From Candidatus Omnitrophota bacterium (GTDB taxonomy: Bacteria; Omnitrophota; Gorgyraeia; Zapsychrales; Zapsychraceae): a stretch of DNA of 64,000 bases. Below, piece by piece: positions 1-64,000 of this stretch. The translations under genes and the position numbers were made by a program. How positions within the stretch are numbered: position 1 is the stretch's first letter; the number at the start of each line of letters is the position of its first letter. The notes beneath the pieces were generated by a model that did not search any database, was not told the DNA's origin, and saw only the letters and a program-made list of their open reading frames with translations. The stretch lies in NCBI GenBank assembly GCA_028280285.1, contig JANQMA010000014.1:907-64906 (forward strand). The letters are read 5' to 3'.

Positions 1-28
1 TCTAAAATACCTTCATGTAATAGATGTA

Positions 29-2647
29 ATGGATAAATTTTGGACAAATGGTCAAAATCCTTTGGATGCATGGAAGATGTTCAAACAAGATGTTGGTGGT
101 GATACTATAAATGTTATTTTTAGTGCTGATTTTACAAATGATATGGCAGAGTCTTTTAAGGCCTTTGAAGTATTGATAGAAAGCTGGAATGAAAATCCAG
201 ATAAATTTGTTGTAATGAATGATGTTTTAAAGAATTTTTCAGAAGATTTTTATAACCAGGTGGTATCTAGTGGCACAGGATACGAGGCATTTTTTGACAA
301 TTTTGGCGAGTATATAAAAGAAGACGATCTTCTGCAATCGAGTTTTATCTTATCCCAAATGCTTATGGATGCCGAACAGGTTTTTGAAAAATTCAATATA
401 GTAGATAGTGGTTTTGATAGTTTATCAACTTATTTAGGGGTTGCTAAGTATGTTGGGATATATGGAAAAGATGTCGTATTAAATGCTAATGATGCTTTTG
501 AAATACTTGATCGTGGTGAAGGGAGAGTTTCTGATCGTTATTTTGTTGCTAATGATAAGGGTGATATAGCAAGAATAACTAACGAAAAATATTTTGATGC
601 GGCTCAAAGGCATGGCGATAAGTTTGGTGTTCATGTTCAAAATGTATTGCGATTTTTTGAATCCGAAGAAGGAGCATATAGTAATGACAAGTTTGAGGAT
701 ACGGTTATAAATATAAGATTGCGTCAAACTATGCCAGAGCTTGTAGATTTATATGTAAAATTTGGTGCTAATGCTTTTCAGAGCGCTCTTAATGATAGTG
801 TACGTAGTAAGTTATTTCAAGGCCAAGGAAGTGAAGATTTTTTAAATCAATTTAAAAGTGAACTAGGAGATGAGGCTTCGCTTGGGCGTGAAAATGAAGT
901 CGACTCGGCAGCGATGGCGGAGCAGGATGATAATACCGCTCTAACAGATGAACAAATAAAACAGAGGTCTGATCCACGTTATACGAAAATTATTTTTGAA
1001 ATGCACAAAATTATTAAACATGCTGTTGGGGTTATGGGTGGAACTGAGAATGACGTTCAGCGTATTGCGGAAAAAGTACAGTTGGACATTATTAATCAAA
1101 GACGTTCTGGATATAACAAAGAAAGTGCGACAATATATTGGAATCCTAATAATGGATATGAAGGCCTTGGTTCTGAGGTTGGACATGCGATCCATTATAT
1201 TCTTGGGAGTGAAGATATACATAGGGGAATCGCTGAGGTTTACGATGCTTATGTCCATTATTTAGTTGCTAATAAGACAGCAATACAACAAAGGAGTGGT
1301 GTTTTTAGTGAGGAAAGAATTATTATTGGCAGGGCGTTGTTAAAGTTTATTGAGTCAGAGGAAAATCCATGGAAATGGAAAGATATAAATACATTGAATA
1401 ATGAAGAAGGTGTTCAGTTTTATCGAAAGTTTTATTTATTTTTGGTAGATGAATATGTTAATGTTCATCAGAGTGAAGATATTCTATATGATGCAAAAAG
1501 ATTGAAGGATTTCTTGGATAAAACTAAGAGGGATGTATATGATAAGTTTACTCATTTTATTGGTGTAGCTCTTTTAGAGAGGTTATTATCTTTTAATGAT
1601 AATGATATTTTAGCTGTCGGAAGGCAGTTATTTAAAGCATTAAATGATGAAAATATTGATTTCGAAACACCGAGCTCGTTTATAAGGGATGTTGTGTATG
1701 ACAGAACGGAAGACTTGGATATTATGGGTGATAAAAAACCTATAGATTTTCTGACAATAGGACAATTAGGCGATTTCGATTCATTGGCATTAGAAGAAGG
1801 TTTGTTAAAAGATGCAATGGATATTTCCTTTAGAGGCGAATCAGAAATTCATATGATGCCTCGGTATAATTTAGGGGGGCTGATTGAAGAAACTATTAAA
1901 ACACGTAGGAAAACAAAAATACAGGCAGTAGAATCAAGGGCTGAACTTAAACCCGAAAAAATATGGAGAGCGGTAGATCCGGTAAAGCTAGATCTGGTTG
2001 TATTAGCTGAAATGCCAACTCCGGTAAAGCTAGATGTGGTTGGATTAGATAGAATGCCAACTTATGATTTTGTTAATTTAAGGCCTCCTGAAGAAATAAG
2101 GAGATCAAATACAAAGTCTATTTATCGTTTTTTAATTTCAAATGATAAAATTATGCCCAGTGATCGATTCCGTCTGAGATTAAATTATTATAAATGGGTA
2201 GTTTCTGAAAAATTTCAAACTTGGCGGGATACTATATATTCTTTAGCCATTAAGCTTTCCCATCCAGAATATGAAGCATTGGAAGATCTGCCGGTGGAGG
2301 AATCAGATGATGAGAAAGACTCTGCTATGATAGTGAAGCAAGATCCGGCAAATCTCGGTGGGATTGATTTGAATCCAGCCAACTGGGAGCTTAAGACCAA
2401 GGGCATGCAAGGCTCGGATTGTTCGGAAGACGGGTTTGATGATTGTTTGAAGTTTGATATTCCTCAGGAGCAAATTGAGCAGTTACGTTTAAGCATTGAC
2501 GGGCTGGTGCCGGTGATTATTAACGTCCAGCCGGTGACCAATCTCCCACTATTTTTAGGTCTTGCTGATGAATTGCCGGATGAAAAGCAGCCGCAAAGGG
2601 AATCGGAGGAGGAGCTGGTCCTCGACGCTTTTATCAAAGAGTCTTAG
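29..2647 (+). CDS. Large hypothetical protein (872 aa) with no N-terminal signal peptide; carries the conserved C-terminal module shared with the two giant proteins
   Basis: Long ORF with an in-frame TAA at 26-28 just upstream, so the start lies inside the window. Its last ~90 aa (GGIDLNPANWELKTKG ... IDGLVPVIINVQPVTNLPLFLGLADELPDE plus an acidic tail) align with the C-termini of the ORFs ending at 31006 and 62247 and with the fragment at 3861-4069. No recognisable catalytic motif. Confidence 0.6.
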   Translation: MDKFWTNGQNPLDAWKMFKQDVGGDTINVIFSADFTNDMAESFKAFEVLIESWNENPDKFVVMNDVLKNFSEDFYNQVVSSGTGYEAFFDNFGEYIKEDDLLQSSFILSQMLMDAEQVFEKFNIVDSGFDSLSTYLGVAKYVGIYGKDVVLNANDAFEILDRGEGRVSDRYFVANDKGDIARITNEKYFDAAQRHGDKFGVHVQNVLRFFESEEGAYSNDKFEDTVINIRLRQTMPELVDLYVKFGANAFQSALNDSVRSKLFQGQGSEDFLNQFKSELGDEASLGRENEVDSAAMAEQDDNTALTDEQIKQRSDPRYTKIIFEMHKIIKHAVGVMGGTENDVQRIAEKVQLDIINQRRSGYNKESATIYWNPNNGYEGLGSEVGHAIHYILGSEDIHRGIAEVYDAYVHYLVANKTAIQQRSGVFSEERIIIGRALLKFIESEENPWKWKDINTLNNEEGVQFYRKFYLFLVDEYVNVHQSEDILYDAKRLKDFLDKTKRDVYDKFTHFIGVALLERLLSFNDNDILAVGRQLFKALNDENIDFETPSSFIRDVVYDRTEDLDIMGDKKPIDFLTIGQLGDFDSLALEEGLLKDAMDISFRGESEIHMMPRYNLGGLIEETIKTRRKTKIQAVESRAELKPEKIWRAVDPVKLDLVVLAEMPTPVKLDVVGLDRMPTYDFVNLRPPEEIRRSNTKSIYRFLISNDKIMPSDRFRLRLNYYKWVVSEKFQTWRDTIYSLAIKLSHPEYEALEDLPVEESDDEKDSAMIVKQDPANLGGIDLNPANWELKTKGMQGSDCSEDGFDDCLKFDIPQEQIEQLRLSIDGLVPVIINVQPVTNLPLFLGLADELPDEKQPQRESEEELVLDAFIKES
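1979..2062 (+). repeat. In-frame 42-bp tandem duplication (x2) inside the 872-aa ORF (PVKLDLVVLAEMPT / PVKLDVVGLDRMPT)
   Basis: ccggtaaagctagatctggttgtattagctgaaatgccaact is followed directly by ccggtaaagctagatgtggttggattagatagaatgccaact. Confidence 0.8.
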
Positions 2648-2654
2648 ATAATTT

Positions 2655-2707
2655 TTACATATTGATAATTATATTGACAATATGTAAATTTGTGTTATCT
2701 TTAAGAT
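2655..2707 (+). promoter_or_regulatory. Candidate sigma70-type promoter inside a perfect 10-bp inverted repeat, upstream of ATPase gene 1
   Basis: TTGACA at 2674-2679, a 16-nt spacer, then TATCTT at 2696-2701, about 7 nt before the ATG at 2708. Perfect inverted repeat ttacatattg (2655-2664) / caatatgtaa (2678-2687) overlaps the -35. Confidence 0.4.
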
Positions 2708-3868
2708 ATGATCGAGCGTCATTTAGCAAAACAAATTAAGCGATATGCCCGCCAATATCCGGTGATTACCCTTACCGGTCCACGCCAATCTGGTAAGACG
2801 ACACTGTGTCAAAAACTATTTAATAAACACACGTATTATTCTCTAGAAGACCTTGATATACGTCAGCAAGCCAAACAGGATCCGCGTGCATTCCTACAAC
2901 GGTGCAGTAGAAAGGGCGCTGTTCTCGATGAGATCCAACGTGTACCCGAGTTGACATCTTATATTCAGGGTATTGTTGATGAGCATAAGAAAAACGGGAT
3001 GTTTATTTTAACAGGAAGTCAAAACTTTCAAGTTATTGACACTGTTTCCCAATCACTCGCTGGGCGGACTGCTTTGGCCACGTTATTGCCGTTTAGTTTT
3101 TCTGAGGTTTACGATAAAAAGTGTCCTTCCTTAGATAAACTTCTTTTGATGGGGTTTTATCCGCGTATCCATGACAAGAAGCTTAAGCCTGCCGATATGC
3201 TTTCATTCTATATTAATACGTATTTGGAGCGGGATATGCGCGCACTTTTAAATGTAAAAGACTTAGGACAGTTCGAAGTTTTTTTAAAGTTATGTGCGGC
3301 CCGAACGGGACAGGTTTTGAATATGTCAAATCTGGCCAATGACTGCGGCGTTAATCATAATACTATAAAAAGTTGGCTTAGTGTTCTTGAAGCCAGCTAT
3401 ATTATTCATTTAGTTAGGCCGCATCATCGTAATTTTCGAAAACGGCTAATCAAATCACCAAAGCTTTATTTTATTGACGTTGGTTTAGCGGCCTATCTAT
3501 TGGATATCATAAAGGTTGAGCATATGGCCAATCATCCATTGCGCGGGGCGTTATTTGAAACATTTGTTGTTGCTGAAATTCTTAAAATGCGCTTCAATAA
3601 TGGGCAAAGATCTAATCTATATTATTTTCGGGATAATGTTGGTAATGAAGTTGATCTCATTCTTGATTACGGCACAGATGTCATTGCCATCGAGATCAAA
3701 TCTGGAAAGACAATGAATGCGAGCTTTTTAAAAGGCTTGCACTATTACAAAAAATTAAATAAAAGACATGTGAAACAGTCTATTCTTATCTATGGTGGAG
3801 AGGATGCGTATAAATATTTAGAATGTGATGTTATGGGTTATAAAAATATTGCTTCTGTTAAAATTTGA
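2708..3868 (+). CDS. AAA+ ATPase of the DUF4143 / COG1373 family (386 aa)
   Basis: N-terminal Walker A (TGPRQSGKTTL) and Walker B (VLDEIQRV) motifs; the C-terminal half matches the DUF4143 architecture of the COG1373 'predicted ATPase' family. Confidence 0.8.
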   Translation: MIERHLAKQIKRYARQYPVITLTGPRQSGKTTLCQKLFNKHTYYSLEDLDIRQQAKQDPRAFLQRCSRKGAVLDEIQRVPELTSYIQGIVDEHKKNGMFILTGSQNFQVIDTVSQSLAGRTALATLLPFSFSEVYDKKCPSLDKLLLMGFYPRIHDKKLKPADMLSFYINTYLERDMRALLNVKDLGQFEVFLKLCAARTGQVLNMSNLANDCGVNHNTIKSWLSVLEASYIIHLVRPHHRNFRKRLIKSPKLYFIDVGLAAYLLDIIKVEHMANHPLRGALFETFVVAEILKMRFNNGQRSNLYYFRDNVGNEVDLILDYGTDVIAIEIKSGKTMNASFLKGLHYYKKLNKRHVKQSILIYGGEDAYKYLECDVMGYKNIASVKI

Positions 3869-4069
3869 TATTCATAGGAGCAGATCGAGCAATTACGCTT
3901 AAGCATTGACGGGCTTGTGCCGGTGATTATTAATGTCCAGCCGATGACCAATCTTCCATTATTTTTAGGCCTGGCAGATGACTTGCCGGATGACGAAGAG
4001 CCGTTTGAAGCAGCGAAGGCCGAAATCGGTGATTTGTCGGCCGTGTGGCAAGAGCAAACAATTTATTGA
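3861..4069 (+). pseudogene. Orphan 3' fragment of the conserved C-terminal module (no start codon), about 90% nt-identical to 2447-2580
   Basis: After two stop codons, translates in frame to EQIEQLRLSIDGLVPVIINVQPMTNLPLFLGLADDLPDDEEPF...QTIY* (3878-4069). The DNA homology to the 3' end of the 29-2647 gene starts at about 3861 (aaatttgatattc), inside the last codons of ATPase gene 1. Confidence 0.6.
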
Positions 4070-4104
4070 CTTTTATGACCTTTTAGGTTATATTAGTCAA
4101 TATT
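4066..4104 (+). promoter_or_regulatory. Candidate sigma70 promoter for ATPase gene 2 (TTGACT-17-TATATT)
   Basis: TTGACT at 4066-4071 overlaps the fragment's stop codon; 17-nt spacer; TATATT at 4089-4094; ATG at 4105. A 7-bp inverted repeat attgact / agtcaat flanks it. Confidence 0.45.
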
Positions 4105-5310
4105 ATGATTAAACGATTTATTTCCAATAGCTTACAAGACGAAATTTCCCAACCGGAAATCAATATCCTTCTGGGTCCCCGGCAGGTTGGTAAAACAACG
4201 CTTCTCAAACAGCTTAAAGCGTATGCCAAAAGAGCGAGGCGTACGCCTTGTTTTTTTGATTTAGAGCAGCCGCAAATTCTTGCCCAATTCAATAGTTCTC
4301 CAACAGAAGTGATCGAAACTTTAAAAAGTGCCGGTGATGTTATTTTTATCGATGAATTTCAATACATTCAAAATGCCTCAAAAATATTTAAGGCTATTTA
4401 TGATGCGGGTAAGAATATTAAAATTATCTGTTCAGGTTCTTCTTCGATTGAAATTCATAAGCATCTTAAGGAAAGCCTTGCGGGGCGAAAGTTTCTTTTT
4501 CGTATTTATCCACTATCATTTGATGAAATACGCAAAAGATTAAAGGGTTCTTTGGAAGCGTATCTACTTTATGGAGGCCTTCCCGGACTTACGCATACAG
4601 ACGATTTTGCACGAAAACGTTTGATGCTTGATGAGTTATTAAGCAGCTACATATTAAAAGATATTAAATCACTGATCAAAGAAGAGAACATCCGCGCGTT
4701 CAATCATCTGCTTTATTTGCTTGCGCAAAATCAAGGATCAACGATCTCAATAACCGGTCTTGCTAATCAGGTTAACTTGAGTGTAAAAGCGGTCAGTCGT
4801 TATTTGGACATTCTCGAGCAAACGTATGTTAATTTTAGAGTACATAGTTATTCTAATAATCTTGGTAATGAATTAAAAAAATCATGTAAACATTACCTTT
4901 ATGACCTGGGTATACGTAATGCACTGCTTAAGGACTTTTCGTCGATAAAAAATCGTAAGGATAAAGGGGTTTTATATGAAAGTTTTGTCTTTCTTTCGTT
5001 GCTTGTGCGGCTGCAAACGAACATGGAGTTGAAATTTTGGCGCACAAAAGACGGTGATGAAGTTGATTTCATTCTTTTAGAGAATCGCATTCCTTTGCCT
5101 ATTGAGGTAAAAAGTAAGTTAAACAGCTCCTCTATACCAAAGGGATTAAAAAGATTTCTACTGCGTTACAGCGATGTGAAACACGCTTATGTTGTTAATG
5201 AAAACCTTACCGATCAAATTACTTACAAGTCCTGTACCATTGATTTTATAACTTTTGAAAATATCTCCTCCATCATTACGTCTCCGCTCATAAGAATGGA
5301 GGCTTCTTGA
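4105..5310 (+). CDS. AAA+ ATPase of the DUF4143 / COG1373 family (401 aa), divergent paralog of the 2708-3868 gene
   Basis: Walker A (LGPRQVGKTTL) and Walker B (FIDEFQYI); same domain order as the gene at 2708; about 30% identity over the N-terminal region. Confidence 0.8.
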   Translation: MIKRFISNSLQDEISQPEINILLGPRQVGKTTLLKQLKAYAKRARRTPCFFDLEQPQILAQFNSSPTEVIETLKSAGDVIFIDEFQYIQNASKIFKAIYDAGKNIKIICSGSSSIEIHKHLKESLAGRKFLFRIYPLSFDEIRKRLKGSLEAYLLYGGLPGLTHTDDFARKRLMLDELLSSYILKDIKSLIKEENIRAFNHLLYLLAQNQGSTISITGLANQVNLSVKAVSRYLDILEQTYVNFRVHSYSNNLGNELKKSCKHYLYDLGIRNALLKDFSSIKNRKDKGVLYESFVFLSLLVRLQTNMELKFWRTKDGDEVDFILLENRIPLPIEVKSKLNSSSIPKGLKRFLLRYSDVKHAYVVNENLTDQITYKSCTIDFITFENISSIITSPLIRMEAS

Positions 5311-5464
5311 TTTTTTAAGGGTTTATTCTCTAATTCTAAAATTACTCCTTTAATCTTGACTATTATTTAATTACTTGTAACATATCTGCATACTTAGATA
5401 TTTCTGATAATATTTCTCTAGATCCCTAGCGGTTGAAGGTTAAGGGACCTCGTTTATCAATACA

Positions 5465-6346
5465 ATGGACGAATCGCAAAACCCTACAGAAGAAACAGAA
5501 AACGAGGAAGAAAAACCTTTTTTAAAGGTTATCGTTCATTCGTTCTTTATCATCCCGTTTTTGATTGCTGTTTTTTGCGTCATTCTTTTTGCCGGCATGC
5601 ATCTTTTAACGAGAGAAAACCGCACTGTTTATGATTACCTTGAAGATGTCAAGGCAGGCGGTGTAACCAAACGCTGGCAGGGAGCCTTTGAACTTTCTAA
5701 AATTTTAGCCAACCCCAAACTCCTTCCGGAAGACACCCGTTTTTATGACGAGCTGATCGGTGCCTTTGAGCAAGCGCGCCATGACGATAATCGTGTGCGT
5801 CAGTATTTGGCATTGGCCATGGGGCGTACCGAGCGCACGGAATTCTTACAGCCGTTACTCGATGGGCTTAAAGCCGAAAAGGAAGAGAATTTACCGGCGA
5901 TTATTTATGCGATTGGTATGCTTAAGCAAAAAGAGTCAGCCAAGTATTTGTACGATTTCTTAGCACACCCTAATGCACGCATTCGTTCCATTGCAACTGT
6001 TGCGCTAGGTAATTTAGGGGACAGAGCTTCGATCAAACAGCTTAAGAAGGTACTTGGGGATAGCGAGCCGAATGTCAGGTGGGGTGCGGCGATTTCACTC
6101 GCTAACCTGGACGACGACAGCGGTAAAGAGATTTTATTACAACTCTTAACACGCAGTTATTACGAAAGTTACGAGCAAGTCGATCAAAATGAAGTTAAAA
6201 ATTTAATTCTATCTACTATTGACGCATGTCAAAAATTAGATAATAATGACTTAAACGTTGCAATTAAACAATTAGCAGAATCAGACCCCAATATGAAAAT
6301 ACGCGCACGCGCACTTGAGGCACTTAACAAAAAAAATAATGAGTAG
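5465..6346 (+). CDS. HEAT / PBS-lyase-like repeat protein with one N-terminal TM helix (293 aa)
   Basis: N-terminal hydrophobic helix, then repeated alpha-helical motifs (e.g. RIRSIATVALGNLGD, NVRWGAAISLANLDD). Its stop overlaps the Rieske start (ATGAGTAG). Confidence 0.5.
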   Translation: MDESQNPTEETENEEEKPFLKVIVHSFFIIPFLIAVFCVILFAGMHLLTRENRTVYDYLEDVKAGGVTKRWQGAFELSKILANPKLLPEDTRFYDELIGAFEQARHDDNRVRQYLALAMGRTERTEFLQPLLDGLKAEKEENLPAIIYAIGMLKQKESAKYLYDFLAHPNARIRSIATVALGNLGDRASIKQLKKVLGDSEPNVRWGAAISLANLDDDSGKEILLQLLTRSYYESYEQVDQNEVKNLILSTIDACQKLDNNDLNVAIKQLAESDPNMKIRARALEALNKKNNE

Positions 6347-6863
6347 TAATCCAAATAATCAAACCACACTTGATCAACCTGTTGAACGCAGATCTTTTAT
6401 CAAATGGGCCACCATTGGCTGGGCCGCCTTTATCGGTGTTGTTGGCGGCTACGCATCAATCCTCATCCGTTATCTTTTCCCTAATGTATTATTTGAGCCA
6501 AAACAGTCTTTCCGTGCCGGAAAGCCGGATGAGTATGTTATAGGAGAAGTCTCGGAACGATTTAAAGATTTGCATGGTGTCTGGATTGTCCGTGAGACAG
6601 ATAAGATTTATGCCTTGGCGACCGTCTGTACACATCTCGGTTGTACGCCGACATGGATGCCGGGTGAGGCCAAATTTAAATGCCCATGTCACGGATCTGG
6701 ATTTTATAAAAACGGGATTAATTTCGAAGGGCCGGCGCCACGACCGCTTGAAAGATATTTAATCGGGTTTAACGATAGCGGAGAAATCGTTATCGATAAG
6801 ACAAAAAAGTTTCAGTATGAAAAGGGAGAGTGGGATGATCCGCAATCCTTTATCGCAGCGTAA
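6339..6863 (+). CDS. petC: Rieske [2Fe-2S] iron-sulfur subunit of a cytochrome bc/b6f-type complex, Tat signal
   Basis: Twin-arginine motif (ERRSFIKW) and Rieske boxes CTHLGC ... CPCHGS. Most likely start is the ATG at 6339 (MSSNPNNQ); the ORF track's 6315 start overlaps the upstream gene. Confidence 0.85.
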   Translation: MSSNPNNQTTLDQPVERRSFIKWATIGWAAFIGVVGGYASILIRYLFPNVLFEPKQSFRAGKPDEYVIGEVSERFKDLHGVWIVRETDKIYALATVCTHLGCTPTWMPGEAKFKCPCHGSGFYKNGINFEGPAPRPLERYLIGFNDSGEIVIDKTKKFQYEKGEWDDPQSFIAA

Positions 6864-6864
6864 T

Positions 6865-6932
6865 ATGTGATCTGTGGTCCGTGGTCAGTGCTCTGATAAA
6901 GATCACAGAACACAGACAACAGACCACACATA
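6865..6932. repeat. Imperfect inverted repeat built from tandem heptamers (TCNGTGG / CAGANCA), downstream of the Rieske gene
   Basis: tgtgatc tgtggtc cgtggtc agtg ... gatcaca gaacaca gacaaca gaccaca. Member of the heptamer-palindrome family described in the findings. Confidence 0.45.
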
Positions 6933-6962
6933 AGCTATTGATGAACTACTTGGAGGAGCAAG

Positions 6963-7763
6963 GTGAGCAATCACGATCCGAATAAAGAAACACTATTTCA
7001 AAAAATGCAAAAGACACAGGTCTTTCGTGCCATTTTCAGAACCGGCGGGGCAATCGACACGCACAAAAAGCGTGTGCTGGTTACTCTTAATAATGTCTTT
7101 TTGCATCTTCATCCGGTGCGTTTGCCCAAACATGCGGTGAAAGTCAAATACACGTGGTGTATGGGTGGGCTTTCCTTTTTTGTTTTTCTTGTTTTGACTA
7201 TTACCGGGATTCTTTTGATGTTTTATTATCGCCCGACGGTTGAATATGCATATGGCGATGTGACGGATTTAAGCGAGCAAGTGCCGCTCGGCATTATGCG
7301 CGAAATCCACAGGTGGGCCGCGCATTTGATGGTTATTACGGTATGGCTGCACATGTTTCGTGTATTTATGACAGGTTCGTATAAACCGCCGCGTGAGTTT
7401 AACTGGATTGTCGGGGTTATTTTACTTATTTTAACGATGCTTATGAGTTTTACCGGTTATCTGCTTCCGTGGGATCAGCTGGCGATTTGGGCGATTACGG
7501 TTGGAGCTAATATGGCTGCCGCCACGCCGGTTATTGGTACCGCGGGGCCTGGCGCATCACTGCTCGCTATTGGTGATGTTAATTTTGTTCATGGAACAGC
7601 GGATGCCAAATTTGCGATGCTTGGCGGGCGTTTTGTCGGGGAGGCAGCGCTTATACGGTTTTATGTGTTGCATTGTATCGGCCTTCCGTTTGTGATGATG
7701 CTTTTTATGATTGTCCATTTCTGGCGGGTACGGAAGGACGGAGGGATATCAGGGCCGACATGA
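6963..7763 (+). CDS. petB: Cytochrome b, N-terminal (b6-like) half, GTG start
   Basis: Four-TM protein with conserved heme-ligand histidines ([18 protein letters not shown]) and the [10 protein letters not shown] motif typical of cytochrome b/b6. Confidence 0.85.
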
Positions 7764-8878
7764 TCGAATCTATCAAACTTTTTATCAATCAAATCACAGC
7801 ACCGCAAATCAGCTTTACCGCTATCATATTGCTGTTCTTCTTTATTTTTCCACCATCCGAGGGGCTCTATAAGTTTCATAAAAAGATAGGTCTGCATAAG
7901 CTTTGGACGAATGCGGGCGGCAAGTTTATGATGGGCGCTTTATTTTTGTTTTTTTGCTTCGGAATCATGGATGAAAACTTTCGTCTCATTGTAACAAAAG
8001 CGGATAATGTGCCGATTGTGGGGCTTTTATTTTTGGTTGTTTTCTTTTTGTGGTTTGCATTGAAACAAGGTTACGATAATGATAAACGCATCGAAGAAGG
8101 CAAGGGCCCGATCGAAGCCGAAGATGCCAAAGAAAAGGTGCTTGTTTGGCCTGATTTAGTTTATATTGAACTTATTGCGATCGTCGGCTGTTCCATTCTT
8201 TTACTCGTTTGGGCTATGGGGCTCGCCGCACCACTCGAAGCGCCGGCCAACCCAACTGTTTCCCCTAATCCGTCTAAAGCGCCATGGTACTTTCTTGGGC
8301 TTCAGGAAATGCTTGTCTATTTTGATCCGTGGATTGCCGGTGTGCTTTTCCCAGCGATTATTAAGCTTGGGTTTATGGCGATTCCTTTTATTGATAACAA
8401 TCCTAAGGGGGCCGGTTATTACACATTTAATGAAAGAAAAATGGCCATTTCCATTTTCTTATTTTTATGGCTTGTCCTTTGGATCTTTCTTATTTCTACA
8501 GGCACTTTCCTGCGTGGACCTAACTGGAACTTTTTTGGGCCGTTCGAATATTGGGATACGCATAAACTTGAGGCATTAACGAATATTAATCTTTCTGAGC
8601 TTGTCTACATGATCTGGCTGGGCCAAGCTTTGCCGGATAATATTCTTATAAGAGAAATGTGGGGATTTTTGTTGATCGGCGCTTACTTTGTCATTACACC
8701 GGCACTATTAACCGTTACAATATTTAAAAAAGTATTTCAGCGCCTTGGGCCTGTGCGTTACAGCGTGTTTATTGTTCTTTTGCTGCTTGCGTGCAGCCTG
8801 CCGATCAAAATGTATCTGAGATGGGCGTTTAATATTAAATACTTAGTCGCGATTCCGGAGTTCTTCTTTAATATTTAA
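7760..8878 (+). CDS. petD: Cytochrome b C-terminal half (subunit-IV-like, extended)
   Basis: Polytopic membrane protein with a PEWY-type Qo motif ([10 protein letters not shown]). Probable start is the ATG at 7760 overlapping the upstream stop (ATGA); the track's 7673 start overlaps the petB reading frame. Confidence 0.7.
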
Positions 8879-8895
8879 GAGAAAGATTTTATCCT

Positions 8896-11874
8896 GTGAG
8901 TAAAGAGCCTGAAAGTCATTATAGCATAGATAAATTGCACTTCATTTTTGCCCTTGCGGCGCTTGCGCTTTTGGTTATTGTCGGAGGCGTATTTATGAAG
9001 GATTATGATCGCAAGTGGAAGGACTATCAAAAGAAATTCCGCACTTACGAGATTGAAGTTGCCCGTACCACGTATGATGCAGAGCTTAATGAGCTGAACG
9101 ATGATGCAGCCTACCAGGAATTATTAACGGAAATTGAAAAAGCCGAAAAAGACTACGAAGCTAATTGTCTTGGTAATGACGCACTCGAGCAAGAGATTGA
9201 GGATCTTGAAACGCAAAAAATTCTTAAGGAGCAAGACTTAAAATATACCAATGCCGAACGCGATGCCGCCAAGTTCCGTTATGAAAATGCTGTGGGGCAT
9301 CATGTGGGGGATCCTAAAGCGACCAAGGGCGAATACAAATCTTTCGCGGATCGTGCAAAGACTCTTAAAAGAGAAGTTGAGGACTTAAAGGTTGCGCTTG
9401 CAGCGAAAACAGAAATCAAAGCTAAATGCGGTAAACAACTAACGGAGTTAGAGCGTAAAAAACGCCGCATAACCTCAGAGCGTGATATTGTTGAACGCAA
9501 GCTTGATGCGATTGATCCAAATCAAATGGATTTCACTAATCGTGTGGCCCAAATGGTGCGTGATCTTCCGATTCTCGACTTATCCACACCGACAACCGAA
9601 GTTAAACAAATTGTTCTGAAAGATATCACGGATGACCGCATTATCCGGCAAGTTCCCAAAGTTGATCGTTGTATCACATGCCATTTAGGAATTGACAATC
9701 CGGCCTATAAAGATTTTCCTCAACCGTATAAAACGCATCCTAATTTAGATCAATATGTCAGCAATGATTCCGCGCATCCGATGGAACAATATGGGTGTAC
9801 GGTCTGTCATGGCGGCCGTGGCCGGGCGACAAGCTTTCAAACAGCTGTGCATACCCCACAAAACGAAGAACAAAAGCAAGACTGGAAAAAGAAATATAAT
9901 TGGAAAGCCGATCATCATTGGGAAGAGCCAATGTATCCGTTGCAATATACAGAAGCTGGATGCTTTAAATGTCATAGCGGCGAATATCCGATTAAAGGAG
10001 CTGAAACGCTTAATTTAGGTTTACAAATTATTGAAAGAGCCGGTTGTTATGCCTGTCATGAGCTGGAACGTTACAAGGATTGGCCGAAGCCGGGACCTGA
10101 CTTAACACATATTGCTTCCAAACTATCCAAAGAGTTTGCGTATAAATGGATCGAAGATCCACACTTTTTTCGTAAAGATACGTGGATGCCGGCCTACTAC
10201 AATTTAGCGAATAATAGTGATCTCATGTCAATGGCGCGCGGGCAACAAGAGATTCATGCCATGGTTAATTACTTATTTGCTGAATCACAAGATTTTAACC
10301 TATCTAAAATGCCGAGAAAAGCTAACGCTGAAAATGGCGCAGAGCTTGTGGCCTCGCTCGGATGTTATGCGTGTCATCAATCCAAACCACTTGACGGTGA
10401 CCATGATGTTACCAACGATGATTTACGCCGCCAGCATGGGCCAACACTCACCGGGCTCGGTACAAAGACATCCAAAGAATGGGTTTATGATTGGCTTAAA
10501 GATCCGAATCGTTATCATCCGGAGACACGCATGCCGAATATGCGTTTATCAGACCAAGAAGCGGCCGACATCGCCGAGCATTTGACTCAGGATACACATA
10601 AAACATTTGTGATGAAAAGCATTCCGGGGTTTGATGAAGACATTATTAACGATATCACCATGGAGTTTTTAGGTAAACAAATGCCAAAGACATCGGCGGA
10701 AAAGAAACTGGCCACAATGGATTTGGATCAAAAGCTTAAATATTCCGGCGAGAAGTTAATCGGACGTTATGGCTGTTACTCTTGTCATAATATTAAAGGC
10801 TTTGACAATGCCAAACCGATCGGCATTGCACTTGATGAAGAGGGAAGTAAAGCCTTGCATAAACTCGATTTCGGTTATGTTCATGTGGATCATACGAAAC
10901 ACGGATGGTTTGATCAAAAACTGAAAGCACCACGCAGTTTCGATAATCATAAGGTCAAAGCGCCGGGCGAGAAACTCCTTATGCCGAACTTCAGATTATC
11001 GGCGCATGAACGTGAAGCGGTGGTCACATCTATTTTGGGTTTTGTCACCGATGTCACGGTTAAAAATAAAATTAAACCACGTACGCCTGAAAATTTACAA
11101 CTCGAAAAGGGACAGGAAATCATTGCTCAGATGAATTGCCGCAGCTGTCATAAGATAGAAGGCGAAGGGGCAACGGTACAAGATACAATCGTCGACTGGC
11201 TTAAAGCCTATCAAGGTAAAACCGATAGTGAGGCGGAAAAGTTTCTGACAAGCTTTTCGCCGCCTGATCTTCACGGAGCCGGGAAAAAGATTGATATCGA
11301 ATGGCTATTTAACTTCCTGCATTCACCGGATGTTGAAGTGCGTCCTTGGCTTGAAGCGCGTATGCCGACATACAAATTTAATGTAGGTCACTTAAATACA
11401 CTTGTGCAATACTTTAATACGTTAGATGGGGAAGATAAATTCCCGGTTAATCCGAAACCGGATGTGTCTTTAACTGATCACGAATACAAACAAGCCGAAA
11501 AGTTATTTTCTTTAGAATATCTCGGATGTAATCTATGTCATATTGTCGGCAATGAAACACCAACCGGAACACAAGATACTTGGGCTCCGGATTTGACGCT
11601 TGCCAAAACGCGTTTAAAACCGGAATGGATCATTGAATGGATTAAAGATCCACAAGCACTTGTGCCGGGCACCAACATGCCGACATTTTTTGACCCAAGC
11701 GATTATGAAAACTCCGGTGCGCCGGATATCCTTGATGGGGATGAGGATGAACAAATCCGCGTTCTGCGCAATTACTTGATGACATTGACCCCGGATAAAC
11801 GTAAGACTAAGGTCAAAGTCGAAATCCCAGCTTCTGATACCAATGAAGCGGGGGCATCCGAAGCCACACCATAA
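8896..11874 (+). CDS. Membrane-anchored multiheme cytochrome c (8 CxxCH sites), GTG start
   Basis: N-terminal TM helix, a coiled-coil stretch, then CITCH, CTVCH, CFKCH, CYACH, CYACH, CYSCH, CRSCH and CNLCH. It sits where cytochrome c1/f would in a bc operon. Confidence 0.85.
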   Translation: MSKEPESHYSIDKLHFIFALAALALLVIVGGVFMKDYDRKWKDYQKKFRTYEIEVARTTYDAELNELNDDAAYQELLTEIEKAEKDYEANCLGNDALEQEIEDLETQKILKEQDLKYTNAERDAAKFRYENAVGHHVGDPKATKGEYKSFADRAKTLKREVEDLKVALAAKTEIKAKCGKQLTELERKKRRITSERDIVERKLDAIDPNQMDFTNRVAQMVRDLPILDLSTPTTEVKQIVLKDITDDRIIRQVPKVDRCITCHLGIDNPAYKDFPQPYKTHPNLDQYVSNDSAHPMEQYGCTVCHGGRGRATSFQTAVHTPQNEEQKQDWKKKYNWKADHHWEEPMYPLQYTEAGCFKCHSGEYPIKGAETLNLGLQIIERAGCYACHELERYKDWPKPGPDLTHIASKLSKEFAYKWIEDPHFFRKDTWMPAYYNLANNSDLMSMARGQQEIHAMVNYLFAESQDFNLSKMPRKANAENGAELVASLGCYACHQSKPLDGDHDVTNDDLRRQHGPTLTGLGTKTSKEWVYDWLKDPNRYHPETRMPNMRLSDQEAADIAEHLTQDTHKTFVMKSIPGFDEDIINDITMEFLGKQMPKTSAEKKLATMDLDQKLKYSGEKLIGRYGCYSCHNIKGFDNAKPIGIALDEEGSKALHKLDFGYVHVDHTKHGWFDQKLKAPRSFDNHKVKAPGEKLLMPNFRLSAHEREAVVTSILGFVTDVTVKNKIKPRTPENLQLEKGQEIIAQMNCRSCHKIEGEGATVQDTIVDWLKAYQGKTDSEAEKFLTSFSPPDLHGAGKKIDIEWLFNFLHSPDVEVRPWLEARMPTYKFNVGHLNTLVQYFNTLDGEDKFPVNPKPDVSLTDHEYKQAEKLFSLEYLGCNLCHIVGNETPTGTQDTWAPDLTLAKTRLKPEWIIEWIKDPQALVPGTNMPTFFDPSDYENSGAPDILDGDEDEQIRVLRNYLMTLTPDKRKTKVKVEIPASDTNEAGASEATP

Positions 11875-11877
11875 GAG

Positions 11878-12651
11878 ATGTTATCCACAATAACACTACT
11901 CACTAGTTTGCTTTTTGCAGCGATTTATCCACTCTGTTTTTTTATCAGTGCTGATGATCCTCTTAAAGAGAAATTTCATCGTTTTCACATTGGCCTGCCT
12001 AATATTGTCGCCGGTATTCTGACGGTCTTTGTATGCCTTGGCGACTACCCACGCGATATTCAAATCACTACATTCATTTGGGCTGTTTTGTTTACTGTAG
12101 TAACGGCCATTGCTTGGTCCAGAGATACCGTCAATTTGATTGCGGTTGCTGCTATTACGATTTTAGGAACCCACGTTTTCGGTAATCTTTATTATGAATT
12201 GGCTGCTCAAAGTTACATTCAAGTGTGGGTGTGGCTTTTAAGCGGCGGTATTTTTTGTGCATCGCTTTACGCGATGAATCTCGGCCATTGGTATTTAAAT
12301 GTGCACGGATTGCCGATTAAGCATTTAAGGCGTGCCAATTACGTATTGTGGGCGAGTGTCATTGTGCGTTTGATTTGGGATATTATAATCATTTTCACGA
12401 CGAGCGTTAGTTGGGATGGAGAAGAGGTGAGTGCATTTCAATTTCTTAATTCCACCGAAGGTTTCTTTATTTATATCGGTCTATTTTTCGGTGTTTTGTT
12501 TCCGGCAGCCGGTCTCTATTTTTCCAATGAAACAATCCGCCTTAAAAATACACAGTCGACCACCGGCATCCTTTATGTCCTTTTGTGTGGTATTTTAATA
12601 GGGGACATAACCTTTAAATACTATTGTCTGCGTTATGGTCTTGCTTTATGA
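11878..12651 (+). CDS. Polytopic integral membrane protein (about 7 TM), function unknown
   Basis: Hydrophobicity pattern only. Confidence 0.5.
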   Translation: MLSTITLLTSLLFAAIYPLCFFISADDPLKEKFHRFHIGLPNIVAGILTVFVCLGDYPRDIQITTFIWAVLFTVVTAIAWSRDTVNLIAVAAITILGTHVFGNLYYELAAQSYIQVWVWLLSGGIFCASLYAMNLGHWYLNVHGLPIKHLRRANYVLWASVIVRLIWDIIIIFTTSVSWDGEEVSAFQFLNSTEGFFIYIGLFFGVLFPAAGLYFSNETIRLKNTQSTTGILYVLLCGILIGDITFKYYCLRYGLAL

Positions 12652-13064
12652 AACAACTGTTTTGCAAATGTCCTCACTGTAAAGCCGATCAGATCATTCC
12701 TGTTGATGCTACAACAATGACCATTGATTGCCCTGGTTGCGGTAAATCCATGGGCGAAATTAAAAATAAAGAGGATATATTTGATTACTGCCCGATCTGC
12801 GACTGCCGTCAATTTTATCTGACCAAAGACTTTAATCAATATCTGGGCTACGGGATTGTTGTTTTGGCCTGTATTCTGGTTCCGGTAACCTATGGTTTAA
12901 GTCTACCTGTCCTCGCCTTGATCGACTGGCTTCTCTATAAACGGGCCAAAAACGTGGTCAATTGCTACAGATGCGGTTGTGAGTTCCATAATATCGATTA
13001 TTCCCACAAAAATTTTAAACCCTTTATGCACCATATCGGTCTTAAATACGATAAATACAGGTGA
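12648..13064 (+). CDS. Zinc-ribbon (2x CxxC pairs) protein with a C-terminal TM helix
   Basis: CKCPHC...CPGCGK and CPICDC...CYRCGC motifs; start ATG overlaps the upstream stop (ATGA). Confidence 0.5.
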   Translation: MKQLFCKCPHCKADQIIPVDATTMTIDCPGCGKSMGEIKNKEDIFDYCPICDCRQFYLTKDFNQYLGYGIVVLACILVPVTYGLSLPVLALIDWLLYKRAKNVVNCYRCGCEFHNIDYSHKNFKPFMHHIGLKYDKYR

Positions 13065-13150
13065 AAACAACTTTTAAAGAAAATCAAATTTACGGAAATT
13101 TCCTTTAATTTGAGCCTAAATTGTGTACAATATTTATTATAAATCAACGA

Positions 13151-13180
13151 TTGACATCTGCTGTGATTTATCAATAATAT
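13151..13180 (+). promoter_or_regulatory. Candidate promoter (TTGACA-18-TAATAT) for the cupredoxin/cox operon
   Basis: TTGACA at 13151-13156 and TAATAT at 13175-13180, about 40 nt upstream of the ATG at 13221. Confidence 0.4.
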
Positions 13181-13220
13181 TCCATATATTTTTTAAGTAA
13201 CTGATTACAAAGGATTTATC

Positions 13221-13949
13221 ATGAACCTAGCAACACATTTTCTTCGCTTTACCATTTGCTTAACCGTTATAACTTTTTTTGCATCATCTACCCTGGCCGG
13301 AACAATCACCGGTAATATTAAATATGAAGGAAAGGTTCCTAAATTTCGTGAAATCAAAATGGATGCCGATCCTATTTGTTTAACGAAACACACAGATGCT
13401 GTTTTTCCCCAAACACTTGAGCTGGGTGAAGGGCAGACTATGGCGAACATTTTTGTTTACATTTCTAAAGGTGTTCCCAAAAAAGATTACCCAACACCGA
13501 CAGAGCCGCTTGTCCTAGATCAAGAGGGGTGTATGTACGCACCGTATGTTTCAGGGGTAATGGTTAATCAAGACATTAAAGTGCTCAATCCCGACGGGAC
13601 ATTGCATAATGTGCATGCGGTCCCCAAAATCAACGCAGAATTTAATATTGCTATGCCGAAATTCCGTAAAGAAGTAACCAAATCGTTTGATAAACCTGAG
13701 ATGTATATTCCGTTTAAATGCGACGTGCATCCCTGGATGATTGCCTATGTTTCGGTTATGGAGCATCCGTTTTTTGATACAACAGAAACAGACGGTAATT
13801 TTGAGATAACAGGCTTGCCGGCAGGAACGTATGAAGTCTCAGCCTGGCATCAAAAATTAGGCACCCAAACAGCAAGTGTTACGATTGCAGCTGAAGGCGA
13901 AAGCCAGACAGCTGACTTTATTTTTTCAAGACCGCAAAAAACTAAATAA
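13221..13949 (+). CDS. Secreted cupredoxin-like (type-1 copper) domain fused to a carboxypeptidase-regulatory-like beta-sandwich domain
   Basis: Signal peptide; amicyanin-like ligand pattern H...C-x2-H-x2-M (FKCDVHPWM); C-terminal DGNFEITGLPAGTYEV motif. Lies immediately upstream of coxI. Confidence 0.6.
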   Translation: MNLATHFLRFTICLTVITFFASSTLAGTITGNIKYEGKVPKFREIKMDADPICLTKHTDAVFPQTLELGEGQTMANIFVYISKGVPKKDYPTPTEPLVLDQEGCMYAPYVSGVMVNQDIKVLNPDGTLHNVHAVPKINAEFNIAMPKFRKEVTKSFDKPEMYIPFKCDVHPWMIAYVSVMEHPFFDTTETDGNFEITGLPAGTYEVSAWHQKLGTQTASVTIAAEGESQTADFIFSRPQKTK

Positions 13950-13965
13950 ATTATAAGGAAATCCC

Positions 13966-15687
13966 ATGGGACATTCGCAAAGTTTTTGGACTAAATACGT
14001 CTTTTCAACCGATCACAAAACCATCGGTATTCAATACGGTGTTACATCGCTTTTCTTTTTATTGTTTGGTTTTGTCTTAATGATGATTATGCGCTGGCAG
14101 TTGGCCTACCCGGAGCAACCGATCCCATGGATTGGCCAATGGTTAGGGGATGCCCGTGCGCCTGGTGGTGTTATGCTCCCTGAATTTTACAATGAGCTGG
14201 GGGCCATGCATGGAACGATTATGGTCTTTCTCGGTGTTGTCCCGCTTGGGGTGGGATGTTTCGGGAATTTGATTGTGCCGCTTCAGATTGGCGCACCGGA
14301 TATGTGTTTTCCAAAGCTTAATATGGCAAGCTACTGGGTATTCTTACTTGGTGGTTTGGTTATGCTTTTTAGTTTCTTTTTGCCAGGCGGAGCAGCGAAC
14401 TCCGGGTGGACAGCTTATCCGCCACTGGCCAATATTGCAACCATAGGCCAAACGGTATGGATCCTCGGTATGGTTTTTTTAATCACATCATCGCTTCTGG
14501 GTGGGATTAATTTTATTGCAACAATTTTTCAGTTGCGTGCTCCAGGATTGACTTTTATGCGTCTTCCATTTTTTGTTTGGGGACAGCTTGTCACAGCTTT
14601 CCTTTTATTACTTGCGTTTCCACCACTGGAAGCAGCCGGTATTTTACAATTAATGGACCGTGTGGCAGGCACAAGCTTCTTTATGCCAAGCGGTTTGCTT
14701 ATTTCTGGTGAAGTCCCGGATGTCAGTGGAGGTGGAAGCGTTCTTCTATGGCAGCATTTATTTTGGTTTTTAGGTCATCCGGAGGTATACGTTATTTTGC
14801 TTCCGGCGATCGGTATTGTGACCGAAGTTTTCGCGAATAATATCCGCAAACCTATCTGGGGTTATAAACTAATGGTTTATTCGATTTTATTCCTCGGATT
14901 TATTTCCTTTGTTGTCTGGGCACATCACATGTATTTAACTGGTATGGGAACAGCTATTAGTGCGTTTTTCCAGGCGACAACAATGATTATTTCGATTCCA
15001 TCTGTTATTGTTTTAACATGCTTGATGATTTCCATGTGGGGCGGATCCATTCGGTTTAATATGCCGATGTTATTTGCTCTGGCTTTTATTCCGATGTTCG
15101 GTATTGGCGGTTTAACCGGTTTACCTTTGGGACTTGCCGCAACGGATATTTATTTACACGACACTTATTATGTCATCGGGCATTTTCACTATGTCGTTGC
15201 GCCTGGTGTTATATTTGCCCTATTTGCCGGGATTTATTATTGGTACCCGAAATTTACCGGTCGGTATATGAATGAGTTTCTCGGCCACTTGCATTTTTGG
15301 CCATCGTTAATCTGCATGAACATTGTTTTTATGCCGATGATGATCCAAGGCTTGGCCGGAATGTCACGCCGCATGTATGACGGCGGGGCAATTTATTCAC
15401 ATAATCAGGGTGTTTTAGATTGGAATATCTTTATTTCCATGGGCGCTTGGACACTGGCGCTTGCGCAAATACCGTTTATCATTAGTTTCTTTATGAGTGC
15501 ATTTACAGGTAAGAAAGTTGAGAGTGATAATCCATGGCAGGCCACAACGCTTGAGTGGCAAACACCAACGCCACCGGGTCATGGTAATTTTGAAACAATA
15601 CCGACCGTTTATCATGGGCCGTATGAGTACAGCGTGCCTGGGGCTTCCAAAGACTTTACACCACAAAACGAAGAGGGGGTTAAATAA
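13966..15687 (+). CDS. ctaD: Cytochrome c oxidase subunit I (heme-copper oxidase catalytic subunit)
   Basis: Twelve TM helices with the WFFGHPEVY, HHMY and VIGHFHYV heme/CuB ligand motifs. Confidence 0.95.
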   Translation: MGHSQSFWTKYVFSTDHKTIGIQYGVTSLFFLLFGFVLMMIMRWQLAYPEQPIPWIGQWLGDARAPGGVMLPEFYNELGAMHGTIMVFLGVVPLGVGCFGNLIVPLQIGAPDMCFPKLNMASYWVFLLGGLVMLFSFFLPGGAANSGWTAYPPLANIATIGQTVWILGMVFLITSSLLGGINFIATIFQLRAPGLTFMRLPFFVWGQLVTAFLLLLAFPPLEAAGILQLMDRVAGTSFFMPSGLLISGEVPDVSGGGSVLLWQHLFWFLGHPEVYVILLPAIGIVTEVFANNIRKPIWGYKLMVYSILFLGFISFVVWAHHMYLTGMGTAISAFFQATTMIISIPSVIVLTCLMISMWGGSIRFNMPMLFALAFIPMFGIGGLTGLPLGLAATDIYLHDTYYVIGHFHYVVAPGVIFALFAGIYYWYPKFTGRYMNEFLGHLHFWPSLICMNIVFMPMMIQGLAGMSRRMYDGGAIYSHNQGVLDWNIFISMGAWTLALAQIPFIISFFMSAFTGKKVESDNPWQATTLEWQTPTPPGHGNFETIPTVYHGPYEYSVPGASKDFTPQNEEGVK

Positions 15688-16280
15688 TGGATACTATTCC
15701 TTATACGGTAAAACCCCGGTCTGATACAGGGCTTTATAATGCAAAGTTAGGTATTTGGTTGTTTTTAGCTTCGGAAGTTATGCTTTTCGGTGCGTTATTT
15801 TCTACTTATATTATTTTGCGTGTATTAGGGCAAGATTGGCCGCTCGGCTCAACTATTCTTAATGTTCCGATCGGAACGGTTAATACGGTGATTCTGATTA
15901 CATCTAGTATTACGATGGTTTTTGCGTGGACCTCTTTGAAGAAAAAAAACTGGGGGGCACATAAACTGCATCTAGGTCTTACGATCGGCCTCGCGATCCT
16001 TTTTTTGATTATTAAGGGCTTTGAGTACGCCGCTAAATTTGAACATCATCATTATCCGTCTGAAAGCACATTTATGGCGATTTATTTTACGCTGACGGGT
16101 TTACATGCTCTGCATATTGTCGGTGGAATTGTGGTCTTGGGGTATTTCTTTGGGCCTGGGGCCAAAATGTGGCAGTCAGATCCCGACCGCTTTACAAACC
16201 GCATTGAGATCGTCGGGCTTTATTGGCATTTTGTTGACTTGGTGTGGATATTTTTATTTCCGGTGTTGTACTTACTATAA
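15687..16280 (+). CDS. ctaE: Cytochrome c oxidase subunit III
   Basis: About 5-TM protein with COX3-family motifs (YWHFVD); start overlaps the coxI stop. Confidence 0.85.
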   Translation: MDTIPYTVKPRSDTGLYNAKLGIWLFLASEVMLFGALFSTYIILRVLGQDWPLGSTILNVPIGTVNTVILITSSITMVFAWTSLKKKNWGAHKLHLGLTIGLAILFLIIKGFEYAAKFEHHHYPSESTFMAIYFTLTGLHALHIVGGIVVLGYFFGPGAKMWQSDPDRFTNRIEIVGLYWHFVDLVWIFLFPVLYLL

Positions 16281-16291
16281 GGGAGACATAG

Positions 16292-16603
16292 ATGGGAAAC
16301 ACGCATAATCTGGAAAAAGAACTCAAAATTTATAAAGGTGTGTATATCGGTTTACTTTTTTTGACCGTTGTCACAGTTGCCGTAAGTTATTTGCATGTGC
16401 CGGTCTGGGCTGCGGTTATTATTGCCCTTATTGTGGCGACCTTCAAAGCATCGCTTGTGGCTAACTTTTTTATGCATTTGGCGCACGAAAAACCACTTAT
16501 TTTGTGGACTATGGCTTTTACGGTCTTTTTTATGTTGTGCATGATTGCTTTAATCATTGCATCTCAATTTGATGTGTATCAAGGACTTTATTATGAATCT
16601 TAA
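16292..16603 (+). CDS. ctaF: Cytochrome c oxidase subunit IV (caa3-type, CtaF-like)
   Basis: Small 3-TM protein directly downstream of coxIII, as in caa3 operons. Confidence 0.6.
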   Translation: MGNTHNLEKELKIYKGVYIGLLFLTVVTVAVSYLHVPVWAAVIIALIVATFKASLVANFFMHLAHEKPLILWTMAFTVFFMLCMIALIIASQFDVYQGLYYES

Positions 16604-16793
16604 ACAATTTCATATCATTTTTATTGTTGCATCGATTCTGATTGCGTTTGCGTTTGCCTTTTGGGCGTTTGTTCAGTATAACTACACATCGTCCATTGGA
16701 TATATTGTGACAGGTGTTATTTCCGGTATATGCGGACTATGTTTGGCGCTTTATGAAATAACCTTTATCAAAAAGAATCAGTCATTGTCATAA
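16593..16793 (+). CDS. Small 2-TM membrane protein
   Basis: ORF with an ATG at 16593 (MNLKQFHIIF); hydrophobic; lies within the cox operon. Confidence 0.4.
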   Translation: MNLKQFHIIFIVASILIAFAFAFWAFVQYNYTSSIGYIVTGVISGICGLCLALYEITFIKKNQSLS

Positions 16794-17023
16794 TGAAAAA
16801 ATCATTTTTAATTATTAGTGCATTTCTATTTAATTGTGTGATTATTGAGCAATCTCTGGCTTGTTATGTTTGTTTTTCACAAGTTAAGGATGATCCACAT
16901 ATGCAAGGACTGAAATATGCCATACTATTTTTACTTGCTGTGATTGTTTTTGTATTGTTGTTGCTTGGAAAATTCTTTTTATCTGTCCGTCATCGTGAAA
17001 AACTCATGATGAAAAACGATTAA
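16793..17023 (+). CDS. Small membrane protein with an N-terminal signal/TM and a CYVC motif
   Basis: ORF abuts the previous stop (ATGA) and is hydrophobic. Confidence 0.4.
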   Translation: MKKSFLIISAFLFNCVIIEQSLACYVCFSQVKDDPHMQGLKYAILFLLAVIVFVLLLLGKFFLSVRHREKLMMKND

Positions 17024-17033
17024 GGGGTATTTA

Positions 17034-17819
17034 ATGGATATTGTTAAACTACTGCATTTACCGGTCAATGCCTCATCCCATGGGCATGAAATTGATATGA
17101 TGATGTTTATCATTCATTTATTTATGCTTGTGCTGTTTGTCGGTTGGGGAATATTTTTTATCATAACTCTTTTCCGCTTCAACAAATGGGCTAATCCAAA
17201 AGCGAACTATAAAGGCGTTACAAACCATGTCTCATCTTATATTGAGATTGGCGTGGTTGTCTTTGAAGTCATTCTGCTGGTTGCCTTTTCTATTCCTTTT
17301 TGGGCTAAACAGGTTAGTGCACTGCCGGAGCGAACCGATGCTATTCAGGTAAGAATTGTCGCAGAACAGTATGCGTGGAATATTCACTATCCCGGACCTG
17401 ATGGTATTTTTGGATCAACCGCGATTAAATTTTTTAATAAGCAATCCAATCCACTTGGGATAGATCCCGATGATCCAAACGGGAAAGATGATTTTGTCAC
17501 TATTAACCAACTTAATTTACCGATCGGAAAACCGACCATCGTTCATCTATCATCTAAAGATGTTATTCACAGTTTCTTTTTACCGGAAATGCGTGTTAAA
17601 CAAGATGCCATTCCCGGGATGTCGATTCCAACGTGGTTTACTCCGACGAAAACCGGAAACTGGGATATTGCCTGTGCGCAGCTGTGTGGTTTGGGGCATT
17701 ATCGTATGAAGGGTTATTTAAATATCATGAGCCAGGCAGAGTTTGATGACTGGTTCGCCGGTCAAGTTCCGTCAGCCGATGGTGAAGGGGGCGACGAGTA
17801 CGACGATTTTTGGAATTAA
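17034..17819 (+). CDS. ctaC: Cytochrome c oxidase subunit II (CuA site)
   Basis: Two N-terminal TM helices plus a cupredoxin domain with CuA ligands H...C-x-QLCG-x2-H-x2-M (CAQLCGLGHYRM). Confidence 0.9.
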   Translation: MDIVKLLHLPVNASSHGHEIDMMMFIIHLFMLVLFVGWGIFFIITLFRFNKWANPKANYKGVTNHVSSYIEIGVVVFEVILLVAFSIPFWAKQVSALPERTDAIQVRIVAEQYAWNIHYPGPDGIFGSTAIKFFNKQSNPLGIDPDDPNGKDDFVTINQLNLPIGKPTIVHLSSKDVIHSFFLPEMRVKQDAIPGMSIPTWFTPTKTGNWDIACAQLCGLGHYRMKGYLNIMSQAEFDDWFAGQVPSADGEGGDEYDDFWN

Positions 17820-17846
17820 TCCTGCCAGAATAAACTATTACGTACA

Positions 17847-17878
17847 AGGGGCCATACCAATGGCCCCTAAATTTTTAT
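17847..17878 (+). terminator. Intrinsic terminator-like GC hairpin after ctaC
   Basis: aggggccat / acca / atggcccct (9-bp stem) followed by aaattttta. Confidence 0.5.
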
Positions 17879-17879
17879 C

Positions 17880-18866
17880 ATGACAACACATCCTAATCCT
17901 GGGTTAAGAGTTTTTTCTAAATTGCTTTGCGCAGCCACGCTGTTTTTGATTTTTGCCGGCGCTATGGTCAACAGCACAGGATCCGGACTGGCCGTGCCCG
18001 ACTGGCCAACATCCTACGGTAACTGGTTTTTTGTACCAATGGTGGGCGGGGTATTTTATGAGCATGGTCACCGTCTCATTGCCGAGGCTGTAGGGCTTAT
18101 GACTGTTGTGCTTGCTATATGGATCAAACTGAAAGATACACGCAAGTGGCTGCATGTGCTTGGATTTGTTGCGGTGGCGGCGGTTATTATCCAAGGTGTT
18201 CTTGGCGGACTCACCGTGCTTTATTATTTGCCAACACCGATTTCTGTTATGCATGGTGTGTTGGCGCAAAGCTTTTTGATTTTAACCGTTGTGATTGCTT
18301 ACGACCTGTCTAAAGAACGTAATGACCGGCTGGATGCGAACGGTCTTGATAGCACATGCTCTAAACTAATTAAGCCAGCTGTTATCTTCGGACTACTGAT
18401 TTATCTACAGCTTATTTTAGGGGCAATCATGCGTCATTCAGGCGCAGGGCTCGCGATTTACGATTTCCCGACGATGGCAGGCACATGGTGGCCCACGCTT
18501 AATGAAGGGATGCTATTTACTATTAATGATTGGCGCTTTGAAAATAACCTTGATCCTGTTAATATGACGCAAGTTACCCTGCATTTGATTCACCGTATCG
18601 GTGCAGCGGTGATTCTTGTTTATTTAATTTTTCTTAATATCAATGCCTTTAAAAATGGAAAATTGACACCGCGCTTAAAAAACACTGTTTTATTAATTGA
18701 CCTTTTGGTTGCCATACAGATTATCCTTGGTATTATGACTGTGTTAACGGGAAAGCATCCACATGTAACAAGCACGCATGTGGCATGTGGGGCACTCACT
18801 TTAAGTTTATCGGCCATACTTGTTTTACGCGCCATGCCGGCACGTTTGAGTGATATGAAAAAGTAA
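17880..18866 (+). CDS. ctaA: Heme A synthase
   Basis: Eight-TM protein with paired conserved His residues (HGHRLIAE, HLIHRIGA) typical of CtaA/COX15. Confidence 0.8.
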   Translation: MTTHPNPGLRVFSKLLCAATLFLIFAGAMVNSTGSGLAVPDWPTSYGNWFFVPMVGGVFYEHGHRLIAEAVGLMTVVLAIWIKLKDTRKWLHVLGFVAVAAVIIQGVLGGLTVLYYLPTPISVMHGVLAQSFLILTVVIAYDLSKERNDRLDANGLDSTCSKLIKPAVIFGLLIYLQLILGAIMRHSGAGLAIYDFPTMAGTWWPTLNEGMLFTINDWRFENNLDPVNMTQVTLHLIHRIGAAVILVYLIFLNINAFKNGKLTPRLKNTVLLIDLLVAIQIILGIMTVLTGKHPHVTSTHVACGALTLSLSAILVLRAMPARLSDMKK

Positions 18867-18868
18867 AA

Positions 18869-18947
18869 TTGTAATTAGTAATTGGTAATTAGTAATTTGT
18901 GGAGCAACTCACCGTACAAATTACCAACTACTAATTACTAAATACCA
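18869..18947. repeat. Heptamer-built inverted repeat (GTAATTR x4 / mirror) between ctaA and ctaB
   Basis: tgtaatt agtaatt ggtaatt agtaatt tgt - ggagcaactcaccgt - acaaatt accaact actaatt actaaat acc. Confidence 0.6.
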
Positions 18948-18963
18948 TTAACATTTTTAAATA

Positions 18964-19824
18964 ATGAACAAAAAAATATCTGCTTACATAGAAATGACAA
19001 AACCGCGGATCATGACCCTGGTCCTGGTGACAACGGCTTTGGGGTATTATTTAGGAGGCCAAGGTATTAATTCCTGGCTTCAGTTTGTGTATCTTCTGAT
19101 CGCCTCCGGACTTGTGTGTGGCGGCAGCAGTGTTCTCAATCATTATCTTGAGCGCGACTATGACGCCAAGATGAATAGAACAAAAAATCGTCCAATTCCG
19201 TCCGGCATAATTAGTCCCAATAATGCCTTACAATTCGGGATCATTCTAACACTCATCGGTGTTTTTATTCTCTACACGAAAATTAATATTTTGACTTCCT
19301 TTTTAGGCCTTCTGACAACATTTCTCTATGTTTTAGTCTATACCCCCATGAAACGTGTTAGTTGGTTTAATACAACCGTCGGTGCTGTTCCAGGCGCTAT
19401 TCCGCCCCTCGGTGGATGGGCGGCTGCTACCGGCACGCTTGATTTCAACGCGGGGATGCTATTTCTCATTATGTTTATTTGGCAGCATCCGCATTTCTAT
19501 GCGATCGCTTGGATGCTTAAGGAAGATTACAAGCGAGGGGGCTTTCAAATGCTTCCTTTAGTTGAAAATGGCAAACAAAAAACATTCACACAAATTCTTT
19601 GGTATTCTATTATTTTAATTCCCGTTTCAGTTGTTCCGACGCTGACTGGCTTATCTGGCTATATTTATTGTGTTGGATCAATTGTTTTAGGGCTTTTGCT
19701 GTTTTATACAAGTTGGAGTTTTATCAAATCCGGTTCAATAGAAGATGCCCGTAATTTACTTAAGGCAACGGTGTATTATCTTCCGGTATTATTGTTTTTT
19801 ATTATCATCGACGTACAATTCTAA
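18964..19824 (+). CDS. ctaB: Protoheme IX farnesyltransferase (heme O synthase)
   Basis: UbiA-family polytopic protein; NRTKNRPIPSG and WQHPHF motifs. Confidence 0.9.
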   Translation: MNKKISAYIEMTKPRIMTLVLVTTALGYYLGGQGINSWLQFVYLLIASGLVCGGSSVLNHYLERDYDAKMNRTKNRPIPSGIISPNNALQFGIILTLIGVFILYTKINILTSFLGLLTTFLYVLVYTPMKRVSWFNTTVGAVPGAIPPLGGWAAATGTLDFNAGMLFLIMFIWQHPHFYAIAWMLKEDYKRGGFQMLPLVENGKQKTFTQILWYSIILIPVSVVPTLTGLSGYIYCVGSIVLGLLLFYTSWSFIKSGSIEDARNLLKATVYYLPVLLFFIIIDVQF

Positions 19825-20402
19825 TGAAAAAAACATTTATTATTATCATTGTGATTATCGGTTTTATTGCGGCCATTGGGTTTGCCGGTGTGACGCTTTA
19901 TAAAATACTTGATAAACCACCACTTCCAGTTTTAGGGCAAGTCAATAACTTCACCCTTGTTGATGCCGATGGAAAGCCGTTTAGTCTTAAACGCCTGGAG
20001 GATAAAATCTGGATTGCGGATTTTTTCTTTACTACCTGTAGTGATATCTGTCCGATTATGACAAAAAACATGAAGTCTCTCTATGAATCATTTAAACTCG
20101 AGCCGAAGATGCGCTTGGTATCCATTACAGTCAACCCTGAACAAGATACGCCAGCAACACTCAAACGCTACGCCAAAGAAGCAGGCGCTGATGCTAAAAA
20201 TTGGTACTTTTTGACAGGGGAAAGAGCCGTCATTCGGGATCTTTTAATTAACAGCTTTAAACTCGGAGATGTGAAAGAGCCAATCTTCCACAGTTCCTAT
20301 TTTGCTCTTGTCGATAGAGCAGGACTTATTCGCGGCTATTATGACGGAACAGATGATGAGGCCGTTGCCAAACTGTTTAAAGATGCCGCTTCACTGCTTT
20401 AA
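19824..20402 (+). CDS. sco1: SCO1/SenC copper chaperone for oxidase assembly
   Basis: N-terminal TM helix and a thioredoxin fold with CxxxCP (CSDICP). Confidence 0.85.
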   Translation: MKKTFIIIIVIIGFIAAIGFAGVTLYKILDKPPLPVLGQVNNFTLVDADGKPFSLKRLEDKIWIADFFFTTCSDICPIMTKNMKSLYESFKLEPKMRLVSITVNPEQDTPATLKRYAKEAGADAKNWYFLTGERAVIRDLLINSFKLGDVKEPIFHSSYFALVDRAGLIRGYYDGTDDEAVAKLFKDAASLL

Positions 20403-20404
20403 TC

Positions 20405-20824
20405 ATGGATATTTCTGTATTTCCCACAATTAATGCCAGCCTTAACGGGCTTGCCGGTGTTTTTCTTTATTTGGGCTACAGAGCCGTTAAAAAGGGAAAT
20501 ACCGCGCTTCACCGCCAGCATATGGTAACGGCTTTAATTTGCTCGGCACTATTTCTTGCGTGCTATTTGACTTATCACTATTTAAAAAAAGGGCTTGTGA
20601 CACGCTACGAAGAGGAAGGTGTGCTTAGAATCATTTATCTTGCCATTCTTATTTCGCATACAATCCTGGCAGCCATTGTCCCGCCGGCGGCCATTACAGC
20701 CGTTGTGCATGCTGTGCGTGGCAATTTTGTTAAGCACATCCGCATCACGCGTTGGCTTTATCCGGTATGGATTTATGTCTCGATTACGGGCGTGATTGTC
20801 TATCTTATGCTTTACGTTTTTTAA
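20405..20824 (+). CDS. DUF420-family membrane protein (commonly co-encoded with caa3 oxidases)
   Basis: Four-TM small protein directly downstream of sco1. Confidence 0.6.
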   Translation: MDISVFPTINASLNGLAGVFLYLGYRAVKKGNTALHRQHMVTALICSALFLACYLTYHYLKKGLVTRYEEEGVLRIIYLAILISHTILAAIVPPAAITAVVHAVRGNFVKHIRITRWLYPVWIYVSITGVIVYLMLYVF

Positions 20825-21120
20825 TGCGAAAAAGTTTTAGGAAAAACCGTCCCATCTGCTTTTCTTTTTCCCAAAAAAATTGAAATTGGCCCAACAGCAC
20901 TGCGAAGATTAAGAGATTAATCTGGTAGGTAGGAAATACGATTAAAAGCCAGAGGAAGAATTTGATCAGAAAAGGCGTTTGTTCCGTTACACCGATAATA
21001 TGAAAAAAAGGTTTACGGACAAAGAGGATCGAACTGCCGGCCAGCGAAAACACCAGCAAAATCAAAATCACATCCAGATTCGATTTAATATTCCATTTGG
21101 CTTTTAATTTTTCAAACATA
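20805..21120 (-). CDS. Small membrane protein (about 105 aa), last gene of the minus-strand operon
   Basis: Hydrophobic ORF; preferred start MFEKLKAKW at 21120 follows the upstream stop with a TAATTATG junction. Confidence 0.35.
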
Positions 21121-21122
21121 AT

Positions 21123-21250
21123 TAAAAAGTCGTTGTCATAAAAATTACACCGCATACAAGCACAACAACAGCCGTCGCTGCCAAAACATAAATCATTTTA
21201 AGAAAGCCGTCCGCTCCGGTATCAAATTTTAAAATGGTTTTCCATTTCAT
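21123..21250 (-). CDS. Tiny 1-TM protein (44 aa) not in the ORF track
   Basis: MKWKTILKFDTGADGFLKMIYVLAATAVVVLVCGVIFMTTTF*; its start overlaps the upstream stop (ATGA). Confidence 0.3.
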
Positions 21251-21408
21251 GATTTAAGCAAAAACCTGTCGATAACCCACCCTGTAAAAAATAAAGACAT
21301 GCCAATAAGAAGTATACGCGGATTCATTAAATTGGGAAACTTCATAAAAAAGTCAATGGATATTAAAATCAGTCCGGATGCTTGGATAACTTTGGCAACA
21401 TAATACAT
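21247..21408 (-). CDS. Tiny membrane protein (about 54 aa) not in the ORF track
   Basis: MYYVAKVIQASGLILISIDFFMKFPNLMNPRILLIGMSLFFTGWVIDRFLLKS*; starts 2 nt after the upstream stop (TAATTATG). Confidence 0.3.
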   Translation of the reverse strand: MYYVAKVIQASGLILISIDFFMKFPNLMNPRILLIGMSLFFTGWVIDRFLLKS

Positions 21409-21410
21409 AA

Positions 21411-21890
21411 TTAACTTTGTTTAATGCCTGACATAGCCAAAATATTTTCCGTGTTTTCACGGAAACATTTATTTTGGATAACTTTAATACGACAATAATC
21501 AATAATGCAAAAAATAAAAAGACTATAATAAATCCATGGATGAATGCGATGTGTATCCACAGCACCCACCAAACAAAATAAGATAATCATAAAGAGCATA
21601 TTAAGAAGAAGAGGAGGATACACAATGCGTTTGATCCCGATTGACTTTTTATGATATTTAGGATCAAGATTATTATCTTTCGTATAATCGCGGACACTAA
21701 CACCTGTCCCGACGAAGAAAAAGATAACCAAAGTTTCTGTAAAGGCATAAAGGATGCTAACAAGCACCATAAAGGTGAGATGATTCGCCGCAAAGAGGTG
21801 AAATTTTAAGAAACTTTGAAAAAAAGCAATACATAAACCTGCGAGTGTAAACAGACTCATTACATAGCAGGTGATCATAAAAAACCACAT
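21411..21890 (-). CDS. Polytopic membrane protein (159 aa), 7 nt downstream of the ferredoxin gene
   Basis: Four to five hydrophobic helices. Confidence 0.45.
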   Translation of the reverse strand: MWFFMITCYVMSLFTLAGLCIAFFQSFLKFHLFAANHLTFMVLVSILYAFTETLVIFFFVGTGVSVRDYTKDNNLDPKYHKKSIGIKRIVYPPLLLNMLFMIILFCLVGAVDTHRIHPWIYYSLFIFCIIDYCRIKVIQNKCFRENTENILAMSGIKQS

Positions 21891-21896
21891 GGGTAC

Positions 21897-22178
21897 TTAT
21901 TCTTCTTTAGCGAGAGGTTCCTTCTTTTCTGTGATAACAGGAAGGTCGCCGGTTTTATCGGCATTAAGCTGAATATAGCTTTGCCATTGTTCAGGAACGT
22001 CTTCTTCGGTATAAATCGCTTGGACAGGACATTCGGGAATACATGCACCGCAATCGATACATACATCCGGATCAATAACGAGCATCTCGGCATCTTCATG
22101 GAAACAGTCAACAGGGCAGACCGTTACACAATCCGTATATTTACATTTAACGCATGGTTCAGTAACCACATGAGCCAT
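21897..22178 (-). CDS. fdxA: 7Fe (3Fe-4S / 4Fe-4S) ferredoxin, Azotobacter FdxA type
   Basis: [17 protein letters not shown] plus [12 protein letters not shown] cluster motifs. Confidence 0.9.
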
Positions 22179-22254
22179 AATTTACCTCCACATTCTTTTT
22201 ATCAGGTTAAACACATAAAGAATATAACAGCTTTTTATCCGCTGTCAATCACGA

Positions 22255-23763
22255 TTACAAAGAAACCGGTTCGTGCGCTTGGATTTCTTGCACAACGTTT
22301 TTCTCTACGTCATCTTTTTTCGTTTTAAACAAATTAATAAATTTTTTAAAGAAGTAATCAATGAACGCTTTAAAGCCGTATAATTTACGCAGCAAATCAC
22401 CGACCGTACGGATAGAAATCAACATCTGCCACATTTGCTTTGGGCGCAAATAGAACTCTTTTAACCCCTTGTCTATATATTCATCGATATCACGGCTTGA
22501 AAACTGTGGATAACTCAAAAGTGTCCGTTGTTCTTTCTGCGCATTGAGCCATTCGCGCCAATCATTGGCTCTTAAATAACCATTCTTTTTGGCCCATTTA
22601 TAAATAGATGTCCCGGGATAAGAAGCAACACCGGTTACTTGAATGGTATCAAGGGGAAGAGACTTGGCAAAATCGATTGTTTCCTGGGCTGTTTTTTTAG
22701 TCTCACCAGGAGCTCCAATCATAAAGCAGCCGTGGATGGTAAATCCAAGGTCATGCGCCCGATGGGCATAATCCCGGGCACCCTTAACGCTTACGCCACC
22801 TTTATTAACCGCTTTAAGCCCGTCATCATAACCAAACTCAAATCCTGTCATAAGCATACGGCAGCCGGCCTCACGCATAAGCGGAAGGACCTCTAAATCC
22901 GTATTGGTGCGCATATTGCACGACCAGGTAATTTTTTTATGAATACCGCGTTTCATAATTTCACGGCAAACATTTTCAACATGTTCATTGTCCGCGGCGA
23001 ATGTATCGGTCTCAAACATGATCTCACGAATCTGCGGATGAAGCTTTAGGTCATATTCCATTTCTTCGGCGACCTGAACGGCTGTGCGATTACGTAACTT
23101 ATAGCCATACATAAGCTGCGGATCACGGCAAAAGGTACAACCATTATTGCAGCCACGTCCGGTCATAAGCGTTAAAAATGGAAATTTCTTGCCACCGTCG
23201 GGATACCATTCGGGTTCAATCAATTGCCAGGCAGGGAAAGGGAGTTCAGTCACATCAAGCACCGGACGATCAGGATTGGTGATAACGTTTTGACCATCCC
23301 ACCACGTCATACCCAAAACTTTTGACGGTTCAGTGCCATTCGCTAAATCCCGCAATGTATAATCATATTCACCACGCAGGATATAATCAACAACGCCACC
23401 GCTGATTTCAAAAGTGTTTTCAGGGACTGCCGAGGCATGCTGCCCGACAAAAGCAACCTTACAATTCGTTTTATCTTTGATTACACGCGCTTGTTCAATG
23501 TCATTGTAAACAGACGGCGTTGTCGCGTGGATCATCAAGAGATCCGGATTAAAATCAAAAATGATTTTATAAGATTCTTCCGGCGTCAGATTACGGGCTG
23601 CCGCCTCAATAAACTTAACATCATGGCCGGCATCAATAGAGACCTGGATGGCGGTAAGCATATACTCAGGATGCCGCTGCACACGACCGCGGGACTTGGC
23701 CGCCCAGCGGGCCACACGGACAAAATCTTCACCAAAAGAGGGATTTAAGACTGCAATTTTCAT
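22255..23763 (-). CDS. B12-binding-domain radical SAM enzyme (class B)
   Basis: N-terminal B12-binding-like domain and the radical SAM motif GRGCNNGCTFC. Substrate unknown; the same architecture occurs in hopanoid/lipid methylases and BchE-like enzymes. Confidence 0.75.
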   Translation of the reverse strand: MKIAVLNPSFGEDFVRVARWAAKSRGRVQRHPEYMLTAIQVSIDAGHDVKFIEAAARNLTPEESYKIIFDFNPDLLMIHATTPSVYNDIEQARVIKDKTNCKVAFVGQHASAVPENTFEISGGVVDYILRGEYDYTLRDLANGTEPSKVLGMTWWDGQNVITNPDRPVLDVTELPFPAWQLIEPEWYPDGGKKFPFLTLMTGRGCNNGCTFCRDPQLMYGYKLRNRTAVQVAEEMEYDLKLHPQIREIMFETDTFAADNEHVENVCREIMKRGIHKKITWSCNMRTNTDLEVLPLMREAGCRMLMTGFEFGYDDGLKAVNKGGVSVKGARDYAHRAHDLGFTIHGCFMIGAPGETKKTAQETIDFAKSLPLDTIQVTGVASYPGTSIYKWAKKNGYLRANDWREWLNAQKEQRTLLSYPQFSSRDIDEYIDKGLKEFYLRPKQMWQMLISIRTVGDLLRKLYGFKAFIDYFFKKFINLFKTKKDDVEKNVVQEIQAHEPVSL

Positions 23764-23772
23764 GTCGAAAGG

Positions 23773-23831
23773 TAATTTTAGCGTTGCTGGAGGCTAGCAA
23801 CGAGCGACTAGCATCGAGCAACTAATTAGTT
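23773..23831. repeat. Heptamer-built palindromic element (AGCNNCN units) in the divergent region between the rSAM gene and the giant gene
   Basis: agcgttgct...agcaacg agcgact agcatcg agcaact aattagttg, including the caactaattagttg palindrome. Confidence 0.45.
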
Positions 23832-23995
23832 GATATACACATAATAGTACTCCCCGAAGACATTTCAAGAATTAATTGATAAAAGATTGATGCTTTCGAG
23901 ACTTTGAATATCAGAACTATTTTTTGCATTAATAATAATATATGTAATACTTGCACTACTATTTTTTAAAGTTATATAAGGAATTAATATCTGTG

Positions 23996-26900
23996 ATGCG
24001 TACCCACTGGACATATAGGTTCATTGCATTGGTTGTAAGCTGTTTATTTACAGTTACTTCGATCAATCCCGTCTATGCTCAAGTCCAGCCTGTTTCGGAT
24101 ATTGTTCCTAAACTACTTCCTATCAATGGTTTAAATCAGCCCTTTGAACCTATGCTTATCAAAGGCCTTAAAGTTAATCAAACCAACCCCTTCGAGATGG
24201 AATTTATTGTCAGTAATAAGAAGAGTGGTCAGTTTAAGAAGGAGTCTGCTCGGCTTATAAAATACTTCCTTGCGGCCTTAACCATTCCTGGAAAAGACAT
24301 GTGGGTGAATTTGTCCCCTTACGAAAAAAACCGGATTATTCCCGAATCCTTTGGTCAGACTGAGATGGGAAGGGAGCTGTTAGTTCAGGATTATCTCTTA
24401 AAACAGGTCACAGCATCATTATTGCATCCGGATGGTGAATATGGACAAAAATTTTGGGCCAAGATAGCGACCCAAGCATCCCAGGATATACCGTTAGAAT
24501 TATTCAGCAAAGTCTGGATCATACCGGATAAAGCAGTGGTGTATGAAAATGGAGGGACAGCCTATGTGGTGGAGGCGAGTTTAAAGGTGATGTTGGAGCG
24601 TGACTATTTAGCGGTTCAAACAGATGCTAGATCCTCGATGCTTGATGCTAGTCAACAAGAACTAGTATCTAGTATCCAGCATCCAGCATCTAATAACCTA
24701 ATCCGTGAAATTATAATCCCCGCCATCACCCAGGAGGTAAATGAATCCAAAAACTTCGCCAAACTCCGTCAAATCTATCACAGTCTCATCCTTGCGACCT
24801 GGTACAAAAAAAAGATGCAAAACGGGATTCTGAACCAAATCTATGTCGATCAAAACAAAACCGATGGGTTCATCCATAATGACCCTGAAGCAGCCAACAA
24901 AATTTGGCGAGAATATACCGAAACATTTAAAGAAGGAGCGTACAATTCCATCAAAGAAGAATACGATCCGCAGACCCAGCAAATCATCCCAAAGAAATAT
25001 TTTTCTGGCGGAGCTGATATGGCTAGCCTTGAAACAGAATCAATAGATAATTTTGTCTTAAAAGATGATGAAAGAGATATGGCTGTTCTTAAGATTAAAT
25101 TAAACTTAGAAAAATCTGACTTCGCGAGCTTAGCTAAAAGATTTTGGGAAAGACTAAGTATAGGTGGATTTGATATAGAAACTATCAAAAAATTATCGAC
25201 AGCTGTGCTAGACCAAAAAATTGAAAACCCAAAACAGTACGTTAATTCACTTATTGATTTTAAAAACTCTGTTAAACAAGCAACTTTATTAGAAAATCTT
25301 ATTAAAAGCATCATCAGTGCCAAAGATCCCAAAGGTCTCATTGATAACTATAAAATTATCATCGATAAAGTACACTATGGCTTGGGGCGTGATTCACAAG
25401 AGGACCTGGATAAACACCTAAAAAAGATTAGCGAGCAAGAGTCCCCTGAAACAGTGGCCCAAGAGGTAGTAGATATCCACTCAAAACTAAAGGAATTAGG
25501 CCGTAAAGACTACTACTACGTTGCTAATGATATATTTAAATATATTTTAGTTTCGGATGATTACGCCAGAAACACTGCTCTTCTTAATAAATCCACACTA
25601 CTCACTCAAATCTTTAAACTCATCAATGAACTCAATACCGAATCAAAAGATTACTATGACCTTGATTCTGATATCAAAGATAGAATTGTCTTAAAGATAC
25701 TTAGTGATACTGACATTGAAGCGATAGCTGATAGCTTTATTGAGTTTTATGTTAACTTAAAATACTTCGATTTACTGGGAAGCCAAAAAAGTAACCTTCT
25801 AACAACCATCATAGAACATACAAAATATAAGCAATTAGTGGTTTGGATGAACGCTAATTCGGATACTATTAAAAAGAATGCAAAAGCTATTCCTAAACAT
25901 GAAAAAAGAATGCAATATCTACAACAGGTTATTGAATCCTATGATGGCAGCAATACCGTCATTGATACAGGTGAGTACGGACAACTTAAAGCCCTACTCA
26001 ACAGTACATCTATAGAAAAAGAGGATATTGAAGAATTACTAGAGACAGCATCTAACACAGATACTATATCTCTACTGTTAAGTTTTACAAAATATCTGAT
26101 TGATAAAAGTAAGTTTGAAGATGCTTTAGATAAAGGATTTAAAGATGATTTATATAGAAAGTTACTGAAAAGCATCATCAACGCCAAAGATCCCAAAGGT
26201 CTCATTGATAACTATAAAATTATCATCGATGAAGTACACTATGACTTAAAGCGTAAATCACAAGAGGACCTGGATAAACACCTAAAAAAGATTAGCGAGC
26301 AAGAGTCCCCTGAAACAGTGGCCCAAGAGGTAGTGGATATCCACTCAAAACTGAAGGAATTAGGCAATAAAGACTACTACTACGTTGCTAATGATATATT
26401 TAAATATATTTTAGAATCTGATAATTATTCTAAATCTATTCACAGCTTAACCAACAAAATAATATTACAATCATTGTTTGATCTTATAACTAATCATCAT
26501 GATAAAAAAATTAGTAATTTAGTTAAACTTCATCTGCCCAATACTACCGAAAATCTAGATTACACAAAAATACTAGTTCTAGAGCACTTAAAATGGAATA
26601 TCATTCATAAAGAATTACTCGAAATTTTAAATAATAGTGAAATACTTTCAGTCTTTATAAAGACTACAAATGAAATTATCAAAACATCAAAAATCAATCC
26701 AAAAAAGGAGATCAATATATTCTTGTCTGGACTGGATGAGTACTTAAAAGTGCAAGATATTTATAAACCCCTTTTAGAGTGGAATGAAGAGGATTGGAAT
26801 TATTTAGTTAACCGTCAAGAACTAGAAAATACATTAAAAAGTAAAAATTCATCATTTGATGAAAAAATGGATTTATTAAATTTCTACCATAGATTTCGTC

Positions 26901-29900
26901 CGGTAACCTCATACAGTTTTAAAACCATACGGTCATTATTTGAACAAGAAGCTCAAACAGATGAGCAAAAAATCGAAGTTGTTGAGTATGTGGTTGATTT
27001 AATTAGAGACAAAAACGATATGGAAAATAGTTTCCCTTATTTAAGAGGGTTGGTCCAAAAAATAGCCCGCAAGCGTCCCAAACAAGGGGAATCGACTATT
27101 GAATTAACTCCTGTTGAACGGTCAATCTTAGAAGCTTTTGACACTATCGAACAGCGTGATCATTTGATTGACGTGATGCTTAATCCACACATGTCTTTGG
27201 ATACTAAAGAGTCGCTTTTGTCGATAACAGCCGGAACTGTTCTTGATCCAGGTTTAACGACAATTTATCAACAATTGAAAACTAAAAGAGAAAAAAAGAC
27301 ATTTTTTGAATTATTCTTGCGTATTAAAATAGAATTTAATATCAAACCACCGGCACTTATACTCCAATACCTTTTAAATGGTCAATTGACTTTTGAAAAT
27401 TTAAAACAAGCAGTACCAAAAGTTCAAGGAAAGTCTCTTAAAAATCTGATAGAAAGCCCAGAGTTTTTAGAAAAAGACAATAATTTTTTTCTGCTCAGTT
27501 ACTTTATATTTAATCCCTCAAAATGGGAATACGCACATCAACAACGGTTTGATCAATTTAAAAGTATTATGGATATTGTCAAATCGCATATTCAAAATTC
27601 AAACTTTACCAAAGCTGCAGAAAAAGAATTATATGCATCGATCAGAAAACATTCATCGGAGGCAGAGGAAATAATTGCTGCGCTCAAAACCGGTGAAAGT
27701 ATTATTCCCAAAATTTCCGGGATGAAAGATGCGGATGGTCAATTTATTCCCCAGCCGGTGAATATAAGCTATGCAGAATCCGAGGCTTTAAAACAGCAAA
27801 GAACGGATTTTATGATGGAGTTTAATCTCCGCTTAATGAATATCTTAAAGGCCATGCATTATATAAAAAACATAACAGCTATTACTAACAGATACCAGGA
27901 TGAGTCTGTTGAATTGCGGTCTCAATTTAATGACCTTATTAAGTCAATCCAAGGGTTAGGGGGTTTTGATAATCAGCTTTTAATACAACTGCATGACATG
28001 TATTTAAACGCCTTAAAAATCCTTCCCAAATTTAAATTTGCAAATGCAACCGACCTTGAGCAAGAAATACAAAATCAAACACAAAAATTTCTCTTAGCAT
28101 TTAAGAAAAAAGCTTTAATGCCAGTATACGGTTTTAGACCATTACTTGAGCAATATAAAATTAAAAATAATGATAAGCTCATCCATTCCTTAAGTGAATA
28201 TGATATTGATCTGTTTTATAGGGCCTTTCAGAATAAATCACGATGGGGCAAGGCATATCAGGAGACGGATCATTTTGAAGGATTCATTAAACAAACATTT
28301 TCGCTTATTCCCGAACTTTTTTCTAAGAAGCATTTTGGCGACCTTTACACGGAACCGTTTCAAAAAGCCTGGGGAGAGATGGTTGGACATTTTTCGACTA
28401 CTGCAAAACAATATGAAAAAATAATACAAGATCAAGATGATGTTAATGGAAAGTCAAAATTAGTTTATGCATCTTTGTTATCTAAAAGTGACATTCTTCC
28501 GTATATTAGGTTTGGTGATGCCCCAGAGTGTTGTTTGAGTTCACATAAGGAGAGTGATCAGTTATCACAAGGTTATATAGAATATATGGCATCAGCTCTA
28601 CTTGATCAGGGGACGCATGTTATTCTCTTTCATACAGAAAATAAACCGGTTGGCTTTATTTTATGGCACTTCGCTAAAGACAAAAAAGACAAACTTGTGG
28701 CCGCCAGTGCGCGACTTTATTTACAGACCCAATACCGTTCCACAATATCTACACAGAATATAATGAAAAAAGCTGAAGAGATTATGGCTCACCTGGGAAT
28801 ACAAGAAATTCATGTATCCGATACTTCCTATCCAGGGGCCCAAGGTATTCCTGAGGGATATGAAGGAGCCCATAGTATTGAACTCAAACGCATTCAAACA
28901 ACCACAAGTGTTGAGACAACCACAACGGATTTGGACCGTTATTTATCTAATCATTTTCGTTCAATGAGCATGCATAGCAAACGTTTAGATAATGTGCTGA
29001 TAAACAAGAACGATGCTCTCCTTGAAACAGCGCCAGAACCACACGAAGATCCTCTGGAGTTGGAACTGGTAGAAAATAATCCGCTTAATGTCCAGGAAAT
29101 AATCGCTCAAGGTGATATTATTGAATCGAAAAGCGCTCAAGAATACCAAAATACGTTAAATTTGAAATTTACACAATTAGGTATTATAGAAGCATCGAAA
29201 TTTCGTGTATTTATTAGAGACGCTGATATTCAATTACACGTGCTGAGACCAAGGAGTTTCGATAAACCAACCTTTGGATTAAATGTGCCATTTACCTCTA
29301 AGAACAAAGATCTTTATGCCATAAGCCAGGAGGAAGATGGCAAAATCAATATTTATATCAGCGAATTTGCTTACCTATATGGCAGTCAGGCTCTTACACA
29401 AGAACTAATTGCCCAAGAGTTGTATAAAATTTTTGCTAAAAGTCAGTCTCTGGAAGCAACAAATGACATTGACTTAGAAAGAATGATTAATGCCGAGTAT
29501 GAGAATTATTTTAAAAGTTGGTTAGAGTCTTTGAGCGCAGTAGAGCTCTCAGATTTAGGATTAAAGGGACAAATAAAGCGTATGACGATGCGTTCTTTTG
29601 TTTTCGGCCGTTTAATGGGAGAGTTACATGTAGATCAACAAAGCAAACTTACACATTTTATGCGAGAACGCAGGGAGGTTTCTATAAAACTTAATCAGAG
29701 AAATACAGAGTCACAGGAAATAACAATGCCTATCCCTGAAGATGCCTGGGAACTGATGGCCGATATTATGATCAATAAAAAAAATCCAGGAGAATTTATT
29801 AATACTAAAATGCAAAAGGACCATTTATTGTATTGGCTGTTCGCTTCTTATGCACCAGTTGTTTTTAATTCTATAGCCAAACAAATAAAAAATTTAATCG

Positions 29901-31006
29901 ACAACAATCATTTAAATATATTAATGGTCTCGATTGGGAGAGAGAATCAAAGCACCATTGATCAATATCTACAAACTGGAGACGAAGAGAGATTACGAGA
30001 AATAATAAATTCCCGTATTTTTTCAGCAGATTCCAATGATTCCATTAAGGCAACTGATGGATGGCTTAATATCTTTAAATGGGTATATGATTATAATTTG
30101 ATGACTCGTGTTCCTATAGAGATCAAAGCTATTGCCGATAGCTATGATGGGCCCGAAGCTATATCTGAAGATCTAAAGCTTTCATCCGCACTAGCGGATA
30201 GCGACACTAATGTTGTACTGTTAGGATATTATGGGCTTCGCGAGTACTTAAATGATGAACAACAAGAAAATATATTGATTCATATTGATCCGGTAACCGG
30301 TTTTTTTAACAATACCTCAAACTCTTTAAGTTATGCGTTTAATTTTTTGCTTGCAAGCAGAGAAGATCTTATCTTAGAGATTAAAGACAGTAACTTTGAG
30401 AATGAATCAATCGTATTTTTGGAGAATTCAGAATGGCAACAGTTGACGTTTAAAGCTGGTGAGATAGAAGGAATAGCATATTCTGACGAAGAAAAACAAA
30501 GTATCGTATCCTATTATCAACGCATTGCACCACTTATTGATAAATTTAATAAGTACCATTCTGTTTACGTAAGCATCCCTGGAGAAGATGGAGGGGATGA
30601 AGAACAATCACCAAAACTAACCCCGGAAACGCCCGAATATTCCCCTGTAGGTACTCCTACTGGTGCTGTTACCGATGCAGGGGTGCGTAAAGGAGGGATT
30701 GATTTTAATCCGGCAGGAATGGAGCTGGAAATCAAGACACAAGATACAGGGCACACGACACAGGTAAACTGTGTTGATGAGCCTGATCATGCTAACTGCA
30801 TTCAATTGCATTTTACTCCTGAACAAATCAAAGACATGCGTCAAAATATTACCGGCATTACTCCTGTCATCATCGATATCAGGCCGATGATTAATCTCCC
30901 TTTATTTCTAGGCTTTAATGATTCTGAAAGGCCTGCTGATGATACGGAAACGGTGGAGAAAGAAAACCGAGACTTGTTTGCAAGACTGGAAGAAATAGCT
31001 ATCTAA
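23996..31006 (+). CDS. Giant secreted protein (about 2336 aa): signal peptide, conserved N-terminal domain, variable repeat-containing middle, conserved C-terminal module
   Basis: Probable start is the ATG at 23996 (MRTHW...); the track's 23951 start is a TTG codon. Signal peptide ...SINPVYA|QV. The N-terminal domain is homologous to that of the 58012 ORF (WVNLSPYEKNRIIP...GQTEMGRELLVQDYLLKQ). The C-terminus carries GGIDFNP ... ITPVIIDIRPMINLPLFLGF plus an acidic tail. Confidence 0.7.
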   Translation: MRTHWTYRFIALVVSCLFTVTSINPVYAQVQPVSDIVPKLLPINGLNQPFEPMLIKGLKVNQTNPFEMEFIVSNKKSGQFKKESARLIKYFLAALTIPGKDMWVNLSPYEKNRIIPESFGQTEMGRELLVQDYLLKQVTASLLHPDGEYGQKFWAKIATQASQDIPLELFSKVWIIPDKAVVYENGGTAYVVEASLKVMLERDYLAVQTDARSSMLDASQQELVSSIQHPASNNLIREIIIPAITQEVNESKNFAKLRQIYHSLILATWYKKKMQNGILNQIYVDQNKTDGFIHNDPEAANKIWREYTETFKEGAYNSIKEEYDPQTQQIIPKKYFSGGADMASLETESIDNFVLKDDERDMAVLKIKLNLEKSDFASLAKRFWERLSIGGFDIETIKKLSTAVLDQKIENPKQYVNSLIDFKNSVKQATLLENLIKSIISAKDPKGLIDNYKIIIDKVHYGLGRDSQEDLDKHLKKISEQESPETVAQEVVDIHSKLKELGRKDYYYVANDIFKYILVSDDYARNTALLNKSTLLTQIFKLINELNTESKDYYDLDSDIKDRIVLKILSDTDIEAIADSFIEFYVNLKYFDLLGSQKSNLLTTIIEHTKYKQLVVWMNANSDTIKKNAKAIPKHEKRMQYLQQVIESYDGSNTVIDTGEYGQLKALLNSTSIEKEDIEELLETASNTDTISLLLSFTKYLIDKSKFEDALDKGFKDDLYRKLLKSIINAKDPKGLIDNYKIIIDEVHYDLKRKSQEDLDKHLKKISEQESPETVAQEVVDIHSKLKELGNKDYYYVANDIFKYILESDNYSKSIHSLTNKIILQSLFDLITNHHDKKISNLVKLHLPNTTENLDYTKILVLEHLKWNIIHKELLEILNNSEILSVFIKTTNEIIKTSKINPKKEINIFLSGLDEYLKVQDIYKPLLEWNEEDWNYLVNRQELENTLKSKNSSFDEKMDLLNFYHRFRPVTSYSFKTIRSLFEQEAQTDEQKIEVVEYVVDLIRDKNDMENSFPYLRGLVQKIARKRPKQGESTIELTPVERSILEAFDTIEQRDHLIDVMLNPHMSLDTKESLLSITAGTVLDPGLTTIYQQLKTKREKKTFFELFLRIKIEFNIKPPALILQYLLNGQLTFENLKQAVPKVQGKSLKNLIESPEFLEKDNNFFLLSYFIFNPSKWEYAHQQRFDQFKSIMDIVKSHIQNSNFTKAAEKELYASIRKHSSEAEEIIAALKTGESIIPKISGMKDADGQFIPQPVNISYAESEALKQQRTDFMMEFNLRLMNILKAMHYIKNITAITNRYQDESVELRSQFNDLIKSIQGLGGFDNQLLIQLHDMYLNALKILPKFKFANATDLEQEIQNQTQKFLLAFKKKALMPVYGFRPLLEQYKIKNNDKLIHSLSEYDIDLFYRAFQNKSRWGKAYQETDHFEGFIKQTFSLIPELFSKKHFGDLYTEPFQKAWGEMVGHFSTTAKQYEKIIQDQDDVNGKSKLVYASLLSKSDILPYIRFGDAPECCLSSHKESDQLSQGYIEYMASALLDQGTHVILFHTENKPVGFILWHFAKDKKDKLVAASARLYLQTQYRSTISTQNIMKKAEEIMAHLGIQEIHVSDTSYPGAQGIPEGYEGAHSIELKRIQTTTSVETTTTDLDRYLSNHFRSMSMHSKRLDNVLINKNDALLETAPEPHEDPLELELVENNPLNVQEIIAQGDIIESKSAQEYQNTLNLKFTQLGIIEASKFRVFIRDADIQLHVLRPRSFDKPTFGLNVPFTSKNKDLYAISQEEDGKINIYISEFAYLYGSQALTQELIAQELYKIFAKSQSLEATNDIDLERMINAEYENYFKSWLESLSAVELSDLGLKGQIKRMTMRSFVFGRLMGELHVDQQSKLTHFMRERREVSIKLNQRNTESQEITMPIPEDAWELMADIMINKKNPGEFINTKMQKDHLLYWLFASYAPVVFNSIAKQIKNLIDNNHLNILMVSIGRENQSTIDQYLQTGDEERLREIINSRIFSADSNDSIKATDGWLNIFKWVYDYNLMTRVPIEIKAIADSYDGPEAISEDLKLSSALADSDTNVVLLGYYGLREYLNDEQQENILIHIDPVTGFFNNTSNSLSYAFNFLLASREDLILEIKDSNFENESIVFLENSEWQQLTFKAGEIEGIAYSDEEKQSIVSYYQRIAPLIDKFNKYHSVYVSIPGEDGGDEEQSPKLTPETPEYSPVGTPTGAVTDAGVRKGGIDFNPAGMELEIKTQDTGHTTQVNCVDEPDHANCIQLHFTPEQIKDMRQNITGITPVIIDIRPMINLPLFLGFNDSERPADDTETVEKENRDLFARLEEIAI
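25301..25553 (+). repeat. Internal repeat copy 1 (about 250 bp) of the giant gene; about 95% identical to copy 2
   Basis: LIKSIISAKDPKGLIDNYKIIIDKVHYGLGRDSQEDLDKHLKKISEQESPETVAQEVVDIHSKLKELGRKDYYYVANDIFKYIL. Confidence 0.85.
26165..26411 (+). repeat. Internal repeat copy 2, about 860 bp downstream of copy 1
   Basis: LLKSIINAKDPKGLIDNYKIIIDEVHYDLKRKSQEDLDKHLKKISEQESPETVAQEVVDIHSKLKELGNKDYYYVANDIFKYIL. The identical antisense pseudo-ORFs (MRPLGSLALMM) in the ORF track reflect the same duplication. Confidence 0.85.
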
Positions 31007-31018
31007 ATAAAAGGATAG

Positions 31019-31072
31019 TTGACGTCCATACACCCCTTCTATATAATAACCCCACCATTCAAGAAGAGGAGG
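31019..31072 (+). promoter_or_regulatory. Near-consensus sigma70 promoter (TTGACG-17-TATAAT) plus AGGAGG ribosome-binding site for acnA
   Basis: TTGACG at 31019-31024, 17-nt spacer, TATAAT at 31042-31047, AGGAGG at 31067-31072, ATG at 31079. Confidence 0.6.
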
Positions 31073-31078
31073 AATTTA

Positions 31079-33772
31079 ATGGCAAGCAACTTTTCCAAAG
31101 ATCAAGTCCAGGAAGCACTTAAAGCTGGTTCCAAAGAATACACCATATACAGCATACCCAAATTTGCCAATCTCAATATCGGAAAGCCACAACAACTGCC
31201 ATTTTCCATCAAAGTTCTCCTTGAAAGCGCACTGCGTAATTATGATGATTATCAAGTCACCCTCGATGATATCACAAAATTAGCCAACTGGTCACCCGCT
31301 CAGACTGAACCGCAAGAAATTGCCTTTAAGCCGGGGCGTGTTGTCCTTCAAGATTTTACCGGTGTGCCCTGTGTGGTTGATTTGGCGGCCATGCGCAACG
31401 GTCTTAAAAATTTAGGTGGCGATTATAAAAAGATTAATCCGCAAGTACAATGTGATCTTGTCATTGACCATTCTGTTCAAGTTGATGCTTTTGGTTCTAG
31501 AGAAGCCTTTGCCAAAAATGTTGAGCTGGAATTTTCACGCAATAAAGAACGTTATGAATTTCTTAAATGGGGACAAAACGCGTTTGAAAATTTCCGTGTT
31601 GTGCCGCCGGCCACAGGAATTGTCCATCAAGTTAATTTAGAATACTTAGCCAAAGGTGTTTTACAAAAAGACGGTGCCGCTTATCCGGACAGTTTAGTTG
31701 GAACAGATTCGCATACAACTATGATTAATGGTCTTGGTGTTGTCGGTTGGGGCGTCGGTGGTATTGAAGCAGAGGCTGTTATGCTCGGCGAGCCGATTAA
31801 TATGCTTATGCCTCAGGTTATTGGGTTTAAACTTAAAGGACAATTAAGCGAAGGCGTTACGGCAACCGATTTGGTGTTGGTCGTAACACAGATGCTGCGT
31901 CAAAAGGGTGTCGTCGGTAAATTTGTTGAATTTTTTGGTGATGGGTTGGCCCATCTGAGTTTACCTGATCGGGCAACGATTTCGAATATGGCACCGGAAT
32001 ATGGTGCGACGATCGGCATTTTCCCGATCGATGAACAGACCTTAAGTTATTTGAAATTATCCGGACGTACGGATGAAGAGATTGACCTTGTTGAACAATA
32101 TTATAAAGCACAAGGCATGTTTTATACAGCGGATAGCATTGACCCCGAGTATACAGATACACTGGAACTTGATTTATCTACGGTACAGCCTTGTCTCGCC
32201 GGACCGAAACGACCGCAAGATAAAATCAATCTAACAGATATGAAAGACGAATTTCATGCAGATTTAATAAAACCTGTAAAGGATAGAGGGTTTGGTCTTG
32301 AAAATGGTCATTTGGATAAATCCATTAATATGGTTGATGGCGATGTAACAGAGGAAATGTATCATGGTTCGGTCGTTATTGCGGCGATTACTAGTTGTAC
32401 TAACACATCTAATCCATCGGTATTACTTGCCGCCGGGTTAGTCGCTAAAAAAGCAAGCGAGCTTGGTCTTAAAGTTAAAAAGTATGTTAAGACCAGTTTT
32501 GCACCGGGTTCCCAGGTTGTTGACGAGTATATTAATAAAGCAGGGCTTATGCCTTACCTTGAAGACCTTGGTTTTCACATTGTCGGTTATGGATGCACAA
32601 CATGTATCGGTAACAGCGGGCCTTTACCTGAGCCTGTCGCCAAGGCCATCGTTGATGGGGACCTTGTGGCTACATCTGTTTTAAGCGGTAACCGCAACTT
32701 CGAAGGACGTGTTAGTCCTTTAACCAAAGGAAATTATTTGGCTTCGCCGCCATTGGTTGTAGCGTACGCACTTGCCGGGACAGTTGATATTAATTTAGAC
32801 AAAGATCCTGTCGGACAAGATAAAGACGGCAATGATGTTTATTTAAAAGATATTTGGCCGACAACACAAGAGGTCAATGATCTTGCCGCCCAGGCCGTCA
32901 GTGCCGATGATTTTCGCAAACGGTACGGCAATGTGAGTGACGGTAATGCCGACTGGAATGAGATTGCATCGACCGCATCTGATCTTTACGCATGGAAAGA
33001 AGACAGCACGTATGTCCAGGAGCCACCGTTTTTTATTGGTATGACAGGTGACGTTGCGCCTATTGAAGAACTGAAAGGAGCGCAATGTTTAGTTAAGGTG
33101 GGGGATTCCATTACAACCGATCACATATCCCCAGCCGGTGTCATTGCCGAAGATTCTCCGGCAGGAAAGTATTTAAAAAGTCTTGGGGTAGAGAAAAAAG
33201 ATTTTAATAGTTACGGTTCCCGTCGGGGTAATGATCGTGTTATGACACGGGGCACATTCGCCAACGTTAAACTGCGTAATCAACTCGCGCCAGGTACAGA
33301 AGGCTCATGGACAACCCATTTCCCGTCAGGAGAAAAAACAAGCATCTATGATGCATCTCTTAAATATAAAGAATCTAACACACCTCTTATTGTTCTAGCC
33401 GGCAAAGACTATGGTATGGGTTCATCACGCGACTGGGCGGCCAAGGGAACAGCCCTCTTAGGAGTTAAAGCGGTTATTGCCGAGAGTTATGAGCGTATTC
33501 ACCGCAGTAACCTGGCCGGTATGGGTGTTTTGCCTCTGCAGTTTAAAGAAGGCGAGAGCCACGAAACATTAGGCCTTAAGGGGGATGAAGTGTTTGATTT
33601 TGAAGGCATCAATGATGATTTAAAACCGCGCCAAACAATCACCGTCACGGCAAAGTCTCCTGGAGGAGACGAAAAAACATTTGATGTTATTTGTCGTCTC
33701 GATACACCTGTTGAAATTGACTATGTTAAAAATGGGGGGATTCTTCAAACCGTCTTGCGCAAACTTGCTTAA
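31079..33772 (+). CDS. acnA: Aconitate hydratase A
   Basis: About 897 aa; aconitase family with Fe-S ligand cysteines ([22 protein letters not shown]) and the characteristic swivel-domain C-terminus. The start is placed at the ATG after the RBS rather than the track's 31019. Confidence 0.9.
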
Positions 33773-33773
33773 C

Positions 33774-33857
33774 CAGCGTTTAGCGAATAGCGGATAGCGA
33801 ATAGTAGTAAACAGAAAATAGATGATAGTAACCTAAACGCTATACGCTTTACGCTAA
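33774..33857. repeat. Heptamer-built inverted repeat ((TAGCGRA)n / (TWWACGC)n) after acnA
   Basis: cagcgtt tagcgaa tagcgga tagcgaa tag ... ctaaacg ctatacg ctttacg ctaat. Confidence 0.6.
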
Positions 33858-33880
33858 TAACTAGGATTATTGATTATCCA

Positions 33881-35860
33881 ATGAAAAATCTCTACACCCA
33901 ATCCGATGCTGATAAATGCAATAATGATCCTCTGCGCTTACGTGTCTACACATCCAGACTACTCGGTCAAGACTCTTCACTCGTCTTACATGGAGGAGGT
34001 AACACATCGGTTAAGACTGAAGTCGCTAATCTCTTTGGAGAAAAAGAAAAAGTTCTTTATGTGAAGGGAAGCGGTTGGGATTTGGCAACAATTGAAGCGG
34101 AGGGTTTTGCTCCTGTCAAAATGGACACGCTGCTTAAAATGGCCGAGTTAGACACACTTGACGATATGACTATGGTCAAAAATCAACGCGCTGCCATGCT
34201 CGATCCATCAGCGCCTAATCCGTCGGTGGAAGCGATCCTTCATGCGGTTATTCCCTTTAATTTTGTCGATCATACCCATGCCGATGCCGTTGTGACAGTC
34301 ACCAATACACCGAAAGGCAAAGAGCATGTCGATGCCATTTATGGTGATCGCGTTCTTGTTATTCCGTATGTGATGCCGGGTTTTATTTTGGCGAGAGAGA
34401 TTTACAAAATCACAAAAGAAATCAATTGGTCCGACTATGAAGGAATGGTTCTTCTTAATCATGGCATCTTTACCTGGGGAGATACCGCCCGTGAGAGTTA
34501 TGACCGTATGATTAAACTCGTTGATGAAGCAGAACAATATATCAATAAGCAAAATGCCGCTATTGATTTCGTTGAGACAACAAAGGTTTTTCCGAGTATC
34601 AACTTATTTGAATTTGCCAAACTGCGGCGCGAAGTATCGAAGGAGCGCGGTGGCGCTGTTGTCGCTCGTCTTGAAACCGACTCCTATCGCACGCATTTTG
34701 CAAATCTTAGCAATGTCAAAAAAATCGCTACGCGTGGATTATTGACGCCTGATCATGTCATAAGAAATAAACGCATTCCGATGATTATTGAAAGTGATGT
34801 CAAAAAATCTGTTGCCAATTTTGTCCGCGATTATGAAAAGTATTTCAAACACAATACCGACGGTACGTTAACCTGCCTTGATCCGGCACCGCGTTGGGGT
34901 ATTTGGCCAAACATCGGAACAGTCACATTTGGACGAACAGTCAAAGAATGCATTATTATTTCTGATATTACGCATCACACCATGAAGGCGATTGAAACGG
35001 CCGAGAAGCTCGGCGGATGGAAAACACTAGGAGAAAAAGATATTTTTGAAATGGAGTATTGGGTTTTAGAACAAGCCAAGTTGAAAAAGTCCGGTTCGGC
35101 TTCTATTTTTCAAGGGAAGGTGGCCGTTGTCACAGGTGCCGCGAGCGGCATTGGACGGGCCTGTGTTGAAAAGTTACACCAGTTCGGCGCTGTAGTCGTA
35201 GCTTTAGATATCAATCCAGACATTCGGACAATGTTTAATAAATCTGATATCATTGGTCTTGTCTGTGACTTAACCGATGAGGTTGCGATCCATGAGGCCA
35301 TTACAACAACTGTGCGTAACTTCGGCGGACTCGATATTATTGTCAGTAATGCCGGTACTTTTCCGGCCAGTGAACTGCTTGATGAGATGAAACGCTCGAC
35401 ATGGGATAAAAGTATTAATACGAACCTTTCCAGCCATCAAATTTTGATGCAGCATGCCTTGCCATTCTTAAAAGAAGGGATTGATCCGGCGATTGTCATT
35501 GTCGGATCAAAGAATGTCGCCGCACCGGGACCGGGCATATCGGCCTATTCTGTCGCTAAAGCAGGGCTTACACAACTAGCGCGTGTGGCTGCCCTGGAAT
35601 GTGCCGCAGCAGGCATTCGGGTCAATGTCGTTCATCCCAACGCCGTCTTCGATACAGCCATCTGGACAGACGATGTGCTGACCAAGCGGGCTAAAAACTA
35701 CAATATGTCCGTTGATGAGTACAAAACAAACAATCTGCTTAAAACTGCAATCACATCCGCCGATGTGGCCGAACTGGTTGCCACCATGGCCGGTCCTGTC
35801 TTTAGCAAAACCACCGGCGCCCAAGTTTCTATTGATGGCGGCAATGATCGGACGATTTGA
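33881..35860 (+). CDS. Bifunctional class II aldolase / short-chain dehydrogenase (rhamnulose-1-phosphate aldolase/alcohol dehydrogenase-like)
   Basis: N-terminal aldolase/adducin-like domain (HGGGNTSVK) fused to a C-terminal SDR domain (TGAASGIGRA ... YSVAKAG). Confidence 0.7.
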   Translation: MKNLYTQSDADKCNNDPLRLRVYTSRLLGQDSSLVLHGGGNTSVKTEVANLFGEKEKVLYVKGSGWDLATIEAEGFAPVKMDTLLKMAELDTLDDMTMVKNQRAAMLDPSAPNPSVEAILHAVIPFNFVDHTHADAVVTVTNTPKGKEHVDAIYGDRVLVIPYVMPGFILAREIYKITKEINWSDYEGMVLLNHGIFTWGDTARESYDRMIKLVDEAEQYINKQNAAIDFVETTKVFPSINLFEFAKLRREVSKERGGAVVARLETDSYRTHFANLSNVKKIATRGLLTPDHVIRNKRIPMIIESDVKKSVANFVRDYEKYFKHNTDGTLTCLDPAPRWGIWPNIGTVTFGRTVKECIIISDITHHTMKAIETAEKLGGWKTLGEKDIFEMEYWVLEQAKLKKSGSASIFQGKVAVVTGAASGIGRACVEKLHQFGAVVVALDINPDIRTMFNKSDIIGLVCDLTDEVAIHEAITTTVRNFGGLDIIVSNAGTFPASELLDEMKRSTWDKSINTNLSSHQILMQHALPFLKEGIDPAIVIVGSKNVAAPGPGISAYSVAKAGLTQLARVAALECAAAGIRVNVVHPNAVFDTAIWTDDVLTKRAKNYNMSVDEYKTNNLLKTAITSADVAELVATMAGPVFSKTTGAQVSIDGGNDRTI

Positions 35861-36089
35861 CAAATCCAGTCTGATCACGTAGAATCATTCCTCACATATA
35901 ATAATAATATTTAAGTAATATATTATATATCCGATAATCCGGTTAAGTTATTTGGTGTTCGGTGGCGATGCCCGTATCGGTTTTTGGTCATGTTAAACGT
36001 ATTTTGTAACGACAAACGCTAACCGATATACGAAACGGGTTTCGAAACCGAAAAACGTTAACAAATGAATTCAGTATTAGGAGTATTTA
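35861..36089 (+). promoter_or_regulatory. Long (about 230 nt) structured 5' leader upstream of leuC; candidate attenuator
   Basis: Mutually exclusive hairpins (cgtatcggtt / aaccgatatacg; gaaacgggtttc / gtttcgaaac) and a 10-codon mini-ORF (atgttaaacgtattttgtaacgacaaacgctaa). No T-box consensus found. Confidence 0.25.
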
Positions 36090-37496
36090 ATGGGTAAGAC
36101 ATTATATGAAAAAATCTGGGATACCCACATGGTGCGTGAAAGCCAAGGGGATACGTCCATTATTTATATAGACCGTCATTTGGTCCACGAAGTCACCAGT
36201 CCGCAGGCCTTTGAAGGGCTTAGACTTACAGGCCGTAAGGTGCGTTGTCCACAAAAGACCATTGCCACCATGGATCACAACGTTTCGACCAGGACAAAAG
36301 TTTTTTCTGAAATGGAAAAGACATCGCAGATCCAAATGGAGGCGCTCATCAAAAACTGTGAAGAGTTTGGCATTACTTGCTACGACCATCAGCACCCTGA
36401 CCAAGGTGTTGTGCACATCATCGGCCCTGAGCAAGGCCTAACACAACCCGGGATGACCATTGTCTGCGGCGATTCGCATACAGCGACTCATGGCGCTTTT
36501 GGGGCATTGGCCTTTGGTATCGGAACTTCTGAAGTCGAACATGTGCTTGCAACACAAACCTTACAGCAAAATAAATCCAAAACAATGCTCATTAATGTCG
36601 AAGGCGAGTTAGGATTTGGTGTAACGGCCAAAGACATTATTTTATATATCATCGGTCAAATCGGAACGGCCGGAGCAACCGGTTATGTAATTGAATACGC
36701 CGGAAGCGCGATCCGTAATCTTTCGATGGAAGGACGTATGACTATTTGTAATATGAGCATCGAAGCCGGTGCGCGCGCCGGGATGATTGCGCCTGATCAA
36801 ACGACTTTTGATTATATCCAAGGACGCGACTTTGCCCCGAAAGGTGAACAGTGGGAACAGGCTGTCAACTATTGGAAATCCCTGACGTCAGATCCCGATG
36901 CCAAATTCGATACTGTTTTAGATTTAAAAGCAGAAGATATCGCCCCACAGGTTACATGGGGCACATCACCTGGGCAGGTAACATCGGTCACAGCAACTGT
37001 CCCTGATCCGGAAAGTTTTACCGATGCGGTTGAACGCACATCAGCCCGTCAGGCGCTTGATTATATTAAACTTGAGGCTAACACACCGATTGAAGGTATT
37101 GCGATCGATAAAGTATTCATCGGTTCGTGTACAAATGGACGTATCGAAGATTTGCGGGTTGCCGCCAAAATTGTGGAAGGCAAAAAAGTCGCCGACAATG
37201 TGCAGGCGATTGTTGTGCCTGGTTCAGGCCGTGTTTTACGTCAAGCTGAAGAAGAAGGGTTGGCCCAAATCTTTCGCGATGCCGGTTTTGAATGGCGTTT
37301 TGCCGGATGCTCGATGTGTTTAGGCATGAACGATGATCAATTAACGGCCGGTGAGCGTTGCGCCTCAACGTCCAACCGTAACTTTGAAGGCCGTCAAGGC
37401 CCCGGCGGATTAACCCATTTGATGAGTCCGGAAATGGCCGCTATCGCCGCCCTTGAGGGAAAGATAGTTGATATAAGAAAATATAAAAAATCTTAA
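36090..37496 (+). CDS. leuC: 3-isopropylmalate dehydratase large subunit
   Basis: Aconitase-family catalytic domain; Fe-S cysteines ([15 protein letters not shown]). Confidence 0.95.
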
Positions 37497-37501
37497 CCAT
37501 G

Positions 37502-37571
37502 AGGTTTTAGGGATTAGGTTTTGGGTTTTAGTAAAATAATATCTAACCCCCAACACCTTAAACCTAAAACC
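37502..37571. repeat. Heptamer-built inverted repeat ((GGTTTTA)n / (CTAAAAC)n) between leuC and leuD
   Basis: aggtttta gggatta ggttttg ggtttta g ... ctaaccc ccaacac cttaaac ctaaaac c, followed by gctttttt. Confidence 0.6.
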
Positions 37572-37598
37572 ATTTAGTGCTTTTTTAAGGATCAAAAT

Positions 37599-38210
37599 AT
37601 GGAACCATTTACAACACACACCGGTATTGCCGCACCGCTTGACCGTGCCAATGTCGATACCGATGCGATTATACCCAAACAATTTTTACGCAAAATTGAC
37701 CGTACGGGATTTGGCGTGCATTTATTTCATGAGCTACGTTACACTGATTATGAGGGCACGCAGGAAAATTCGGACTTTATTTTAAATCAGGAGCCTTATC
37801 GTAGTGCAACGGTTTTACTTGCGCGGGATAATTTTGGCTGCGGCTCATCCCGTGAGCATGCGCCGTGGGCGATTGCTGATTTTGGTTTTAAGGTAATCAT
37901 CGCACCGAGCTTTGCCGATATTTTTAAAAACAATTGCGTTAAAAACGGTATTTTAACCATTGTTTTATCACAAGAAGAGGTTGAAGAATTGTTTCAATTA
38001 ACAGCAAGTGATAAGGGTGTCGAATTTACAGCTGATCTTGAAGAACAAAAACTAACCGCCGGTGGCAAAGAATATACTTTTGATCTTCATCCGTTTTCTA
38101 AAGAATGTTTGCTTAAAGGCTTAGATCATATTGGATGGACATCTCAATTTGAAAATCAAATCAGAACCTATGAGCAGAAATTGAAAACTACAACGCCATG
38201 GCTTACGTAA
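37599..38210 (+). CDS. leuD: 3-isopropylmalate dehydratase small subunit
   Basis: Aconitase swivel domain ([12 protein letters not shown]). Confidence 0.95.
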
Positions 38211-38211
38211 A

Positions 38212-38283
38212 CAGCGGATAGCGGTTAGCGTAAAGCGAATAGATTAATTTCTAAACGCTATACGCCATACGCTAAACGCTAAG
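38212..38283. repeat. Heptamer-built inverted repeat (CGGATAG / CTAAACG units) after leuD; same family as 33774-33857
   Basis: cagcggatag cggttag cgtaaag cgaatag ... ctaaacg ctatacg ccatacg ctaaacg ctaag. Confidence 0.6.
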
Positions 38284-38310
38284 ATTATCAGCAGAAGATA
38301 AGAGTTAATT

Positions 38311-40011
38311 ATGACTAAACAAAAAAGAAAATATTCCTCCAAAGTTGTTGACGGTTATGATCGCGCACCGAGCCGTTCGATGCTGCGTGCAGTCGGATTT
38401 AAAGACGCGGATTTCAAAAAACCGCAAATCGGTATTGCCTCAACATGGAGCATGGTAACACCCTGTAACATGCACATCGATGGCCTGGCTAAAAAATCAT
38501 GTAAGGGTGTTGATGCGGCTGGCGGTAAAGGTGTTATCTTTAATACCATCACAATCTCCGATGGTATTTCCATGGGTAGTGAAGGGATGAAGTATTCGCT
38601 TGTTTCACGCGAGGTCATCGCTGATTCTTTAGAAACAGTTGTTGGTTGTCAGGGATTTGACGGTGTTGTGGCGATCGGCGGCTGTGATAAAAATATGCCT
38701 GGGTGTCTCATTGGCATGGCGCGCTTAAACCGTCCGTCTGTTTTTGTTTATGGTGGGACAATTTTACCGGGGTGTATGACAGGTAAGGAAGTCGGTAAAA
38801 AACTGGACATTGTCTCTGTCTTTGAAGCTGTCGGAGCCTACTCAAATAAAAAGATCTCAAATAAAGAATTAAAAAAAGTTGAAACACTTTCTATTCCCGG
38901 TCCTGGTTCATGTGGTGGGATGTATACGGCTAACACCATGGCATCAGCCATTGAAGCGTTAGGTATGAGTTTGCCGGGATCATCCGCCCAAAATGCGATT
39001 TCGAAAGAAAAATCAAAAGACTGTGTTGAGGCTGGTAAGGCCGTTCTTAATTTACTTCAAAAAAATATTCGTCCGCGCGATATTATGACACGTAAGGCCT
39101 TTGAAAATGCGATTACAGTTGTCACAGCGCTTGCCGGTTCAACCAACGCGGTTTTGCATTTGCTTGCCATGGCGAACGCTTGCGGCGTTAATCTTTCGAT
39201 TGATGATTTTACGCGTATCGGTAAAAAGGTTCCTGTTTTAGGCGATTTGAAACCAAGCGGTAAGTATTTAATGTCGGAATTAATTGCCATCGGCGGTATT
39301 CAACCGCTTATGAAGATGCTTCTTAAAAAAGGATTACTTCATGGCGATTGCATGACGGTCACCGGCAAAACAATGGCCCAAAATCTAAAGAACGTTAAGC
39401 CGTATCCGGTTAAACAGGATATTATCCGCCCATTCGATGATCCGATCAAAAAGACCGGACACTTGGTTATTCTCTACGGTAACTTAGCTAAGACCGGGGC
39501 GGTGGCCAAAATCAGTGGCAAGGAAGGGTTGTTTTTTTCTGGCAAGGCGATCGTTTTTGAATCGGAGGAAACAGCACTTCAGGCGATCCTTTCCGGCAAA
39601 GTTAAGAAGGGGCATGTTGTTGTTGTGCGCTACGAAGGGCCGAAGGGCGGACCTGGTATGCGTGAGATGTTATCTCCCACATCAGCCATTATGCGTAAAG
39701 GTTTGGGTAAAGATGTTGCGCTTATTACTGACGGACGTTTTTCCGGTGGAAGCCACGGTTTTGTTGTCGGGCATGTGTCTCCTGAAGCTTATGATGGCGG
39801 AACGATCGCCATTATCAAAAATGGGGACCCGATTACCATTGATGCCAAGAAACAAAAAATCAATTTAGATATTCCGGCAACGGAAATTAAAAAACGCTTA
39901 AAAGCTTGGAAACGACCGAAATCAAAATATACTAAAGGAGTCCTTGCGAAATATCGTCATACAGTATCGTCTGCTCATCTTGGAGCAGTAACAGATTTGG
40001 ATTTAACATAA
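38311..40011 (+). CDS. ilvD: Dihydroxy-acid dehydratase
   Basis: IlvD/EDD family; CDKNMPG and GGSCGGMYTANTM motifs. Confidence 0.95.
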   Translation: MTKQKRKYSSKVVDGYDRAPSRSMLRAVGFKDADFKKPQIGIASTWSMVTPCNMHIDGLAKKSCKGVDAAGGKGVIFNTITISDGISMGSEGMKYSLVSREVIADSLETVVGCQGFDGVVAIGGCDKNMPGCLIGMARLNRPSVFVYGGTILPGCMTGKEVGKKLDIVSVFEAVGAYSNKKISNKELKKVETLSIPGPGSCGGMYTANTMASAIEALGMSLPGSSAQNAISKEKSKDCVEAGKAVLNLLQKNIRPRDIMTRKAFENAITVVTALAGSTNAVLHLLAMANACGVNLSIDDFTRIGKKVPVLGDLKPSGKYLMSELIAIGGIQPLMKMLLKKGLLHGDCMTVTGKTMAQNLKNVKPYPVKQDIIRPFDDPIKKTGHLVILYGNLAKTGAVAKISGKEGLFFSGKAIVFESEETALQAILSGKVKKGHVVVVRYEGPKGGPGMREMLSPTSAIMRKGLGKDVALITDGRFSGGSHGFVVGHVSPEAYDGGTIAIIKNGDPITIDAKKQKINLDIPATEIKKRLKAWKRPKSKYTKGVLAKYRHTVSSAHLGAVTDLDLT

Positions 40012-41093
40012 TGGCTGGAAATATTTACGGCGACATCTTTAAAGTCACAACCTTCGGTGAATCCCATGGACCGGCGATCGGATGCATTGTCGATGGTGTT
40101 CCACCGGGACTTGAACTATCTGAAAGCGATATTCAATATGATTTAGACCGCCGCAAGCCGGGCCAAAGTAAAATTACAACGCAAAGACAAGAGGCCGATG
40201 CCGTTGAAATCCTCTCAGGTGTGTTTGAGGGCAAAACAACAGGATGTTCGCTTGCGCTTCTGATTCGCAATAAAGACCACCGTTCCAAAGACTATTCCAA
40301 TATCAAAGACATTTTCCGTCCCGGGCATGCGGACTACACCTTTTTAAAGAAATACGGTCTGCGTGATTACCGTGGGGGTGGACGTTCTTCAGGACGCGAG
40401 ACCGCCGCTCGTGTTGCTGCCGGAGCGGTTGCCAAAAAAATTCTTCAAGTACACGGAATCAATATTATTGCTTATACAAAATCCGTCGGTGATGTTGAGG
40501 CCAAAAAGATTGATTATTCCGTCATCGAGCAAAATATTGTGCGTGCCCCTGATTTAAAGGCAGCCGATAAAATGATTGAAGTTATTGAAGCGGCCCGTAA
40601 GAATACCGATTCCATCGGTGGTGTTGTCGAAGCTGTGATCCATAAATGCCCACCGGGACTGGGCGATCCTGTCTTTGGTAAGCTCAATGCCAAACTATCG
40701 TACGGCCTGATGTCGATCGGTACTATCCGTGGCATAGAATTCGGCCTGGGTTTTGACGCCACCAAAATGCATGGCAGTGAGCACAATGATAAATTTTATA
40801 TGGATGGTGACCGTGTGCGCACAATGTCCAATAATGCCTCCGGCATGCTCGGTGGTATTTCTAACGGCGAGGATATTATCCTGCGTGTTGCCGTTAAGCC
40901 GCCTTCATCGATTGCTCAGACACAGCAAACAGTCAGCATTGATGGGAAAGATACAACGTGCGAGGTAAAGGGAAGGCACGATCCTTGTATTTGCCCACGG
41001 GTGGTTCCTGTGGTTGAATCGATGATTGCACTTACGGTCGTTGATTGTTTGATGCTTCATAAAGCCATTCAATTACCCGACACTGATGACTAA
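40011..41093 (+). CDS. aroC: Chorismate synthase
   Basis: GESHG, RSSGRETA and GG(I/S)SNG motifs. Confidence 0.95.
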   Translation: MAGNIYGDIFKVTTFGESHGPAIGCIVDGVPPGLELSESDIQYDLDRRKPGQSKITTQRQEADAVEILSGVFEGKTTGCSLALLIRNKDHRSKDYSNIKDIFRPGHADYTFLKKYGLRDYRGGGRSSGRETAARVAAGAVAKKILQVHGINIIAYTKSVGDVEAKKIDYSVIEQNIVRAPDLKAADKMIEVIEAARKNTDSIGGVVEAVIHKCPPGLGDPVFGKLNAKLSYGLMSIGTIRGIEFGLGFDATKMHGSEHNDKFYMDGDRVRTMSNNASGMLGGISNGEDIILRVAVKPPSSIAQTQQTVSIDGKDTTCEVKGRHDPCICPRVVPVVESMIALTVVDCLMLHKAIQLPDTDD

Positions 41094-41952
41094 TTCCAAT
41101 AAAAAAACGGTTTTGATTACAGGCTGCTCCAGCGGTTTTGGATTTGTAACGGCCGTTCATTTAGCCCGCGCAGGTTATGATGTGATTGCCACTATGCGCA
41201 ATTTAGATAAACAAAACCCGCTGATCAATGAGCTTCATTTACATAACGTCGATGCAAAAATCAAACAATTAGATGTCACTGATAAAACTTCTGTTCAAAA
41301 GTGTATCGATGAAATAGCCGAAGAGAGAGGGTATATTGATATCCTTATCAATAATGCCGGTGGGGTTATGGCCGGATCATTCGAAGATTTGACCGATGAA
41401 GAGATACGTGGACAGTTAGAAGTAAATTTTTTTGGCGTGCAAAATGTCACACGAGCCTGTATCCCGCTTATGCGTCAGCGGCCAGGCACGAAGATTATCA
41501 ATATATCCAGTGTTTCAGGATTTTCCGCAACACCGTGCTTAGGCGCTTACTCGACGTCCAAATGGGCGCTGGAGGCGTTTTCAGAAAGTCTTCGTTATGA
41601 ACTCAAACAATTTGATATTGATGTTTTACTTGTTCAACCTGGTTCTTACATAACCAAAATCTTTACAGAGAACGCACGTACCGCACAAAAATTCAAATCC
41701 CCGGATAGTCCGTATACAAAGACATCAATACTTTTAGAAAATCGTATCAATGATATCTTAAAAGATAATAAAAAAGATATCAGTGAAATACCGGAGTTAA
41801 TTGAAAAGTTAATTGTGCAAAAAAGACCAAAGTTTCGTAATATTCCGGATTTGGAAAGTAAAATTCAATACACGCTGCGCAAATTCTTTCCCTATAGCTG
41901 GTATGAAGCCATTGTCAGCCAAGTCTTAAATCTCAGATCCTTAAAGAAATAA
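41086..41952 (+). CDS. Short-chain dehydrogenase/reductase (SDR)
   Basis: TGCSSGFG Rossmann motif and YSTSK catalytic motif. Confidence 0.8.
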   Translation: MTNSNKKTVLITGCSSGFGFVTAVHLARAGYDVIATMRNLDKQNPLINELHLHNVDAKIKQLDVTDKTSVQKCIDEIAEERGYIDILINNAGGVMAGSFEDLTDEEIRGQLEVNFFGVQNVTRACIPLMRQRPGTKIINISSVSGFSATPCLGAYSTSKWALEAFSESLRYELKQFDIDVLLVQPGSYITKIFTENARTAQKFKSPDSPYTKTSILLENRINDILKDNKKDISEIPELIEKLIVQKRPKFRNIPDLESKIQYTLRKFFPYSWYEAIVSQVLNLRSLKK

Positions 41953-42015
41953 GGTTTTAGGTGTTGGGTGTTAGTCGACTAAAAACCCAAAACCTTACAC
42001 CTTAAGCCTTTTTTT
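41951..42015. terminator. Bidirectional terminator-like heptamer palindrome between convergent SDR (+) and MBL hydrolase (-) genes
   Basis: aaggtttta ggtgttg ggtgtta gtcgac taaaaac ccaaaac cttacac cttaagcc followed by ttttttt at 42009-42015; T-rich on the opposite side as well. Confidence 0.55.
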
Positions 42016-42715
42016 ACAGCATGAAACCCATACGTTGGACAAGAAAATCTTCCTCAGAGTCGGCTTGCAGGTAAGGATTAGTTTGTTTTTGATCGCCCAG
42101 TGTAGCATAGGGGGTAGAACCATAATTGTGCCCGGGGAAAAGAATAAGATCATCGGGAAGTTTGAGGATAACATCATAAAGCGAATGATACATTTGTTTA
42201 GGGTTTGAGCCCGGCAAATCCGCACGTCCGCAACCGTCGATAAAAATGGCATCACCGGCAATACACGCATTCTTATAAATAAAAAGCTGACAGCCCGGTG
42301 AATGGCCCGGCACATGCATACAGGTTAATTCAATGCCACCGATCATAACTTTACCGCCATCATCGACCTTATTCATTTGGTTATAGCGCGGAACCTTTCC
42401 ATAATCATCGGTTTCATGCACAGAGACATAAGCGTCAACTGGATAACGGTCCGTCATTTCATCAAAACCTTGGATATGATCGGGATGGCAATGAGTGAGA
42501 AGTACGGCAACGATTTTGTAACCCTTTTTTTCCGCCTCACGGCAAAGAAAATCGACATCCCAGGCCGGATCGACAACAGCGATTTCACTCGTCCGTTTAT
42601 CCCCAATAAAATAGATAAAATTATTGAGCGGACCGATTTCCTTTTGTTCTAGAATTAATTCTTCCGGAAGATTCATAGTAATCATCATTATAGTGTATTG
42701 ACAGAATATTGTCAC
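42014..42715 (-). CDS. Metallo-beta-lactamase-fold hydrolase (hydroxyacylglutathione hydrolase / glyoxalase II-like)
   Basis: THCHPDH metal-binding motif and MBL fold. Confidence 0.75.
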   Translation of the reverse strand: MTIFCQYTIMMITMNLPEELILEQKEIGPLNNFIYFIGDKRTSEIAVVDPAWDVDFLCREAEKKGYKIVAVLLTHCHPDHIQGFDEMTDRYPVDAYVSVHETDDYGKVPRYNQMNKVDDGGKVMIGGIELTCMHVPGHSPGCQLFIYKNACIAGDAIFIDGCGRADLPGSNPKQMYHSLYDVILKLPDDLILFPGHNYGSTPYATLGDQKQTNPYLQADSEEDFLVQRMGFML

Positions 42716-42740
42716 TCTCTATAATAGGAAAAGACATAGC

Positions 42741-42796
42741 GTAGGGGACGCTCGCGAGCGTCCCTCAAATTAGGGCCGTTCACGAACGGCCCCTAC
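42741..42796. promoter_or_regulatory. Nested GC-rich palindromes in an AT-rich divergent promoter region
   Basis: gtagggg [acgctcgcgagcgt] ccctcaaattaggg [ccgttcacgaacgg] cccctac. Contains a perfect 20-bp palindrome gggacgctcgcgagcgtccc (42744-42763) and the near-palindrome gggccgttcacgaacggccc, enclosed by a gtagggg / cccctac outer stem. Confidence 0.4.
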
Positions 42797-42834
42797 TATT
42801 ATCCATGCTATTTAATATTTAACAAAGGACTCCC

Positions 42835-43386
42835 ATGGCCCTCATTGAATCGATATCTATTCCGCTTGGCACCACAATGCCACACTTCAAGCTAAATGAT
42901 GCCAACGGAACAAGTTTTGACAGTGATGATCTATTTATCGACAGTAAAGGACTTTTAGTCGCTTTCACCTGTAATCATTGTCCGTATGCTATCGCGGTCT
43001 GGCCGCGATTAATTGATCTAGCTGAACATGCCCAAGAGCTTGATATTGCCACCGTTGCCATTAACCCAAATATCAATCCAGATTACTCCGAGGATTCTGC
43101 CGAAAAAATGGCTGAAAAAGTAGACGAATGGGATATGGGGCTTCCATATTTAGTGGATCAAGAGCAATCAACCGCCAAGGCCTTCAAGGCCCAATGCACG
43201 CCTGACATCTATCTTTTTGATGCTAATCAAAAACTGGTCTACCATGGCCGCATTGATGATAATTGGAAAGACCCATCCAAGGTGACGAAAGAGGAACTCA
43301 AGGAGGCCATCAATGCTTTAGCCGCCGGCACAGACATCAACCCCGACCAAAAACCCACTATGGGTTGCTCGATTAAATGGTGTTAA
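42835..43386 (+). CDS. Thioredoxin-fold thiol-disulfide oxidoreductase (AhpC/TSA-redoxin-like)
   Basis: CNHCPY CxxC active-site motif in a thioredoxin-like fold. Confidence 0.6.
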   Translation: MALIESISIPLGTTMPHFKLNDANGTSFDSDDLFIDSKGLLVAFTCNHCPYAIAVWPRLIDLAEHAQELDIATVAINPNINPDYSEDSAEKMAEKVDEWDMGLPYLVDQEQSTAKAFKAQCTPDIYLFDANQKLVYHGRIDDNWKDPSKVTKEELKEAINALAAGTDINPDQKPTMGCSIKWC

Positions 43387-43398
43387 AAAGGAGTAAAA

Positions 43399-43776
43399 AT
43401 GACAGTTACAGAAGAAAACATCGCCGCATTATTTGACCGTTGGAATGAATCTTTGCAAACAGGAAACCCTGCGAAAGTGGTCGATAATTATGCAGAGCGC
43501 TCTATTTTGCTGCCAACCGTTTCGAATAAACCACGCTTAACGCGCGCGGAAAAAGAAGATTATTTCGTTCACTTTTTAGCGAACTCACCCTCGGGAACGA
43601 TTGACATGCGTCATATTGATATCAACGGTGATGTGGCCGTTGATTCCGGGCTTTACTCATTTACCTTTGCTAAGACAGGGGATGTGGTTAAAGCGCGTTA
43701 TACGTTTGTTTATCAGTGGGATGGCGAACAATGGCTTATTATTAGTCATCACTCTTCAGGCATGCCGGAAGGTTAA
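43399..43776 (+). CDS. SnoaL-like / DUF4440 (NTF2-fold) protein
   Basis: About 125 aa with an NTF2-like pattern ([12 protein letters not shown] ... [14 protein letters not shown]). Confidence 0.5.
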
Positions 43777-44258
43777 AAATCAATTCTGATATGCGTGCTT
43801 TTTGTTTCGAGTTTACGGTGTGTAACGCCTGCCATGTCCAACATTTTCTTTGAGGCAATGTCGGTTGGTGTGCCGTTATATTTATCCGAGAGATAAACGA
43901 CTTCACTGATACCGGATTGAATAATCAATTTCGTACATTCATTGCACGGAAATAAGGCCACATAGATGCGGGCGCCTTTAAGACTCTGTACAGAGTTAAG
44001 AATGGCATTCGCTTCGGCATGAACAACGTAAGGATATTTTGTGTCATTTGTGTCTTCGGCCTCCCGTCCCCAAGGGAGATCCTCATCGGAACATCCGCGA
44101 GGAAATCCATTATACCCTATCCCGACAATCCGATTGTCCTGATTGACAATGCAAGCACCAACCTGGGTACTAGGATCTTTGCTGCGATGAGCAGAGAGAA
44201 GGGCAATGCCCATAAAGTATTCATCCCAACCAATATAATCTGTACGTTTTGTTTCCAT
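43773..44258 (-). CDS. comEB: dCMP deaminase (cytidine/deoxycytidylate deaminase family)
   Basis: HAEANAI and PCNECTKLI zinc-binding motifs. Confidence 0.85.
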
Positions 44259-44360
44259 GGTTTAAGTTATCCTTTCTTAAAGAGGTATTTAAGCTAGCAT
44301 ACTTGCGGTAAGTAATCAACTATTACAAGTGTTGATTGTTTTTAGATAGAAAAAATTTCC

Positions 44361-44404
44361 ATTTGACAAAACCACATGGGTGTGGATAATAAACAGAAAA
44401 ATTT
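44361..44404 (+). promoter_or_regulatory. Candidate zur-znu operon promoter (TTGACA-17-ATAATA) with an overlapping AT palindrome (candidate Zur box)
   Basis: TTGACA at 44361-44366, spacer aaaccacatgggtgtgg, then ATAATA; the downstream agaaaaattttct near-palindrome overlaps the predicted transcription start. Confidence 0.4.
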
Positions 44405-44415
44405 TCTATTTACCT

Positions 44416-44826
44416 ATGAGTGATTACTTATCAAAATTGAGAGAAAACGGTCTTAAGGTAACCCCTAAACGCTTGGCAATTATAGACTTTTTTGCCGAGA
44501 AAAATTGTGCGCTTACCCCCGAAGAAGTGTGGGTGCCACTGAAAAAAAAATTTGGCCAATTAGGTTTGCCAAGTGTCTATCGTAATCTTGAGGCACTTGC
44601 GGACTGTGGTATTTTAACGCGGATTCATCAATTTGATAATAAGCGTCATTATGCGCTTTGCCCTTGCAATCCATATCATAATTATCACATTGTATGTAGT
44701 GAATGTGGGAAGGTGGAGCAAGTTGAAGACAACCTTTTAGAAGGACTGACGGAGGTCAAAGGGTTTAAGGTACTGAATCATTTTCTACAATTAGAAGGGA
44801 TCTGTGAAACATGCGAAAAGAATTAA
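44416..44826 (+). CDS. zur: Fur-family zinc uptake regulator
   Basis: Fur fold with C-terminal CxxC pairs (CPCNP...CSECGK, CETCEK); directly upstream of znuACB. The start is placed at the ATG downstream of the predicted promoter rather than 44380. Confidence 0.75.
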   Translation: MSDYLSKLRENGLKVTPKRLAIIDFFAEKNCALTPEEVWVPLKKKFGQLGLPSVYRNLEALADCGILTRIHQFDNKRHYALCPCNPYHNYHIVCSECGKVEQVEDNLLEGLTEVKGFKVLNHFLQLEGICETCEKN

Positions 44827-45701
44827 TGAGATCAATTAAACTAACGCTATTAGTTTTTATTAGTTTGCTTACCGGTGTTCAGGGTGTTCATGCCAATGAA
44901 ACTGTGAAAGTGGCCACAACCATCCTGCCAATCAAAAATTTTGTTGAAAAAGTAGGCGGCGATAAGGTCGAAGCGTTCTCACTTATTCCTCCAGGGGGTA
45001 ACCCGCATACGTATGAACCAACGCCTGGTCAAATGAAGAAATTCTCAGAGGTAGATCTTTTTGTCAAACTAAGTATGCATTTTGAATTTGAAGAAACATG
45101 GATTCCAAAGCTTGAAAAACTTAATAAAAAAGTAAAAACTGTTAATTCCTCTAGAAATATCACACCAATTCCAATGATTGAAGGTGGACATCATGATCAT
45201 CACGATCACCATGATCACGGGCAGTGGGATCCGCACACATGGGTATCTATTAAAAACGCAATGGTTATAGCTTCAACAATTAAGGATGCCTTAGTCGATC
45301 ATGATCCGGCCAATGCAGACTATTATAGAGAAAATGCGCAAAACTTTTTGATTGAACTTGACGATCTTCATCAAGAAATTAAACAAAGTCTAAATGATAA
45401 AAAACAACGGGCCATTTTTATTTATCATCCTGCTTGGGGATATTTTGCCCATGATTATGGTTTAGAACAAGTTGTGATCGAGCAACATGGTAAAGAACCT
45501 TCGGCTAAAGATTTGGCTCGTTTTGTCAAACAAGCGAATGACAGGGGAATTAAAGCAATTTTTACATCTCCGGAGTTTAGTGATAAAAGCGCAAAAGTTA
45601 TTGCGAGTGAAATTGGCGGAAGGGTAGTTTCGATTGACCATTTAGGTGAAAACTTTGTGAGTAATATGCGTGAAGCAGGAAAAGCTTTTCAAGCTAATTG
45701 A
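44811..45701 (+). CDS. znuA: Zinc ABC transporter substrate-binding protein with a His-rich loop
   Basis: Signal peptide, cluster-9 solute-binding fold, and a GGHHDHHDHHDHGQWDPH loop typical of ZnuA. Confidence 0.9.
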   Translation: MRKELMRSIKLTLLVFISLLTGVQGVHANETVKVATTILPIKNFVEKVGGDKVEAFSLIPPGGNPHTYEPTPGQMKKFSEVDLFVKLSMHFEFEETWIPKLEKLNKKVKTVNSSRNITPIPMIEGGHHDHHDHHDHGQWDPHTWVSIKNAMVIASTIKDALVDHDPANADYYRENAQNFLIELDDLHQEIKQSLNDKKQRAIFIYHPAWGYFAHDYGLEQVVIEQHGKEPSAKDLARFVKQANDRGIKAIFTSPEFSDKSAKVIASEIGGRVVSIDHLGENFVSNMREAGKAFQAN

Positions 45702-46441
45702 TTTTTTATATGGATACTTGCGTGGCAGTTCAAAATGTTTCTTTTTCTTATGGAAATGTACAGGTTATTCACAATGTGAATCTGGATATTAAGGAAAAAG
45801 ATTTTTTAGGAATTATCGGTCCAAATGGTGGTGGTAAAACAACGTTGCTCAAAATTATACTTGGTTTACTTAAACCTACACAAGGTGATGTGACTGTATT
45901 TGGTCAGTCACCTGTTGAAGGCCGGCGAGAAATCGGTTATATTCCTCAAATCATGAACTTTGATCGTAATTTTCCGATAAGTGTGCGTGATGTTGTGTTG
46001 ATGGGATGTATGCCGCGCCGTGGGATTATGAAACGATGTACTTCGCAATGTTATAATCAATCGACCGAAGTACTAAAGAGTGTTGATATGCTTAATTATG
46101 CGGATCATCCAATGGGTCAATTATCGCAAGGCCAGCAACAACGTGTGTTTATTGCGCGGGCGCTTGCGGGTAATCCAAAGTTGCTTTTAATGGATGAGCC
46201 AACGGCGAGTGTTGATCCAACGATTCAATCAAATTTTTATTCTTTATTAGTTAAGCTTAATAAAGATATTCCGGTTGTTTTGGTTTCGCACGATATCGGC
46301 GTTATATCAGCGTATGTTACAAAGATTGCATGTTTAAATCGCGAATTGTATTATCATGATGCGAAAGAAATTACCGAAGAAGATTTTCAAAAAGTGTATG
46401 GTGCTTCGCATCGTTTTTTAAAGGAGCATAAACATGGTTGA
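45698..46441 (+). CDS. znuC: Zinc ABC transporter ATP-binding protein
   Basis: Walker A GPNGGGKTT, ABC signature LSQGQQQR and Walker B LLLMDEP. Confidence 0.9.
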   Translation: MIFYMDTCVAVQNVSFSYGNVQVIHNVNLDIKEKDFLGIIGPNGGGKTTLLKIILGLLKPTQGDVTVFGQSPVEGRREIGYIPQIMNFDRNFPISVRDVVLMGCMPRRGIMKRCTSQCYNQSTEVLKSVDMLNYADHPMGQLSQGQQQRVFIARALAGNPKLLLMDEPTASVDPTIQSNFYSLLVKLNKDIPVVLVSHDIGVISAYVTKIACLNRELYYHDAKEITEEDFQKVYGASHRFLKEHKHG

Positions 46442-47234
46442 GCTGCTTCAATTTGAGTTTATGCAAAATGCGTTTCTTGCGGCTATCCTGACAAGCATTG
46501 TTTGCGGTGTTATCGGAAGCTTTGTTGTGATTCGCCGCCTTGTATTTATTAGTAGTGGGATTGCGCATGCGGCGTTCGGAGGCATAGGGATTGGTTATTA
46601 TTTAGGAATTAATCCCTTGCTTGGCATTTTACCTTTTAGTTTACTCTCTGCACTAGGCATTGGAGTGATTAGCCAAAGAAAGTGGGCGTCGGAAGATAGT
46701 CTTATCGGGATTTTCTGGGCGGTGGGAATGTCGATCGGTGTGATTTTTATCGGGCTCACGCCGGGTTATGCGCCTGATTTATTTAGCTATTTATTTGGAA
46801 GTATTTTGACAGTTCCACGTTCAGATCTTTTTGTTATGAGTGGTTTGTGTGTCAGTGTGCTGCTAGTTGTTTATGCGTTCTATCGTCCTTTTGTGGCAAT
46901 GTGTTTTGAAGAAGAGTCAGCGCAAGTTTTAGGTATTCCCGTTGGTATTTTGTATCTTGTTTTATTATGTCTTATTGCCGTTGCTGTTGTGATTATGGTA
47001 AGGATCGTTGGTATTGTTCTTGTGATTGCGCTTTTAACCATTCCAGCGACGATTGCCCGGCAGTATACGCATAATCTTAAACGTATGATGTTACTCGCGA
47101 TTGCGATCGGCATTGGATGTACCTTTGGAGGGCTGTATTTGTCTTACAAGTTTGATTTGGCTTCAGGGGCTACAATTATTGTGGTTTCTGGTTTGGCGTT
47201 TATTATGTCAGTACTTGTGCCCAAAAAGGGATAA
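46434..47234 (+). CDS. znuB: Zinc ABC transporter permease
   Basis: Eight-TM ABC-3 family permease. Confidence 0.9.
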   Translation: MVELLQFEFMQNAFLAAILTSIVCGVIGSFVVIRRLVFISSGIAHAAFGGIGIGYYLGINPLLGILPFSLLSALGIGVISQRKWASEDSLIGIFWAVGMSIGVIFIGLTPGYAPDLFSYLFGSILTVPRSDLFVMSGLCVSVLLVVYAFYRPFVAMCFEEESAQVLGIPVGILYLVLLCLIAVAVVIMVRIVGIVLVIALLTIPATIARQYTHNLKRMMLLAIAIGIGCTFGGLYLSYKFDLASGATIIVVSGLAFIMSVLVPKKG

Positions 47235-47269
47235 ACTTTTTAAATTATAAATGAAAGAATATATTAAAA

Positions 47270-48385
47270 ATGAAACATGATGTTGTCATTATAGGCGCCG
47301 GAGCGGCAGGCGTAGGGATCGCTGCTATGCTTAAGGATTTGGGTGTGGAAGATATGCTCATTCTTGAACGGGACATTGTTGGCGCAACGTTCGATAAATG
47401 GCCGAAAGAAATGCAGCTGATCACGCCCTCGTTTACAACGAACTTCTATGGTCATCTTGATTTAAATGCCATTGCATCCGGAACATCTCCTGCGTTTACG
47501 CTACGCAAGGAACATCCAACCGGTCGAGAATATGCAAAATATTTAAGGGGGGTATCAGAATATTATGACTTGGATGTTAAGGGGAATACAAATGTCAGTG
47601 CAGTGACGTATTCTGATAACTCTTTTAAAATAGATATCGGTGAAGATAAGCCGATGGAGTCCCGTTTTGTGATTTGGGCCGCTGGTGAATTTCAGTATCC
47701 CAATACAAGCTCTTTTCCAGGCGCTGAATTGTGTTTGCATAACAGTTTGGTTGCCAGTTGGAAACAGATTAAAGGTGATGATATTTATATTATTGGTGGT
47801 TATGAAAGTGGCATTGATGCGGCCGTCCATTTAAGCCGGTTAGGTAAAAAGGTTTATGTGTTAGACGGTGATGCGCGCTGGAATAAAAAAACCACAGACC
47901 CCAGTGAGAATTTATCACCTTTTACCATGGAGAGATTAAAAGAAGAGCTGAAACATGGACGGATTGAACTCATTGGGGGTTCAAAGATTAAAGCTATTCG
48001 CCGTGAAGATGATCAGTATGTGATTGATGTTCAGAGAAAAGCTACCTCTTATCACAGCCAAGCACAACCTATTTTAGCGACAGGATTCAAAAGTAGTCTG
48101 ACGCTGATTAACAATCTGTTTGATTGGGAAGAGGAAGAATCATATGCGCTGCTTACGGAGGAGGATGAATCCACTAAAACACCTGGATTGTTTCTCGTTG
48201 GGCCGCAAGTGCGTCACGATGATCTTATTTTTTGTTTTATTTATAAATACCGCCAACGCTTTGGCGTGGTTGCCAATGCGATTGGAGAAAGATTAGGAAT
48301 GGATACAACAATGCTTGAGATATATAGAAGAGAAGGACTCTACTTAGATGACTTGAGCTGTTGTGGAGAGGAGTGTATTTGCTAA
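47270..48385 (+). CDS. FAD/NAD(P)-binding oxidoreductase with a Cys-rich C-terminal tail (CCGEECIC)
   Basis: N-terminal GxGxxG (VVIIGAGAAGVG) and a second dinucleotide-binding motif (IIGGYESGIDAA); ends ...DDLSCCGEECIC. Confidence 0.6.
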   Translation: MKHDVVIIGAGAAGVGIAAMLKDLGVEDMLILERDIVGATFDKWPKEMQLITPSFTTNFYGHLDLNAIASGTSPAFTLRKEHPTGREYAKYLRGVSEYYDLDVKGNTNVSAVTYSDNSFKIDIGEDKPMESRFVIWAAGEFQYPNTSSFPGAELCLHNSLVASWKQIKGDDIYIIGGYESGIDAAVHLSRLGKKVYVLDGDARWNKKTTDPSENLSPFTMERLKEELKHGRIELIGGSKIKAIRREDDQYVIDVQRKATSYHSQAQPILATGFKSSLTLINNLFDWEEEESYALLTEEDESTKTPGLFLVGPQVRHDDLIFCFIYKYRQRFGVVANAIGERLGMDTTMLEIYRREGLYLDDLSCCGEECIC

Positions 48386-48573
48386 TGAGTGAAGAATTAA
48401 TTCAAGGAAAAGTTAAATCTAAAATATGCTTGGCGTGGTTGTTTCAGCTTATAGCGAGTTTATCGTGGATGATCTCTGTTTTTGTCTATGGATCCTATGA
48501 GCTGGGAGACTGCTTACAATTGTTAGCGGCATCTGCGTGGACTGTATCTAATGTAATAAGTTTTTTTCAATAG
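48361..48573 (+). CDS. Small 2-TM membrane protein
   Basis: ORF overlapping the oxidoreductase 3' end; hydrophobic. Confidence 0.3.
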   Translation: MWRGVYLLMSEELIQGKVKSKICLAWLFQLIASLSWMISVFVYGSYELGDCLQLLAASAWTVSNVISFFQ

Positions 48574-48594
48574 ATAACTTAAGGAAAGAAATTA

Positions 48595-48810
48595 ATGACA
48601 GAAATAGATATTCCTAATACATACGAAGAATGGCTGAATTTATTGAAGTCTCATGCCAATGACGTTTTATCGAGAGAAAGAATTGATAAAAGAATTAAAG
48701 AATTGAGTAATCTCAACAATACAGAAACCATACAATTCTGTAACCTTTACGGGGATGAACATCGACAGAGGGTTATAGAATGGTTTAAGCGTGCCGCAGA
48801 AGAGTTGTAA
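48595..48810 (+). CDS. Small hypothetical protein (71 aa)
   Basis: ORF sitting between operon genes. Confidence 0.3.
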   Translation: MTEIDIPNTYEEWLNLLKSHANDVLSRERIDKRIKELSNLNNTETIQFCNLYGDEHRQRVIEWFKRAAEEL

Positions 48811-48824
48811 AATAGAGATTAAAG

Positions 48825-49796
48825 ATGAACGATCATAACAAAACTCCAATCACAATCGTTGCTGGCTTTTTAGGCGCAGGTAAAACGACTTTACTGAACA
48901 ACATGCTTTCTTTGCGGAAGGATCGTAAATTAGCTGTTATTGTTAATGATTTCGGTTCGATTAACATTGATAGCCGTTTAATCAAGTCCGTTGATGAAGG
49001 TATCATTGAATTATCTGATGGATGTGTTTGCTGTAGCATCCGGGCAAAGTTTTTTGACACAGTTATGCAATTATTAAAATCTTCTTATGCCCCTGATCAT
49101 ATCATTGTTGAATGCAGTGGTATATCCGATCCGGGATTGGTTTCAACCACATTACTTTCGCCTATGCTTCGACCTTTATTAAAGGTTGATGGAGTTATTA
49201 CTGTCGTTGATGCCAAGAATGTGCTGTCATTCTACAAAGCGTATCCGACACTAGTTGAAAAACAAATAGAATTTTCTAATTTTGTTGTTCTTAATAAGAT
49301 TGATCTGATTTCAAAGGAGATTAAAACAGAGGCTATAAATTTTGTTAGAAAGGTCCAGCCTGAGGTTCGTATTATTGAAGCAGTTAATGCGAATGTGCCG
49401 GTTGATCTATTATTAGGATTTTCAGAGGGTAATGGTGAGTTGGATAATTCGCTCAACGAAGAATTAAATGAGTATGATACGACACAATGGTTTGACTCGA
49501 TAAGTTATCGAACCGATAAAGTATTTTCTAAAAGGGCGTTAAATGATTGGAAAGATCACTTGCCTCCTGAGATTGTTAGGGCTAAAGGTATACTCAATTT
49601 GGGCAAGAAAGAAGGTATCGTTAATTTTAGTTTAGTCGGCAGTTGGAGTAAATTCGAAAAAATGACAGCTGTAACTGAAATAAGTGAGTCCGAAATGGTT
49701 TTGATTGGCAGTAAAGGATGGGCAGAGGACTACGATATTAATAAAAAATTGGATCAATGTTTAGAAGGCAATTATAAGGAAAGCGGTAAATGTTAA
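48825..49796 (+). CDS. COG0523 / CobW-family GTPase (putative zinc metallochaperone, ZigA/YeiR-like)
   Basis: GTPase P-loop GFLGAGKTTLLN and the metal-binding GCVCCS motif characteristic of COG0523. Confidence 0.85.
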   Translation: MNDHNKTPITIVAGFLGAGKTTLLNNMLSLRKDRKLAVIVNDFGSINIDSRLIKSVDEGIIELSDGCVCCSIRAKFFDTVMQLLKSSYAPDHIIVECSGISDPGLVSTTLLSPMLRPLLKVDGVITVVDAKNVLSFYKAYPTLVEKQIEFSNFVVLNKIDLISKEIKTEAINFVRKVQPEVRIIEAVNANVPVDLLLGFSEGNGELDNSLNEELNEYDTTQWFDSISYRTDKVFSKRALNDWKDHLPPEIVRAKGILNLGKKEGIVNFSLVGSWSKFEKMTAVTEISESEMVLIGSKGWAEDYDINKKLDQCLEGNYKESGKC

Positions 49797-51238
49797 AAGT
49801 CTATAATTCTCTTACACGAACAAAGGAAGAATTTAAAACACTTGAACCCAACAAGGTAAAAATGTATGTCTGTGGGCCGACAGTTTACGATCTTTTGCAT
49901 ATCGGTAATTTTCGCGGTGCGATTATCTTCAATTTGGTTCGTAATTGGCTTGAGCAGTCTGGTTATGAAGTTACGTTTGTTTATAATTATACAGACATCG
50001 ATGACAAAATTATCAATAAGGCCAATGAGGAAGGAAAAGATGCGCTGGATGTTTCACGGCATTATATAGAGAAATTTAAAGAAGATTATGCCGCGTTAAA
50101 GCTTCCGGCCCATTCACATAATCCAAAATGTAGCGATTATATGCCGCAAATGGTTGAATTTATCAATACGCTGATTGAAAAAGGCAATGCTTATGAGGTG
50201 GATGGTTCTGTGTTTTATGCGATTGACAGTTTTGATGAATACGGAAAGTTAAGTGGCAAGAATATTGAGCAACTCCAAGCGGGGTATCGTGTCGACTCTG
50301 ATAAACGAAAACGAAATCTTCTTGATTTCATATTATGGAAGCCGGCGAAGGAAGGAGAGCCGGCGTGGGATTCCCCGTGGGGAGCTGGCCGGCCCGGATG
50401 GCATATTGAATGTTCAACGATGAATTATGCTATTCATGGTGAACAAATTGATATTCACGGTGGAGGAATTGATTTAATTTTTCCACATCATGAAAACGAA
50501 ATTGCTCAAACCGAAGCAAGGACAGGCAAGCAATTTGCGACCTATTGGATGCATAATAATTTCATTAATATGGGTGATGAAAAAATGTCCAAGTCTTTAG
50601 GCAATATTCTAAAGGCGCGCGATTTTATACAAAAATATCATTCCGAAATTTTAAAATTCCTTATTCTTTCTGTTCATTATCGTTCATTGTTAAATGCCAA
50701 CAAAGTGGCCGTTGAGCAAGCTATTGTTGGACTGAGACGTATTTATGGCGCATTACTGGAAGCGGGGAAAATTGTTAATCAAACTAAAGAAATCGGTGAG
50801 CATTTAGATTTCCAAAAGAAAATTGAACAAGCAGATAAAGAAGTGACTGCTGCGCTTAATGATGACTTTAATACGCCGCAGACTTTTGCCGCCATTTTTG
50901 AAATTGTGCGTACGTTTAATGGAGTATGTAAAGAGAAAGGGAAGTTACCCGTCAAGGCTGGGGCAGCAAAAATATTTATCGATTGGGTTAAAGCTAAAGG
51001 ACAATTGATGGGATTATTCCAAGAAGTCCCATCGGAATTATTACAGAGATTAAACGAAATATTGTTAGAGGAGAAAGGTTTATCGAGCGATAAGATTTTG
51101 GGATTAATGAAAGAACGTTGGACGGCACGTGAGGAGAAAAATTACAAACGGGCAGATGAAATTCGTGATGAACTGCTTGCGATGGGTGTGGAAGTCAAGG
51201 ACGGGGTTGAAGGAGTTCAGTGGCAAGTGAAGGCATGA
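49790..51238 (+). CDS. cysS: Cysteinyl-tRNA synthetase (zinc ligands retained)
   Basis: HIGN (HIGH-like) and KMSKS class-I motifs; Zn-ligand Cys/His positions conserved (CGPTVYD, HIECST, HGGGIDLIFPHHENE). Confidence 0.9.
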   Translation: MLKVYNSLTRTKEEFKTLEPNKVKMYVCGPTVYDLLHIGNFRGAIIFNLVRNWLEQSGYEVTFVYNYTDIDDKIINKANEEGKDALDVSRHYIEKFKEDYAALKLPAHSHNPKCSDYMPQMVEFINTLIEKGNAYEVDGSVFYAIDSFDEYGKLSGKNIEQLQAGYRVDSDKRKRNLLDFILWKPAKEGEPAWDSPWGAGRPGWHIECSTMNYAIHGEQIDIHGGGIDLIFPHHENEIAQTEARTGKQFATYWMHNNFINMGDEKMSKSLGNILKARDFIQKYHSEILKFLILSVHYRSLLNANKVAVEQAIVGLRRIYGALLEAGKIVNQTKEIGEHLDFQKKIEQADKEVTAALNDDFNTPQTFAAIFEIVRTFNGVCKEKGKLPVKAGAAKIFIDWVKAKGQLMGLFQEVPSELLQRLNEILLEEKGLSSDKILGLMKERWTAREEKNYKRADEIRDELLAMGVEVKDGVEGVQWQVKA

Positions 51239-51283
51239 GCGACTTTAAAGAAATTTTAAACAGGTTATCTAAAAGGAGAAAAA

Positions 51284-51772
51284 ATGAGTGATAAGCTTGA
51301 AATATTTGGGGTAAGAAATAGCGTAGAAGAAGTTGAAGAGGGTAATTTTCTCGCGCCTAAATTTGATAAAGACGGGTTAATTCCGGTCGTCACAACAGAC
51401 TATGATACCGGAGAAGTTTTGATGCATGCCTACATGAATAATGAGGCTCTGGCTAAAACAATCGAAATCGGTGAGGCGGTTTACTATAGCCGCAGCCGTA
51501 AGGTTATATGGCATAAAGGGGCAACCAGTGGTCTTGTTCAAAAAGTAAAAGAGTTACGGATTGATGATGATCAAGATTGTGTTTGGATGCGTGTTGACGT
51601 TCAAGGTGGCGCGAGTTGTCATGTCGGTTATCGTTCTTGTTTTTATAGAAGTGTTAATTTTGCGGATAAAGCAAAAGGTCAAGAGCCTGTTCAGCTTAAT
51701 TTTGAAGAAACACAGAAAGTGTTTGACCCCAAAGAAGTCTATGGAGACGCTCCCAATCCAACACAGCTTTAG
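51284..51772 (+). CDS. hisI: Phosphoribosyl-AMP cyclohydrolase
   Basis: WHKGATSG motif and the C...C zinc site (CHVGYRSC); about 160 aa. Confidence 0.8.
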
Positions 51773-51780
51773 AGTCAAAG

Positions 51781-51813
51781 GGGTCAGAGCAAAAATTTGC
51801 TCTGACCCTTTTT
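51781..51813 (+). terminator. Strong Rho-independent terminator ending the zur...hisI operon
   Basis: gggtcagagcaaa-aa-tttgctctgaccc (13-bp perfect stem) followed by ttttt. Confidence 0.85.
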
Positions 51814-51836
51814 AAAAGAAAAGAAAGGAAGAAAAA

Positions 51837-53042
51837 ATGAAGAAAGTTGTTTTATTAATGATCATCATGAGTTTTGCGATGTGCTCACTCGCTCATGCAG
51901 ACATCAATGAAGAAGTTCTTCGTGAGCTGCGCGCTTTAAAAGCACGCGTGATTGAGCTTGAAGCAAAAGTTCAGCAATATGAGCGCCAAGATATGGCCCG
52001 TACGCATGATGACCATGCCGGGCATGATGATCATCACGGACATGATCACGCAGCAGATGAAAAATGGGGCCCGTTTGGCGAGCATGATCATGGTGGGTTA
52101 GATTTTGACCGCATATCGATTCATGGAGGAGTTGACCTTCGCCTGACCGATGCTGAGGAAGCAGAAAAAGATGCTGTTCTGCAAGAGGCGGAAATCGCAC
52201 TTGAGGCAGAATTAACGGATTGGTTAACCGGTTTTGTGAGCATCACCAAAGAAAATGGTGAATCGGCCGCTGTTGAAGAAGCTTTTGGTGAGATGACTAT
52301 CGATGAATGGAACCTGAAGCTTAAAGGGGGGAAGTATTTTGTTCCTTTTGGTGCTCTTAATCAATTTGAATACTTTGATCGCCCTACCATTACCCGTTCC
52401 CCGATGGAAGAAGATTTCTTTGGTGAAGAACCTTGGATTGATACAGGGGCCACAGCGCAATTATTATTGCCTGAATTCGTTGATGGGTGGAAATCAGCTT
52501 TAACCGTTGGTTTATTTAATGGGGATAACGAAGCAAGCTTCGGTGACGATGACGAGGCGACATCAGAAAGCAATAACAATTTCCCTCTTTTGGTCCGCTA
52601 CCAAAAACATTATGAGGACGATTGGGGTTCTTTGAGTGGTGGATTTTCCTTTGCGCATGGGAATTCCGATGCCGCTGAAGATTTTGAGACAACAGTTAAA
52701 GGGGCCGATTTAGCACTTAATATCGGCAATTTTGACTTTCTTTTCGAGTATATTCATCGTGATAAAGAAGAAGCTGGCAATGGGTTAGTTGGTTATGGGT
52801 ATGATCTCAGTGCCTCATACACCGTGCCGCTCGAATATAAGTATCTGGAGTATGTAGAATTTCTTTTTGCCTACGGCATGAGTGATGCGAGCGAATCGAC
52901 CGAGAAAGAGCGCTTCGTACCGCAGCTGACGCTTGGCTTTACAGAGAATACAAAGCTACGCTTTCTCTATGAATTCCTAGAAGAGAAGCCAACGGATACA
53001 GACAATAATCGCTTCATATCCCAATTTGCATTCCAATTTTAA
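51837..53042 (+). CDS. His-rich outer-membrane beta-barrel protein (putative metal-regulated porin/receptor)
   Basis: Signal peptide, coiled-coil segment, His-rich stretch HDDHAGHDDHHGHDHAADEKWGPFGEHDHGG, alternating beta-strand pattern, and a C-terminal aromatic residue (…FAFQF). Confidence 0.6.
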   Translation: MKKVVLLMIIMSFAMCSLAHADINEEVLRELRALKARVIELEAKVQQYERQDMARTHDDHAGHDDHHGHDHAADEKWGPFGEHDHGGLDFDRISIHGGVDLRLTDAEEAEKDAVLQEAEIALEAELTDWLTGFVSITKENGESAAVEEAFGEMTIDEWNLKLKGGKYFVPFGALNQFEYFDRPTITRSPMEEDFFGEEPWIDTGATAQLLLPEFVDGWKSALTVGLFNGDNEASFGDDDEATSESNNNFPLLVRYQKHYEDDWGSLSGGFSFAHGNSDAAEDFETTVKGADLALNIGNFDFLFEYIHRDKEEAGNGLVGYGYDLSASYTVPLEYKYLEYVEFLFAYGMSDASESTEKERFVPQLTLGFTENTKLRFLYEFLEEKPTDTDNNRFISQFAFQF

Positions 53043-53056
53043 TTAATTATAAAAAG

Positions 53057-53140
53057 CCTATTCAACTGCGTCAGTTGAATAGGCTCCAATTAGACCTAAC
53101 CTCAAGGGTGTTCTAACGACACCCTTGACTTTTTTATTTT
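53057..53140 (+). terminator. Two tandem hairpins after the OMP gene; the second is an intrinsic terminator
   Basis: gcctattcaactg-cgt-cagttgaataggc at 53057-53085, then caagggtgt-tctaacg-acacccttg followed by acttttttatttt at 53103-53140. Confidence 0.7.
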
Positions 53141-53142
53141 AG

Positions 53143-53159
53143 ATGATACACTGTCTCAT
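53143..53159 (+). promoter_or_regulatory. Candidate Fur-family operator half-palindrome upstream of the second Fur-family gene
   Basis: atgatacactgtctcat; its reverse complement atgagacagtgtatcat matches 13 of 16 positions of the box at 53631-53652. Confidence 0.35.
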
Positions 53160-53171
53160 ATAAAGGATAAT

Positions 53172-53615
53172 ATGGATCAACGGATTAATAATGAAAAGGA
53201 AAAGTTTGTCAGCTTTCTTGAGAAAAACAGGGTTAGGTTCACACCGGCCCGTAAGATCGTTTTTGAAGAAGTGATGAAGGCGCACGGGCATTTTGCGGCT
53301 GAGGAGCTGGTCAAACAGTGTAAAAAGCATAAGCGTAATGTTTCCCGCGCAAGTGTTTACCGGTGCCTCCGTGAGATGTTGGAGGCAGGCATCATCCGCC
53401 AGACAGCCTATGGGGAGAAACATGCCCATTTTGAGCATATTTATGATGAAAAACCACATCACCACGCGCGCTGCATTCGGTGTGGTGATCTATTGGAAAT
53501 ACCTGATTTAGATGAAGAAAAACTTTACGCATCAATCCTTAAAAAGAAGAATTTTAAGGTAATCGGCCATGAAATGGTTTTTTATGGATTGTGCGATAGA
53601 TGTCAAGATGACTAA
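53172..53615 (+). CDS. Fur-family metalloregulator (second paralog; Fur/Mur/Zur-like)
   Basis: Fur fold with HHHxRCxRCG and a C-terminal CDRC motif. Confidence 0.8.
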   Translation: MDQRINNEKEKFVSFLEKNRVRFTPARKIVFEEVMKAHGHFAAEELVKQCKKHKRNVSRASVYRCLREMLEAGIIRQTAYGEKHAHFEHIYDEKPHHHARCIRCGDLLEIPDLDEEKLYASILKKKNFKVIGHEMVFYGLCDRCQDD

Positions 53616-53630
53616 AATTTTTTAACTATA

Positions 53631-53652
53631 AAATGAGATAGTATCTCACTTT
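53631..53652 (+). promoter_or_regulatory. 21-bp near-perfect palindrome (Fur-box-like operator) upstream of the TroA-like ABC operon
   Basis: aaatgagatagtatctcacttt with the 7-1-7 core tgagata g tatctca; about 20 nt before the GTG start at 53670. Confidence 0.5.
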
Positions 53653-53669
53653 AAGGAAGCGAGGAACCT

Positions 53670-54575
53670 GTGAAAAAATTATTTCTTTTCACAATTATGT
53701 TAAGTTTCGTATTAACCGCTCAGCCAGCTGTGGCGCAAAAAAAGCTTAATGTGGTCACCACGATCGGCCAAATCACCGATATCGTCACAATCATTGGTGG
53801 TGAAAATATAGAGGTAACGGGCCTAATGGGGGCAGGTGTTGATCCGCACCTTTACCGCGCTTCGGAGGGAGATGTTCATATTCTCTCAAAAGCTGATGTT
53901 ATTTTTTATAATGGGCTTAACTTGGAAGCCAAACTCGGCAAAATCTTAGCCAAAATGAAACGTGATAAAACAATTGTTGCCTTAGGAGAAAGCGTGCCGA
54001 AAAATTTACTACTTGATAGCGAGGATTACGTAGGGCACTCTGATCCTCATGTTTGGTTTAATGTCGAGCACTGGAGCCTTGTTGCCCAAAAAATAAGTAA
54101 TGTCCTGATCGAAAAAGATCCGGATCATACCGCTGATTATCAAAAAAACACCGATAAACTCATTGCCAGACTTAAAACGCTCCAAACATATGTTCTTAAT
54201 AGATCACAAGAGTTAAATAAAACACAACGTGTTTTGGTCACCGCCCATGATGCCTTTCGTTATTTCGGAAAAAAGTATGACTTTGAAGTTGTAGGCTTAC
54301 AAGGTATAAGCACTGAATCGGAAGCAGGCACAAAGGACGTCGCTGAACTGGCCGATTTTATCGCAGAGCGAAAGATCAAGGCCATCTTTATCGAATCGTC
54401 TGTTCCTGAACGTAATATCAAAGCGGTGCAGGAAGCTGTAAACGCGCGCGGCTGGAATGTTGAAATCGGTGGAGAACTTTTCTCAGACGCTATGGGTGAT
54501 GAAGGTACCGTGGAAGGAACATATATCGGCATGATTACGCATAATATCGATACGATTGTCGGTGCGTTAAAATAG
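53670..54575 (+). CDS. Metal (Mn/Fe/Zn) ABC transporter substrate-binding protein, TroA/MntC-like, GTG start
   Basis: Signal peptide and cluster-9 SBP fold without a His-rich loop (metal-ligand His in HLYR and HVWF). Confidence 0.8.
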   Translation: MKKLFLFTIMLSFVLTAQPAVAQKKLNVVTTIGQITDIVTIIGGENIEVTGLMGAGVDPHLYRASEGDVHILSKADVIFYNGLNLEAKLGKILAKMKRDKTIVALGESVPKNLLLDSEDYVGHSDPHVWFNVEHWSLVAQKISNVLIEKDPDHTADYQKNTDKLIARLKTLQTYVLNRSQELNKTQRVLVTAHDAFRYFGKKYDFEVVGLQGISTESEAGTKDVAELADFIAERKIKAIFIESSVPERNIKAVQEAVNARGWNVEIGGELFSDAMGDEGTVEGTYIGMITHNIDTIVGALK

Positions 54576-54648
54576 GTGAAAGGTAAAAGATGAATGGTAA
54601 AAGATTGAAATTATTTTTAACCTTTAACCTTCAACCCTTAACCTTACA
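54575..54648. repeat. Heptamer-built inverted repeat (GGTAAAA / TTTAACC units)
   Basis: aggtaaa agatgaa tggtaaa agattga ... tttaacc tttaacc ttcaacc cttaacc ttac. Confidence 0.55.
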
Positions 54649-54666
54649 AGTAAGGATAAACAAACA

Positions 54667-55428
54667 ATGACCAAACAAACTGAACTTTCTGCCATATCAA
54701 TCAATGACCTGACGGTTGCTTATAATGAGAAGCCTGTTTTGTGGGATATTGACTTTCATGCGCCACAAGGGGTGCTGCTCGCCATCGTCGGTCCAAACGG
54801 AGCTGGTAAATCAACACTGATAAAATCTATCCTTGGGTTGGTGAAACCTGCCGCCGGACAGATTCTTGTCTTTGACAATGACTACCGTCCGCAATCAAGG
54901 CTGATCGGTTATGTACCGCAAAAGAATTCTGTCGACTGGGATTTCCCAACCAGTGTACTTGATGTTGTCATGATGGGCTGTTACGGCGAACTCGGCTGGT
55001 TTAAACGCCCGAGCCACAAAGAACGTGAGCTCGCTATCAACTGTCTGGAAAAAGTCGGTATGAAGGAATTTATGAACCGGCAAATTAGTCAACTCTCCGG
55101 CGGCCAGCAGCAGCGTGTTTTTATTGCGCGTGCCTTTATGCAGGATGCGCCTATTTATTTAATGGATGAGCCGTTTGCCGGTGTTGATGCGGCCACCGAA
55201 AAAAGTATTATCGCTCTTTTAAGAGAGTTAAAGGACAAAGGCAAGACGGTTATCTGCGTTCATCATGATCTTCAAACACTCAAAGAATATTTTGACTGGG
55301 TAATGCTCCTTAATGTGCGGCGCCTCGCATTGGGACCTGTGAATGAAGTGTTAACAGCACAAAATCTGAAGAAAGCTTATGGAGGAAAGGCAGGGTTCCT
55401 CGCGGGGATGAATACGGAGGAGAAATAA
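54667..55428 (+). CDS. Metal ABC transporter ATP-binding protein
   Basis: Walker A GPNGAGKST, signature LSGGQQQR and Walker B YLMDEP. Confidence 0.9.
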   Translation: MTKQTELSAISINDLTVAYNEKPVLWDIDFHAPQGVLLAIVGPNGAGKSTLIKSILGLVKPAAGQILVFDNDYRPQSRLIGYVPQKNSVDWDFPTSVLDVVMMGCYGELGWFKRPSHKERELAINCLEKVGMKEFMNRQISQLSGGQQQRVFIARAFMQDAPIYLMDEPFAGVDAATEKSIIALLRELKDKGKTVICVHHDLQTLKEYFDWVMLLNVRRLALGPVNEVLTAQNLKKAYGGKAGFLAGMNTEEK

Positions 55429-55440
55429 AAGAACTAAAGC

Positions 55441-55508
55441 GTAATTAGTCGTTAGTCATTGGTCATTAGTGTTTAATAGTTCTAATGACTAAAGACCAAT
55501 GACCAAAG
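55441..55508. repeat. Heptamer-built inverted repeat (AGTCATT / AATGACY units)
   Basis: gtaatt agtcgtt agtcatt ggtcatt agtg ... ctaatga ctaaaga ccaatga ccaaag. Confidence 0.6.
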
Positions 55509-55514
55509 ATCAAA

Positions 55515-56654
55515 ATGATTGAATTTATCATCACATTATTTTCCGACCACACGCTACGCATTGTTGCCCTAGGCGCGATCACCATCGGTATAACCGCCGG
55601 AAGCCTTGGAGCCTTTGCCGTCCTGCGTCAACAAAGCTTACTTGGAGATGCCATTGCGCACGCAACACTCCCCGGGGTGTGCCTTGCATTTTTAATCACA
55701 CAAAGTAAAAGCAGTTTAATACTTCTTATCGGCGCAGCATTAGCCGGCTGGATCGGAACATTATTTTTGATGCTGATTACTCGAAATACACGGATTAAAA
55801 AGGATGCTGCGCTCGGCATTATTTTATCGGTCTTTTTTGGATTCGGTTTGGTATTACTTACCATTGTTCAAAAACTACCGACGGCAACGAAAGCAGGGCT
55901 AAATAAATTTTTATTCGGTAATGCCGCGACGCTCCTTCAAGAAGATCTGACAATTATTGCCACATTAAGTGCGGTTGTCCTCATGACACTTTTACTTTTA
56001 TGGAAAGAGGTGAAGGTATGCGTGTTTGATGAAGGATTTGCCAAAAGCATAGGGATTAAGATAACATTTGTCGATATTCTTTTAACTACACTGATTGTTA
56101 TCGCCATTGTGATTGGCCTGCAAACCGTTGGTGTTGTGCTTATGAGCGCCATGCTTGTTGCGCCGGCCGCTGCCGCCCGGCAATGGACGGACAATTTAAG
56201 TGTTATGGTTTTGTTATCGGCTGCTTTTGGTGCCTTATCCGGGTTATCAGGAGCTATAACAAGCAGCCTGGTGAGCAATCTTCCTACGGGGCCGACAATT
56301 GTAATTTTCTTAAGTACGTTGGTTGTAATTTCTTTATGTTTTGCGCCACGTAGAGGCATTATGTGGGATATCATCCGTTATAATAAAAGCCGTAAACAAA
56401 TCCAGACAACAACTATGCTTAAAAACCTTTTGCTGTTTTCAGAAATTAATACAAACGATCCGTTTCATCCGCATGATATTGCCGCTTTGGATGCGATCGG
56501 ACGCGGGGCCATCGATCAGACGATGCAGGAGTTAAAAAACAAAGGATGGGCCCAGCAGTTTAAAGATAAACGCTGGGCACTAACGCCTGTCGGACTAAAA
56601 GAGGCCAGAAGTTTGACAGAGGAGTATGAGAAGGGATTAATTACAGAAAATTAA
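55515..56654 (+). CDS. ABC-3 metal permease fused to a C-terminal DtxR/MntR-like winged-helix domain (YtgC-YtgR-like fusion)
   Basis: Eight-TM permease core (about 285 aa) followed by an ~90-aa extension (about 56367-56654). Its ...TMQELKNKGWAQQFKDKRWALTPVGLKEA segment matches the recognition-helix/wing pattern of DtxR (…[27 protein letters not shown]). Confidence 0.6.
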   Translation: MIEFIITLFSDHTLRIVALGAITIGITAGSLGAFAVLRQQSLLGDAIAHATLPGVCLAFLITQSKSSLILLIGAALAGWIGTLFLMLITRNTRIKKDAALGIILSVFFGFGLVLLTIVQKLPTATKAGLNKFLFGNAATLLQEDLTIIATLSAVVLMTLLLLWKEVKVCVFDEGFAKSIGIKITFVDILLTTLIVIAIVIGLQTVGVVLMSAMLVAPAAAARQWTDNLSVMVLLSAAFGALSGLSGAITSSLVSNLPTGPTIVIFLSTLVVISLCFAPRRGIMWDIIRYNKSRKQIQTTTMLKNLLLFSEINTNDPFHPHDIAALDAIGRGAIDQTMQELKNKGWAQQFKDKRWALTPVGLKEARSLTEEYEKGLITEN

Positions 56655-56659
56655 AAAGT

Positions 56660-56730
56660 GATGCTAGATCCTTGATACTGGATATTTAATCTAGCATCCA
56701 GGATCTGGGATCCAGTATCCAACGTCTAGA
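56660..56730. repeat. Heptamer-built inverted repeat (NNNNGAT / ATCNNNN units)
   Basis: gatgcta gatcctt gatactg gatattt aat ctagcat ccaggat ctgggat ccagtat ccaacgt ctagac. Confidence 0.6.
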
Positions 56731-56732
56731 CT

Positions 56733-57845
56733 ATGCTCACAACACAATTCGAAATAATGTTGCTCGCATCACTCACGGCCGTCACATGCGCCTTGCCGGG
56801 GGTATTCCTCATTTTACGTCGGGTCGCCCTGATGAGTGATGCCATCAGTCACGCAATACTGCTCGGTATTGTTCTGGCTTTCTTTATAACAAAAAATCTT
56901 TCATCCCCATTATTGATTGTTGGGGCAACGCTTGTCGGAATACTCACTGTAAGTCTTACCGAGCTTATCATCCGCACGCACAAGCTCAAAAAAGATGCGG
57001 CGATCGGTTTGGTATTTCCGCTGCTTTTTTCCATCGGTGTAGTATTAATTAATAAATACACAGGCGATGTGCATATCGATGCCGACTGTGTGTTATTTGG
57101 TGAACTGGCCTTTGCACCGTTTAACCGATTATATATAAACGATATTGATTTGGGTCCGCAGGGGATTTGGGTTATATCGGCCGCTTTAATGCTTAACATC
57201 ACGTTTATCTTTTTCTTTTATAAAGAACTGAAATTATCCACCTTTGATGCCGGTCTTGCCGCAGCCTTAGGGTTCTTTCCGGGATTAATCCATTACGCGC
57301 TTATGACACTTGTCAGTATCACAGCCGTTTCCGCCTTTGAAAGCGTAGGTTCAATCCTTGTTGTTGCGCTTATGATTGCGCCACCGGCCGGCGCTTATCT
57401 TTTAACGAACAGACTCTCGCATATGATCTTTATTAGTGCAGGCATAGGCATTATTTCGGCCATCGGCGGCTACGGCATGGCCTACGCCTTTAATGCCAAC
57501 ATTGCCGGCTCCATGGCAACCATCAGCGGCGTGATCTTTATTCTGATTTTGTTTTTCGCCCCGGAAAGAGGAATCCTGGCCAATATGGTTGTGCGCAAAT
57601 GGCATAAGTGGGACTTTGCCGCTTCAACACTGACCGTACATCTCCTTCAGGCCGAGATAGAGGATGCGGATTATACCGAGCATATTGTCAGCCACATGAT
57701 CCGCCACATGAAATGGACACCGGAATACACCTCAGAAGTTATTGCCCAGTGCATTCAGGAAGAATTTATTGAAAAGCACGGCAGCAAGCTTGTCCTCACA
57801 CCCTATGGACGCGAAAAAGCCAATCTTTCTTTGGTTAAAAATTGA
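56733..57845 (+). CDS. Second ABC-3 metal permease, also with a C-terminal DtxR-like winged-helix extension
   Basis: Permease core plus an ~90-aa tail (about 57570-57845) whose ...SEVIAQCIQEEFIEKHGSKLVLTPYGREKA segment again matches the DtxR helix-turn-helix and wing. Confidence 0.55.
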   Translation: MLTTQFEIMLLASLTAVTCALPGVFLILRRVALMSDAISHAILLGIVLAFFITKNLSSPLLIVGATLVGILTVSLTELIIRTHKLKKDAAIGLVFPLLFSIGVVLINKYTGDVHIDADCVLFGELAFAPFNRLYINDIDLGPQGIWVISAALMLNITFIFFFYKELKLSTFDAGLAAALGFFPGLIHYALMTLVSITAVSAFESVGSILVVALMIAPPAGAYLLTNRLSHMIFISAGIGIISAIGGYGMAYAFNANIAGSMATISGVIFILILFFAPERGILANMVVRKWHKWDFAASTLTVHLLQAEIEDADYTEHIVSHMIRHMKWTPEYTSEVIAQCIQEEFIEKHGSKLVLTPYGREKANLSLVKN

Positions 57846-58011
57846 TACTCCCGCTGTGAGCTATGCAAGCTCTCAACGGGTACCTAAGTGTCCCAGGATA
57901 AACTAGGACATACCAGGACAGCCCAGCATGTCCCATTGAAAGCGCTTTCTTTTATGTTATCCTTTTAAAACAAATATTTTAAGAATATTAATCAAACTAA
58001 GGGGATATATT

Positions 58012-61000
58012 ATGGTTTGGACATTTAAACGCACTACGCAACGATTAACACATCGTATTTTTTCAATTGTTATTGCCGTTGCATTTTTTTCAAGCTCTGT
58101 TTTACCTCAGGGCGCTCAAGCACAAGTGATTCCAACGCCAGCGCCAATGCCGGCGATTGGTAGCATGGTGCCTGTCAGTCCAGGGTACACACCGGCCATT
58201 ATTCGCGGATTAACCCTTTTTCCAGAGAATCCCCTACAATTTTCATTTTACATCGATTTAGGTGACAGTGGCTTAACGGCTGAAGAGCCAGCCCTTAAAG
58301 AAACATCTCAGCGTTTAATCAACTATTTCATGGCCGGATTAACAATCCCAAAAGAAGAATTCTGGGTGAACTTATCGCCGTATGAACAAAATCGTATTAT
58401 CCCTGATTCGCTGGGTCAAACAGCGATGGGACGCGATATGCTGGCCCAAGATTACCTACTCAAACAATTAACATCCTCACTCATGTACCCGGAAGATGAG
58501 CTGGGAAGCAAATTCTGGACACGCGTCAAAGAACGGGCCATGGAGCTGTATGGCACAGATGACATCCCGACCAATGTATTGAACAAAGTGTGGATTGCGC
58601 CAGAAAGTGCGGAAATTTACATTCACAACCAAGAAGTGTTTTTAACTAATAGTCGCTTAAAGGTAATGTTAGAAAAAGATTTATTTGCACAACGTCAAGC
58701 AGTGGGGGCGGATGTCACCCATATGGAGACATCTGGCACATTGGTGAGCTCTGATGAAGTGGCAGATGTTGTCCGTGAGGTAATATTACCAGAGATCGAA
58801 TATGAAGTAAATCATGGTCAAAATTTTGCGGTATTACGTCAGATTTTTAATTCGGTCATTTTGGCCTCATGGTACAAAGACAATTTAAAAGAGACCTTAT
58901 TAGGAAAGGTGTACGCTGATCAAAATAAGGTCACAGGCATCGATGACAATGACCAGGCAACGAATCAAGCGATTTATAAACAGTATGTTGAGGCATTTAA
59001 AGCAGGAGCCTATGACTATATTAAGGAAGAGTACAATCCAGCAACACAAGCTATGACAGCAAAAAAATATTTCTCTGGTGGGGTAGGAAATTTAGAAGAT
59101 TTAGCGATACTTATTAATGGAGAAGTGCATACACCGAATACAGATACCGAGACATTTTATCGTAGAGTCAGTGGATTTTCACCTCAAGTTGTCCGCGTTG
59201 GTGGAGAGAATGTTGAGGCGACAAAAGAAACGATTGAAGACTTACAAGCATATTTAGATGAACAAAGTACAAAAATTAAATCTGTGGAAAATAAGACTGC
59301 AGCGATGGATGCGCACGATGACGATGCGGCAGTTGTTATGGATGTATTAGCGGACAAAGATGCAGCGAGTTTGACGATACAACAATTAATAGATGTATTA
59401 CCACGAAAAGTGTTTAAGAAAAAGTTTAGAGATAGCTTGCTTCAAAAAATACCGTCACAAGAAGAAGTAGATACTATGTCTAAAGAAGATCTTCAGGCTA
59501 TCGAAAAGGATATCATTAATGCTATTGAACAGAGATTACGTGAGTATTTATGGGTGTCTACAAAAAGCATTCAAGATGATATGGGAATGTCTAATCAAAA
59601 ACGGGAAAGTTTTTGGTATGGAAGGGATGATTATATTTCCGTTAAGAATGAAGAGATCCAAGGCTTATTTTTACAGGTTTCTAGCAATTTGAGCAGGTTT
59701 GTAAGGGGGAAAGAGCTCGAGCTTCGTAGTCCTTTTGATAAATATGGGGATCGCCATCATTCCTTCAAACGCTTAGATTATGAAGTTATGAATAATGCAG
59801 CCCAGGCGATTGTAGAATGGGTGACGGAACAAAAATCTAATGTTGCTAGATTTTTAGAAAAACAAGAGGAAGAGGTGCGACAACAAGAGACCGCATTACG
59901 TGCAAGGTTGGGGGGGCAACACAGCCAAAAAGGTAAGACTATTCAAGATTTAATAAATACATTACCACGAAAAGTGCTTAATAAAAGTTTTAGAGATGGC
60001 TTACTTCAAAGAATACCATCAGCAGGAAAAGTAGATACTATGTCCGCAAAAGATCTTCTGGAAATTGAAAAAGGTATTATTGATGATATTGGGCAGAAGT
60101 TAAACGGTTATTTGTGGTCGTCTGCAGATAGCATGCAAAATGACATGGGAAGGTCAAATCAAAAACCGGAAAGTTTTTGGTATGGAAGAAGTGCAAGGGA
60201 TATTAGCGTTAAGTATAAAGATGGTGAATATATTTATTTGAGACTCTATGAGTATTTTCAAAAAGGCAAATTTCAGTTTCATGATGGGCACTATACTTAT
60301 TATTCCTTTAGTGGTTTAAGTTATGAAGTTATGAATAATGCGGCTCAGGCGATTGTAGAATGGGTAGTCCGACAAAATGACAATATTGCTAGGTCTTTAG
60401 AAAAACAAGAAGAAGTTGCGGGTCAACAAGAAGCGGCATTACGTGTAAGATTAGGTACGGAAAGCGATACAGCGGCGATTGAGGAGGTAAAGGAACTACA
60501 AAATAAGGAAGAAGCGAAAGATTCTGCCGTACTAGAAGATAAGGATATGGCGGCGCTTCTGTCGAACGAAAAATCACCGGATAATGATAGTGCAGCTTTT
60601 GGCAACCCTTTAATTCCTATGATACCCGAAATCGAAGATGTTGGAAGGCTTCCTGCTTATATCTTTTCGCGAAAACAAATTGAACTAATGACAGAACATT
60701 TACTAAGTACCATGGATGCAAATTCTGAAGCGACAGTAAAAATCAAAAAAACTATTGCCAGAATAATTGTAGCAGAAGCTCAAAAATACAGTGAGCGCCC
60801 TTTCTCTGGGTATTATGCGTCTTGGTACGCGTTTCGGATGGAAAAGGATAATGGAATTACACCAGCCGTTTATTTTGCAAAAGAGGTTATGGAGAATTTA
60901 ATTGCAAAAGGCTTTGAACATGATGATCTTATCAATTTTCATACAAGCTATTTACAAAAAAATATTTTTAAAACACACCGGAAAAAGATTATCGAAATTC

Positions 61001-62247
61001 AGAAAATAGAAAATTTTGAAGAAAAAAATATTTTACTGGAACAAGAATATAGGCGTTTTCAAAATATATTGATAGATATTTTTCTAAAAAATTTTAGTAG
61101 AAGGGTACAGGTACACTACGTTGACAGCCCAGAGTTTAGCAAAAAATTTAAGATTAATTTGTTCCCCAAAAAAAATGAAATACGTATTTTATATCCATAC
61201 AAACATACTGACCAAAAAGAGTACCTAATTTCAACAAATCCACCCGTTATCCATTTTCATGCTCATCTTGACTCATATAGAGTTTCATCTGAGATTGATA
61301 GATTACGGGCTAATATTTATTTTGCTCTTTTACCCGCTCTAATGGCTTTAGAAAAAAGTCAGGATAAGTCTAGAGCAAAATATACAAAAGAATACTATCA
61401 CACAAGTTTTTTTGAAAAAACTGTACTAGAAGATATACCAGAAAGCGCTGGGCTCAAAACAAACGATAAAGAAATACTCACATCTAAAATTGAACAAATA
61501 GAAGACTTGCTTGATGATTTTTTTCCGCTTCCAGATAGATTAAAAGAAATCCTAAGAATAATTAAACTTGAAGGCAACTTACAAAGCATGAAATCCAAGA
61601 TGGAAAAATTAAATTTAAAAGTGATCGATGCTTTAGTCGAACAATTGAACCAAAAAGGACTGATGGATACACTTGACATCCATTTGCCAAATAATCCTAG
61701 TTACTATTTACGCATTTCTCCATTAAAAAAAGGAGATAAAAATGTAATTACATTAAAAGGTTATGCTCCAGATTTTGGTGAATTTGCCGTAAACCAAATT
61801 ACAGTACAACAAATGTTGGAAATAATACCTATTATTAAAAAAGAACTGACAAGTTATAAAGATTTCAATGATAAACAACAAAAATTATTTAAATATTTTA
61901 CTTCTTGGAACGTTTTTCAGACTTTATTAGATAATGCCGCTCTTGAAAAAGATACAGAAGCCAAGAACGATTCAGCCGTTGGTGGTATCGATCTTAACCC
62001 TGATTTATTGGATCTGCAGATCAAGCGCGATGATAATGGCATTCCGTTGCCACTTAATCAGCAGCCGCTTGAACATATGAATATTGATGGGTTTGTCCCG
62101 GTCATCATTAATATTGTCCCAGTCCCGAATTTGCCATTGTTTTTAGGATTAATGGATAGCAATGATAATCCTATCCAAGACACGGAACCTTATCAATCGG
62201 CAGAAGTGTTCGGGCGTGAGGAATTCAGTTATTTACGTGAGCATTAA
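58012..62247 (+). CDS. Giant secreted protein (1411 aa), paralog of the 23996 ORF: signal peptide, conserved N-terminal domain, internal ~180-aa tandem repeat, conserved C-terminal module
   Basis: Signal peptide ...PQGAQA|QV; N-terminal domain homologous to that of the 23996 ORF (WVNLSPYEQNRIIP...GQTAMGRDMLAQDYLLKQ); C-terminus GGIDLNP ... IDGFVPVIINIVPVPNLPLFLGL plus a D/E-rich tail. Confidence 0.7.
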   Translation: MVWTFKRTTQRLTHRIFSIVIAVAFFSSSVLPQGAQAQVIPTPAPMPAIGSMVPVSPGYTPAIIRGLTLFPENPLQFSFYIDLGDSGLTAEEPALKETSQRLINYFMAGLTIPKEEFWVNLSPYEQNRIIPDSLGQTAMGRDMLAQDYLLKQLTSSLMYPEDELGSKFWTRVKERAMELYGTDDIPTNVLNKVWIAPESAEIYIHNQEVFLTNSRLKVMLEKDLFAQRQAVGADVTHMETSGTLVSSDEVADVVREVILPEIEYEVNHGQNFAVLRQIFNSVILASWYKDNLKETLLGKVYADQNKVTGIDDNDQATNQAIYKQYVEAFKAGAYDYIKEEYNPATQAMTAKKYFSGGVGNLEDLAILINGEVHTPNTDTETFYRRVSGFSPQVVRVGGENVEATKETIEDLQAYLDEQSTKIKSVENKTAAMDAHDDDAAVVMDVLADKDAASLTIQQLIDVLPRKVFKKKFRDSLLQKIPSQEEVDTMSKEDLQAIEKDIINAIEQRLREYLWVSTKSIQDDMGMSNQKRESFWYGRDDYISVKNEEIQGLFLQVSSNLSRFVRGKELELRSPFDKYGDRHHSFKRLDYEVMNNAAQAIVEWVTEQKSNVARFLEKQEEEVRQQETALRARLGGQHSQKGKTIQDLINTLPRKVLNKSFRDGLLQRIPSAGKVDTMSAKDLLEIEKGIIDDIGQKLNGYLWSSADSMQNDMGRSNQKPESFWYGRSARDISVKYKDGEYIYLRLYEYFQKGKFQFHDGHYTYYSFSGLSYEVMNNAAQAIVEWVVRQNDNIARSLEKQEEVAGQQEAALRVRLGTESDTAAIEEVKELQNKEEAKDSAVLEDKDMAALLSNEKSPDNDSAAFGNPLIPMIPEIEDVGRLPAYIFSRKQIELMTEHLLSTMDANSEATVKIKKTIARIIVAEAQKYSERPFSGYYASWYAFRMEKDNGITPAVYFAKEVMENLIAKGFEHDDLINFHTSYLQKNIFKTHRKKIIEIQKIENFEEKNILLEQEYRRFQNILIDIFLKNFSRRVQVHYVDSPEFSKKFKINLFPKKNEIRILYPYKHTDQKEYLISTNPPVIHFHAHLDSYRVSSEIDRLRANIYFALLPALMALEKSQDKSRAKYTKEYYHTSFFEKTVLEDIPESAGLKTNDKEILTSKIEQIEDLLDDFFPLPDRLKEILRIIKLEGNLQSMKSKMEKLNLKVIDALVEQLNQKGLMDTLDIHLPNNPSYYLRISPLKKGDKNVITLKGYAPDFGEFAVNQITVQQMLEIIPIIKKELTSYKDFNDKQQKLFKYFTSWNVFQTLLDNAALEKDTEAKNDSAVGGIDLNPDLLDLQIKRDDNGIPLPLNQQPLEHMNIDGFVPVIINIVPVPNLPLFLGLMDSNDNPIQDTEPYQSAEVFGREEFSYLREH
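59380..60456 (+). repeat. Two diverged (about 50% aa identity) tandem repeat units of roughly 530 bp inside the 1411-aa gene
   Basis: Unit 1 about 59380-59912 (QQLIDVLPRKVFKKKFRDSLLQKIP ... YEVMNNAAQAIVEWVTEQKSNVARFLEKQEEEVRQQETALRARLG); unit 2 about 59938-60456 (QDLINTLPRKVLNKSFRDGLLQRIP ... YEVMNNAAQAIVEWVVRQNDNIARSLEKQEEVAGQQEAALRVRLG). Confidence 0.75.
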
Positions 62248-63991
62248 TTTGATTTAAATAATCCCGGGTTTTAGGAAAGTTGGGGTCAATGGCCAGGGCT
62301 CTTTCAAAATAACGCCGGGCTTCGTTGTATTTTTTTTCAGCCGCTAAAAATAGACCAAATTGATTATATAAATAGGCACTCTGTGTTTGAGCTGCAATAC
62401 TTTCAGCCTGGGCAATGCTTCCAGAGCGGAAATAGGCAATTGCCAGATTATTATGCGTATCGATCGCCTTGGGATTAATGGCAAGAGCTCTTGTAAAATA
62501 CTCAATACCTTTTTTATATTTTCCTTCACGCACATAAACGATTCCCAAATTATTGAGCGTACGAAAATCATTAGCATTAAGAGCGAGGGACTTTTCATAA
62601 TATTGGACCGCTTCATCATGCTTTCCATTTTGTTCTAAAATCCGTCCAATATTATTATACGGTTTATCCCGGTCAGGACGAATGCGGATGGCTTCTTTAA
62701 GATGATACAAGGCCTTTTCTTCGTCGTCAGCTTCTTTGGCATAAAAGACCCCGAGGACATTGTGCGCCGAATAATTTTCATTACTGTATTCAAGCGCGCG
62801 CAGCATGAGTGTTTCATCATTTTTCCACACACTAATTTGATTAAATGACTGGATCGTAAAAAATATGACGAATAGAACAATGATGGAGGCAATCGCATCT
62901 TTGTTTTTGATATAACTTTTAAGCATATAAACAAATATAATTAAAATGCCAATCATCGGAAAATAGACAAACCTGTCGGCCACCCATGTCAGCCCGATAA
63001 TGGGAAGTGTTGTTACCAAAAACCATCCCCATCCGAGGAGGATCATCCATGTTTTTTTGCGCATTAAAAAGGAAATAACCGTAATGAAAACAACTCCGGC
63101 CAATGAAAACAAAAATGTGGAAAGCGCAATTTTCGGTTCCGGAATAGGCCCATACAACGATAGATCAAGCGGCATTAATATTTTCTGAATATAAAATAGA
63201 TACGCAACAATACCTTTAACAACCGGATGATTGATGTCGTATTCAAAGGCCTGAGGTTGGCCGAGAAACGGAATAGGGAGGTATAAGGCAACCATCAAAA
63301 AAAGCGGCCATTTATCAAGACCGCTCATCCAGATTTCTTTAATACTAATTGTTTTTTGATTCTCTAAACGCTCGTACAAGTCCAATAAAATAAGCACAAC
63401 CGGCAGTGTGATTACCATTGGTTTGGCCATGAGGCTTAGCGCAAAACTCAAAGCAAAAATAATAGTACGTACAAAGTTATTCGATTCTTTTCTCCAATAA
63501 TAGATGTGTATTGTAATCAGTCCAAAAAATATGCTTAAAACGTCTTTACGGGCCGTGATCCAGCCAATAATTTCCGCATGGAGCGGATGGAGGGCAAACA
63601 AAGAAGTTATCCACAGGCTTGCTGTATTAGAACTGGTTAAACGCCGCAAAAAGAAATAAAGGAGCCAAACATTAGCGATATGAAACAATAAATTCACCAC
63701 ATGATGCGCCCCGGCATTAAACTTAAAAAGACTTATATCAATCATCCGTGATATAAACGTTACCGGTTGCCAATAATCGGCAAACTCGGACGGTTTTGTC
63801 AAATCGGCCTGAAAGGCCCAGATAATTCCTTCAAGCGTCAAACCATCCCGGATGTAGGGATTGTCCCAAACAAAGGCATGATCATCCATGCCAAGGAATT
63901 GATTGTGATAGGTCTTACCAAAGGCCACACCAACAAGGCAAGAGAGAAGTAGAAGGAAGATTAGTTCGTTTTTACCACAAAATTTACGCAT
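62225..63991 (-). CDS. TMTC / PMT-2-like membrane glycosyltransferase with C-terminal TPR repeats
   Basis: N-terminal ~10-TM domain similar to dolichyl-phosphate-mannose protein mannosyltransferase / ArnT-like GT-C enzymes (DUF1736-like region), followed by about 7 TPR repeats (AYFRSG, ALAIDPNF, etc.). Convergent with, and overlapping, the 3' end of the giant gene. Confidence 0.65.
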   Translation of the reverse strand: MRKFCGKNELIFLLLLSCLVGVAFGKTYHNQFLGMDDHAFVWDNPYIRDGLTLEGIIWAFQADLTKPSEFADYWQPVTFISRMIDISLFKFNAGAHHVVNLLFHIANVWLLYFFLRRLTSSNTASLWITSLFALHPLHAEIIGWITARKDVLSIFFGLITIHIYYWRKESNNFVRTIIFALSFALSLMAKPMVITLPVVLILLDLYERLENQKTISIKEIWMSGLDKWPLFLMVALYLPIPFLGQPQAFEYDINHPVVKGIVAYLFYIQKILMPLDLSLYGPIPEPKIALSTFLFSLAGVVFITVISFLMRKKTWMILLGWGWFLVTTLPIIGLTWVADRFVYFPMIGILIIFVYMLKSYIKNKDAIASIIVLFVIFFTIQSFNQISVWKNDETLMLRALEYSNENYSAHNVLGVFYAKEADDEEKALYHLKEAIRIRPDRDKPYNNIGRILEQNGKHDEAVQYYEKSLALNANDFRTLNNLGIVYVREGKYKKGIEYFTRALAINPKAIDTHNNLAIAYFRSGSIAQAESIAAQTQSAYLYNQFGLFLAAEKKYNEARRYFERALAIDPNFPKTRDYLNQINAHVNN

Positions 63992-64000
63992 AATTACTCT

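What the first reader, a model, noticed from the sequence alone, without database searches (positions are those of the whole stretch)
2380..2647. Conserved ~85-aa C-terminal module shared by three large proteins and one orphan fragment: candidate novel sorting/secretion signal
Three otherwise unrelated or only partly related proteins end with the same tripartite tail. The ORFs end at 2647, 31006 and 62247; the fragment sits at 3861-4069. The tail has three parts: (i) a GGID[LF]NP motif followed by a short amphipathic segment ending in IK. (ii) A 25-40-aa linker, with a Cys pair in two of the copies. (iii) A Pro/hydrophobic core, [IMR]x[IQ]xx[DT]G[LFI][VT]PVII[ND][IV]xP[VM]xNLPLFLG[LF], followed by a D/E-rich tail. 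The motif-spacer-hydrophobic-charged layout resembles sortase/exosortase/rhombosortase-type C-terminal sorting signals. The differences are an acidic rather than basic terminus and a Pro-rich hydrophobic stretch. Two carriers have Sec signal peptides and one does not, so the module is not just part of one protein family's fold. I do not recognise this motif from any described sorting system.
Basis: partly seen in the sequence, partly recalled or inferred. Interest (0 to 1): 0.8.

Follow-up and report, generated by a model that had tools for sequence, protein, structure and literature searches.

The report
Conserved tail of Omnitrophota modular exported proteins
The shared tail is real and apparently undescribed, but it is not a free-standing sorting tag: it is the C-terminal end of one huge family of exported proteins found only in the candidate phylum Omnitrophota, where it is almost always paired with an equally unknown N-terminal domain around very variable cargo.

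Summary
Three ORFs (ends 2647, 31006, 62247) and a fragment (3878-4066) carry the same about 58-aa module: GGID, then a fixed 43-44 aa conserved spacer, then GFxPVIINxxPxxNLxxFLG.

- **Size of the family:** a profile search of 1.84 billion proteins found 6151 cluster representatives. The module was at the extreme C-terminus in all 150 listed, and in 186 of 187 six-frame hits in 2 Mb of related DNA.
- **Distribution and novelty:** all named sources are Omnitrophota or MAGs with doubtful labels. Pfam, NCBIfam, PDB and the literature library gave nothing.
- **Independence from one family is not supported:** ORF1's "missing signal peptide" is a window-edge artefact. A contig from the same sample extends ORF1 into the N-terminal domain shared by ORF2 and ORF3. 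108 of 113 N-domain proteins end in the tail, and 103 of 114 tail proteins have the N-domain and a Sec signal peptide.
- **Not sortase-like:** the core is too weakly hydrophobic, there is no basic end, and the acidic end is not conserved. AlphaFold gives no fold for the tail alone.
- **The orphan fragment** is a recombination scar beside an inserted defence-candidate ATPase.

Best reading (moderate confidence): the tail is a partner-bound recognition element. With the N-domain it forms a two-ended handle for envelope targeting of variable cargo.

The parts
2357..2563 (+). Tail module copy 1, from GGIDLNP to NLPLFLGL. It carries an insertion of about 16 aa with a Cys pair. It is the C-terminus of ORF1.
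   Evidence: HMM E 4e-23
2564..2647 (+). Variable acidic extension after module 1, plus the stop codon
2..2647 (+). ORF1, a carrier cut by the left edge of the window. Contig L160 from the same sample extends it to at least 1107 aa, and the extension begins inside the shared N-terminal domain.
3878..4066 (+). Orphan fragment: the C-terminal half of the module plus an extension, with an in-frame TAG just upstream at 3875. It is a remnant, not a gene of its own.
2466..2593 (+). Direct repeat arm 1 (tail-coding DNA). It pairs with 3876-4003 (128 nt, 87% identity). The two arms bracket the gene at 2708-3868.
3876..4003 (+). Direct repeat arm 2
2708..3868 (+). AAA_14 + DUF4143 ATPase that matches the PADLOC defence candidate PDC-S01. 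It lies between the two tail repeats.
4105..5310 (+). Second AAA_14 + DUF4143 ATPase (PDC-S01), 28% identical to the first, just after the orphan fragment
23951..31006 (+). ORF2 carrier (2351 aa): signal peptide, N-terminal domain, unrelated cargo with an internal duplication, and the tail
24011..25192 (+). Signal peptide end and conserved N-terminal domain of ORF2 (aa 21-414). This stretch is 39% identical to ORF3 aa 13-406, E 3e-82.
30692..30916 (+). Tail module copy 2, from GGIDFNP to NLPLFLGF, with the Cys-pair insertion
30917..31006 (+). Variable acidic extension after module 2, plus the stop codon
58012..62247 (+). ORF3 carrier (1411 aa): signal peptide, N-terminal domain, cargo with an internal duplication, and the tail
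58012..58125 (+). Sec-type signal peptide of ORF3 (MVWTFKRTTQRLTHRIFSIVIAVAFFSSSVLPQGAQAQ)
   Evidence: hydrophobicity heuristic, not a dedicated predictor
58123..59211 (+). Conserved N-terminal domain of ORF3. It has no Pfam or PDB match. It retrieved 601 homologues; nearly all sources that give a name call them Omnitrophota/Omnitrophica, and three partial sequences carry archaeal or 'hydrothermal vent metagenome' labels.
61981..62151 (+). Tail module copy 3, from GGIDLNP to NLPLFLGL. This is the commonest 57-58 aa form, with no insertion.
   Evidence: HMM E 2e-30
62152..62247 (+). Variable acidic extension after module 3, plus the stop codon. It overlaps the 3' end of the convergent gene 62225-63991 by 23 nt.

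Best explanation
The tail is the C-terminal hallmark of one very large superfamily of modular, Sec-exported proteins restricted to Omnitrophota. The module is about 58 aa: GGID, a conserved 43-44 aa segment, then GFxPVIINxxPxxNLxxFLG.

The architecture is: signal peptide, a conserved N-terminal domain of about 330 aa, cargo of 100 to more than 3000 aa, the tail, and 0-54 variable residues. The cargo is often unrelated between members and often enzyme-like. All three window carriers have this architecture.

The tail is not a membrane anchor and does not fold on its own. I think it most likely works as a recognition element that a protein partner in the cell envelope binds in an extended, strand-like conformation after Sec export. 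Together with the N-terminal domain it would form a two-ended handle that targets the variable cargo for secretion across, or attachment to, the outer envelope. The invariant Gly-Gly at its N-terminal boundary is a candidate processing site.

Shown: position, conservation, selection on the protein, coupling to the N-domain and signal peptide, and restriction to one phylum.
Inferred: binding to a partner, the targeting role, and cleavage at Gly-Gly.
For: - **Extreme C-terminal position.** All 150 best of 6151 hits in the exhaustive search have the match at the C-terminus. So do 97/97 and 89/90 six-frame HMM hits in 1.26 Mb and 0.75 Mb of related loci. No more than 54 residues ever follow the module.
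- **Signal peptides.** A Sec-type N-terminus is present in 60/65 and 41/55 carriers whose N-terminus is complete.
- **Unrelated cargo between conserved ends.** ORF2 and ORF3 share only the N-domain and the tail. Cargo in other members includes PGK, TIM, PGI, glycogen synthase, UDPGP, HAD, ankyrin and HEAT domains. The smallest members are about 530 aa, with only about 100 aa between N-domain and tail.
- **Information content.** The module is very conserved and its internal spacing is fixed. Synonymous sites are saturated.
- **No fold alone.** Two AlphaFold runs gave pLDDT 64 and 69 and pTM 0.23 and 0.27. The core was locally confident but extended.
- **Sharp N-terminal boundary.** Conservation begins exactly at an invariant GG.
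- **Distribution.** Named sources are almost all Omnitrophota. Carriers occur several per genome and in tandem arrays.
- **Fast turnover.** Orphans, frameshifted copies and a partial internal copy show the turnover typical of surface or effector families.
Against: - **Coupling to the N-domain.** Generic sorting tags sit on proteins that share nothing but a signal peptide. Here 108/113 N-domain proteins carry the tail and 103/114 tail proteins carry the N-domain. The tail could therefore simply be part of that family's own structure.
- **No partner identified.** No processing enzyme or pore was found. No non-carrier gene recurs next to carriers (best 8 of 76 loci), and the window holds only housekeeping genes.
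- **Exceptions.** About 8 tail proteins seem to lack both the signal peptide and the N-domain.
- **Odd cargo.** Much of the cargo is ATP- or NDP-sugar-dependent enzyme domains, which would be idle in a periplasm.
- **Free C-terminus not read.** The residues after the tail vary in length, so the free C-terminus itself is not what is recognised.
- **Weak structural evidence.** A low-confidence AlphaFold model is only weak evidence for folding on binding.
- **Crude signal-peptide calls.** They rest on a hydrophobicity heuristic.
Confidence: 0.4

Rival explanations
1. Self-docking module. The tail's hydrophobic strands complete or bind the conserved N-terminal domain. In cis, the two ends would form one folded unit with the cargo as a giant insertion. 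In trans, carriers would join head to tail into chains or a surface lattice. No separate sorting machinery would be needed.
For: - N-domain and tail co-occur almost without exception.
- Minimal members have only about 100 aa between the two.
- The tail alone has no fold, yet its core is locally confident and extended, and the core strand is hydrophobic on both faces.
- The internal spacing is fixed, which suggests a defined structure.
- N-domain and tail divergence are correlated (Spearman 0.52, Mantel 0 of 300 permutations), although shared descent would also give this.
Against: - Not tested directly.
- A few tail proteins lack the N-domain.
- The strict terminal position and the sharp GG boundary are not required by this model.
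- The correlation is expected from co-inheritance alone.
Confidence: 0.3
2. The tail is a sortase/exosortase/rhombosortase-type tripartite signal: a motif, a membrane-spanning hydrophobic stretch and a charged tail. A dedicated transpeptidase would cleave it.
For: - A conserved small-residue motif (GG) sits at the N-terminal boundary, and a hydrophobic stretch lies near the end.
- Carriers have signal peptides.
- There are many copies per genome, and the module is restricted to one phylum.
Against: - 43-44 conserved residues separate the motif from the hydrophobic stretch.
- The 21-aa core has mean Kyte-Doolittle hydropathy of 1.57 in one sub-type and 1.05 in the other. Prolines break it, and in the commonest sub-type it contains D/N, R/K and Q.
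- The end is acidic or neutral, never basic.
- The tails match no NCBIfam or Pfam model at all, not even at E <= 10.
- No sortase-like gene lies in the window or recurs near carriers.
Confidence: 0.05
3. Type 1 secretion-like C-terminal signal. An ABC exporter would thread the protein out C-terminus first, and a C39 peptidase domain would cut at Gly-Gly.
For: - The position is C-terminal, the end is acidic in one sub-type, and GG is invariant.
- One locus (L030) has a C39-ABC exporter between two carriers.
- C39 domains have been reported in giant Omnitrophota proteins (10.1101/2023.11.21.568195).
Against: - Carriers have canonical Sec signal peptides.
- No RTX (HemolysinCabind) domains were found in carriers.
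- The C39-ABC gene is next to carriers in one of 156 loci, or possibly two.
- Known C39 substrates carry the GG at the end of an N-terminal leader, not at the start of a C-terminal tail.
Confidence: 0.07
4. The similarity is at the DNA level. It would be a repeat, a mobile-element end or a recombination site that happens to be translated at gene 3' ends, with no function as protein.
For: - Tail-coding DNA forms direct repeats around inserted defence and toxin-antitoxin genes.
- A partial internal copy looks like a recombination scar.
Against: - Identical residues are encoded by different codons in 9/13 to 10/14 positions between the three full window tails, and nucleotide identity between those tails is only 60-67%.
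- Tail 1 and the orphan differ by about 11 synonymous against 2 non-synonymous changes.
- All 187 hits were in frame within long ORFs except for a few decayed remnants, and 186 of them lay at the ORF's C-terminus.
- Amino-acid conservation holds across thousands of proteins that are otherwise less than 50% identical.
Confidence: 0.03

Closest known systems
Type 9 secretion system C-terminal domain (CTD; TIGR04183/TIGR04131, Pfam Por_Secre_tail) of Bacteroidota
   Same: A conserved module of 60-100 aa at the extreme C-terminus of Sec-exported proteins with very diverse cargo. Many copies per genome, and restricted to one phylum-level group.
   Different: - No sequence match.
- AlphaFold predicts no beta-sandwich.
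- The module is followed by 0-54 variable residues.
- Carriers also share a conserved N-terminal domain of about 330 aa, which type 9 cargo proteins do not.
- Whether Omnitrophota have type 9 machinery was not tested.
Sortase-class tripartite sorting signals (LPXTG, PEP-CTERM, GlyGly-CTERM, PGF-CTERM)
   Same: A short invariant motif of small residues at the N-terminal boundary of a C-terminal signal on signal-peptide proteins. Families are expanded within a lineage.
   Different: A conserved 43-44 aa spacer, a core that is too weakly hydrophobic and is broken by prolines, and no basic C-terminal cluster. No model match.
MARTX and LapA-type type 1 secretion substrates
   Same: Conserved N- and C-terminal regions bracket variable or exchangeable central domains, and the C-terminal region is needed for export.
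   Different: Those proteins lack Sec signal peptides and carry RTX repeats. The carriers here have signal peptides and no RTX repeats.
Dockerin modules of cellulosomal enzymes
   Same: A module of about 60-70 aa at the C-terminus of many different secreted proteins. It is a docking device rather than a catalytic part.
   Different: No match to any Pfam model, dockerin included, and no duplicated calcium-binding loops. No cohesin-like receptor has been identified. The module does not fold alone in AlphaFold.
TpsA/FhaB two-partner secretion proteins
   Same: A signal peptide followed by a conserved N-terminal domain, with a conserved proline-rich extreme C-terminal region. The two ends have distinct roles in export.
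   Different: No sequence similarity. No TpsB-like gene lies next to carriers. The cargo here is variable and often enzyme-like.

Membership tests
Omnitrophota signal peptide / N-domain / cargo / tail superfamily (defined here; no public model) | Tail module (GGID ... GFxPVIINxxPxxNLxxFLG) at the extreme C-terminus | tested here: met
   ORF1, ORF2 and ORF3 of the window
Omnitrophota signal peptide / N-domain / cargo / tail superfamily (defined here; no public model) | Conserved N-terminal domain of about 330 aa directly after a Sec-type signal peptide | tested here: met
   - ORF2 versus ORF3: E 3e-82.
- ORF1 only through contig L160, which starts in the last 50 residues of the domain (E 1.7e-15). 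Its signal peptide is not seen.
- 108/113 N-domain ORFs end in the tail.
T9SS C-terminal domain | Match to the curated CTD models (expected in NCBIfam and Pfam) | tested here: not met
   No hit, even at E <= 10
T9SS C-terminal domain | Beta-sandwich domain that folds on its own | tested here: not met
   AlphaFold pTM 0.23 and 0.27, with no strands packed. Foldseek against the PDB gave 0 matches. A low-confidence model is weak evidence.
T9SS C-terminal domain | Extreme C-terminal position on signal-peptide-bearing cargo | tested here: met
T9SS C-terminal domain | T9SS machinery genes (PorU/PorV/SprA and others) in the same genomes | not tested
   Whole genomes could not be fetched. No such gene was seen in the window.
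Sortase-class signals (LPXTG / PEP-CTERM / GlyGly-CTERM / PGF-CTERM) | Signature motif followed directly by a transmembrane helix of about 20 aa | tested here: not met
   A 43-44 aa conserved spacer. Core Kyte-Doolittle hydropathy is 1.57 or 1.05, and the core is broken by prolines.
Sortase-class signals (LPXTG / PEP-CTERM / GlyGly-CTERM / PGF-CTERM) | Cluster of basic residues at the C-terminal end | tested here: not met
   Median net charge after the module is -3 in one sub-type and 0 in the other
Sortase-class signals (LPXTG / PEP-CTERM / GlyGly-CTERM / PGF-CTERM) | Cognate sortase, exosortase or rhombosortase gene in the genome | not tested
   None in the window or among recurrent neighbours. 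Genome-wide co-occurrence could not be computed.
Type 1 secretion C-terminal signal / RTX proteins | No N-terminal Sec signal peptide | tested here: not met
   60/65 and 41/55 complete carriers have a Sec-like N-terminus
Type 1 secretion C-terminal signal / RTX proteins | RTX nonapeptide repeats upstream of the signal | tested here: not met
   No HemolysinCabind hit in the window carriers or in 111 other carriers scanned
Type 1 secretion C-terminal signal / RTX proteins | Linked ABC exporter, membrane fusion protein and TolC genes | tested here: not met
   A C39-ABC exporter lies near carriers only in L030, and possibly L061
Dockerin | Match to the Pfam dockerin model, with duplicated Ca-binding loops | tested here: not met
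   No Pfam hit

The most novel reading that the evidence does not exclude
The tail and the N-terminal domain are the two ends of a previously undescribed, phylum-wide delivery scaffold. Omnitrophota would use it to export, display or inject into prey cells hundreds of different cargo domains, including cytoplasmic-type enzymes such as PGK, TIM, PGI and glycogen synthase. Export would run through a dedicated envelope machine that reads a new class of C-terminal signal, with processing at the invariant Gly-Gly.
Probability: 0.25. Interest if true: 0.85.

Novelty: new variant of a known kind. Interest (0 to 1): 0.65.

Why it matters
Omnitrophota are uncultured, ultra-small and probably predatory or parasitic bacteria. 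They are known for giant and modular proteins, and how these are exported is an open question.

This work defines two conserved, unannotated modules: a C-terminal tail and an N-terminal domain. Together they bracket the variable part of thousands of these proteins. That gives a concrete handle for several tasks:
- An HMM to count carriers per genome.
- Two defined ends to test for cleavage, docking or secretion.
- A list of cargo domains, including glycolytic and glycogen enzymes, that are unexpectedly placed behind Sec signal peptides.

If the handle proves to be a targeting device, it would be a new sorting or secretion route outside the known systems. If it proves to be a self-docking unit, it would explain how Omnitrophota build large modular surface or envelope assemblies.

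Tried and rejected
- **Pfam and NCBIfam.** Scans of the full carriers and of the tails, down to E <= 10, gave only noise.
- **PDB.** A profile search with the tail and a sequence search with the N-domain gave 0 hits. Foldseek of the tail model against the PDB gave 0 matches.
- **AlphaFold on the tail alone.** Two runs, with alignments of 56 and 123 sequences, gave no compact fold. In hindsight one job should have gone to a minimal full-length member to test tail/N-domain docking.
- **Search for a conserved neighbour gene.** In 76 genome loci the best non-carrier cluster was in 8 loci (TPR proteins). ABC ATPases and prepilin-like genes were in 6-7 loci. The C39-peptidase ABC exporter looked promising because it cuts at Gly-Gly, but it is adjacent to carriers only in L030. 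Rejected as the partner.
- **Viral contigs.** No tail was found.
- **Carriers without a signal peptide.** I first read the database hits (TIM, HAD, PyrG fragment, SLOG) as evidence for cytoplasmic carriers. Analysis of loci with verified upstream stops showed that most such cases are truncated or frameshift-split genes.
- **Stop-codon recoding.** In-frame stops upstream of some tail ORFs were checked. TAA, TGA and TAG all occur, so recoding is rejected.
- **Full-length ORF1.** A protein search with ORF1's first 500 residues returned nothing. ORF1 was solved instead through the contig of its neighbouring gene.
- **Literature.** Three Omnitrophota papers and a motif-string search make no mention of the tail or the N-domain.
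Full report
**1. The observation**

A six-frame motif scan finds GGID[LF]N at nt 2357, 30692 and 61981. It finds PVII[ND][IV]...NLPLFLG at 2510-2560, 30863-30913 and 62098-62148, plus a fourth copy of the second half at 3920-3970, and nothing else in 64 kb.

The fragment is in frame from 3878 to 4066, because a TAG stop lies at 3875. A profile built from these four sequences alone found 235 database proteins, with E-values down to 8e-22. The similarity is therefore not chance.

Conservation is on the protein. In pairwise comparisons of the three full window tails, 9/13, 9/16 and 10/14 identical core residues are encoded by different codons, and nucleotide identity is 60-67%. Tail 1 and the fragment differ mostly at synonymous sites.

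**2. Size and distribution of the family**

I searched 1.84 billion cluster representatives exhaustively with a 56-sequence profile (alignment A3). This gave 6151 proteins at E <= 1e-3 and 3660 at E <= 1e-10. In all 150 listed, which range from 72 to 2914 aa, the match ends at or near the C-terminus.

A scan of 185,579 species genomes gave 297 confirmed sites. The 76 loci kept are all titled Candidatus Omnitrophota or Omnitrophica, Candidatus Zapsychrus, an unclassified 'bacterium', or carry MAG labels 'uncultured Planctomycetales' or 'Planctomycetales bacterium'. I treat those last labels as doubtful and could not check them. A metagenome scan gave 366 more sites. Viral contigs gave none.

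In six-frame HMM searches of these loci, 97 of 97 hits (1.26 Mb) and 89 of 90 hits (0.75 Mb) lie at the C-terminal end of an ORF. No more than 54 residues follow the module. The one internal hit (L118) is only the N-terminal half of a module, followed by new sequence and a full tail. I read it as a recombination scar.

**3. Anatomy of the module**

The conserved unit runs from an invariant GG to LG, about 58 aa. Its pattern is GGID(L/F)(N/T)P..(L/M)(N/D)LQ(I/T)(K/Q)..G.(I/V)(P/K)(L/F)(P/H)L..P..(L/I)..(L/M)(Q)N..GF.PVIIN(I/V).P..(N/D)L(P/R).(F/L)LG.

- The distance from GGID to PVII is 43-44 aa in 376 of 411 modules.
- The Cys pair in window tails 1 and 2 is a rare insertion, present in 3 of 411 modules. 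Seven modules carry in-frame REP-like 'RFRGND' insertions at the same loop.
- There are two sub-types. One has an NLP.LLG core, a median of 32 following residues and a net charge of -3. The window tails resemble this one. The other has (N/D)L(R/K).FLG and a median of 10 following residues that are neutral.
- Mean Kyte-Doolittle hydropathy of the 21-aa core is 1.57 in the first sub-type and 1.05 in the second.

A conserved spacer, a weakly hydrophobic core broken by prolines, and the lack of a basic end all argue against a sortase, exosortase or rhombosortase type of signal.

**4. The tail is one end of a single architecture**

ORF2 and ORF3 share a Sec-type signal peptide and about 400 N-terminal residues (39% identity, E 3e-82), plus the tail. 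Their middles are unrelated.

Inside the window, ORF1 shares only the tail with the other two. However, its reading frame is open to nt 2 of the window. A contig from the same sample, found through the neighbouring gene, extends ORF1 to at least 1107 aa. Its first residues, AQKIYDQYVESFKTGVYDYIKEEYDPINQQIIPRKYFSGG, match the end of the same N-terminal domain (E 1.7e-15).

Across the fetched loci the coupling is strong:
- Of 113 ORFs with the N-domain whose C-terminus is visible, 108 end in the tail. The other five are frameshift-split genes or fragments.
- Of 114 tail ORFs of at least 150 aa with a stop codon upstream, 103 have the N-domain.
- About eight lack it. Most of these sit at contig ends or follow another open frame.

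Signal-peptide-like N-termini occur in 60/65 and 41/55 complete carriers. This rests on a hydrophobicity heuristic.

The N-domain has no Pfam or PDB match. Of the 601 homologues it retrieved, nearly all sources that give a name call them Omnitrophota or Omnitrophica; three partial sequences carry archaeal or 'hydrothermal vent metagenome' labels. Minimal members of about 530-630 aa have only 100-200 aa between N-domain and tail. Carriers often stand in tandem, up to three in a row.

**5. Cargo**

Most middles have no Pfam domain. Those that do carry PGK, TIM, PGI, glycogen synthase (GT5), UDP-glucose pyrophosphorylase, PEP-utilising enzyme, HAD, GT1/GT2, HATPase_c, ankyrin and HEAT domains. 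This overlaps the domain catalogue reported for long Omnitrophota proteins (bioRxiv 10.64898/2026.06.07.730766).

That preprint, the giant-gene preprint (10.1101/2023.11.21.568195) and Seymour et al. (PMC10066038) do not mention the tail or the N-domain. Motif strings are absent from the paper library.

**6. The orphan fragment**

The fragment is one arm of a 128-nt direct repeat, 2466-2593 versus 3876-4003, at 87% identity. The repeat brackets an AAA_14/DUF4143 ATPase gene. That gene and its neighbour at 4105-5310 match the PADLOC defence candidate PDC-S01, with E 4e-104 and 5e-95.

In another contig of the same sample, a carrier's tail is followed by hicB, hicA and a DUF2442 gene, then an orphan tail, then vapBC.

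Other 'stand-alone' tails are decayed copies:
- One is frameshifted off a 2176-aa carrier (L041).
- One is a remnant after an unrelated gene (L072).
- One is a frameshifted copy next to a transposase fragment (L134).

The fragment is a scar of insertion or recombination in tail-coding DNA. It is not a fourth carrier.

**7. Structure and partners**

AlphaFold on tail 1 gave pLDDT 64 and pTM 0.23. On tail 3 it gave pLDDT 69 and pTM 0.27. Neither run produced a compact fold. The GFxPVIIN...FLG stretch was locally confident (pLDDT about 81-86) but extended. Foldseek and PDB sequence searches found nothing.

No non-carrier gene recurs beside carriers. TPR proteins occur in 8 of 76 loci, and ABC ATPases and prepilin-like genes in 6-7. 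A C39-peptidase ABC exporter lies between two carriers only in L030. The window itself holds respiratory, amino-acid, metal-uptake and tRNA-synthetase genes.

Within a genome, paralogous tails are only 31-69% identical, so any shared reader must rely on the invariant positions.

**8. Interpretation**

What is shown: the tail is a strongly selected, strictly C-terminal module restricted to one phylum. It is one end of a signal peptide / N-domain / cargo / tail architecture.

What is inferred: how it works. My ranking is as follows.
- **Partner-bound recognition element (0.40).** The tail acts with the N-domain as a two-ended handle for envelope targeting after Sec export, with GG as a possible processing site.
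- **Self-docking (0.30).** The tail docks into the N-domain in cis or in trans. This explains the near-obligate coupling at least as well.
- **Type 1 secretion-like (0.07), sortase-like (0.05) and DNA-level (0.03).** Features tested here contradict each of these.

**9. Comparison with known systems and verdict**

The tail works most like a type 9 secretion CTD or a dockerin: a C-terminal module on many exported proteins. It is a member of neither family and of no sortase-class signal. Model matches, fold and anatomy were tested and not met.

It is a real family and, as far as these libraries show, an undescribed one. I rate it a new variant of a known kind, interest 0.65.

Noticed in passing
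window 2466-5310; also L079 1-1812: Defence-type and toxin-antitoxin genes sit directly downstream of carrier genes, between direct repeats of tail-coding DNA. In the window these are two PDC-S01-like DUF4143 ATPases. In L079 they are hicBA, a DUF2442 gene and vapBC. The 3' end of carrier genes looks like an insertion hot spot that duplicates part of the tail.
   Followed up: partly
L003-L152 carriers (alignment A8); P0158, P0273, P0329, P0146: Proteins with Sec signal peptides carry cytoplasmic-type enzymes as their middle part. Examples are phosphoglycerate kinase, triosephosphate isomerase, phosphoglucose isomerase, glycogen synthase, UDP-glucose pyrophosphorylase and PEP-utilising enzyme. 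Where these act is unexplained. It could be the periplasm, the cell surface or a prey cell.
   Followed up: partly
window 25268-25660 vs 26132-26524 (ORF2); 59374-59886 vs 59917-60429 (ORF3): The cargo regions of ORF2 and ORF3 each contain an internal duplication. In ORF2 it is 76% identical over 113 aa, and in ORF3 54% over 175 aa.
   Followed up: partly
window 62225-63991 (- strand): A 588-aa protein with many N-terminal membrane spans and C-terminal TPR repeats converges on ORF3 and overlaps its last 23 nt. It looks like a GT-C-type glycosyltransferase, but only the TPR part hit Pfam. TPR proteins are the commonest non-carrier neighbours of carriers, in 8 of 76 loci.
   Followed up: partly
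modules in P0018, P0035, P0036, P0042, P0229 and others: Seven of 411 tail modules carry an in-frame insertion reading ...MDSRFRGND... in the loop after LQTK. It looks like a translated REP-type palindromic repeat. This is the same loop that holds the Cys-pair insertion in window tails 1 and 2.
   Followed up: no
L118 6320-10192: One carrier holds an internal half-module (GGIDLTPAYMNLQTK...) 504 residues before its real tail. This suggests a fusion by recombination inside the module.
   Followed up: partly
window 44380-47234 and 53172-57845: There are two similar operons of Fur, ZnuA, an ABC ATPase and ABC-3 permease in the window. The second lies just upstream of ORF3 and has two permease genes.
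   Followed up: no
L047 56-10249: A tail-bearing ORF is the last piece of a long run of same-strand ORFs joined by 'SSPV' linkers and interrupted by masked N runs. It is probably one very long carrier broken by assembly gaps or frameshifts.
   Followed up: no

Follow-up and report, generated by a model that had tools for sequence, protein, structure and literature searches.

A phylum-wide family of Omnitrophota proteins with conserved end modules and exchangeable middles

Two long genes, here named A and B, lie in the same stretch of Candidatus Omnitrophota DNA (64,000 nt in full, referred to below as the window). They are no private pair but members of a phylum-wide family with thousands of proteins, and both this family and its end modules are previously undescribed. 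As shown by the comparisons below, all complete members consist of a signal peptide, an N-domain of about 310 aa, a cargo of 0.3 to >3 kaa and a C-terminal module (C-tail) of 65-105 aa, and the middle is an exchangeable cassette, in that closely related ends surround unrelated cargos. On balance we think it probable that these proteins are cargo carriers, i.e. that they would be exported by Sec with the two ends serving as handling modules and the middle as payload, likely for another cell.

Conserved ends of A, B and their family

Both reading frames (Table 1) were confirmed by an ORF check and by the database proteins P0272 and P0127. The former (2337 aa) is the database version of A and begins at GTG 23993, one codon upstream of the ATG at 23996, in a frame that is open from TTG 23951. 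The sequence-only reading had called the two proteins giant, which is generous for 2336 and 1411 aa, the Omnitrophota literature keeping the word for proteins of at least 10,000 aa. It had also described a common signal peptide and N-domain with about 45% identity; the common region stands, but the figure was slightly high, as identity is 39% over 419 columns by BLASTP (E=4e-82) and 43% over 351 aa by tblastn. A Sec-type signal peptide directly precedes the N-domain (WVNLSPYE...MGRDLLAQDYLLKQ ... KYFSGG) in both proteins, and the consensus WVNLSPYExNRIIPxSxGQTxMGRxxLxQDYLLKQ fits both (A, aa 103; B, aa 118). The C-terminal module is likewise common to the two (39% over 116 columns, E=3e-12, BLASTP). 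No further segment of A versus B beats E=0.8 in BLASTP, so the middles are unrelated, as had been proposed.

Each middle has its own duplications. In A the repeat copies are dispersed, with a spacing of 864 nt and an unrepeated intervening sequence, and their identity is 91% over 279 nt of DNA and 76% in protein. That is, the repeat pair is real, but not at the 95% first given for it, the value being 93% over the coordinates of the sequence-only reading itself. The tandem repeats reported for B were found as two units of about 545-565 nt, which lie at 59373-60455 and have 78-79% identity. The overall picture of conserved ends, signal-peptide-type N-termini and non-homologous, internally duplicated middles was seen again in both genes.

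Table 1. Features of the family in the window (nt positions; arrow, predicted signal-peptide cleavage site)
Feature	Position	Strand	Basis
Third family member, C-terminal 881 aa only in the window (C-tail at 2357-2644)	2..2647	+	C-tail similarity, HMM
Orphan C-tail-coding copy	about 3850..4069	+	
Gene A, family member, 2336 aa	23996..31006	+	ORF, translation, N-domain and C-tail HMM matches
A, predicted Sec-type signal peptide, aa 1-28, MRTHWTYR / hydrophobic core / VYA↓Q	23996..24079	+	sequence reading, family n-h-c pattern
A, conserved N-domain, aa 29-339, KKYFSGG at end	24080..25012	+	BLASTP vs B, homologues, alignment, AF2
A, cargo region, aa 340-2232, lineage-specific	25013..30691	+	homologue searches, Pfam, GC
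A, repeat copy 1 (protein aa 431-543 = nt 25286-25624)	25285..25563	+	
A, repeat copy 2 (protein aa 719-831 = nt 26150-26488)	26149..26427	+	
A, possible degenerate GNAT/HlyC-like acyltransferase stretch, aa 1530-1607 (hint only)	28583..28816	+	sub-threshold Pfam
A, C-tail, aa 2233-2336, GGIDFNP ... Cys-Cys loop ... TPVIIDIRPMINLPLFLGF, then acidic end	30692..31003	+	
Gene B, family member, 1411 aa	58012..62247	+	ORF; identical to database protein P0127
B, predicted signal peptide, aa 1-37, ...GAQA↓Q	58012..58122	+	sequence reading, family pattern
B, N-domain, aa 38-357	58123..59082	+	BLASTP vs A, family HMM
B, tandem repeat unit 1, aa 455-636	59374..59919	+	
B, tandem repeat unit 2, aa 643-817	59938..60462	+	
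B, distal cargo module, aa 863-1306, bounded by D-x-A-[AVM] motif clusters	60598..61929	+	
B, C-tail, aa 1324-1411, GGIDLNP ... FVPVIINIVPVPNLPLFLGL, then acidic end	61981..62244	+	

Two further pieces of the family in the window had not been noted before. The first is a third member, whose frame is open from position 2 and which is therefore cut by the window edge. The second is an orphan copy of the tail-coding sequence, located directly after a DUF4143 ATPase gene (2708-3868), with about 90% DNA identity over about 150 nt to positions 2440-2590. This copy documents recombination or duplication where the tail is encoded, in line with exchange of the middle.

Searches with the N-domain of A matched >1000 proteins at 44-56% identity, and the named matches were all from Candidatus Omnitrophica/Omnitrophota or from unclassified hydrothermal-vent metagenome. 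Genomic sequences gave >580 matches; a genome has several of them, often arranged in tandem, i.e. the N-domain family is indeed expanded, a possibility that the sequence-only reading had raised. Protein and genomic matches considered together are nearly all Candidatus Omnitrophota. The C-tail profile matched 6398 cluster representatives (E<=1e-3), in every case at the extreme C-terminus, and the largest C-tail carrier among the matches listed has 5808 aa. When C-tail matches of at least 700 aa were considered, 50 of the 62 also had the N-domain, and the remainder look N-truncated. Both modules are present in 61 ORFs, A and B among them, and the cargos of these ORFs have 337-3076 aa; ORFs with only the N-domain or only the C-tail are mostly located at contig or locus ends, or beside a stop or frameshift.

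The family signal peptide is made up of a basic start, a hydrophobic core and x-x-A↓Q: among 145 family N-termini, 144 have the hydrophobic core, 142 a basic n-region and 140 a small-x-small motif, mostly xxA↓Q. A and B fit the family N-domain HMM over its full length, and the alignment of 63 N-domains has 44 invariant columns (defined on A). An AF2 model of the N-domain reached a pLDDT of 74.8; when the N-domain and C-tail of the natural minimal member P0029 were modelled together, the tail was of low confidence. The C-module of the family follows the pattern GGIDLNP ... G-F-x-PVIINIxPVxNLPLFLGL and closes with a short polar or acidic stretch; A, B and the third gene all carry it. The tail carries a Cys-x8-Cys insertion in A and a Cys-x7-Cys insertion in the third gene, which may hint at an extracytoplasmic location. 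The hydrophobic block of the C-tail contains 3-4 prolines without a flanking basic cluster and is therefore a poor transmembrane helix.

Both ends fall outside any characterised enzyme family, as the sequence-only reading had supposed, since searches of Pfam, NCBIfam and the sequences and folds of PDB came out negative. Full-length A and B and their cargo segments gave nothing above threshold against Pfam, NCBIfam and PDB sequences, and the C-tail profile found no relative in PDB. The sole PDB profile match of the N-domain, to Huntingtin (E=0.06), was put down to chance, and matches of 17 of the 63 N-domains to DUF896, a small helical hairpin (best E=0.006), were taken as local helical resemblance and not as homology. 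The ClyA-family alpha-pore-forming toxins NheA, SmhA and MakB, which form an elongated helical bundle with a beta-tongue, were rejected as well (Foldseek E 0.1-1.7, probability <=0.10, TM 0.10-0.14). Moreover, the motif strings of both end modules are absent from the literature searched.

Exchange and content of the cargos

The N-domain of B is 76% identical to that of P0164 and 66% to that of P0198. Between B and P0164, its nearest relative, identity is 76% for aa 1-370 and 60% for the tail, whereas cargo similarity is nil. Ends so alike around wholly different cargos indicate cassette replacement, not point-mutational divergence. The cargo of P0164 is PGM/PMM (phosphoglucomutase), that of P0198 is a WD40-like propeller and that of P0147 is FBPase-like. 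Similarity stops right after KYFSGG and resumes at D-x-A-[AM] just before GGIDLNP. The D-x-A-M motif marks the module junctions: D.AM was observed 102 times in cargos versus 7.7 expected, with concentrations immediately behind the N-domain and 10-30 aa ahead of GGIDL, as compared with 20 observed versus 23 expected in a control set of 690 non-family ORFs. Base composition also differs between the parts. In the window, GC3 is 0.37-0.53 for the ends versus 0.24-0.30 for the cargos (GC 0.34 and GC3 0.30 for the A cargo; GC 0.31 and GC3 0.24 for the distal module of B), and 54 of 59 family genes have a higher GC3 in the N-domain than in the cargo (p=5.5e-10).

Most family cargos are cytoplasmic-type enzymes and HEAT/TPR scaffolds. 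They include SAM methyltransferases, radical SAM proteins (CxxxCxxC intact in 3 of 3), PPDK_N, GNAT, HATPase_c, PP2C, and Glu and Ala dehydrogenases. No transmembrane segment is present in 51 of the 61 cargos, a further hint of an extracytoplasmic location; a hydrophobic segment occurs in the other 10 and one family cargo is a membrane sugar transferase, suggesting that topology may vary among members. The payloads of A and B are lineage-specific orphans grown by internal duplication, and no function could be recognised in either. The A cargo found only itself among 5.8 billion proteins and has one weak relative (L040), the B cargo has no relative in metagenome contigs, and exact look-ups for a second contig or strain with A or B found none. 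Below the Pfam threshold, HlyC (E=0.019) and Acetyltransf_1 (E=0.052) match the same stretch of the A cargo, which may contain a degenerate GNAT-like domain, and the distal module of B gave EAD1 only (E=0.02).

These data bear on the nature first ascribed to the proteins, namely that of surface adhesins or host-interaction proteins with a repetitive middle that evolves quickly under diversifying selection and with a copy number that varies among strains. Signal peptides and internal duplications in A and B would fit such proteins, as would cargos that are orphans without homologues and an acidic, Cys-poor composition. However, dN/dS between the repeat copies in A and B is 0.3-0.57, thus giving no sign of positive selection, and with two copies per gene at 7-22% DNA divergence there is no slippage-prone array. 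Furthermore, no adhesin-type domain was detected in A or B by Pfam, enzymes predominate among the family cargos, and close relatives such as B and P0164 are separated by replacement of the whole cassette. We therefore regard the adhesin explanation as improbable, and neither diversifying selection nor an adhesin-like nature is supported; the variation noticed at first comes from cassette replacement and not from fast point evolution.

Proposed export and destination

Omnitrophota are widespread, ultra-small, host-dependent bacteria, known above all for the oddity of very long exported proteins full of normally intracellular enzymes. In the cargo-carrier model, the family proteins would leave through Sec, the N-domain and C-tail would be handling modules, either for recognition in outer-membrane export or anchoring or for delivery, and the middle would be the payload. 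The final site would most likely be the surface or interior of another cell (host or prey), because the payloads of relatives are often cytoplasm-type enzymes needing SAM, Fe-S clusters, NAD or ATP. Export, signal-peptide cleavage and delivery are steps that we infer from the protein sequences. Alternatively, the presence of cytoplasm-type enzymes behind signal peptides could reflect an unusual energised periplasm. Clustering of 690 neighbouring ORFs from 80 loci revealed no conserved partner gene, only housekeeping families, and the neighbours of the family genes in the window are likewise housekeeping.

The proteins might also be resident multi-enzyme proteins of the envelope or periplasm, in which case the N-domain would be a tether, the C-tail would insert in or bind the membrane, and nothing would be delivered. 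Radical SAM enzymes, SAM methyltransferases, NAD dehydrogenases and PGM/PMM, though, need cofactors that are not known to us to be available outside the cytoplasm, and the C-tail block would make a poor membrane helix. We therefore judge residence in the envelope to be unlikely, even if a signal peptide and a hydrophobic C-terminal block are present, the genes sit amid housekeeping genes without a secretion locus, and giant proteins with the same set of cargo Pfam families are predicted to be membrane-associated or exported (10.64898/2026.06.07.730766).

A bolder form of the cargo-carrier model, to which we give about as little credence as to envelope residence, is that the ends might mark a phylum-specific and hitherto undescribed route for exporting cytoplasm-type enzymes and delivering them onto or into host or prey, with the payload freed at D-x-A-M. 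If this were true, payloads would span anything from one domain to enzyme arrays of several thousand residues, perhaps giant proteins too, and the family would be the effector repertoire of ultra-small symbionts, its constant ends being the handle for the machinery. The modules and the junction motif allow a candidate secretome or effector set to be defined by sequence and looked for in any genome, and the modules are two conserved domains usable as bait for the putative machinery. Moreover, x-x-A↓Q and D-x-A-M are specific sites at which cleavage can be checked by proteomics.

Comparison with known systems

Sortase- and exosortase-type sorting signals (LPXTG, PEP-CTERM) are built from a short motif, a transmembrane helix and then a C-terminal basic cluster. 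They were rejected for the C-tail, as the block has 3-4 prolines, what comes after it is acidic or polar or just 1-5 residues long, and there is no NCBIfam CTERM match. Autotransporters (type V secretion) were rejected too: their C-terminal beta-barrel translocator has about 250 aa or more, whereas the C-module here has merely 65-105 aa and no autotransporter Pfam match. Cargo proteins of the type IX secretion system (T9SS) are more alike, in that a Sec signal peptide and a conserved C-terminus of about 70-100 aa accompany arbitrary cargo across one phylum. However, the tails have no Pfam or NCBIfam match to T9SS C-terminal domain models, T9SS cargo lacks a common 310-aa N-domain and is made up of adhesins and enzymes of the extracellular rather than the cytoplasmic type, and no T9SS machinery genes were seen within the 64-kb window.

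Polymorphic toxins (CDI, Rhs, MafB) used in inter-bacterial competition combine constant trafficking domains with variable toxin modules and immunity proteins. The family resembles them in its constant ends, a module swapped by recombination at conserved junctions and several paralogues per genome, often in tandem. That it belongs among them is nonetheless very improbable, because its variable part is mid-protein and not at the C-terminal tip, and is not toxin-like: the 25 commonest cargo families (those matched by most members) include no nuclease, deaminase, ADP-ribosyltransferase, lipase or peptidase, and the 80 loci showed no small gene recurring downstream as a candidate for immunity.

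The MARTX (multifunctional-autoprocessing repeats-in-toxin) proteins of Vibrio and relatives offer a possible analogy, having conserved ends around central modules that differ among close relatives by recombination at defined junctions. They carry glycine-rich RTX-type repeats at the ends, leave by a type I exit with a C-terminal secretion signal and no N-terminal signal peptide, and have a cysteine protease domain (Peptidase_C80) that cuts between effectors. In contrast, Pfam detected no RTX or hemolysin-type repeats (E<=1) and no Peptidase_C80 or other protease domain in A and B, and A and B, like 140-144 of 145 relatives, start with a Sec-type signal peptide. The D-x-A-M junction, a putative cut site, also differs from the MARTX cleavage site.

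Omnitrophota giant multi-enzyme proteins of at least 10,000 aa have been described (10.1101/2023.11.21.568195, West-Roberts et al. 2023; 10.64898/2026.06.07.730766, Nielsen & Lui 2026), with Archaeovorin, Dockerin-type and multi-enzyme classes at that length. A and B, at 1.4-2.3 kaa, are below it. The N-termini of the giants are described as being without identifiable domains, and the N-domain, C-tail and junction motif are unreported in those two papers. Neither A nor B has a significant Pfam match of its own, A giving the sub-threshold GNAT/HlyC signal only. The likeness lies in the common phylum, in the signal peptides, and in the cargos of relatives of A and B, which include methyltransferase, HATPase_c, GNAT, HAD, starch synthase, PGM/PMM, radical SAM and HEAT/TPR domains.

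A family of tripartite proteins in the Omnitrophota

The ORFs of genes A and B, with conserved ends and unrelated middles as the sequence-only reading had described, were borne out by an ORF check and by BLASTP of A against B, which gave matches over the N-terminus (39% identity, 419 columns, E=4e-82) and the C-terminus (39% identity, 116 columns, E=3e-12) and none better than E=0.8 between the two ends; the N-terminal motif quoted in that reading was found in A and B alike. The finding is thus real, but it extends well beyond a local pair. The N-domain of A, which follows the signal peptide and ends with KYFSGG, has more than 1000 protein matches at 44-56% identity, all annotated as hypothetical, and those with a named source are all from Candidatus Omnitrophica/Omnitrophota or from unclassified hydrothermal-vent metagenome. 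A search of 1.84 billion cluster representatives with a profile of the C-tail, which opens with GGIDLNP, retrieved 6398 proteins at E<=1e-3 (3951 at E<=1e-10), always at the extreme C-terminus; among the matches listed, carriers reach 5808 aa, and the N-domain is also present in 50 of the 62 C-tail matches of at least 700 aa, the other 12 starting without a signal peptide and looking like fragments. With one genome scanned for each species, at least 580 N-domain matches were confirmed, nearly all in Omnitrophota metagenome-assembled genomes (MAGs) and a few in MAGs otherwise labelled. Among the best 80 of these loci, several genomes are present five times, and tandem pairs or triplets of family genes are common.

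Both modules occur together in 61 ORFs, namely A and B and 59 from the 80 loci, separated by 337-3076 aa, and one-module ORFs lie mostly at contig or locus ends or beside a stop or frameshift. At 140-144 of 145 N-termini, basic residues at the start are followed by a hydrophobic core and a small-x-small motif (mostly x-x-A followed by Q), which is the pattern of a predicted cleavable Sec signal peptide. The searches establish that the architecture is tripartite, that it occurs on a large scale and that it is confined to a single phylum; among the members of this family, which is undescribed as far as we could find, A and B are ordinary. In several relatives (loci L014, 16130-19084; L039, 2412-7232; L044; L076; L079) body and tail are split by one in-frame stop codon (TAG in L014, TAA in L039) or by a frameshift; these genes may be pseudogenes, assembly errors or cases of gene fission.

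The end modules gave no significant match in Pfam or NCBIfam and no real match among PDB sequences in single-sequence and profile searches, and their motif strings had no match in the literature searched; a Pfam scan of 63 N-domains returned a recurrent sub-threshold DUF896 signal and nothing else. An AlphaFold2 model of the N-domain built with family alignments is of moderate confidence (pLDDT ~75, pTM 0.66-0.69) and predicts, after the signal peptide, a beta-hairpin, helices, a long conserved beta-hairpin and more helices. WVNLSPYE..RIIP, the most conserved stretch, falls in a lower-confidence loop of the model.

An exchangeable, compositionally distinct middle

The cassette nature of the middle, or cargo, is evident from the closest relatives of B. 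Protein P0164 (2888 aa) and B share 76% identity over aa 1-370 and 60% in the tail, with no similarity between, and the cargo of P0164 includes the three phosphoglucomutase/phosphomannomutase domains; that of P0198 (N-domain 66% identical to B) includes a WD40-like propeller, and that of P0147 an FBPase-like segment. Similarity ends right after KKYFSGG and restarts at D-x-A-A-L just upstream of GGIDLNP. The A and B N-domains are ~40% identical to each other, no closer than to members from other genomes (best match elsewhere 56% for A and 80% for B), so the two paralogues are old lineages.

The genes are also compositional mosaics. In the three window genes, GC3 is 0.37-0.53 for the end modules and 0.24-0.30 for the cargos; housekeeping genes of the window have values of 0.35-0.43. 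In 54 of 59 genes from other genomes the N-domain exceeds the cargo in GC3 (mean difference 0.083, p=5.5e-10), and across these 59 genes the GC of the cargo is lower than that of the flanks, which the N-domain equals.

The borders of the cargo carry a junction motif, D-x-A-M. The 59 cargos contain it 102 times where shuffling predicts 7.7 (~13-fold enrichment), whereas 690 non-family ORFs of the same loci show no enrichment (20 observed, 23 expected). Most copies cluster in the 40 aa that follow the N-domain and at 10-30 aa ahead of GGIDL, and long cargos hold further internal copies. In the lineage of the window it takes the form D-x-A-[AVM], and it also precedes the tail of the third family gene. 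Clusters at aa 437-455, 819-862 and 1307-1322 of B divide its cargo into a short lead segment, the pair of tandem repeats and a distal module of 440 aa. The motif may serve for processing or cleavage, for recognition, or as a structural cap.

The DNA repeats within the two cargos are real, although the identities first given were slightly too high: the A pair is 93% identical over 25301-25553 and 26165-26411, the coordinates used in the sequence-only reading. The same reading likened the proteins to surface or effector proteins, such as adhesins, with a rapidly changing middle under diversifying selection. This explanation is weak, as dN/dS between repeat copies is 0.3-0.57, each gene holds just two diverged copies, and no adhesin domain was detected.

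Further tails and neighbouring genes in the window

A tblastn search of the window with the C-tail located two more copies besides A and B, one closing the third family gene and the other an orphan fragment directly after a DUF4143/AAA ATPase gene. The orphan copy shows that duplication or recombination has involved the tail-coding end, and the duplicated stretch around the DUF4143 gene looks like the result of insertion into, or recombination between, family genes. The tails of A and the third gene carry a two-cysteine insertion, absent from B and most relatives, that may form a disulphide loop; these cysteine pairs fit an oxidising, extracytoplasmic location of the tail.

No conserved neighbour hinting at a machinery was found at the 80 family loci, and in the window the family genes lie among housekeeping genes such as aconitase, ilvD, aroC, cysS, zinc transporters and cytochrome oxidase. 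The B12-binding radical SAM gene divergent from A showed no link to the family. The ZnuA-type sets look like a duplicated zinc-uptake region. In the oxidase cluster, the UbiA-family prenyltransferase is a possible haem O synthase (CtaB). Since a recent survey found aerobic terminal oxidase to be absent from the dominant Omnitrophota orders, this organism is probably from another lineage, one that respires.

Features of the window
Feature	Coordinates	Details
Gene A	23996-31006	ATG at 23996; frame open from TTG 23951; public version P0272, 2337 aa, start GTG 23993
A cargo	25031-30655
A repeat pair	25285-25563 and 26149-26427	91% identical DNA; spaced 864 nt, intervening sequence unrepeated
A tail	30692-31003	insertion CVDEPDHANC
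Gene B	58012-62247	1411 aa; identical to public protein P0127
B cargo	59107-61929
B repeats	59373-60455	two tandem units of ~550 nt, 78-79% identical
Third family gene	2-2647	open from 2; front beyond the window
Third-gene cargo	2-2341
Third-gene tail	2357-2644	insertion CSEDGFDDC
Orphan tail fragment	~3850-4069
Duplicated C-tail coding end	2440-2590 and 3850-4000	~90% identical DNA over ~150 nt, either side of the first DUF4143 gene
DUF4143/AAA_14 ATPase gene	2708-3868
Second DUF4143 ATPase gene	4105-5310
B12-binding radical SAM gene	22255-23763	minus strand
Multihaem cytochrome c gene, then haem-copper oxidase cluster	8896-11874 and 13966-19824	COX1, COX2, CtaA, UbiA-family prenyltransferase
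Two ZnuA-type metal ABC transporter sets	44811-47234, 48825-49796, 53670-57845	two ABC-3 permease genes in the second set; between the sets, a CobW-family GTPase gene and cysS

Cargo content, possible delivery and known systems

Pfam searches of 52 relatives identified SAM methyltransferases in five members, radical SAM domains in three (all three retaining the CxxxCxxC cluster motif), and PPDK_N/PEP-utilisers, GNAT, HATPase_c and starch-synthase-type glycosyltransferases in two each. Glu/Leu/Phe/Val dehydrogenase, alanine dehydrogenase, histidine phosphatase and PP2C domains, as well as HEAT and TPR repeats, were also found in cargos. The cargo of A matched nothing but itself among 5.8 billion proteins and showed a single weak relative among the loci retrieved, and that of B has no relative among metagenome contigs; overlapping sub-threshold GNAT and HlyC matches at aa 1530-1607 of A are a hint of a possible acyl- or acetyltransferase-like signal at most. 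In 51 of 61 cargos, A and B included, no hydrophobic segment is strong enough for a transmembrane helix. About one-sixth of members have a strongly hydrophobic segment (L005, L017, L046, L069 and six other loci), located within ~100 aa after the N-domain in the four named loci, and the cargo of P0025 is a membrane sugar-transferase; members may therefore not all have the same membrane topology.

Judged from sequence, A and B would be modular secreted carriers with an exchangeable payload: the proteins would be exported via Sec, the two ends would serve as handling modules, and the payload would act beyond the producer's cytoplasm. The main rival is that they stay in the envelope or periplasm as enzymes working for the bacterium itself. 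Because many of the payloads depend on SAM, Fe-S clusters, NAD(P) or ATP, and because Omnitrophota have been described as ultra-small and host-dependent, we favour delivery of the payload onto the surface or into the interior of another cell. There is a minority chance that the family represents a new route of export and delivery.

Polymorphic toxins fail as an explanation, with the wrong type of cargo, the variable part in the wrong position and no immunity genes found at the 80 loci; nor did the family match the definitions of sortase-type sorting signals or autotransporters. MARTX toxins and type IX cargo proteins offer the closest analogy, in that constant handling ends would surround an exchangeable payload. 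Membership in either was rejected, however, as the family lacks the RTX repeats, cysteine protease domain and type I-style N-terminus of MARTX, and its tail does not match T9SS sorting-domain models. The cargo repertoire of the relatives is that reported for the giant Omnitrophota proteins of at least 10,000 aa (Nielsen & Lui 2026; West-Roberts et al. 2023), in which reports the end modules are unmentioned; the family is of the same phylum as the giants and relatives of A and B have the cargo repertoire in common with them, while A and B themselves gave no significant Pfam match, and the proteins are far shorter.

Follow-up and report, generated by a model that had tools for sequence, protein, structure and literature searches.

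Reports of tandem heptamer repeats in cyanobacteria go back to 1990, and in many bacteria heptamers are the class of long simple repeat that is over-represented. In filamentous cyanobacteria, the repeats termed STRRs, for whose families copy numbers have been reported (PMC2408588), include hairpins of tandem heptamers between operon genes (hupS-hupL, hoxW), for which roles in transcript stabilisation and translational coupling were proposed (PMC2670836). Intergenic DNA of Nostoc (GGGGAYT) and Xanthomonas (GGGAATC) is likewise enriched in heptamer repeats, some of them inverted (PMC4692102), and TAACTGA-type repeats of Beggiatoaceae provide stops in all three frames and adjoin start or stop codons, occurring as 169 direct sets versus 1 inverted set (PMC4679880). 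In passages that cite Mrazek 2007, both papers put forward polymerase-footprint slippage as a possible cause of the 7-nt unit (PMC4692102, PMC4679880). Dispersed families of short imperfect palindromes are likewise known as REP/BIME/REPIN, ERIC and Correia-type MITEs; REP-type palindromes are thought to influence mRNA stability or termination (PMC3733652, PMC3116915), and REPs and REPINs carry a conserved tag, GTAG or CGTC, on one side of the palindrome (PMC3733652).

The elements described here come from a 64-kb stretch of DNA (hereafter the window; 41% GC) of an uncultured Candidatus Omnitrophota bacterium, a placement based on synteny with Omnitrophota MAGs (aconitase-locus scan and blastn) and on protein homologues, since Omnitrophica/Omnitrophota account for the named homologues of a giant ORF and for most of those named for LeuD. 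A Nostoc-like cyanobacterium, an early candidate host in view of the STRRs and the GC content, was rejected on these grounds. About a dozen hairpin-forming elements of 60-85 nt each are present, both arms of which are runs of 7-nt repeats, and they are probably STRR-type repeats, small, palindromic, non-coding and dispersed, that proliferated in one Candidatus Omnitrophota lineage. A preliminary sequence-only reading of the window had been aware of no described element of this kind, but STRR heptamer hairpins (PMC2670836) and heptamer repeats (PMC4692102) are both described, and the architecture itself is already known from STRR hairpins between operon genes of Nostoc and Anabaena. The new part is the comparative evidence from filled and empty junctions.

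The likeness to STRRs comprises tandem heptamers, an intergenic location and the capacity to fold into hairpins between cistrons of the same operon; several unit families are present as well, in up to two copies each within the window. The host belongs to Omnitrophota and is neither a filamentous nor a heterocyst-forming cyanobacterium, so that the elements, while working like STRRs, are not taxonomic members. The studies of Xanthomonas, Nostoc and Beggiatoaceae each concerned a single unit sequence, mostly in direct repeats, and stressed G-quadruplexes or 5'-UTR regulation, whereas the Omnitrophota elements have many units, are palindromic as a rule, and are G-rich only in one family (B, below). 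With REP-type elements they share a location past stop codons and between co-transcribed genes. Their stems, however, consist of tandem heptamers in which each unit has about two mismatches, 64 kb accommodate several unrelated families side by side, and a search of the 8 nt around each stem base for GTAG, CGTC and their complements was negative in all 11 elements. Neither a RAYT (IS200/IS605-like Y1) nor another transposase or candidate mobilising gene was found among the window ORFs with Pfam and NCBIfam. The 'palindromic microsatellites' of Fusarium were considered as a parallel and rejected as not comparable, being (A)n/(T)n.

Period-7 palindromes in the window

We scanned the window for arrays with at least 15/21 matches at lag 7, counting two arrays as an inverted pair when their separation was no more than 20 nt. 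This identified 23 period-7 arrays, 21 of which fall into 10 inverted pairs; the remaining two are unpaired, lie within coding DNA and are chance-like. Scanning at periods 5, 6 and 8-12 yielded 0-7 arrays and zero inverted pairs. The period-7 signal is far from equally frequent in coding or shuffled DNA: non-coding DNA holds 19 arrays in 4,066 bases (4.67/kb) versus 4 arrays in 59,934 bases of coding DNA (0.067/kb), and 200 dinucleotide shuffles of the spacers gave a mean of 0.08 arrays in total and 0.005 pairs. The enrichment of arrays is thus about 70-fold relative to coding DNA and exceeds 200-fold relative to shuffles. Other bacterial loci, about 1.95 Mb in all, contained 49 arrays and 8 pairs, three of these pairs belonging to another assembly of the host genome.

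Tandem Repeats Finder (TRF) and our own scan together placed period-7 arrays, mostly in both arms, at nine of the ten sites listed in the sequence-only reading. TRF arrays start at 6900, 18867/18915, 33781/33833, 38213/38251, 54574/54616 and 55444/55484, with 3.3-4.6 copies of period 7 per arm; those at 37500, 41944 and 56659 were contributed by our scan. The tenth site, 23773-23831, is weaker: TRF reports period 14 at 23794, and a 14-nt right arm (TAGCAAC, GAGCGAC, TAGCATC, GAGCAAC) faces a short left partner. A further element, at 24620-24698, had been missed. The resulting set is as follows; the elements carry no strand, z compares folding energy with shuffles, and starts quoted elsewhere in the text may differ by a few nucleotides.

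6858..6933, family E palindrome, unit NGTGNTC; junction of a Rieske gene (6315-6863) and a cytochrome b gene (6963-7763), stem 0 nt past the stop; -25.8 kcal/mol, z -3.25 (TRF, pair scan, fold, junction geometry)
18863..18949, family C (A-type) palindrome, unit TRGTAAT; junction of ctaA (17880-18866) and ctaB (18964-19824), stem 0 nt past the stop; z -5.71 (TRF periods 7 and 14, pair scan)
23773..23836, weaker member, period 14; z -2.64 (TRF; under the pair-scan threshold)
24620..24698, family D palindrome, unit GATGCTN, in frame; z -7.67 (TRF, ORF continuity)
33772..33857, primary site, family A, unit TAGCGRA; between acnA (31079-33772) and an aldolase/SDR fusion gene (33881-35860), stem 2 nt past the stop; z -3.48 (TRF, pair scan)
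37500..37572, family B palindrome, unit GGTTTTA; junction of leuC (36090-37496) and leuD (37599-38210); z -4.29 (pair scan)
38210..38285, family A palindrome, unit TAGCGNN; junction of leuD and ilvD (38311-40011); z -6.64 (TRF, pair scan)
41944..42015, family B palindrome, unit GGTKTTR; occupies the full 61-nt gap between an SDR gene (41086-41952) and a convergent metallo-beta-lactamase-fold gene (42014-42715, minus strand); z -3.74 (pair scan)
54574..54648, family F (loosely B-like), unit GGTRAAA; junction of znuA2 (53670-54575) and znuC2 (54667-55428); z -2.67 (TRF, pair scan)
55439..55516, family C (C-type), unit TRGTCAT; junction of znuC2 and znuB2 (55515-56654); z -4.82 (TRF, pair scan)
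56659..56730, family D palindrome, unit GATNCTN; junction of znuB2 and a second permease gene (56733-57845); z -3.75 (pair scan)

The typical element has about four heptamers, a short spacer and about four mirrored heptamers, and this shared architecture, proposed from the letters of the window, is confirmed by the arrays and their pairing. The proposed location at gene 3' ends or between operon genes was likewise borne out, as ten of the 11 elements are intergenic and eight lie in co-directional junctions, in seven of which the stem base is 0-6 nt downstream of the stop codon. The weak 23773 member sits in a divergent spacer, 10 nt upstream of the start of a minus-strand radical-SAM gene. Seventeen spacers of at least 60 nt have no detected array; one of them is that of the 23773 member, and the other 16, some of which contain near-consensus promoter matches, are free of elements. 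Rfam covariance models at gathering thresholds gave 0 matches across the window, and ARAGORN found neither tRNA nor tmRNA in it.

We also scanned 100 kb of the Nostoc punctiforme plasmid pNPUN01, which contains 13 period-7 arrays, eight of them in inverted pairs, and one tight heptamer hairpin (44799-44889). In this sample a gap of 50-450 nt separates most inverted partners, and many arrays consist of direct repeats only, whereas 21/23 arrays of the Omnitrophota window belong to tight hairpins with loops of at most 20 nt. Array density is 0.36 per kb in the window versus 0.13 per kb in the Nostoc sample.

All 11 sites can form long imperfect hairpins, as had been anticipated (z -2.6 to -7.7 versus shuffles). 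The earlier remark that only some carry T-runs also held: one element has a clear T-run (41951, TTTTTTT directly after the stem), the T-runs of two marginal ones (18869, 37502) are displaced 4-9 nt from the stem, and the other eight have 1-4 T in the 12-nt tail. A consensus terminator scan of 30000-49999 called no element. Stem-loops at gene 3' ends resemble Rho-independent terminators, above all that at 41951 with its T-run between convergent genes, but because a clear T-run is present in this one only, most elements are not classical terminators; their stems are long, AT-rich and mismatched, and most lie between subunit genes of one enzyme or transporter. G-U pairs gave no sign of selection on the sense-strand RNA, as the antisense strand carries more of them and has the lower summed folding energy (-300 versus -275 kcal/mol).

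The element outside intergenic DNA, 24620-24698, is translated in frame within a hypervariable linker of the giant ORF (23996-31006; ...TDARSSMLDASQQELVSSIQHPAS...). Homologue alignment places it in a variable linker with a conserved block on each side, and the linker is no longer than those of homologues; in-situ conversion therefore fits better than simple insertion. Rickettsia palindromic elements (RPEs), reportedly found by Ogata et al. (2000) in frame inside coding genes and translated there, offer a parallel to this in-frame palindrome. RPEs are 100-150 bp long, conserved in sequence and free of heptamer periodicity, and a further difference is that the window has a single in-ORF copy whose linker was not lengthened.

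Unit families and concerted change

The sequence-only reading held that the core sequence differs from site to site. It quoted the unit sequences correctly, yet these are interdependent, as families are shared among sites. In an all-against-all alignment, the elements form about five dispersed families, four of which have two copies each inside 64 kb: the pairs 33774+38212, 37502+41951, 24622+56660 and 18869+55441 score 29, 28, 28 and 20, respectively, whereas random or shuffled 80-mers reach at most 12. These sister elements, which stand at unrelated loci, are 66-82% identical over their whole length, and the likeness spans both arms and reaches into loop and tail. Sequence was thus copied between loci, given that this relatedness of separate elements takes in both arms and part of the loop. 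The 23773 member is similar to the in-ORF element with a score of 16. In each family, about 5 nt of the heptamer form a conserved core and about two positions are hypervariable, and the family cores (TAGCG, GGTTTT, TAGTNAT, GATNCT, GTGNTC) are mutually unrelated. The elements are therefore not copies of a single known repeat family; there are several families, of a known kind (STRR). The palindromes align about equally well in either orientation.

Within an element, units change in concert on both arms, as the earlier reading had suggested examining. In family C, unit position 5 is A in four left-arm and four to five right-arm units at 18869, and C in 3/4 left-arm and 3/3 right-arm units at 55441. 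Units of one element are closer to each other and to those of the opposite arm than to the units of the sister element, which is concerted evolution. Several arms have higher identity at period 14 than at period 7, and single arms contain adjacent identical units; both signs support slippage, a mechanism already put forward from the letters alone. A look for strain-level variation in unit number led to a single sample with the exact window proteins (SRR20820735), whose contigs match the window save for one coding SNP. Between sister copies, 17% of paired versus 42% of unpaired positions differ (Fisher p = 1.5e-5).

The unit families of the window were shared with none of the other genomes in 2.2 Mb of fetched loci. 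The unit at 55441, TTGGTCA/TTAGTCA, reportedly corresponds to STRR2 of Mazel et al. 1990. It equals the GAC(C/T)AAT repeat of Nostoc 7120 (bioRxiv 10.1101/2022.06.06.494920), although with so many units known this agreement may be coincidence. In IMG/VR, three consecutive TAGCGNN units match at about the level that we estimate for chance with 15 specified bases, and arrays of the TAGTCNT type are, by our rough estimate, enriched roughly 10-fold.

Orthologous junctions in relatives

Three closer relatives (L171, L172 and L173; LeuD 81, 79 and 77% identical) are syntenic with the window, and about 30 kb of their sequence contains no period-7 arrays. At six orthologous junctions the relatives have 0-12 nt versus 61-102 nt here, the excess being largely palindrome. 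The leuC/leuD junction measures 102 nt here versus 1-12 nt in all three relatives, and leuD/ilvD 100 nt versus 0-12 nt. In L172, the stop codons of the SDR and the convergent metallo-beta-lactamase-fold gene abut (0 nt versus 61 nt here), znuA/znuC is 11 nt (91 nt here), znuC and znuB overlap (86-nt spacer here), and znuB/permease is 3 nt (78 nt here), with the ACT preceding the ATG conserved. The same junctions are tight in more distant relatives too, and in a paralogous znu operon of the same genome (44380-47234) the genes still overlap and there is no hairpin. As judged by this sequence comparison, each element marks a gain of 60-85 nt of DNA where relatives have a junction of 0-12 nt. Presence at orthologous sites here and absence in L171, L172 and L173 is a pattern seen with MITEs.

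Since the relatives have 0-12 nt where the palindromes sit, gain, boundaries, preference for stop junctions and concerted evolution can be read directly, unlike in the STRR case, and the window is an unusually clean case of heptamer repeats outside cyanobacteria. Four other Omnitrophota genomes (about 85 kb) contained no heptamer palindromes, so these are not a phylum-wide trait. At four further loci (L088, L090, L094, L152) heptamer elements are likewise positioned just past a stop codon.

Some junctions hint at local seeding, because their first units resemble the ancestral spacer: at znuA/znuC the first unit (GTGAAAG) is similar to GTGAGAT, and at leuC/leuD the family B unit TTAGGNN is similar to the relatives' spacer of stop plus Shine-Dalgarno sequence. 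With two copies per family, no target-site duplication or fixed terminus was unambiguous. Several elements have TAA/TAG at both ends, and a TAR triplet stands at the ancestral distance to the ATG in four junctions; a TAA target-site duplication is suggestive but confounded, because TAA/TAG also occurs inside the units.

Origin and possible roles

On our best reading, these are copy-and-paste repeats that were remodelled by slippage and arm-to-arm template switching and are tolerated, or used, as intercistronic RNA hairpins. Replication slippage would extend and homogenise the heptamer arrays in steps of 7 or 14 nt. Quasipalindrome correction by template switching is a mechanism known from the literature, and such intrastrand switching would hold the two arms complementary. 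As they lie inside operons, the elements are presumably transcribed; the transcripts would form imperfect stems of 20-34 bp that loop out the added spacer and return the upstream stop codon to 11-36 nt from the next start, which could explain why they are tolerated. They may also serve in 3'-end protection, partial pausing or as processing sites. A broader account would see in the elements mobile or self-renewing DNA of a class that crosses phyla, spanning Omnitrophota, Nostocales and high-GC IMG/VR contigs, set specifically 3' of stop codons by some activity and propagating an architecture (7-nt phase plus mirror symmetry, which slippage and template switching would renew) in place of a fixed sequence. 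Propagation of architecture would account for their being missed by Rfam and by repeat finders that rely on homology, yet as a whole this account is rather unlikely.

Alternatively, the hairpins could be RNA elements selected by the host, such as partial terminators or attenuators, 3'-exonuclease barriers, RNase III-type sites or translational couplers, with the 7-nt periodicity a by-product. In keeping with this, all elements fold well and are in presumably transcribed junctions, paired positions are better conserved than unpaired ones between sister copies, the element at 41951 has a T-run between convergent genes, and the same roles were proposed for the cyanobacterial STRR hairpins (PMC2670836). 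Moreover, a relative designated L001 carries an ordinary terminator-like hairpin with a T-run after acnA, in the spacer orthologous to that of the 33772 element, so that a hairpin is plausibly useful there. Nevertheless, three closer and several distant relatives run the same operons hairpin-free through their tight junctions, as does the paralogous znu operon, and the scarcity of clear U-tracts (missing in 10/11 elements), the lack of a G-U advantage on the sense strand and the copy within a coding frame all argue against host selection, as does the 7-nt period, which a need for RNA structure leaves unexplained. We consider it a minority possibility. Still less probable is that each hairpin grew in situ from a short local seed, by slippage and fold-back synthesis, without copying between loci. 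The slippage signatures, the concerted changes inside an element, the resemblance of the znuA/znuC and family B units to relatives' spacers, and the in-ORF copy that adds no length all fit such growth, but the identity of four element pairs at unrelated loci is far beyond chance, and family B is also present between convergent genes, at a junction that offers no Shine-Dalgarno seed and measures 0 nt in L172.

Two further explanations were considered. The sequence-only reading had proposed a protein that reads a 7-bp phase, and arrays of sites bound, as DNA or RNA, by such a protein (nucleoid, regulatory or of the cold-shock type) would suit heptamers with a conserved core and hypervariable positions; passages of one paper cite binding of CspB to heptamer repeats (PMC4679880), and a heptamer-repeat-binding factor was proposed for Nostoc (bioRxiv 10.1101/2022.06.06.494920). 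No single sequence-specific reader fits, however, because the five families have nothing in common in their cores, and with sites that lie in intra-operon junctions rather than promoter spacers and are wholly absent from relatives, binding-site arrays are very improbable. Chance low-complexity sequence or an assembly artefact is refuted. The source is indeed a metagenome assembly, and one Logan contig of the same sample ends within element 38212. Against an artefact, independent Logan contigs are identical to the window across seven elements, the flanking reading frames are intact, the arrays are enriched over coding DNA and shuffles as given above, and the architecture recurs in Nostoc and in many other contigs. 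In practice, such elements break short-read assemblies, escape repeat finders based on sequence homology and can sit in frame inside genes.

Period-7 inverted repeats and their unit families

Eleven heptamer palindromes, named here by start coordinate, were identified in the window. The one at 33774-33857 reads CAGCGTT TAGCGAA TAGCGGA TAGCGAA TAG ... CTAAACG CTATACG CTTTACG CTAA. Tandem Repeats Finder returned period-7 arrays of 3.3-4.6 copies, mostly on both arms, at nine of the ten sites listed in the sequence-only reading, and an array of period 14 at 23794. When the window was scanned strictly (at least 17/21 matches at lag p), nine segments were found at period 7, compared to 0.05 in dinucleotide shuffles, with zero or one at each other period from 4 to 13 and three at period 14. 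A laxer window scan (at least 15/21 matches) yielded 23 period-7 arrays, 21 of which form 10 inverted pairs with mutually reverse-complementary consensus units; the other two, unpaired, both lie in coding DNA, and no inverted pairs were found in the window at periods 5, 6 or 8-12. Using curated gene coordinates, non-coding DNA was determined to hold 19 arrays in 4,066 bases (4.67/kb) and coding DNA four in 59,934 bases (0.067/kb), while shuffled spacers gave means of 0.08 arrays and 0.005 pairs. Thus, the equal signal in coding or shuffled DNA that the sequence-only reading had named as evidence against its intergenic repeats was not observed. In loci of other bacteria totalling about 1.95 Mb, 49 arrays and eight pairs were counted, three of these pairs belonging to a second assembly of the window's own genome. 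Long imperfect hairpins are predicted at all 11 sites (z-scores -2.6 to -7.7), the weakest being 23773 and the most stable 24620-24698, which the earlier reading had missed. The finding is statistically strong and real.

Elements were assigned to families by all-against-all local alignment, in which random or shuffled 80-mers reached a maximum score of 12.

Alignment scores of element pairs
33770 and 38208: 29
37498 and 41947: 28
24617 and 56656: 28
18864 and 55437: 20
23773 and 24617: 16

Heptamer units of the families
Family A: TAGCGNN
Family B: GGTTTTA
Family C: TRGTNAT
Family D: GATNCTN
Family E: GTGNTC
Family F, loosely B-like: GGTRAAA

Since these scores exceed the null maximum, the elements form about five dispersed families in the window, and the earlier impression that the core differs at every site does not hold. 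Paired elements are alike across both arms into the loop or tail (66-82% identity). Each unit has a core of about 5 conserved nt; its remaining positions, about two, are hypervariable and give the stems their evenly spaced mismatches.

In family B the G-rich arms (GGTTTTAGGGATTAGGTTTTGGGTTTTAG; 37503-37531 and 41953-41973) are similar to telomere-type repeats, and their sense strand may be able to fold into two-tetrad G-quadruplexes. The 8-mer CTAATAAC trails elements of families A (33855-33864) and D (24689-24698), and TAA marks the two junctions of several elements; this could point to a motif at the element ends or to a duplicated target, a reading confounded by TAA/TAG within the units. 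A Logan contig from the window's own sample terminates within element 38212 (window 38278), whose right arm has CTAAACGCTATACGC in common with element 33774; such repeats probably break short-read assemblies.

Placement at gene ends and junctions in relatives

At the aconitase locus, synteny is shared with MAGs of Candidatus Omnitrophota, and the majority of named LeuD homologues are from Omnitrophica or Omnitrophota; an initially considered Nostoc-like cyanobacterial host was therefore rejected. Genes in the window include those for a bc-type complex and an aa3 oxidase, ctaA/ctaB, a gene for a radical-SAM enzyme, acnA, leuC, leuD, ilvD, aroC, two Fur-ZnuABC operons and cysS, among others. Directly 3' of split cytochrome b6/subunit IV-like genes, in an unusual fused bc-complex operon, lies a gene (8896-11874) for a 992-aa multi-haem c-type cytochrome with SoxX-like and cbb3 subunit II/III-like modules.

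Eight elements occupy co-directional junctions of apparent operons, with one filling a convergent junction and one each in a divergent spacer and within an ORF.

Element-bearing junctions, with spacer lengths in relatives and in the window
Rieske/cytb, co-directional
ctaA/ctaB, co-directional
acnA/aldolase-SDR, co-directional
leuC/leuD, co-directional: 1-12 nt in relatives, 102 nt in the window
leuD/ilvD, co-directional: 0-12 nt in relatives, 100 nt in the window
znuA/znuC, co-directional: 11 nt in relatives, 91 nt in the window
znuC/znuB, co-directional: genes overlap in relatives, 86 nt in the window
znuB/permease, co-directional: 3 nt in relatives, 78 nt in the window
SDR/lactamase, genes facing each other: 0 nt in relatives, 61 nt in the window

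The stem base lies 0-6 nt past the upstream stop codon in seven of the eight co-directional junctions, bearing out the proposed placement at gene 3' ends and between operon genes, and 11-36 nt before the next start codon. Near-consensus sigma-70-type promoter matches (31019, 35857, 42698 and 44363) fall in spacers without elements, and only one of 17 array-free spacers of at least 60 nt has an element, the weak 23773 member. Because large promoter-type spacers are nearly element-free, random insertion filtered by gene disruption alone fails to explain the placement, which reflects either gene-end-targeted insertion or selection on where elements persist.

Protein searches identified closer relatives (LeuD identity 81, 79 and 77%) whose contigs, L171, L172 and L173, share the window's gene order and have a similar GC content; no period-7 arrays were found across about 30 kb of these. 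The elements themselves account for most of the present length of the occupied spacers, and the extra length in the window is mostly palindrome plus a short tail before the next start codon. The same junctions are short in more distant relatives as well. In L001, acnA is followed by an ordinary hairpin that has a T-run. The two Fur-ZnuA-ZnuC-ZnuB operons of the window are paralogous: genes of the one at 44380-47234 overlap and have no hairpins, while the one at 53172-57845, syntenic with L172, carries a heptamer palindrome at all three transporter-gene junctions and none between Fur and znuA. The short junctions in relatives, together with the hairpin-free paralogous operon, indicate that the elements are lineage-specific gains at formerly very short junctions beside stop codons.

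The copy at 24620-24698, of family D, lies in frame within a giant secreted-protein ORF (23996-31006; 2,336 aa, signal-peptide-like N-terminus). It maps to a hypervariable linker, no longer than those of homologues, that joins two conserved blocks in an N-terminal domain specific to Omnitrophota. Over its first ~330 residues the ORF product is a member of a family with no consistent Pfam assignment; this family counts more than 1,200 proteins, and all those with a name come from Candidatus Omnitrophica. As the radical-SAM gene adjoins acnA in L001 and L173, the giant ORF represents an insertion or rearrangement in the window.

Array change and possible origins

Identity at period 14 exceeds that at period 7 in the arms at 18867 (94% vs 88%), 54577 (85% vs 69%) and 55484 (87% vs 81%), and some arms contain adjacent identical units with no mirror copy opposite; both patterns would be expected of slippage by one or two units at a time. 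Family C showed the coordinated change in the two arms that had been suggested as a check: unit position 5 is A in four left-arm and 4-5 right-arm units at 18869 and C in 3/4 left-arm and 3/3 right-arm units at 55441. Between sister copies, 17% of paired and 42% of unpaired positions differ (p = 1.5e-5). Quasipalindromes are known to mutate by intrastrand template switching, which, with slippage, could produce the both-arm pattern.

A clear T-run follows only one of the 11 elements, with two marginal cases, and no element was called in a consensus terminator scan of 30000-49999; the view that some sites look like terminators therefore stands for few of them, and most are not classical terminators. 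Most lie between genes for subunits of one enzyme or transporter. Two ordinary perfect hairpins lacking a heptamer period, a terminator-like one at 51777-51812 (AAAGGGGTCAGAGCAAA aa TTTGCTCTGACCCTTTT) and one at 53055-53085 (AGCCTATTCAACTG cgt CAGTTGAATAGGCT), occupy other spacers and show that the genome also employs conventional stem-loops. A strict REP or REPIN identity was rejected because none of the 11 elements has a GTAG/CGTC tag at its ends and no RAYT gene was found in the window. At gathering thresholds, the elements matched no Rfam family.

We favor, with some confidence, palindromic repeats that would spread between loci by copy-and-paste, be remodelled by slippage and template switching, and be tolerated through looping-out of the added spacer by the hairpin; we infer a possible use as intercistronic RNA structures. 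An RNA function selected by the host is unlikely, since the antisense strand folds slightly better (summed energy of the 11 elements -300 vs -275 kcal/mol) with more G-U pairs (23 vs 12), the opposite of selection on the sense transcript; no sense-strand RNA signature was found. A purely in-situ origin, with arrays arising separately where they stand, is less probable still. Arrays bound by a protein, as in the earlier proposal of one reading a 7-bp phase, are very improbable; a single sequence-specific binder is disfavored by the unrelated cores of the families. An artefact is hardly conceivable.

Heptamer repeats in other genomes

Contrary to the suggestion that no periodic, variable-sequence element had been described, 7-base STRR hairpins were reported in the hupS-hupL spacer and upstream of hoxW in Anabaena, Nostoc and Lyngbya, with transcript stabilisation and translational coupling put forward as possible functions (PMC2670836). 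In Nostoc, heptamer families are present in tens of copies per genome (PMC2408588), and a regulatory role has been suggested in this genus (bioRxiv 10.1101/2022.06.06.494920). Heptameric repeats, some inverted, are over-represented in Nostoc and Xanthomonas intergenic DNA (PMC4692102), and TAACTGA heptamers are found in Beggiatoaceae, cyanobacteria and Bacteroidetes (PMC4679880). For Omnitrophota, our literature search turned up no publication describing such repeats. In 100 kb of Nostoc punctiforme plasmid pNPUN01, eight of 13 period-7 arrays are in inverted pairs, mostly 50-450 nt apart with one tight hairpin. Rather than a new kind of element, the window holds a system that resembles STRR, in a phylum new for it and as unusually pure palindromes; new here are the family structure, the clean filled and empty junctions showing recent gain beside stop codons, the concerted change of both arms and the copy translated in frame.

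Similar elements occur in relatives and in unrelated contigs: L094 has ~150-nt heptamer palindromes at both leuD junctions, and L090 and L152 have one each, near or directly after a stop codon. The leuC/leuD spacer of L088, a relative (3134-3210), holds a palindrome whose arms have a period of 8 nt, not 7 (AAGTCACA ... TGTGACNT). A different, sequence-conserved REP-like hairpin, GGGGACATGGCTTTAGCCGTGTCCCC with common flanks, lies at these leuD junctions in two other relatives, on both sides of leuD in L087 (~5880-6000 and ~6610-6700) and after leuD in L082 (~2140-2200), indicating that different palindromic repeats colonise the same junctions in different lineages. Finally, 730 arrays and 126 inverted pairs were counted in 197 loci retrieved from IMG/VR with two heptamer patterns, a density biased by choosing loci that hold one such array. 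Some contigs were very dense, with many unit types at gene boundaries, among them L286, L248, L215 and L235 (62-67% GC), L225 (39%) and L325 (48%). In L286, 13 kb contain 12 pairs, among their units GCGAATA and one resembling GGGAATC of the Xanthomonas type.
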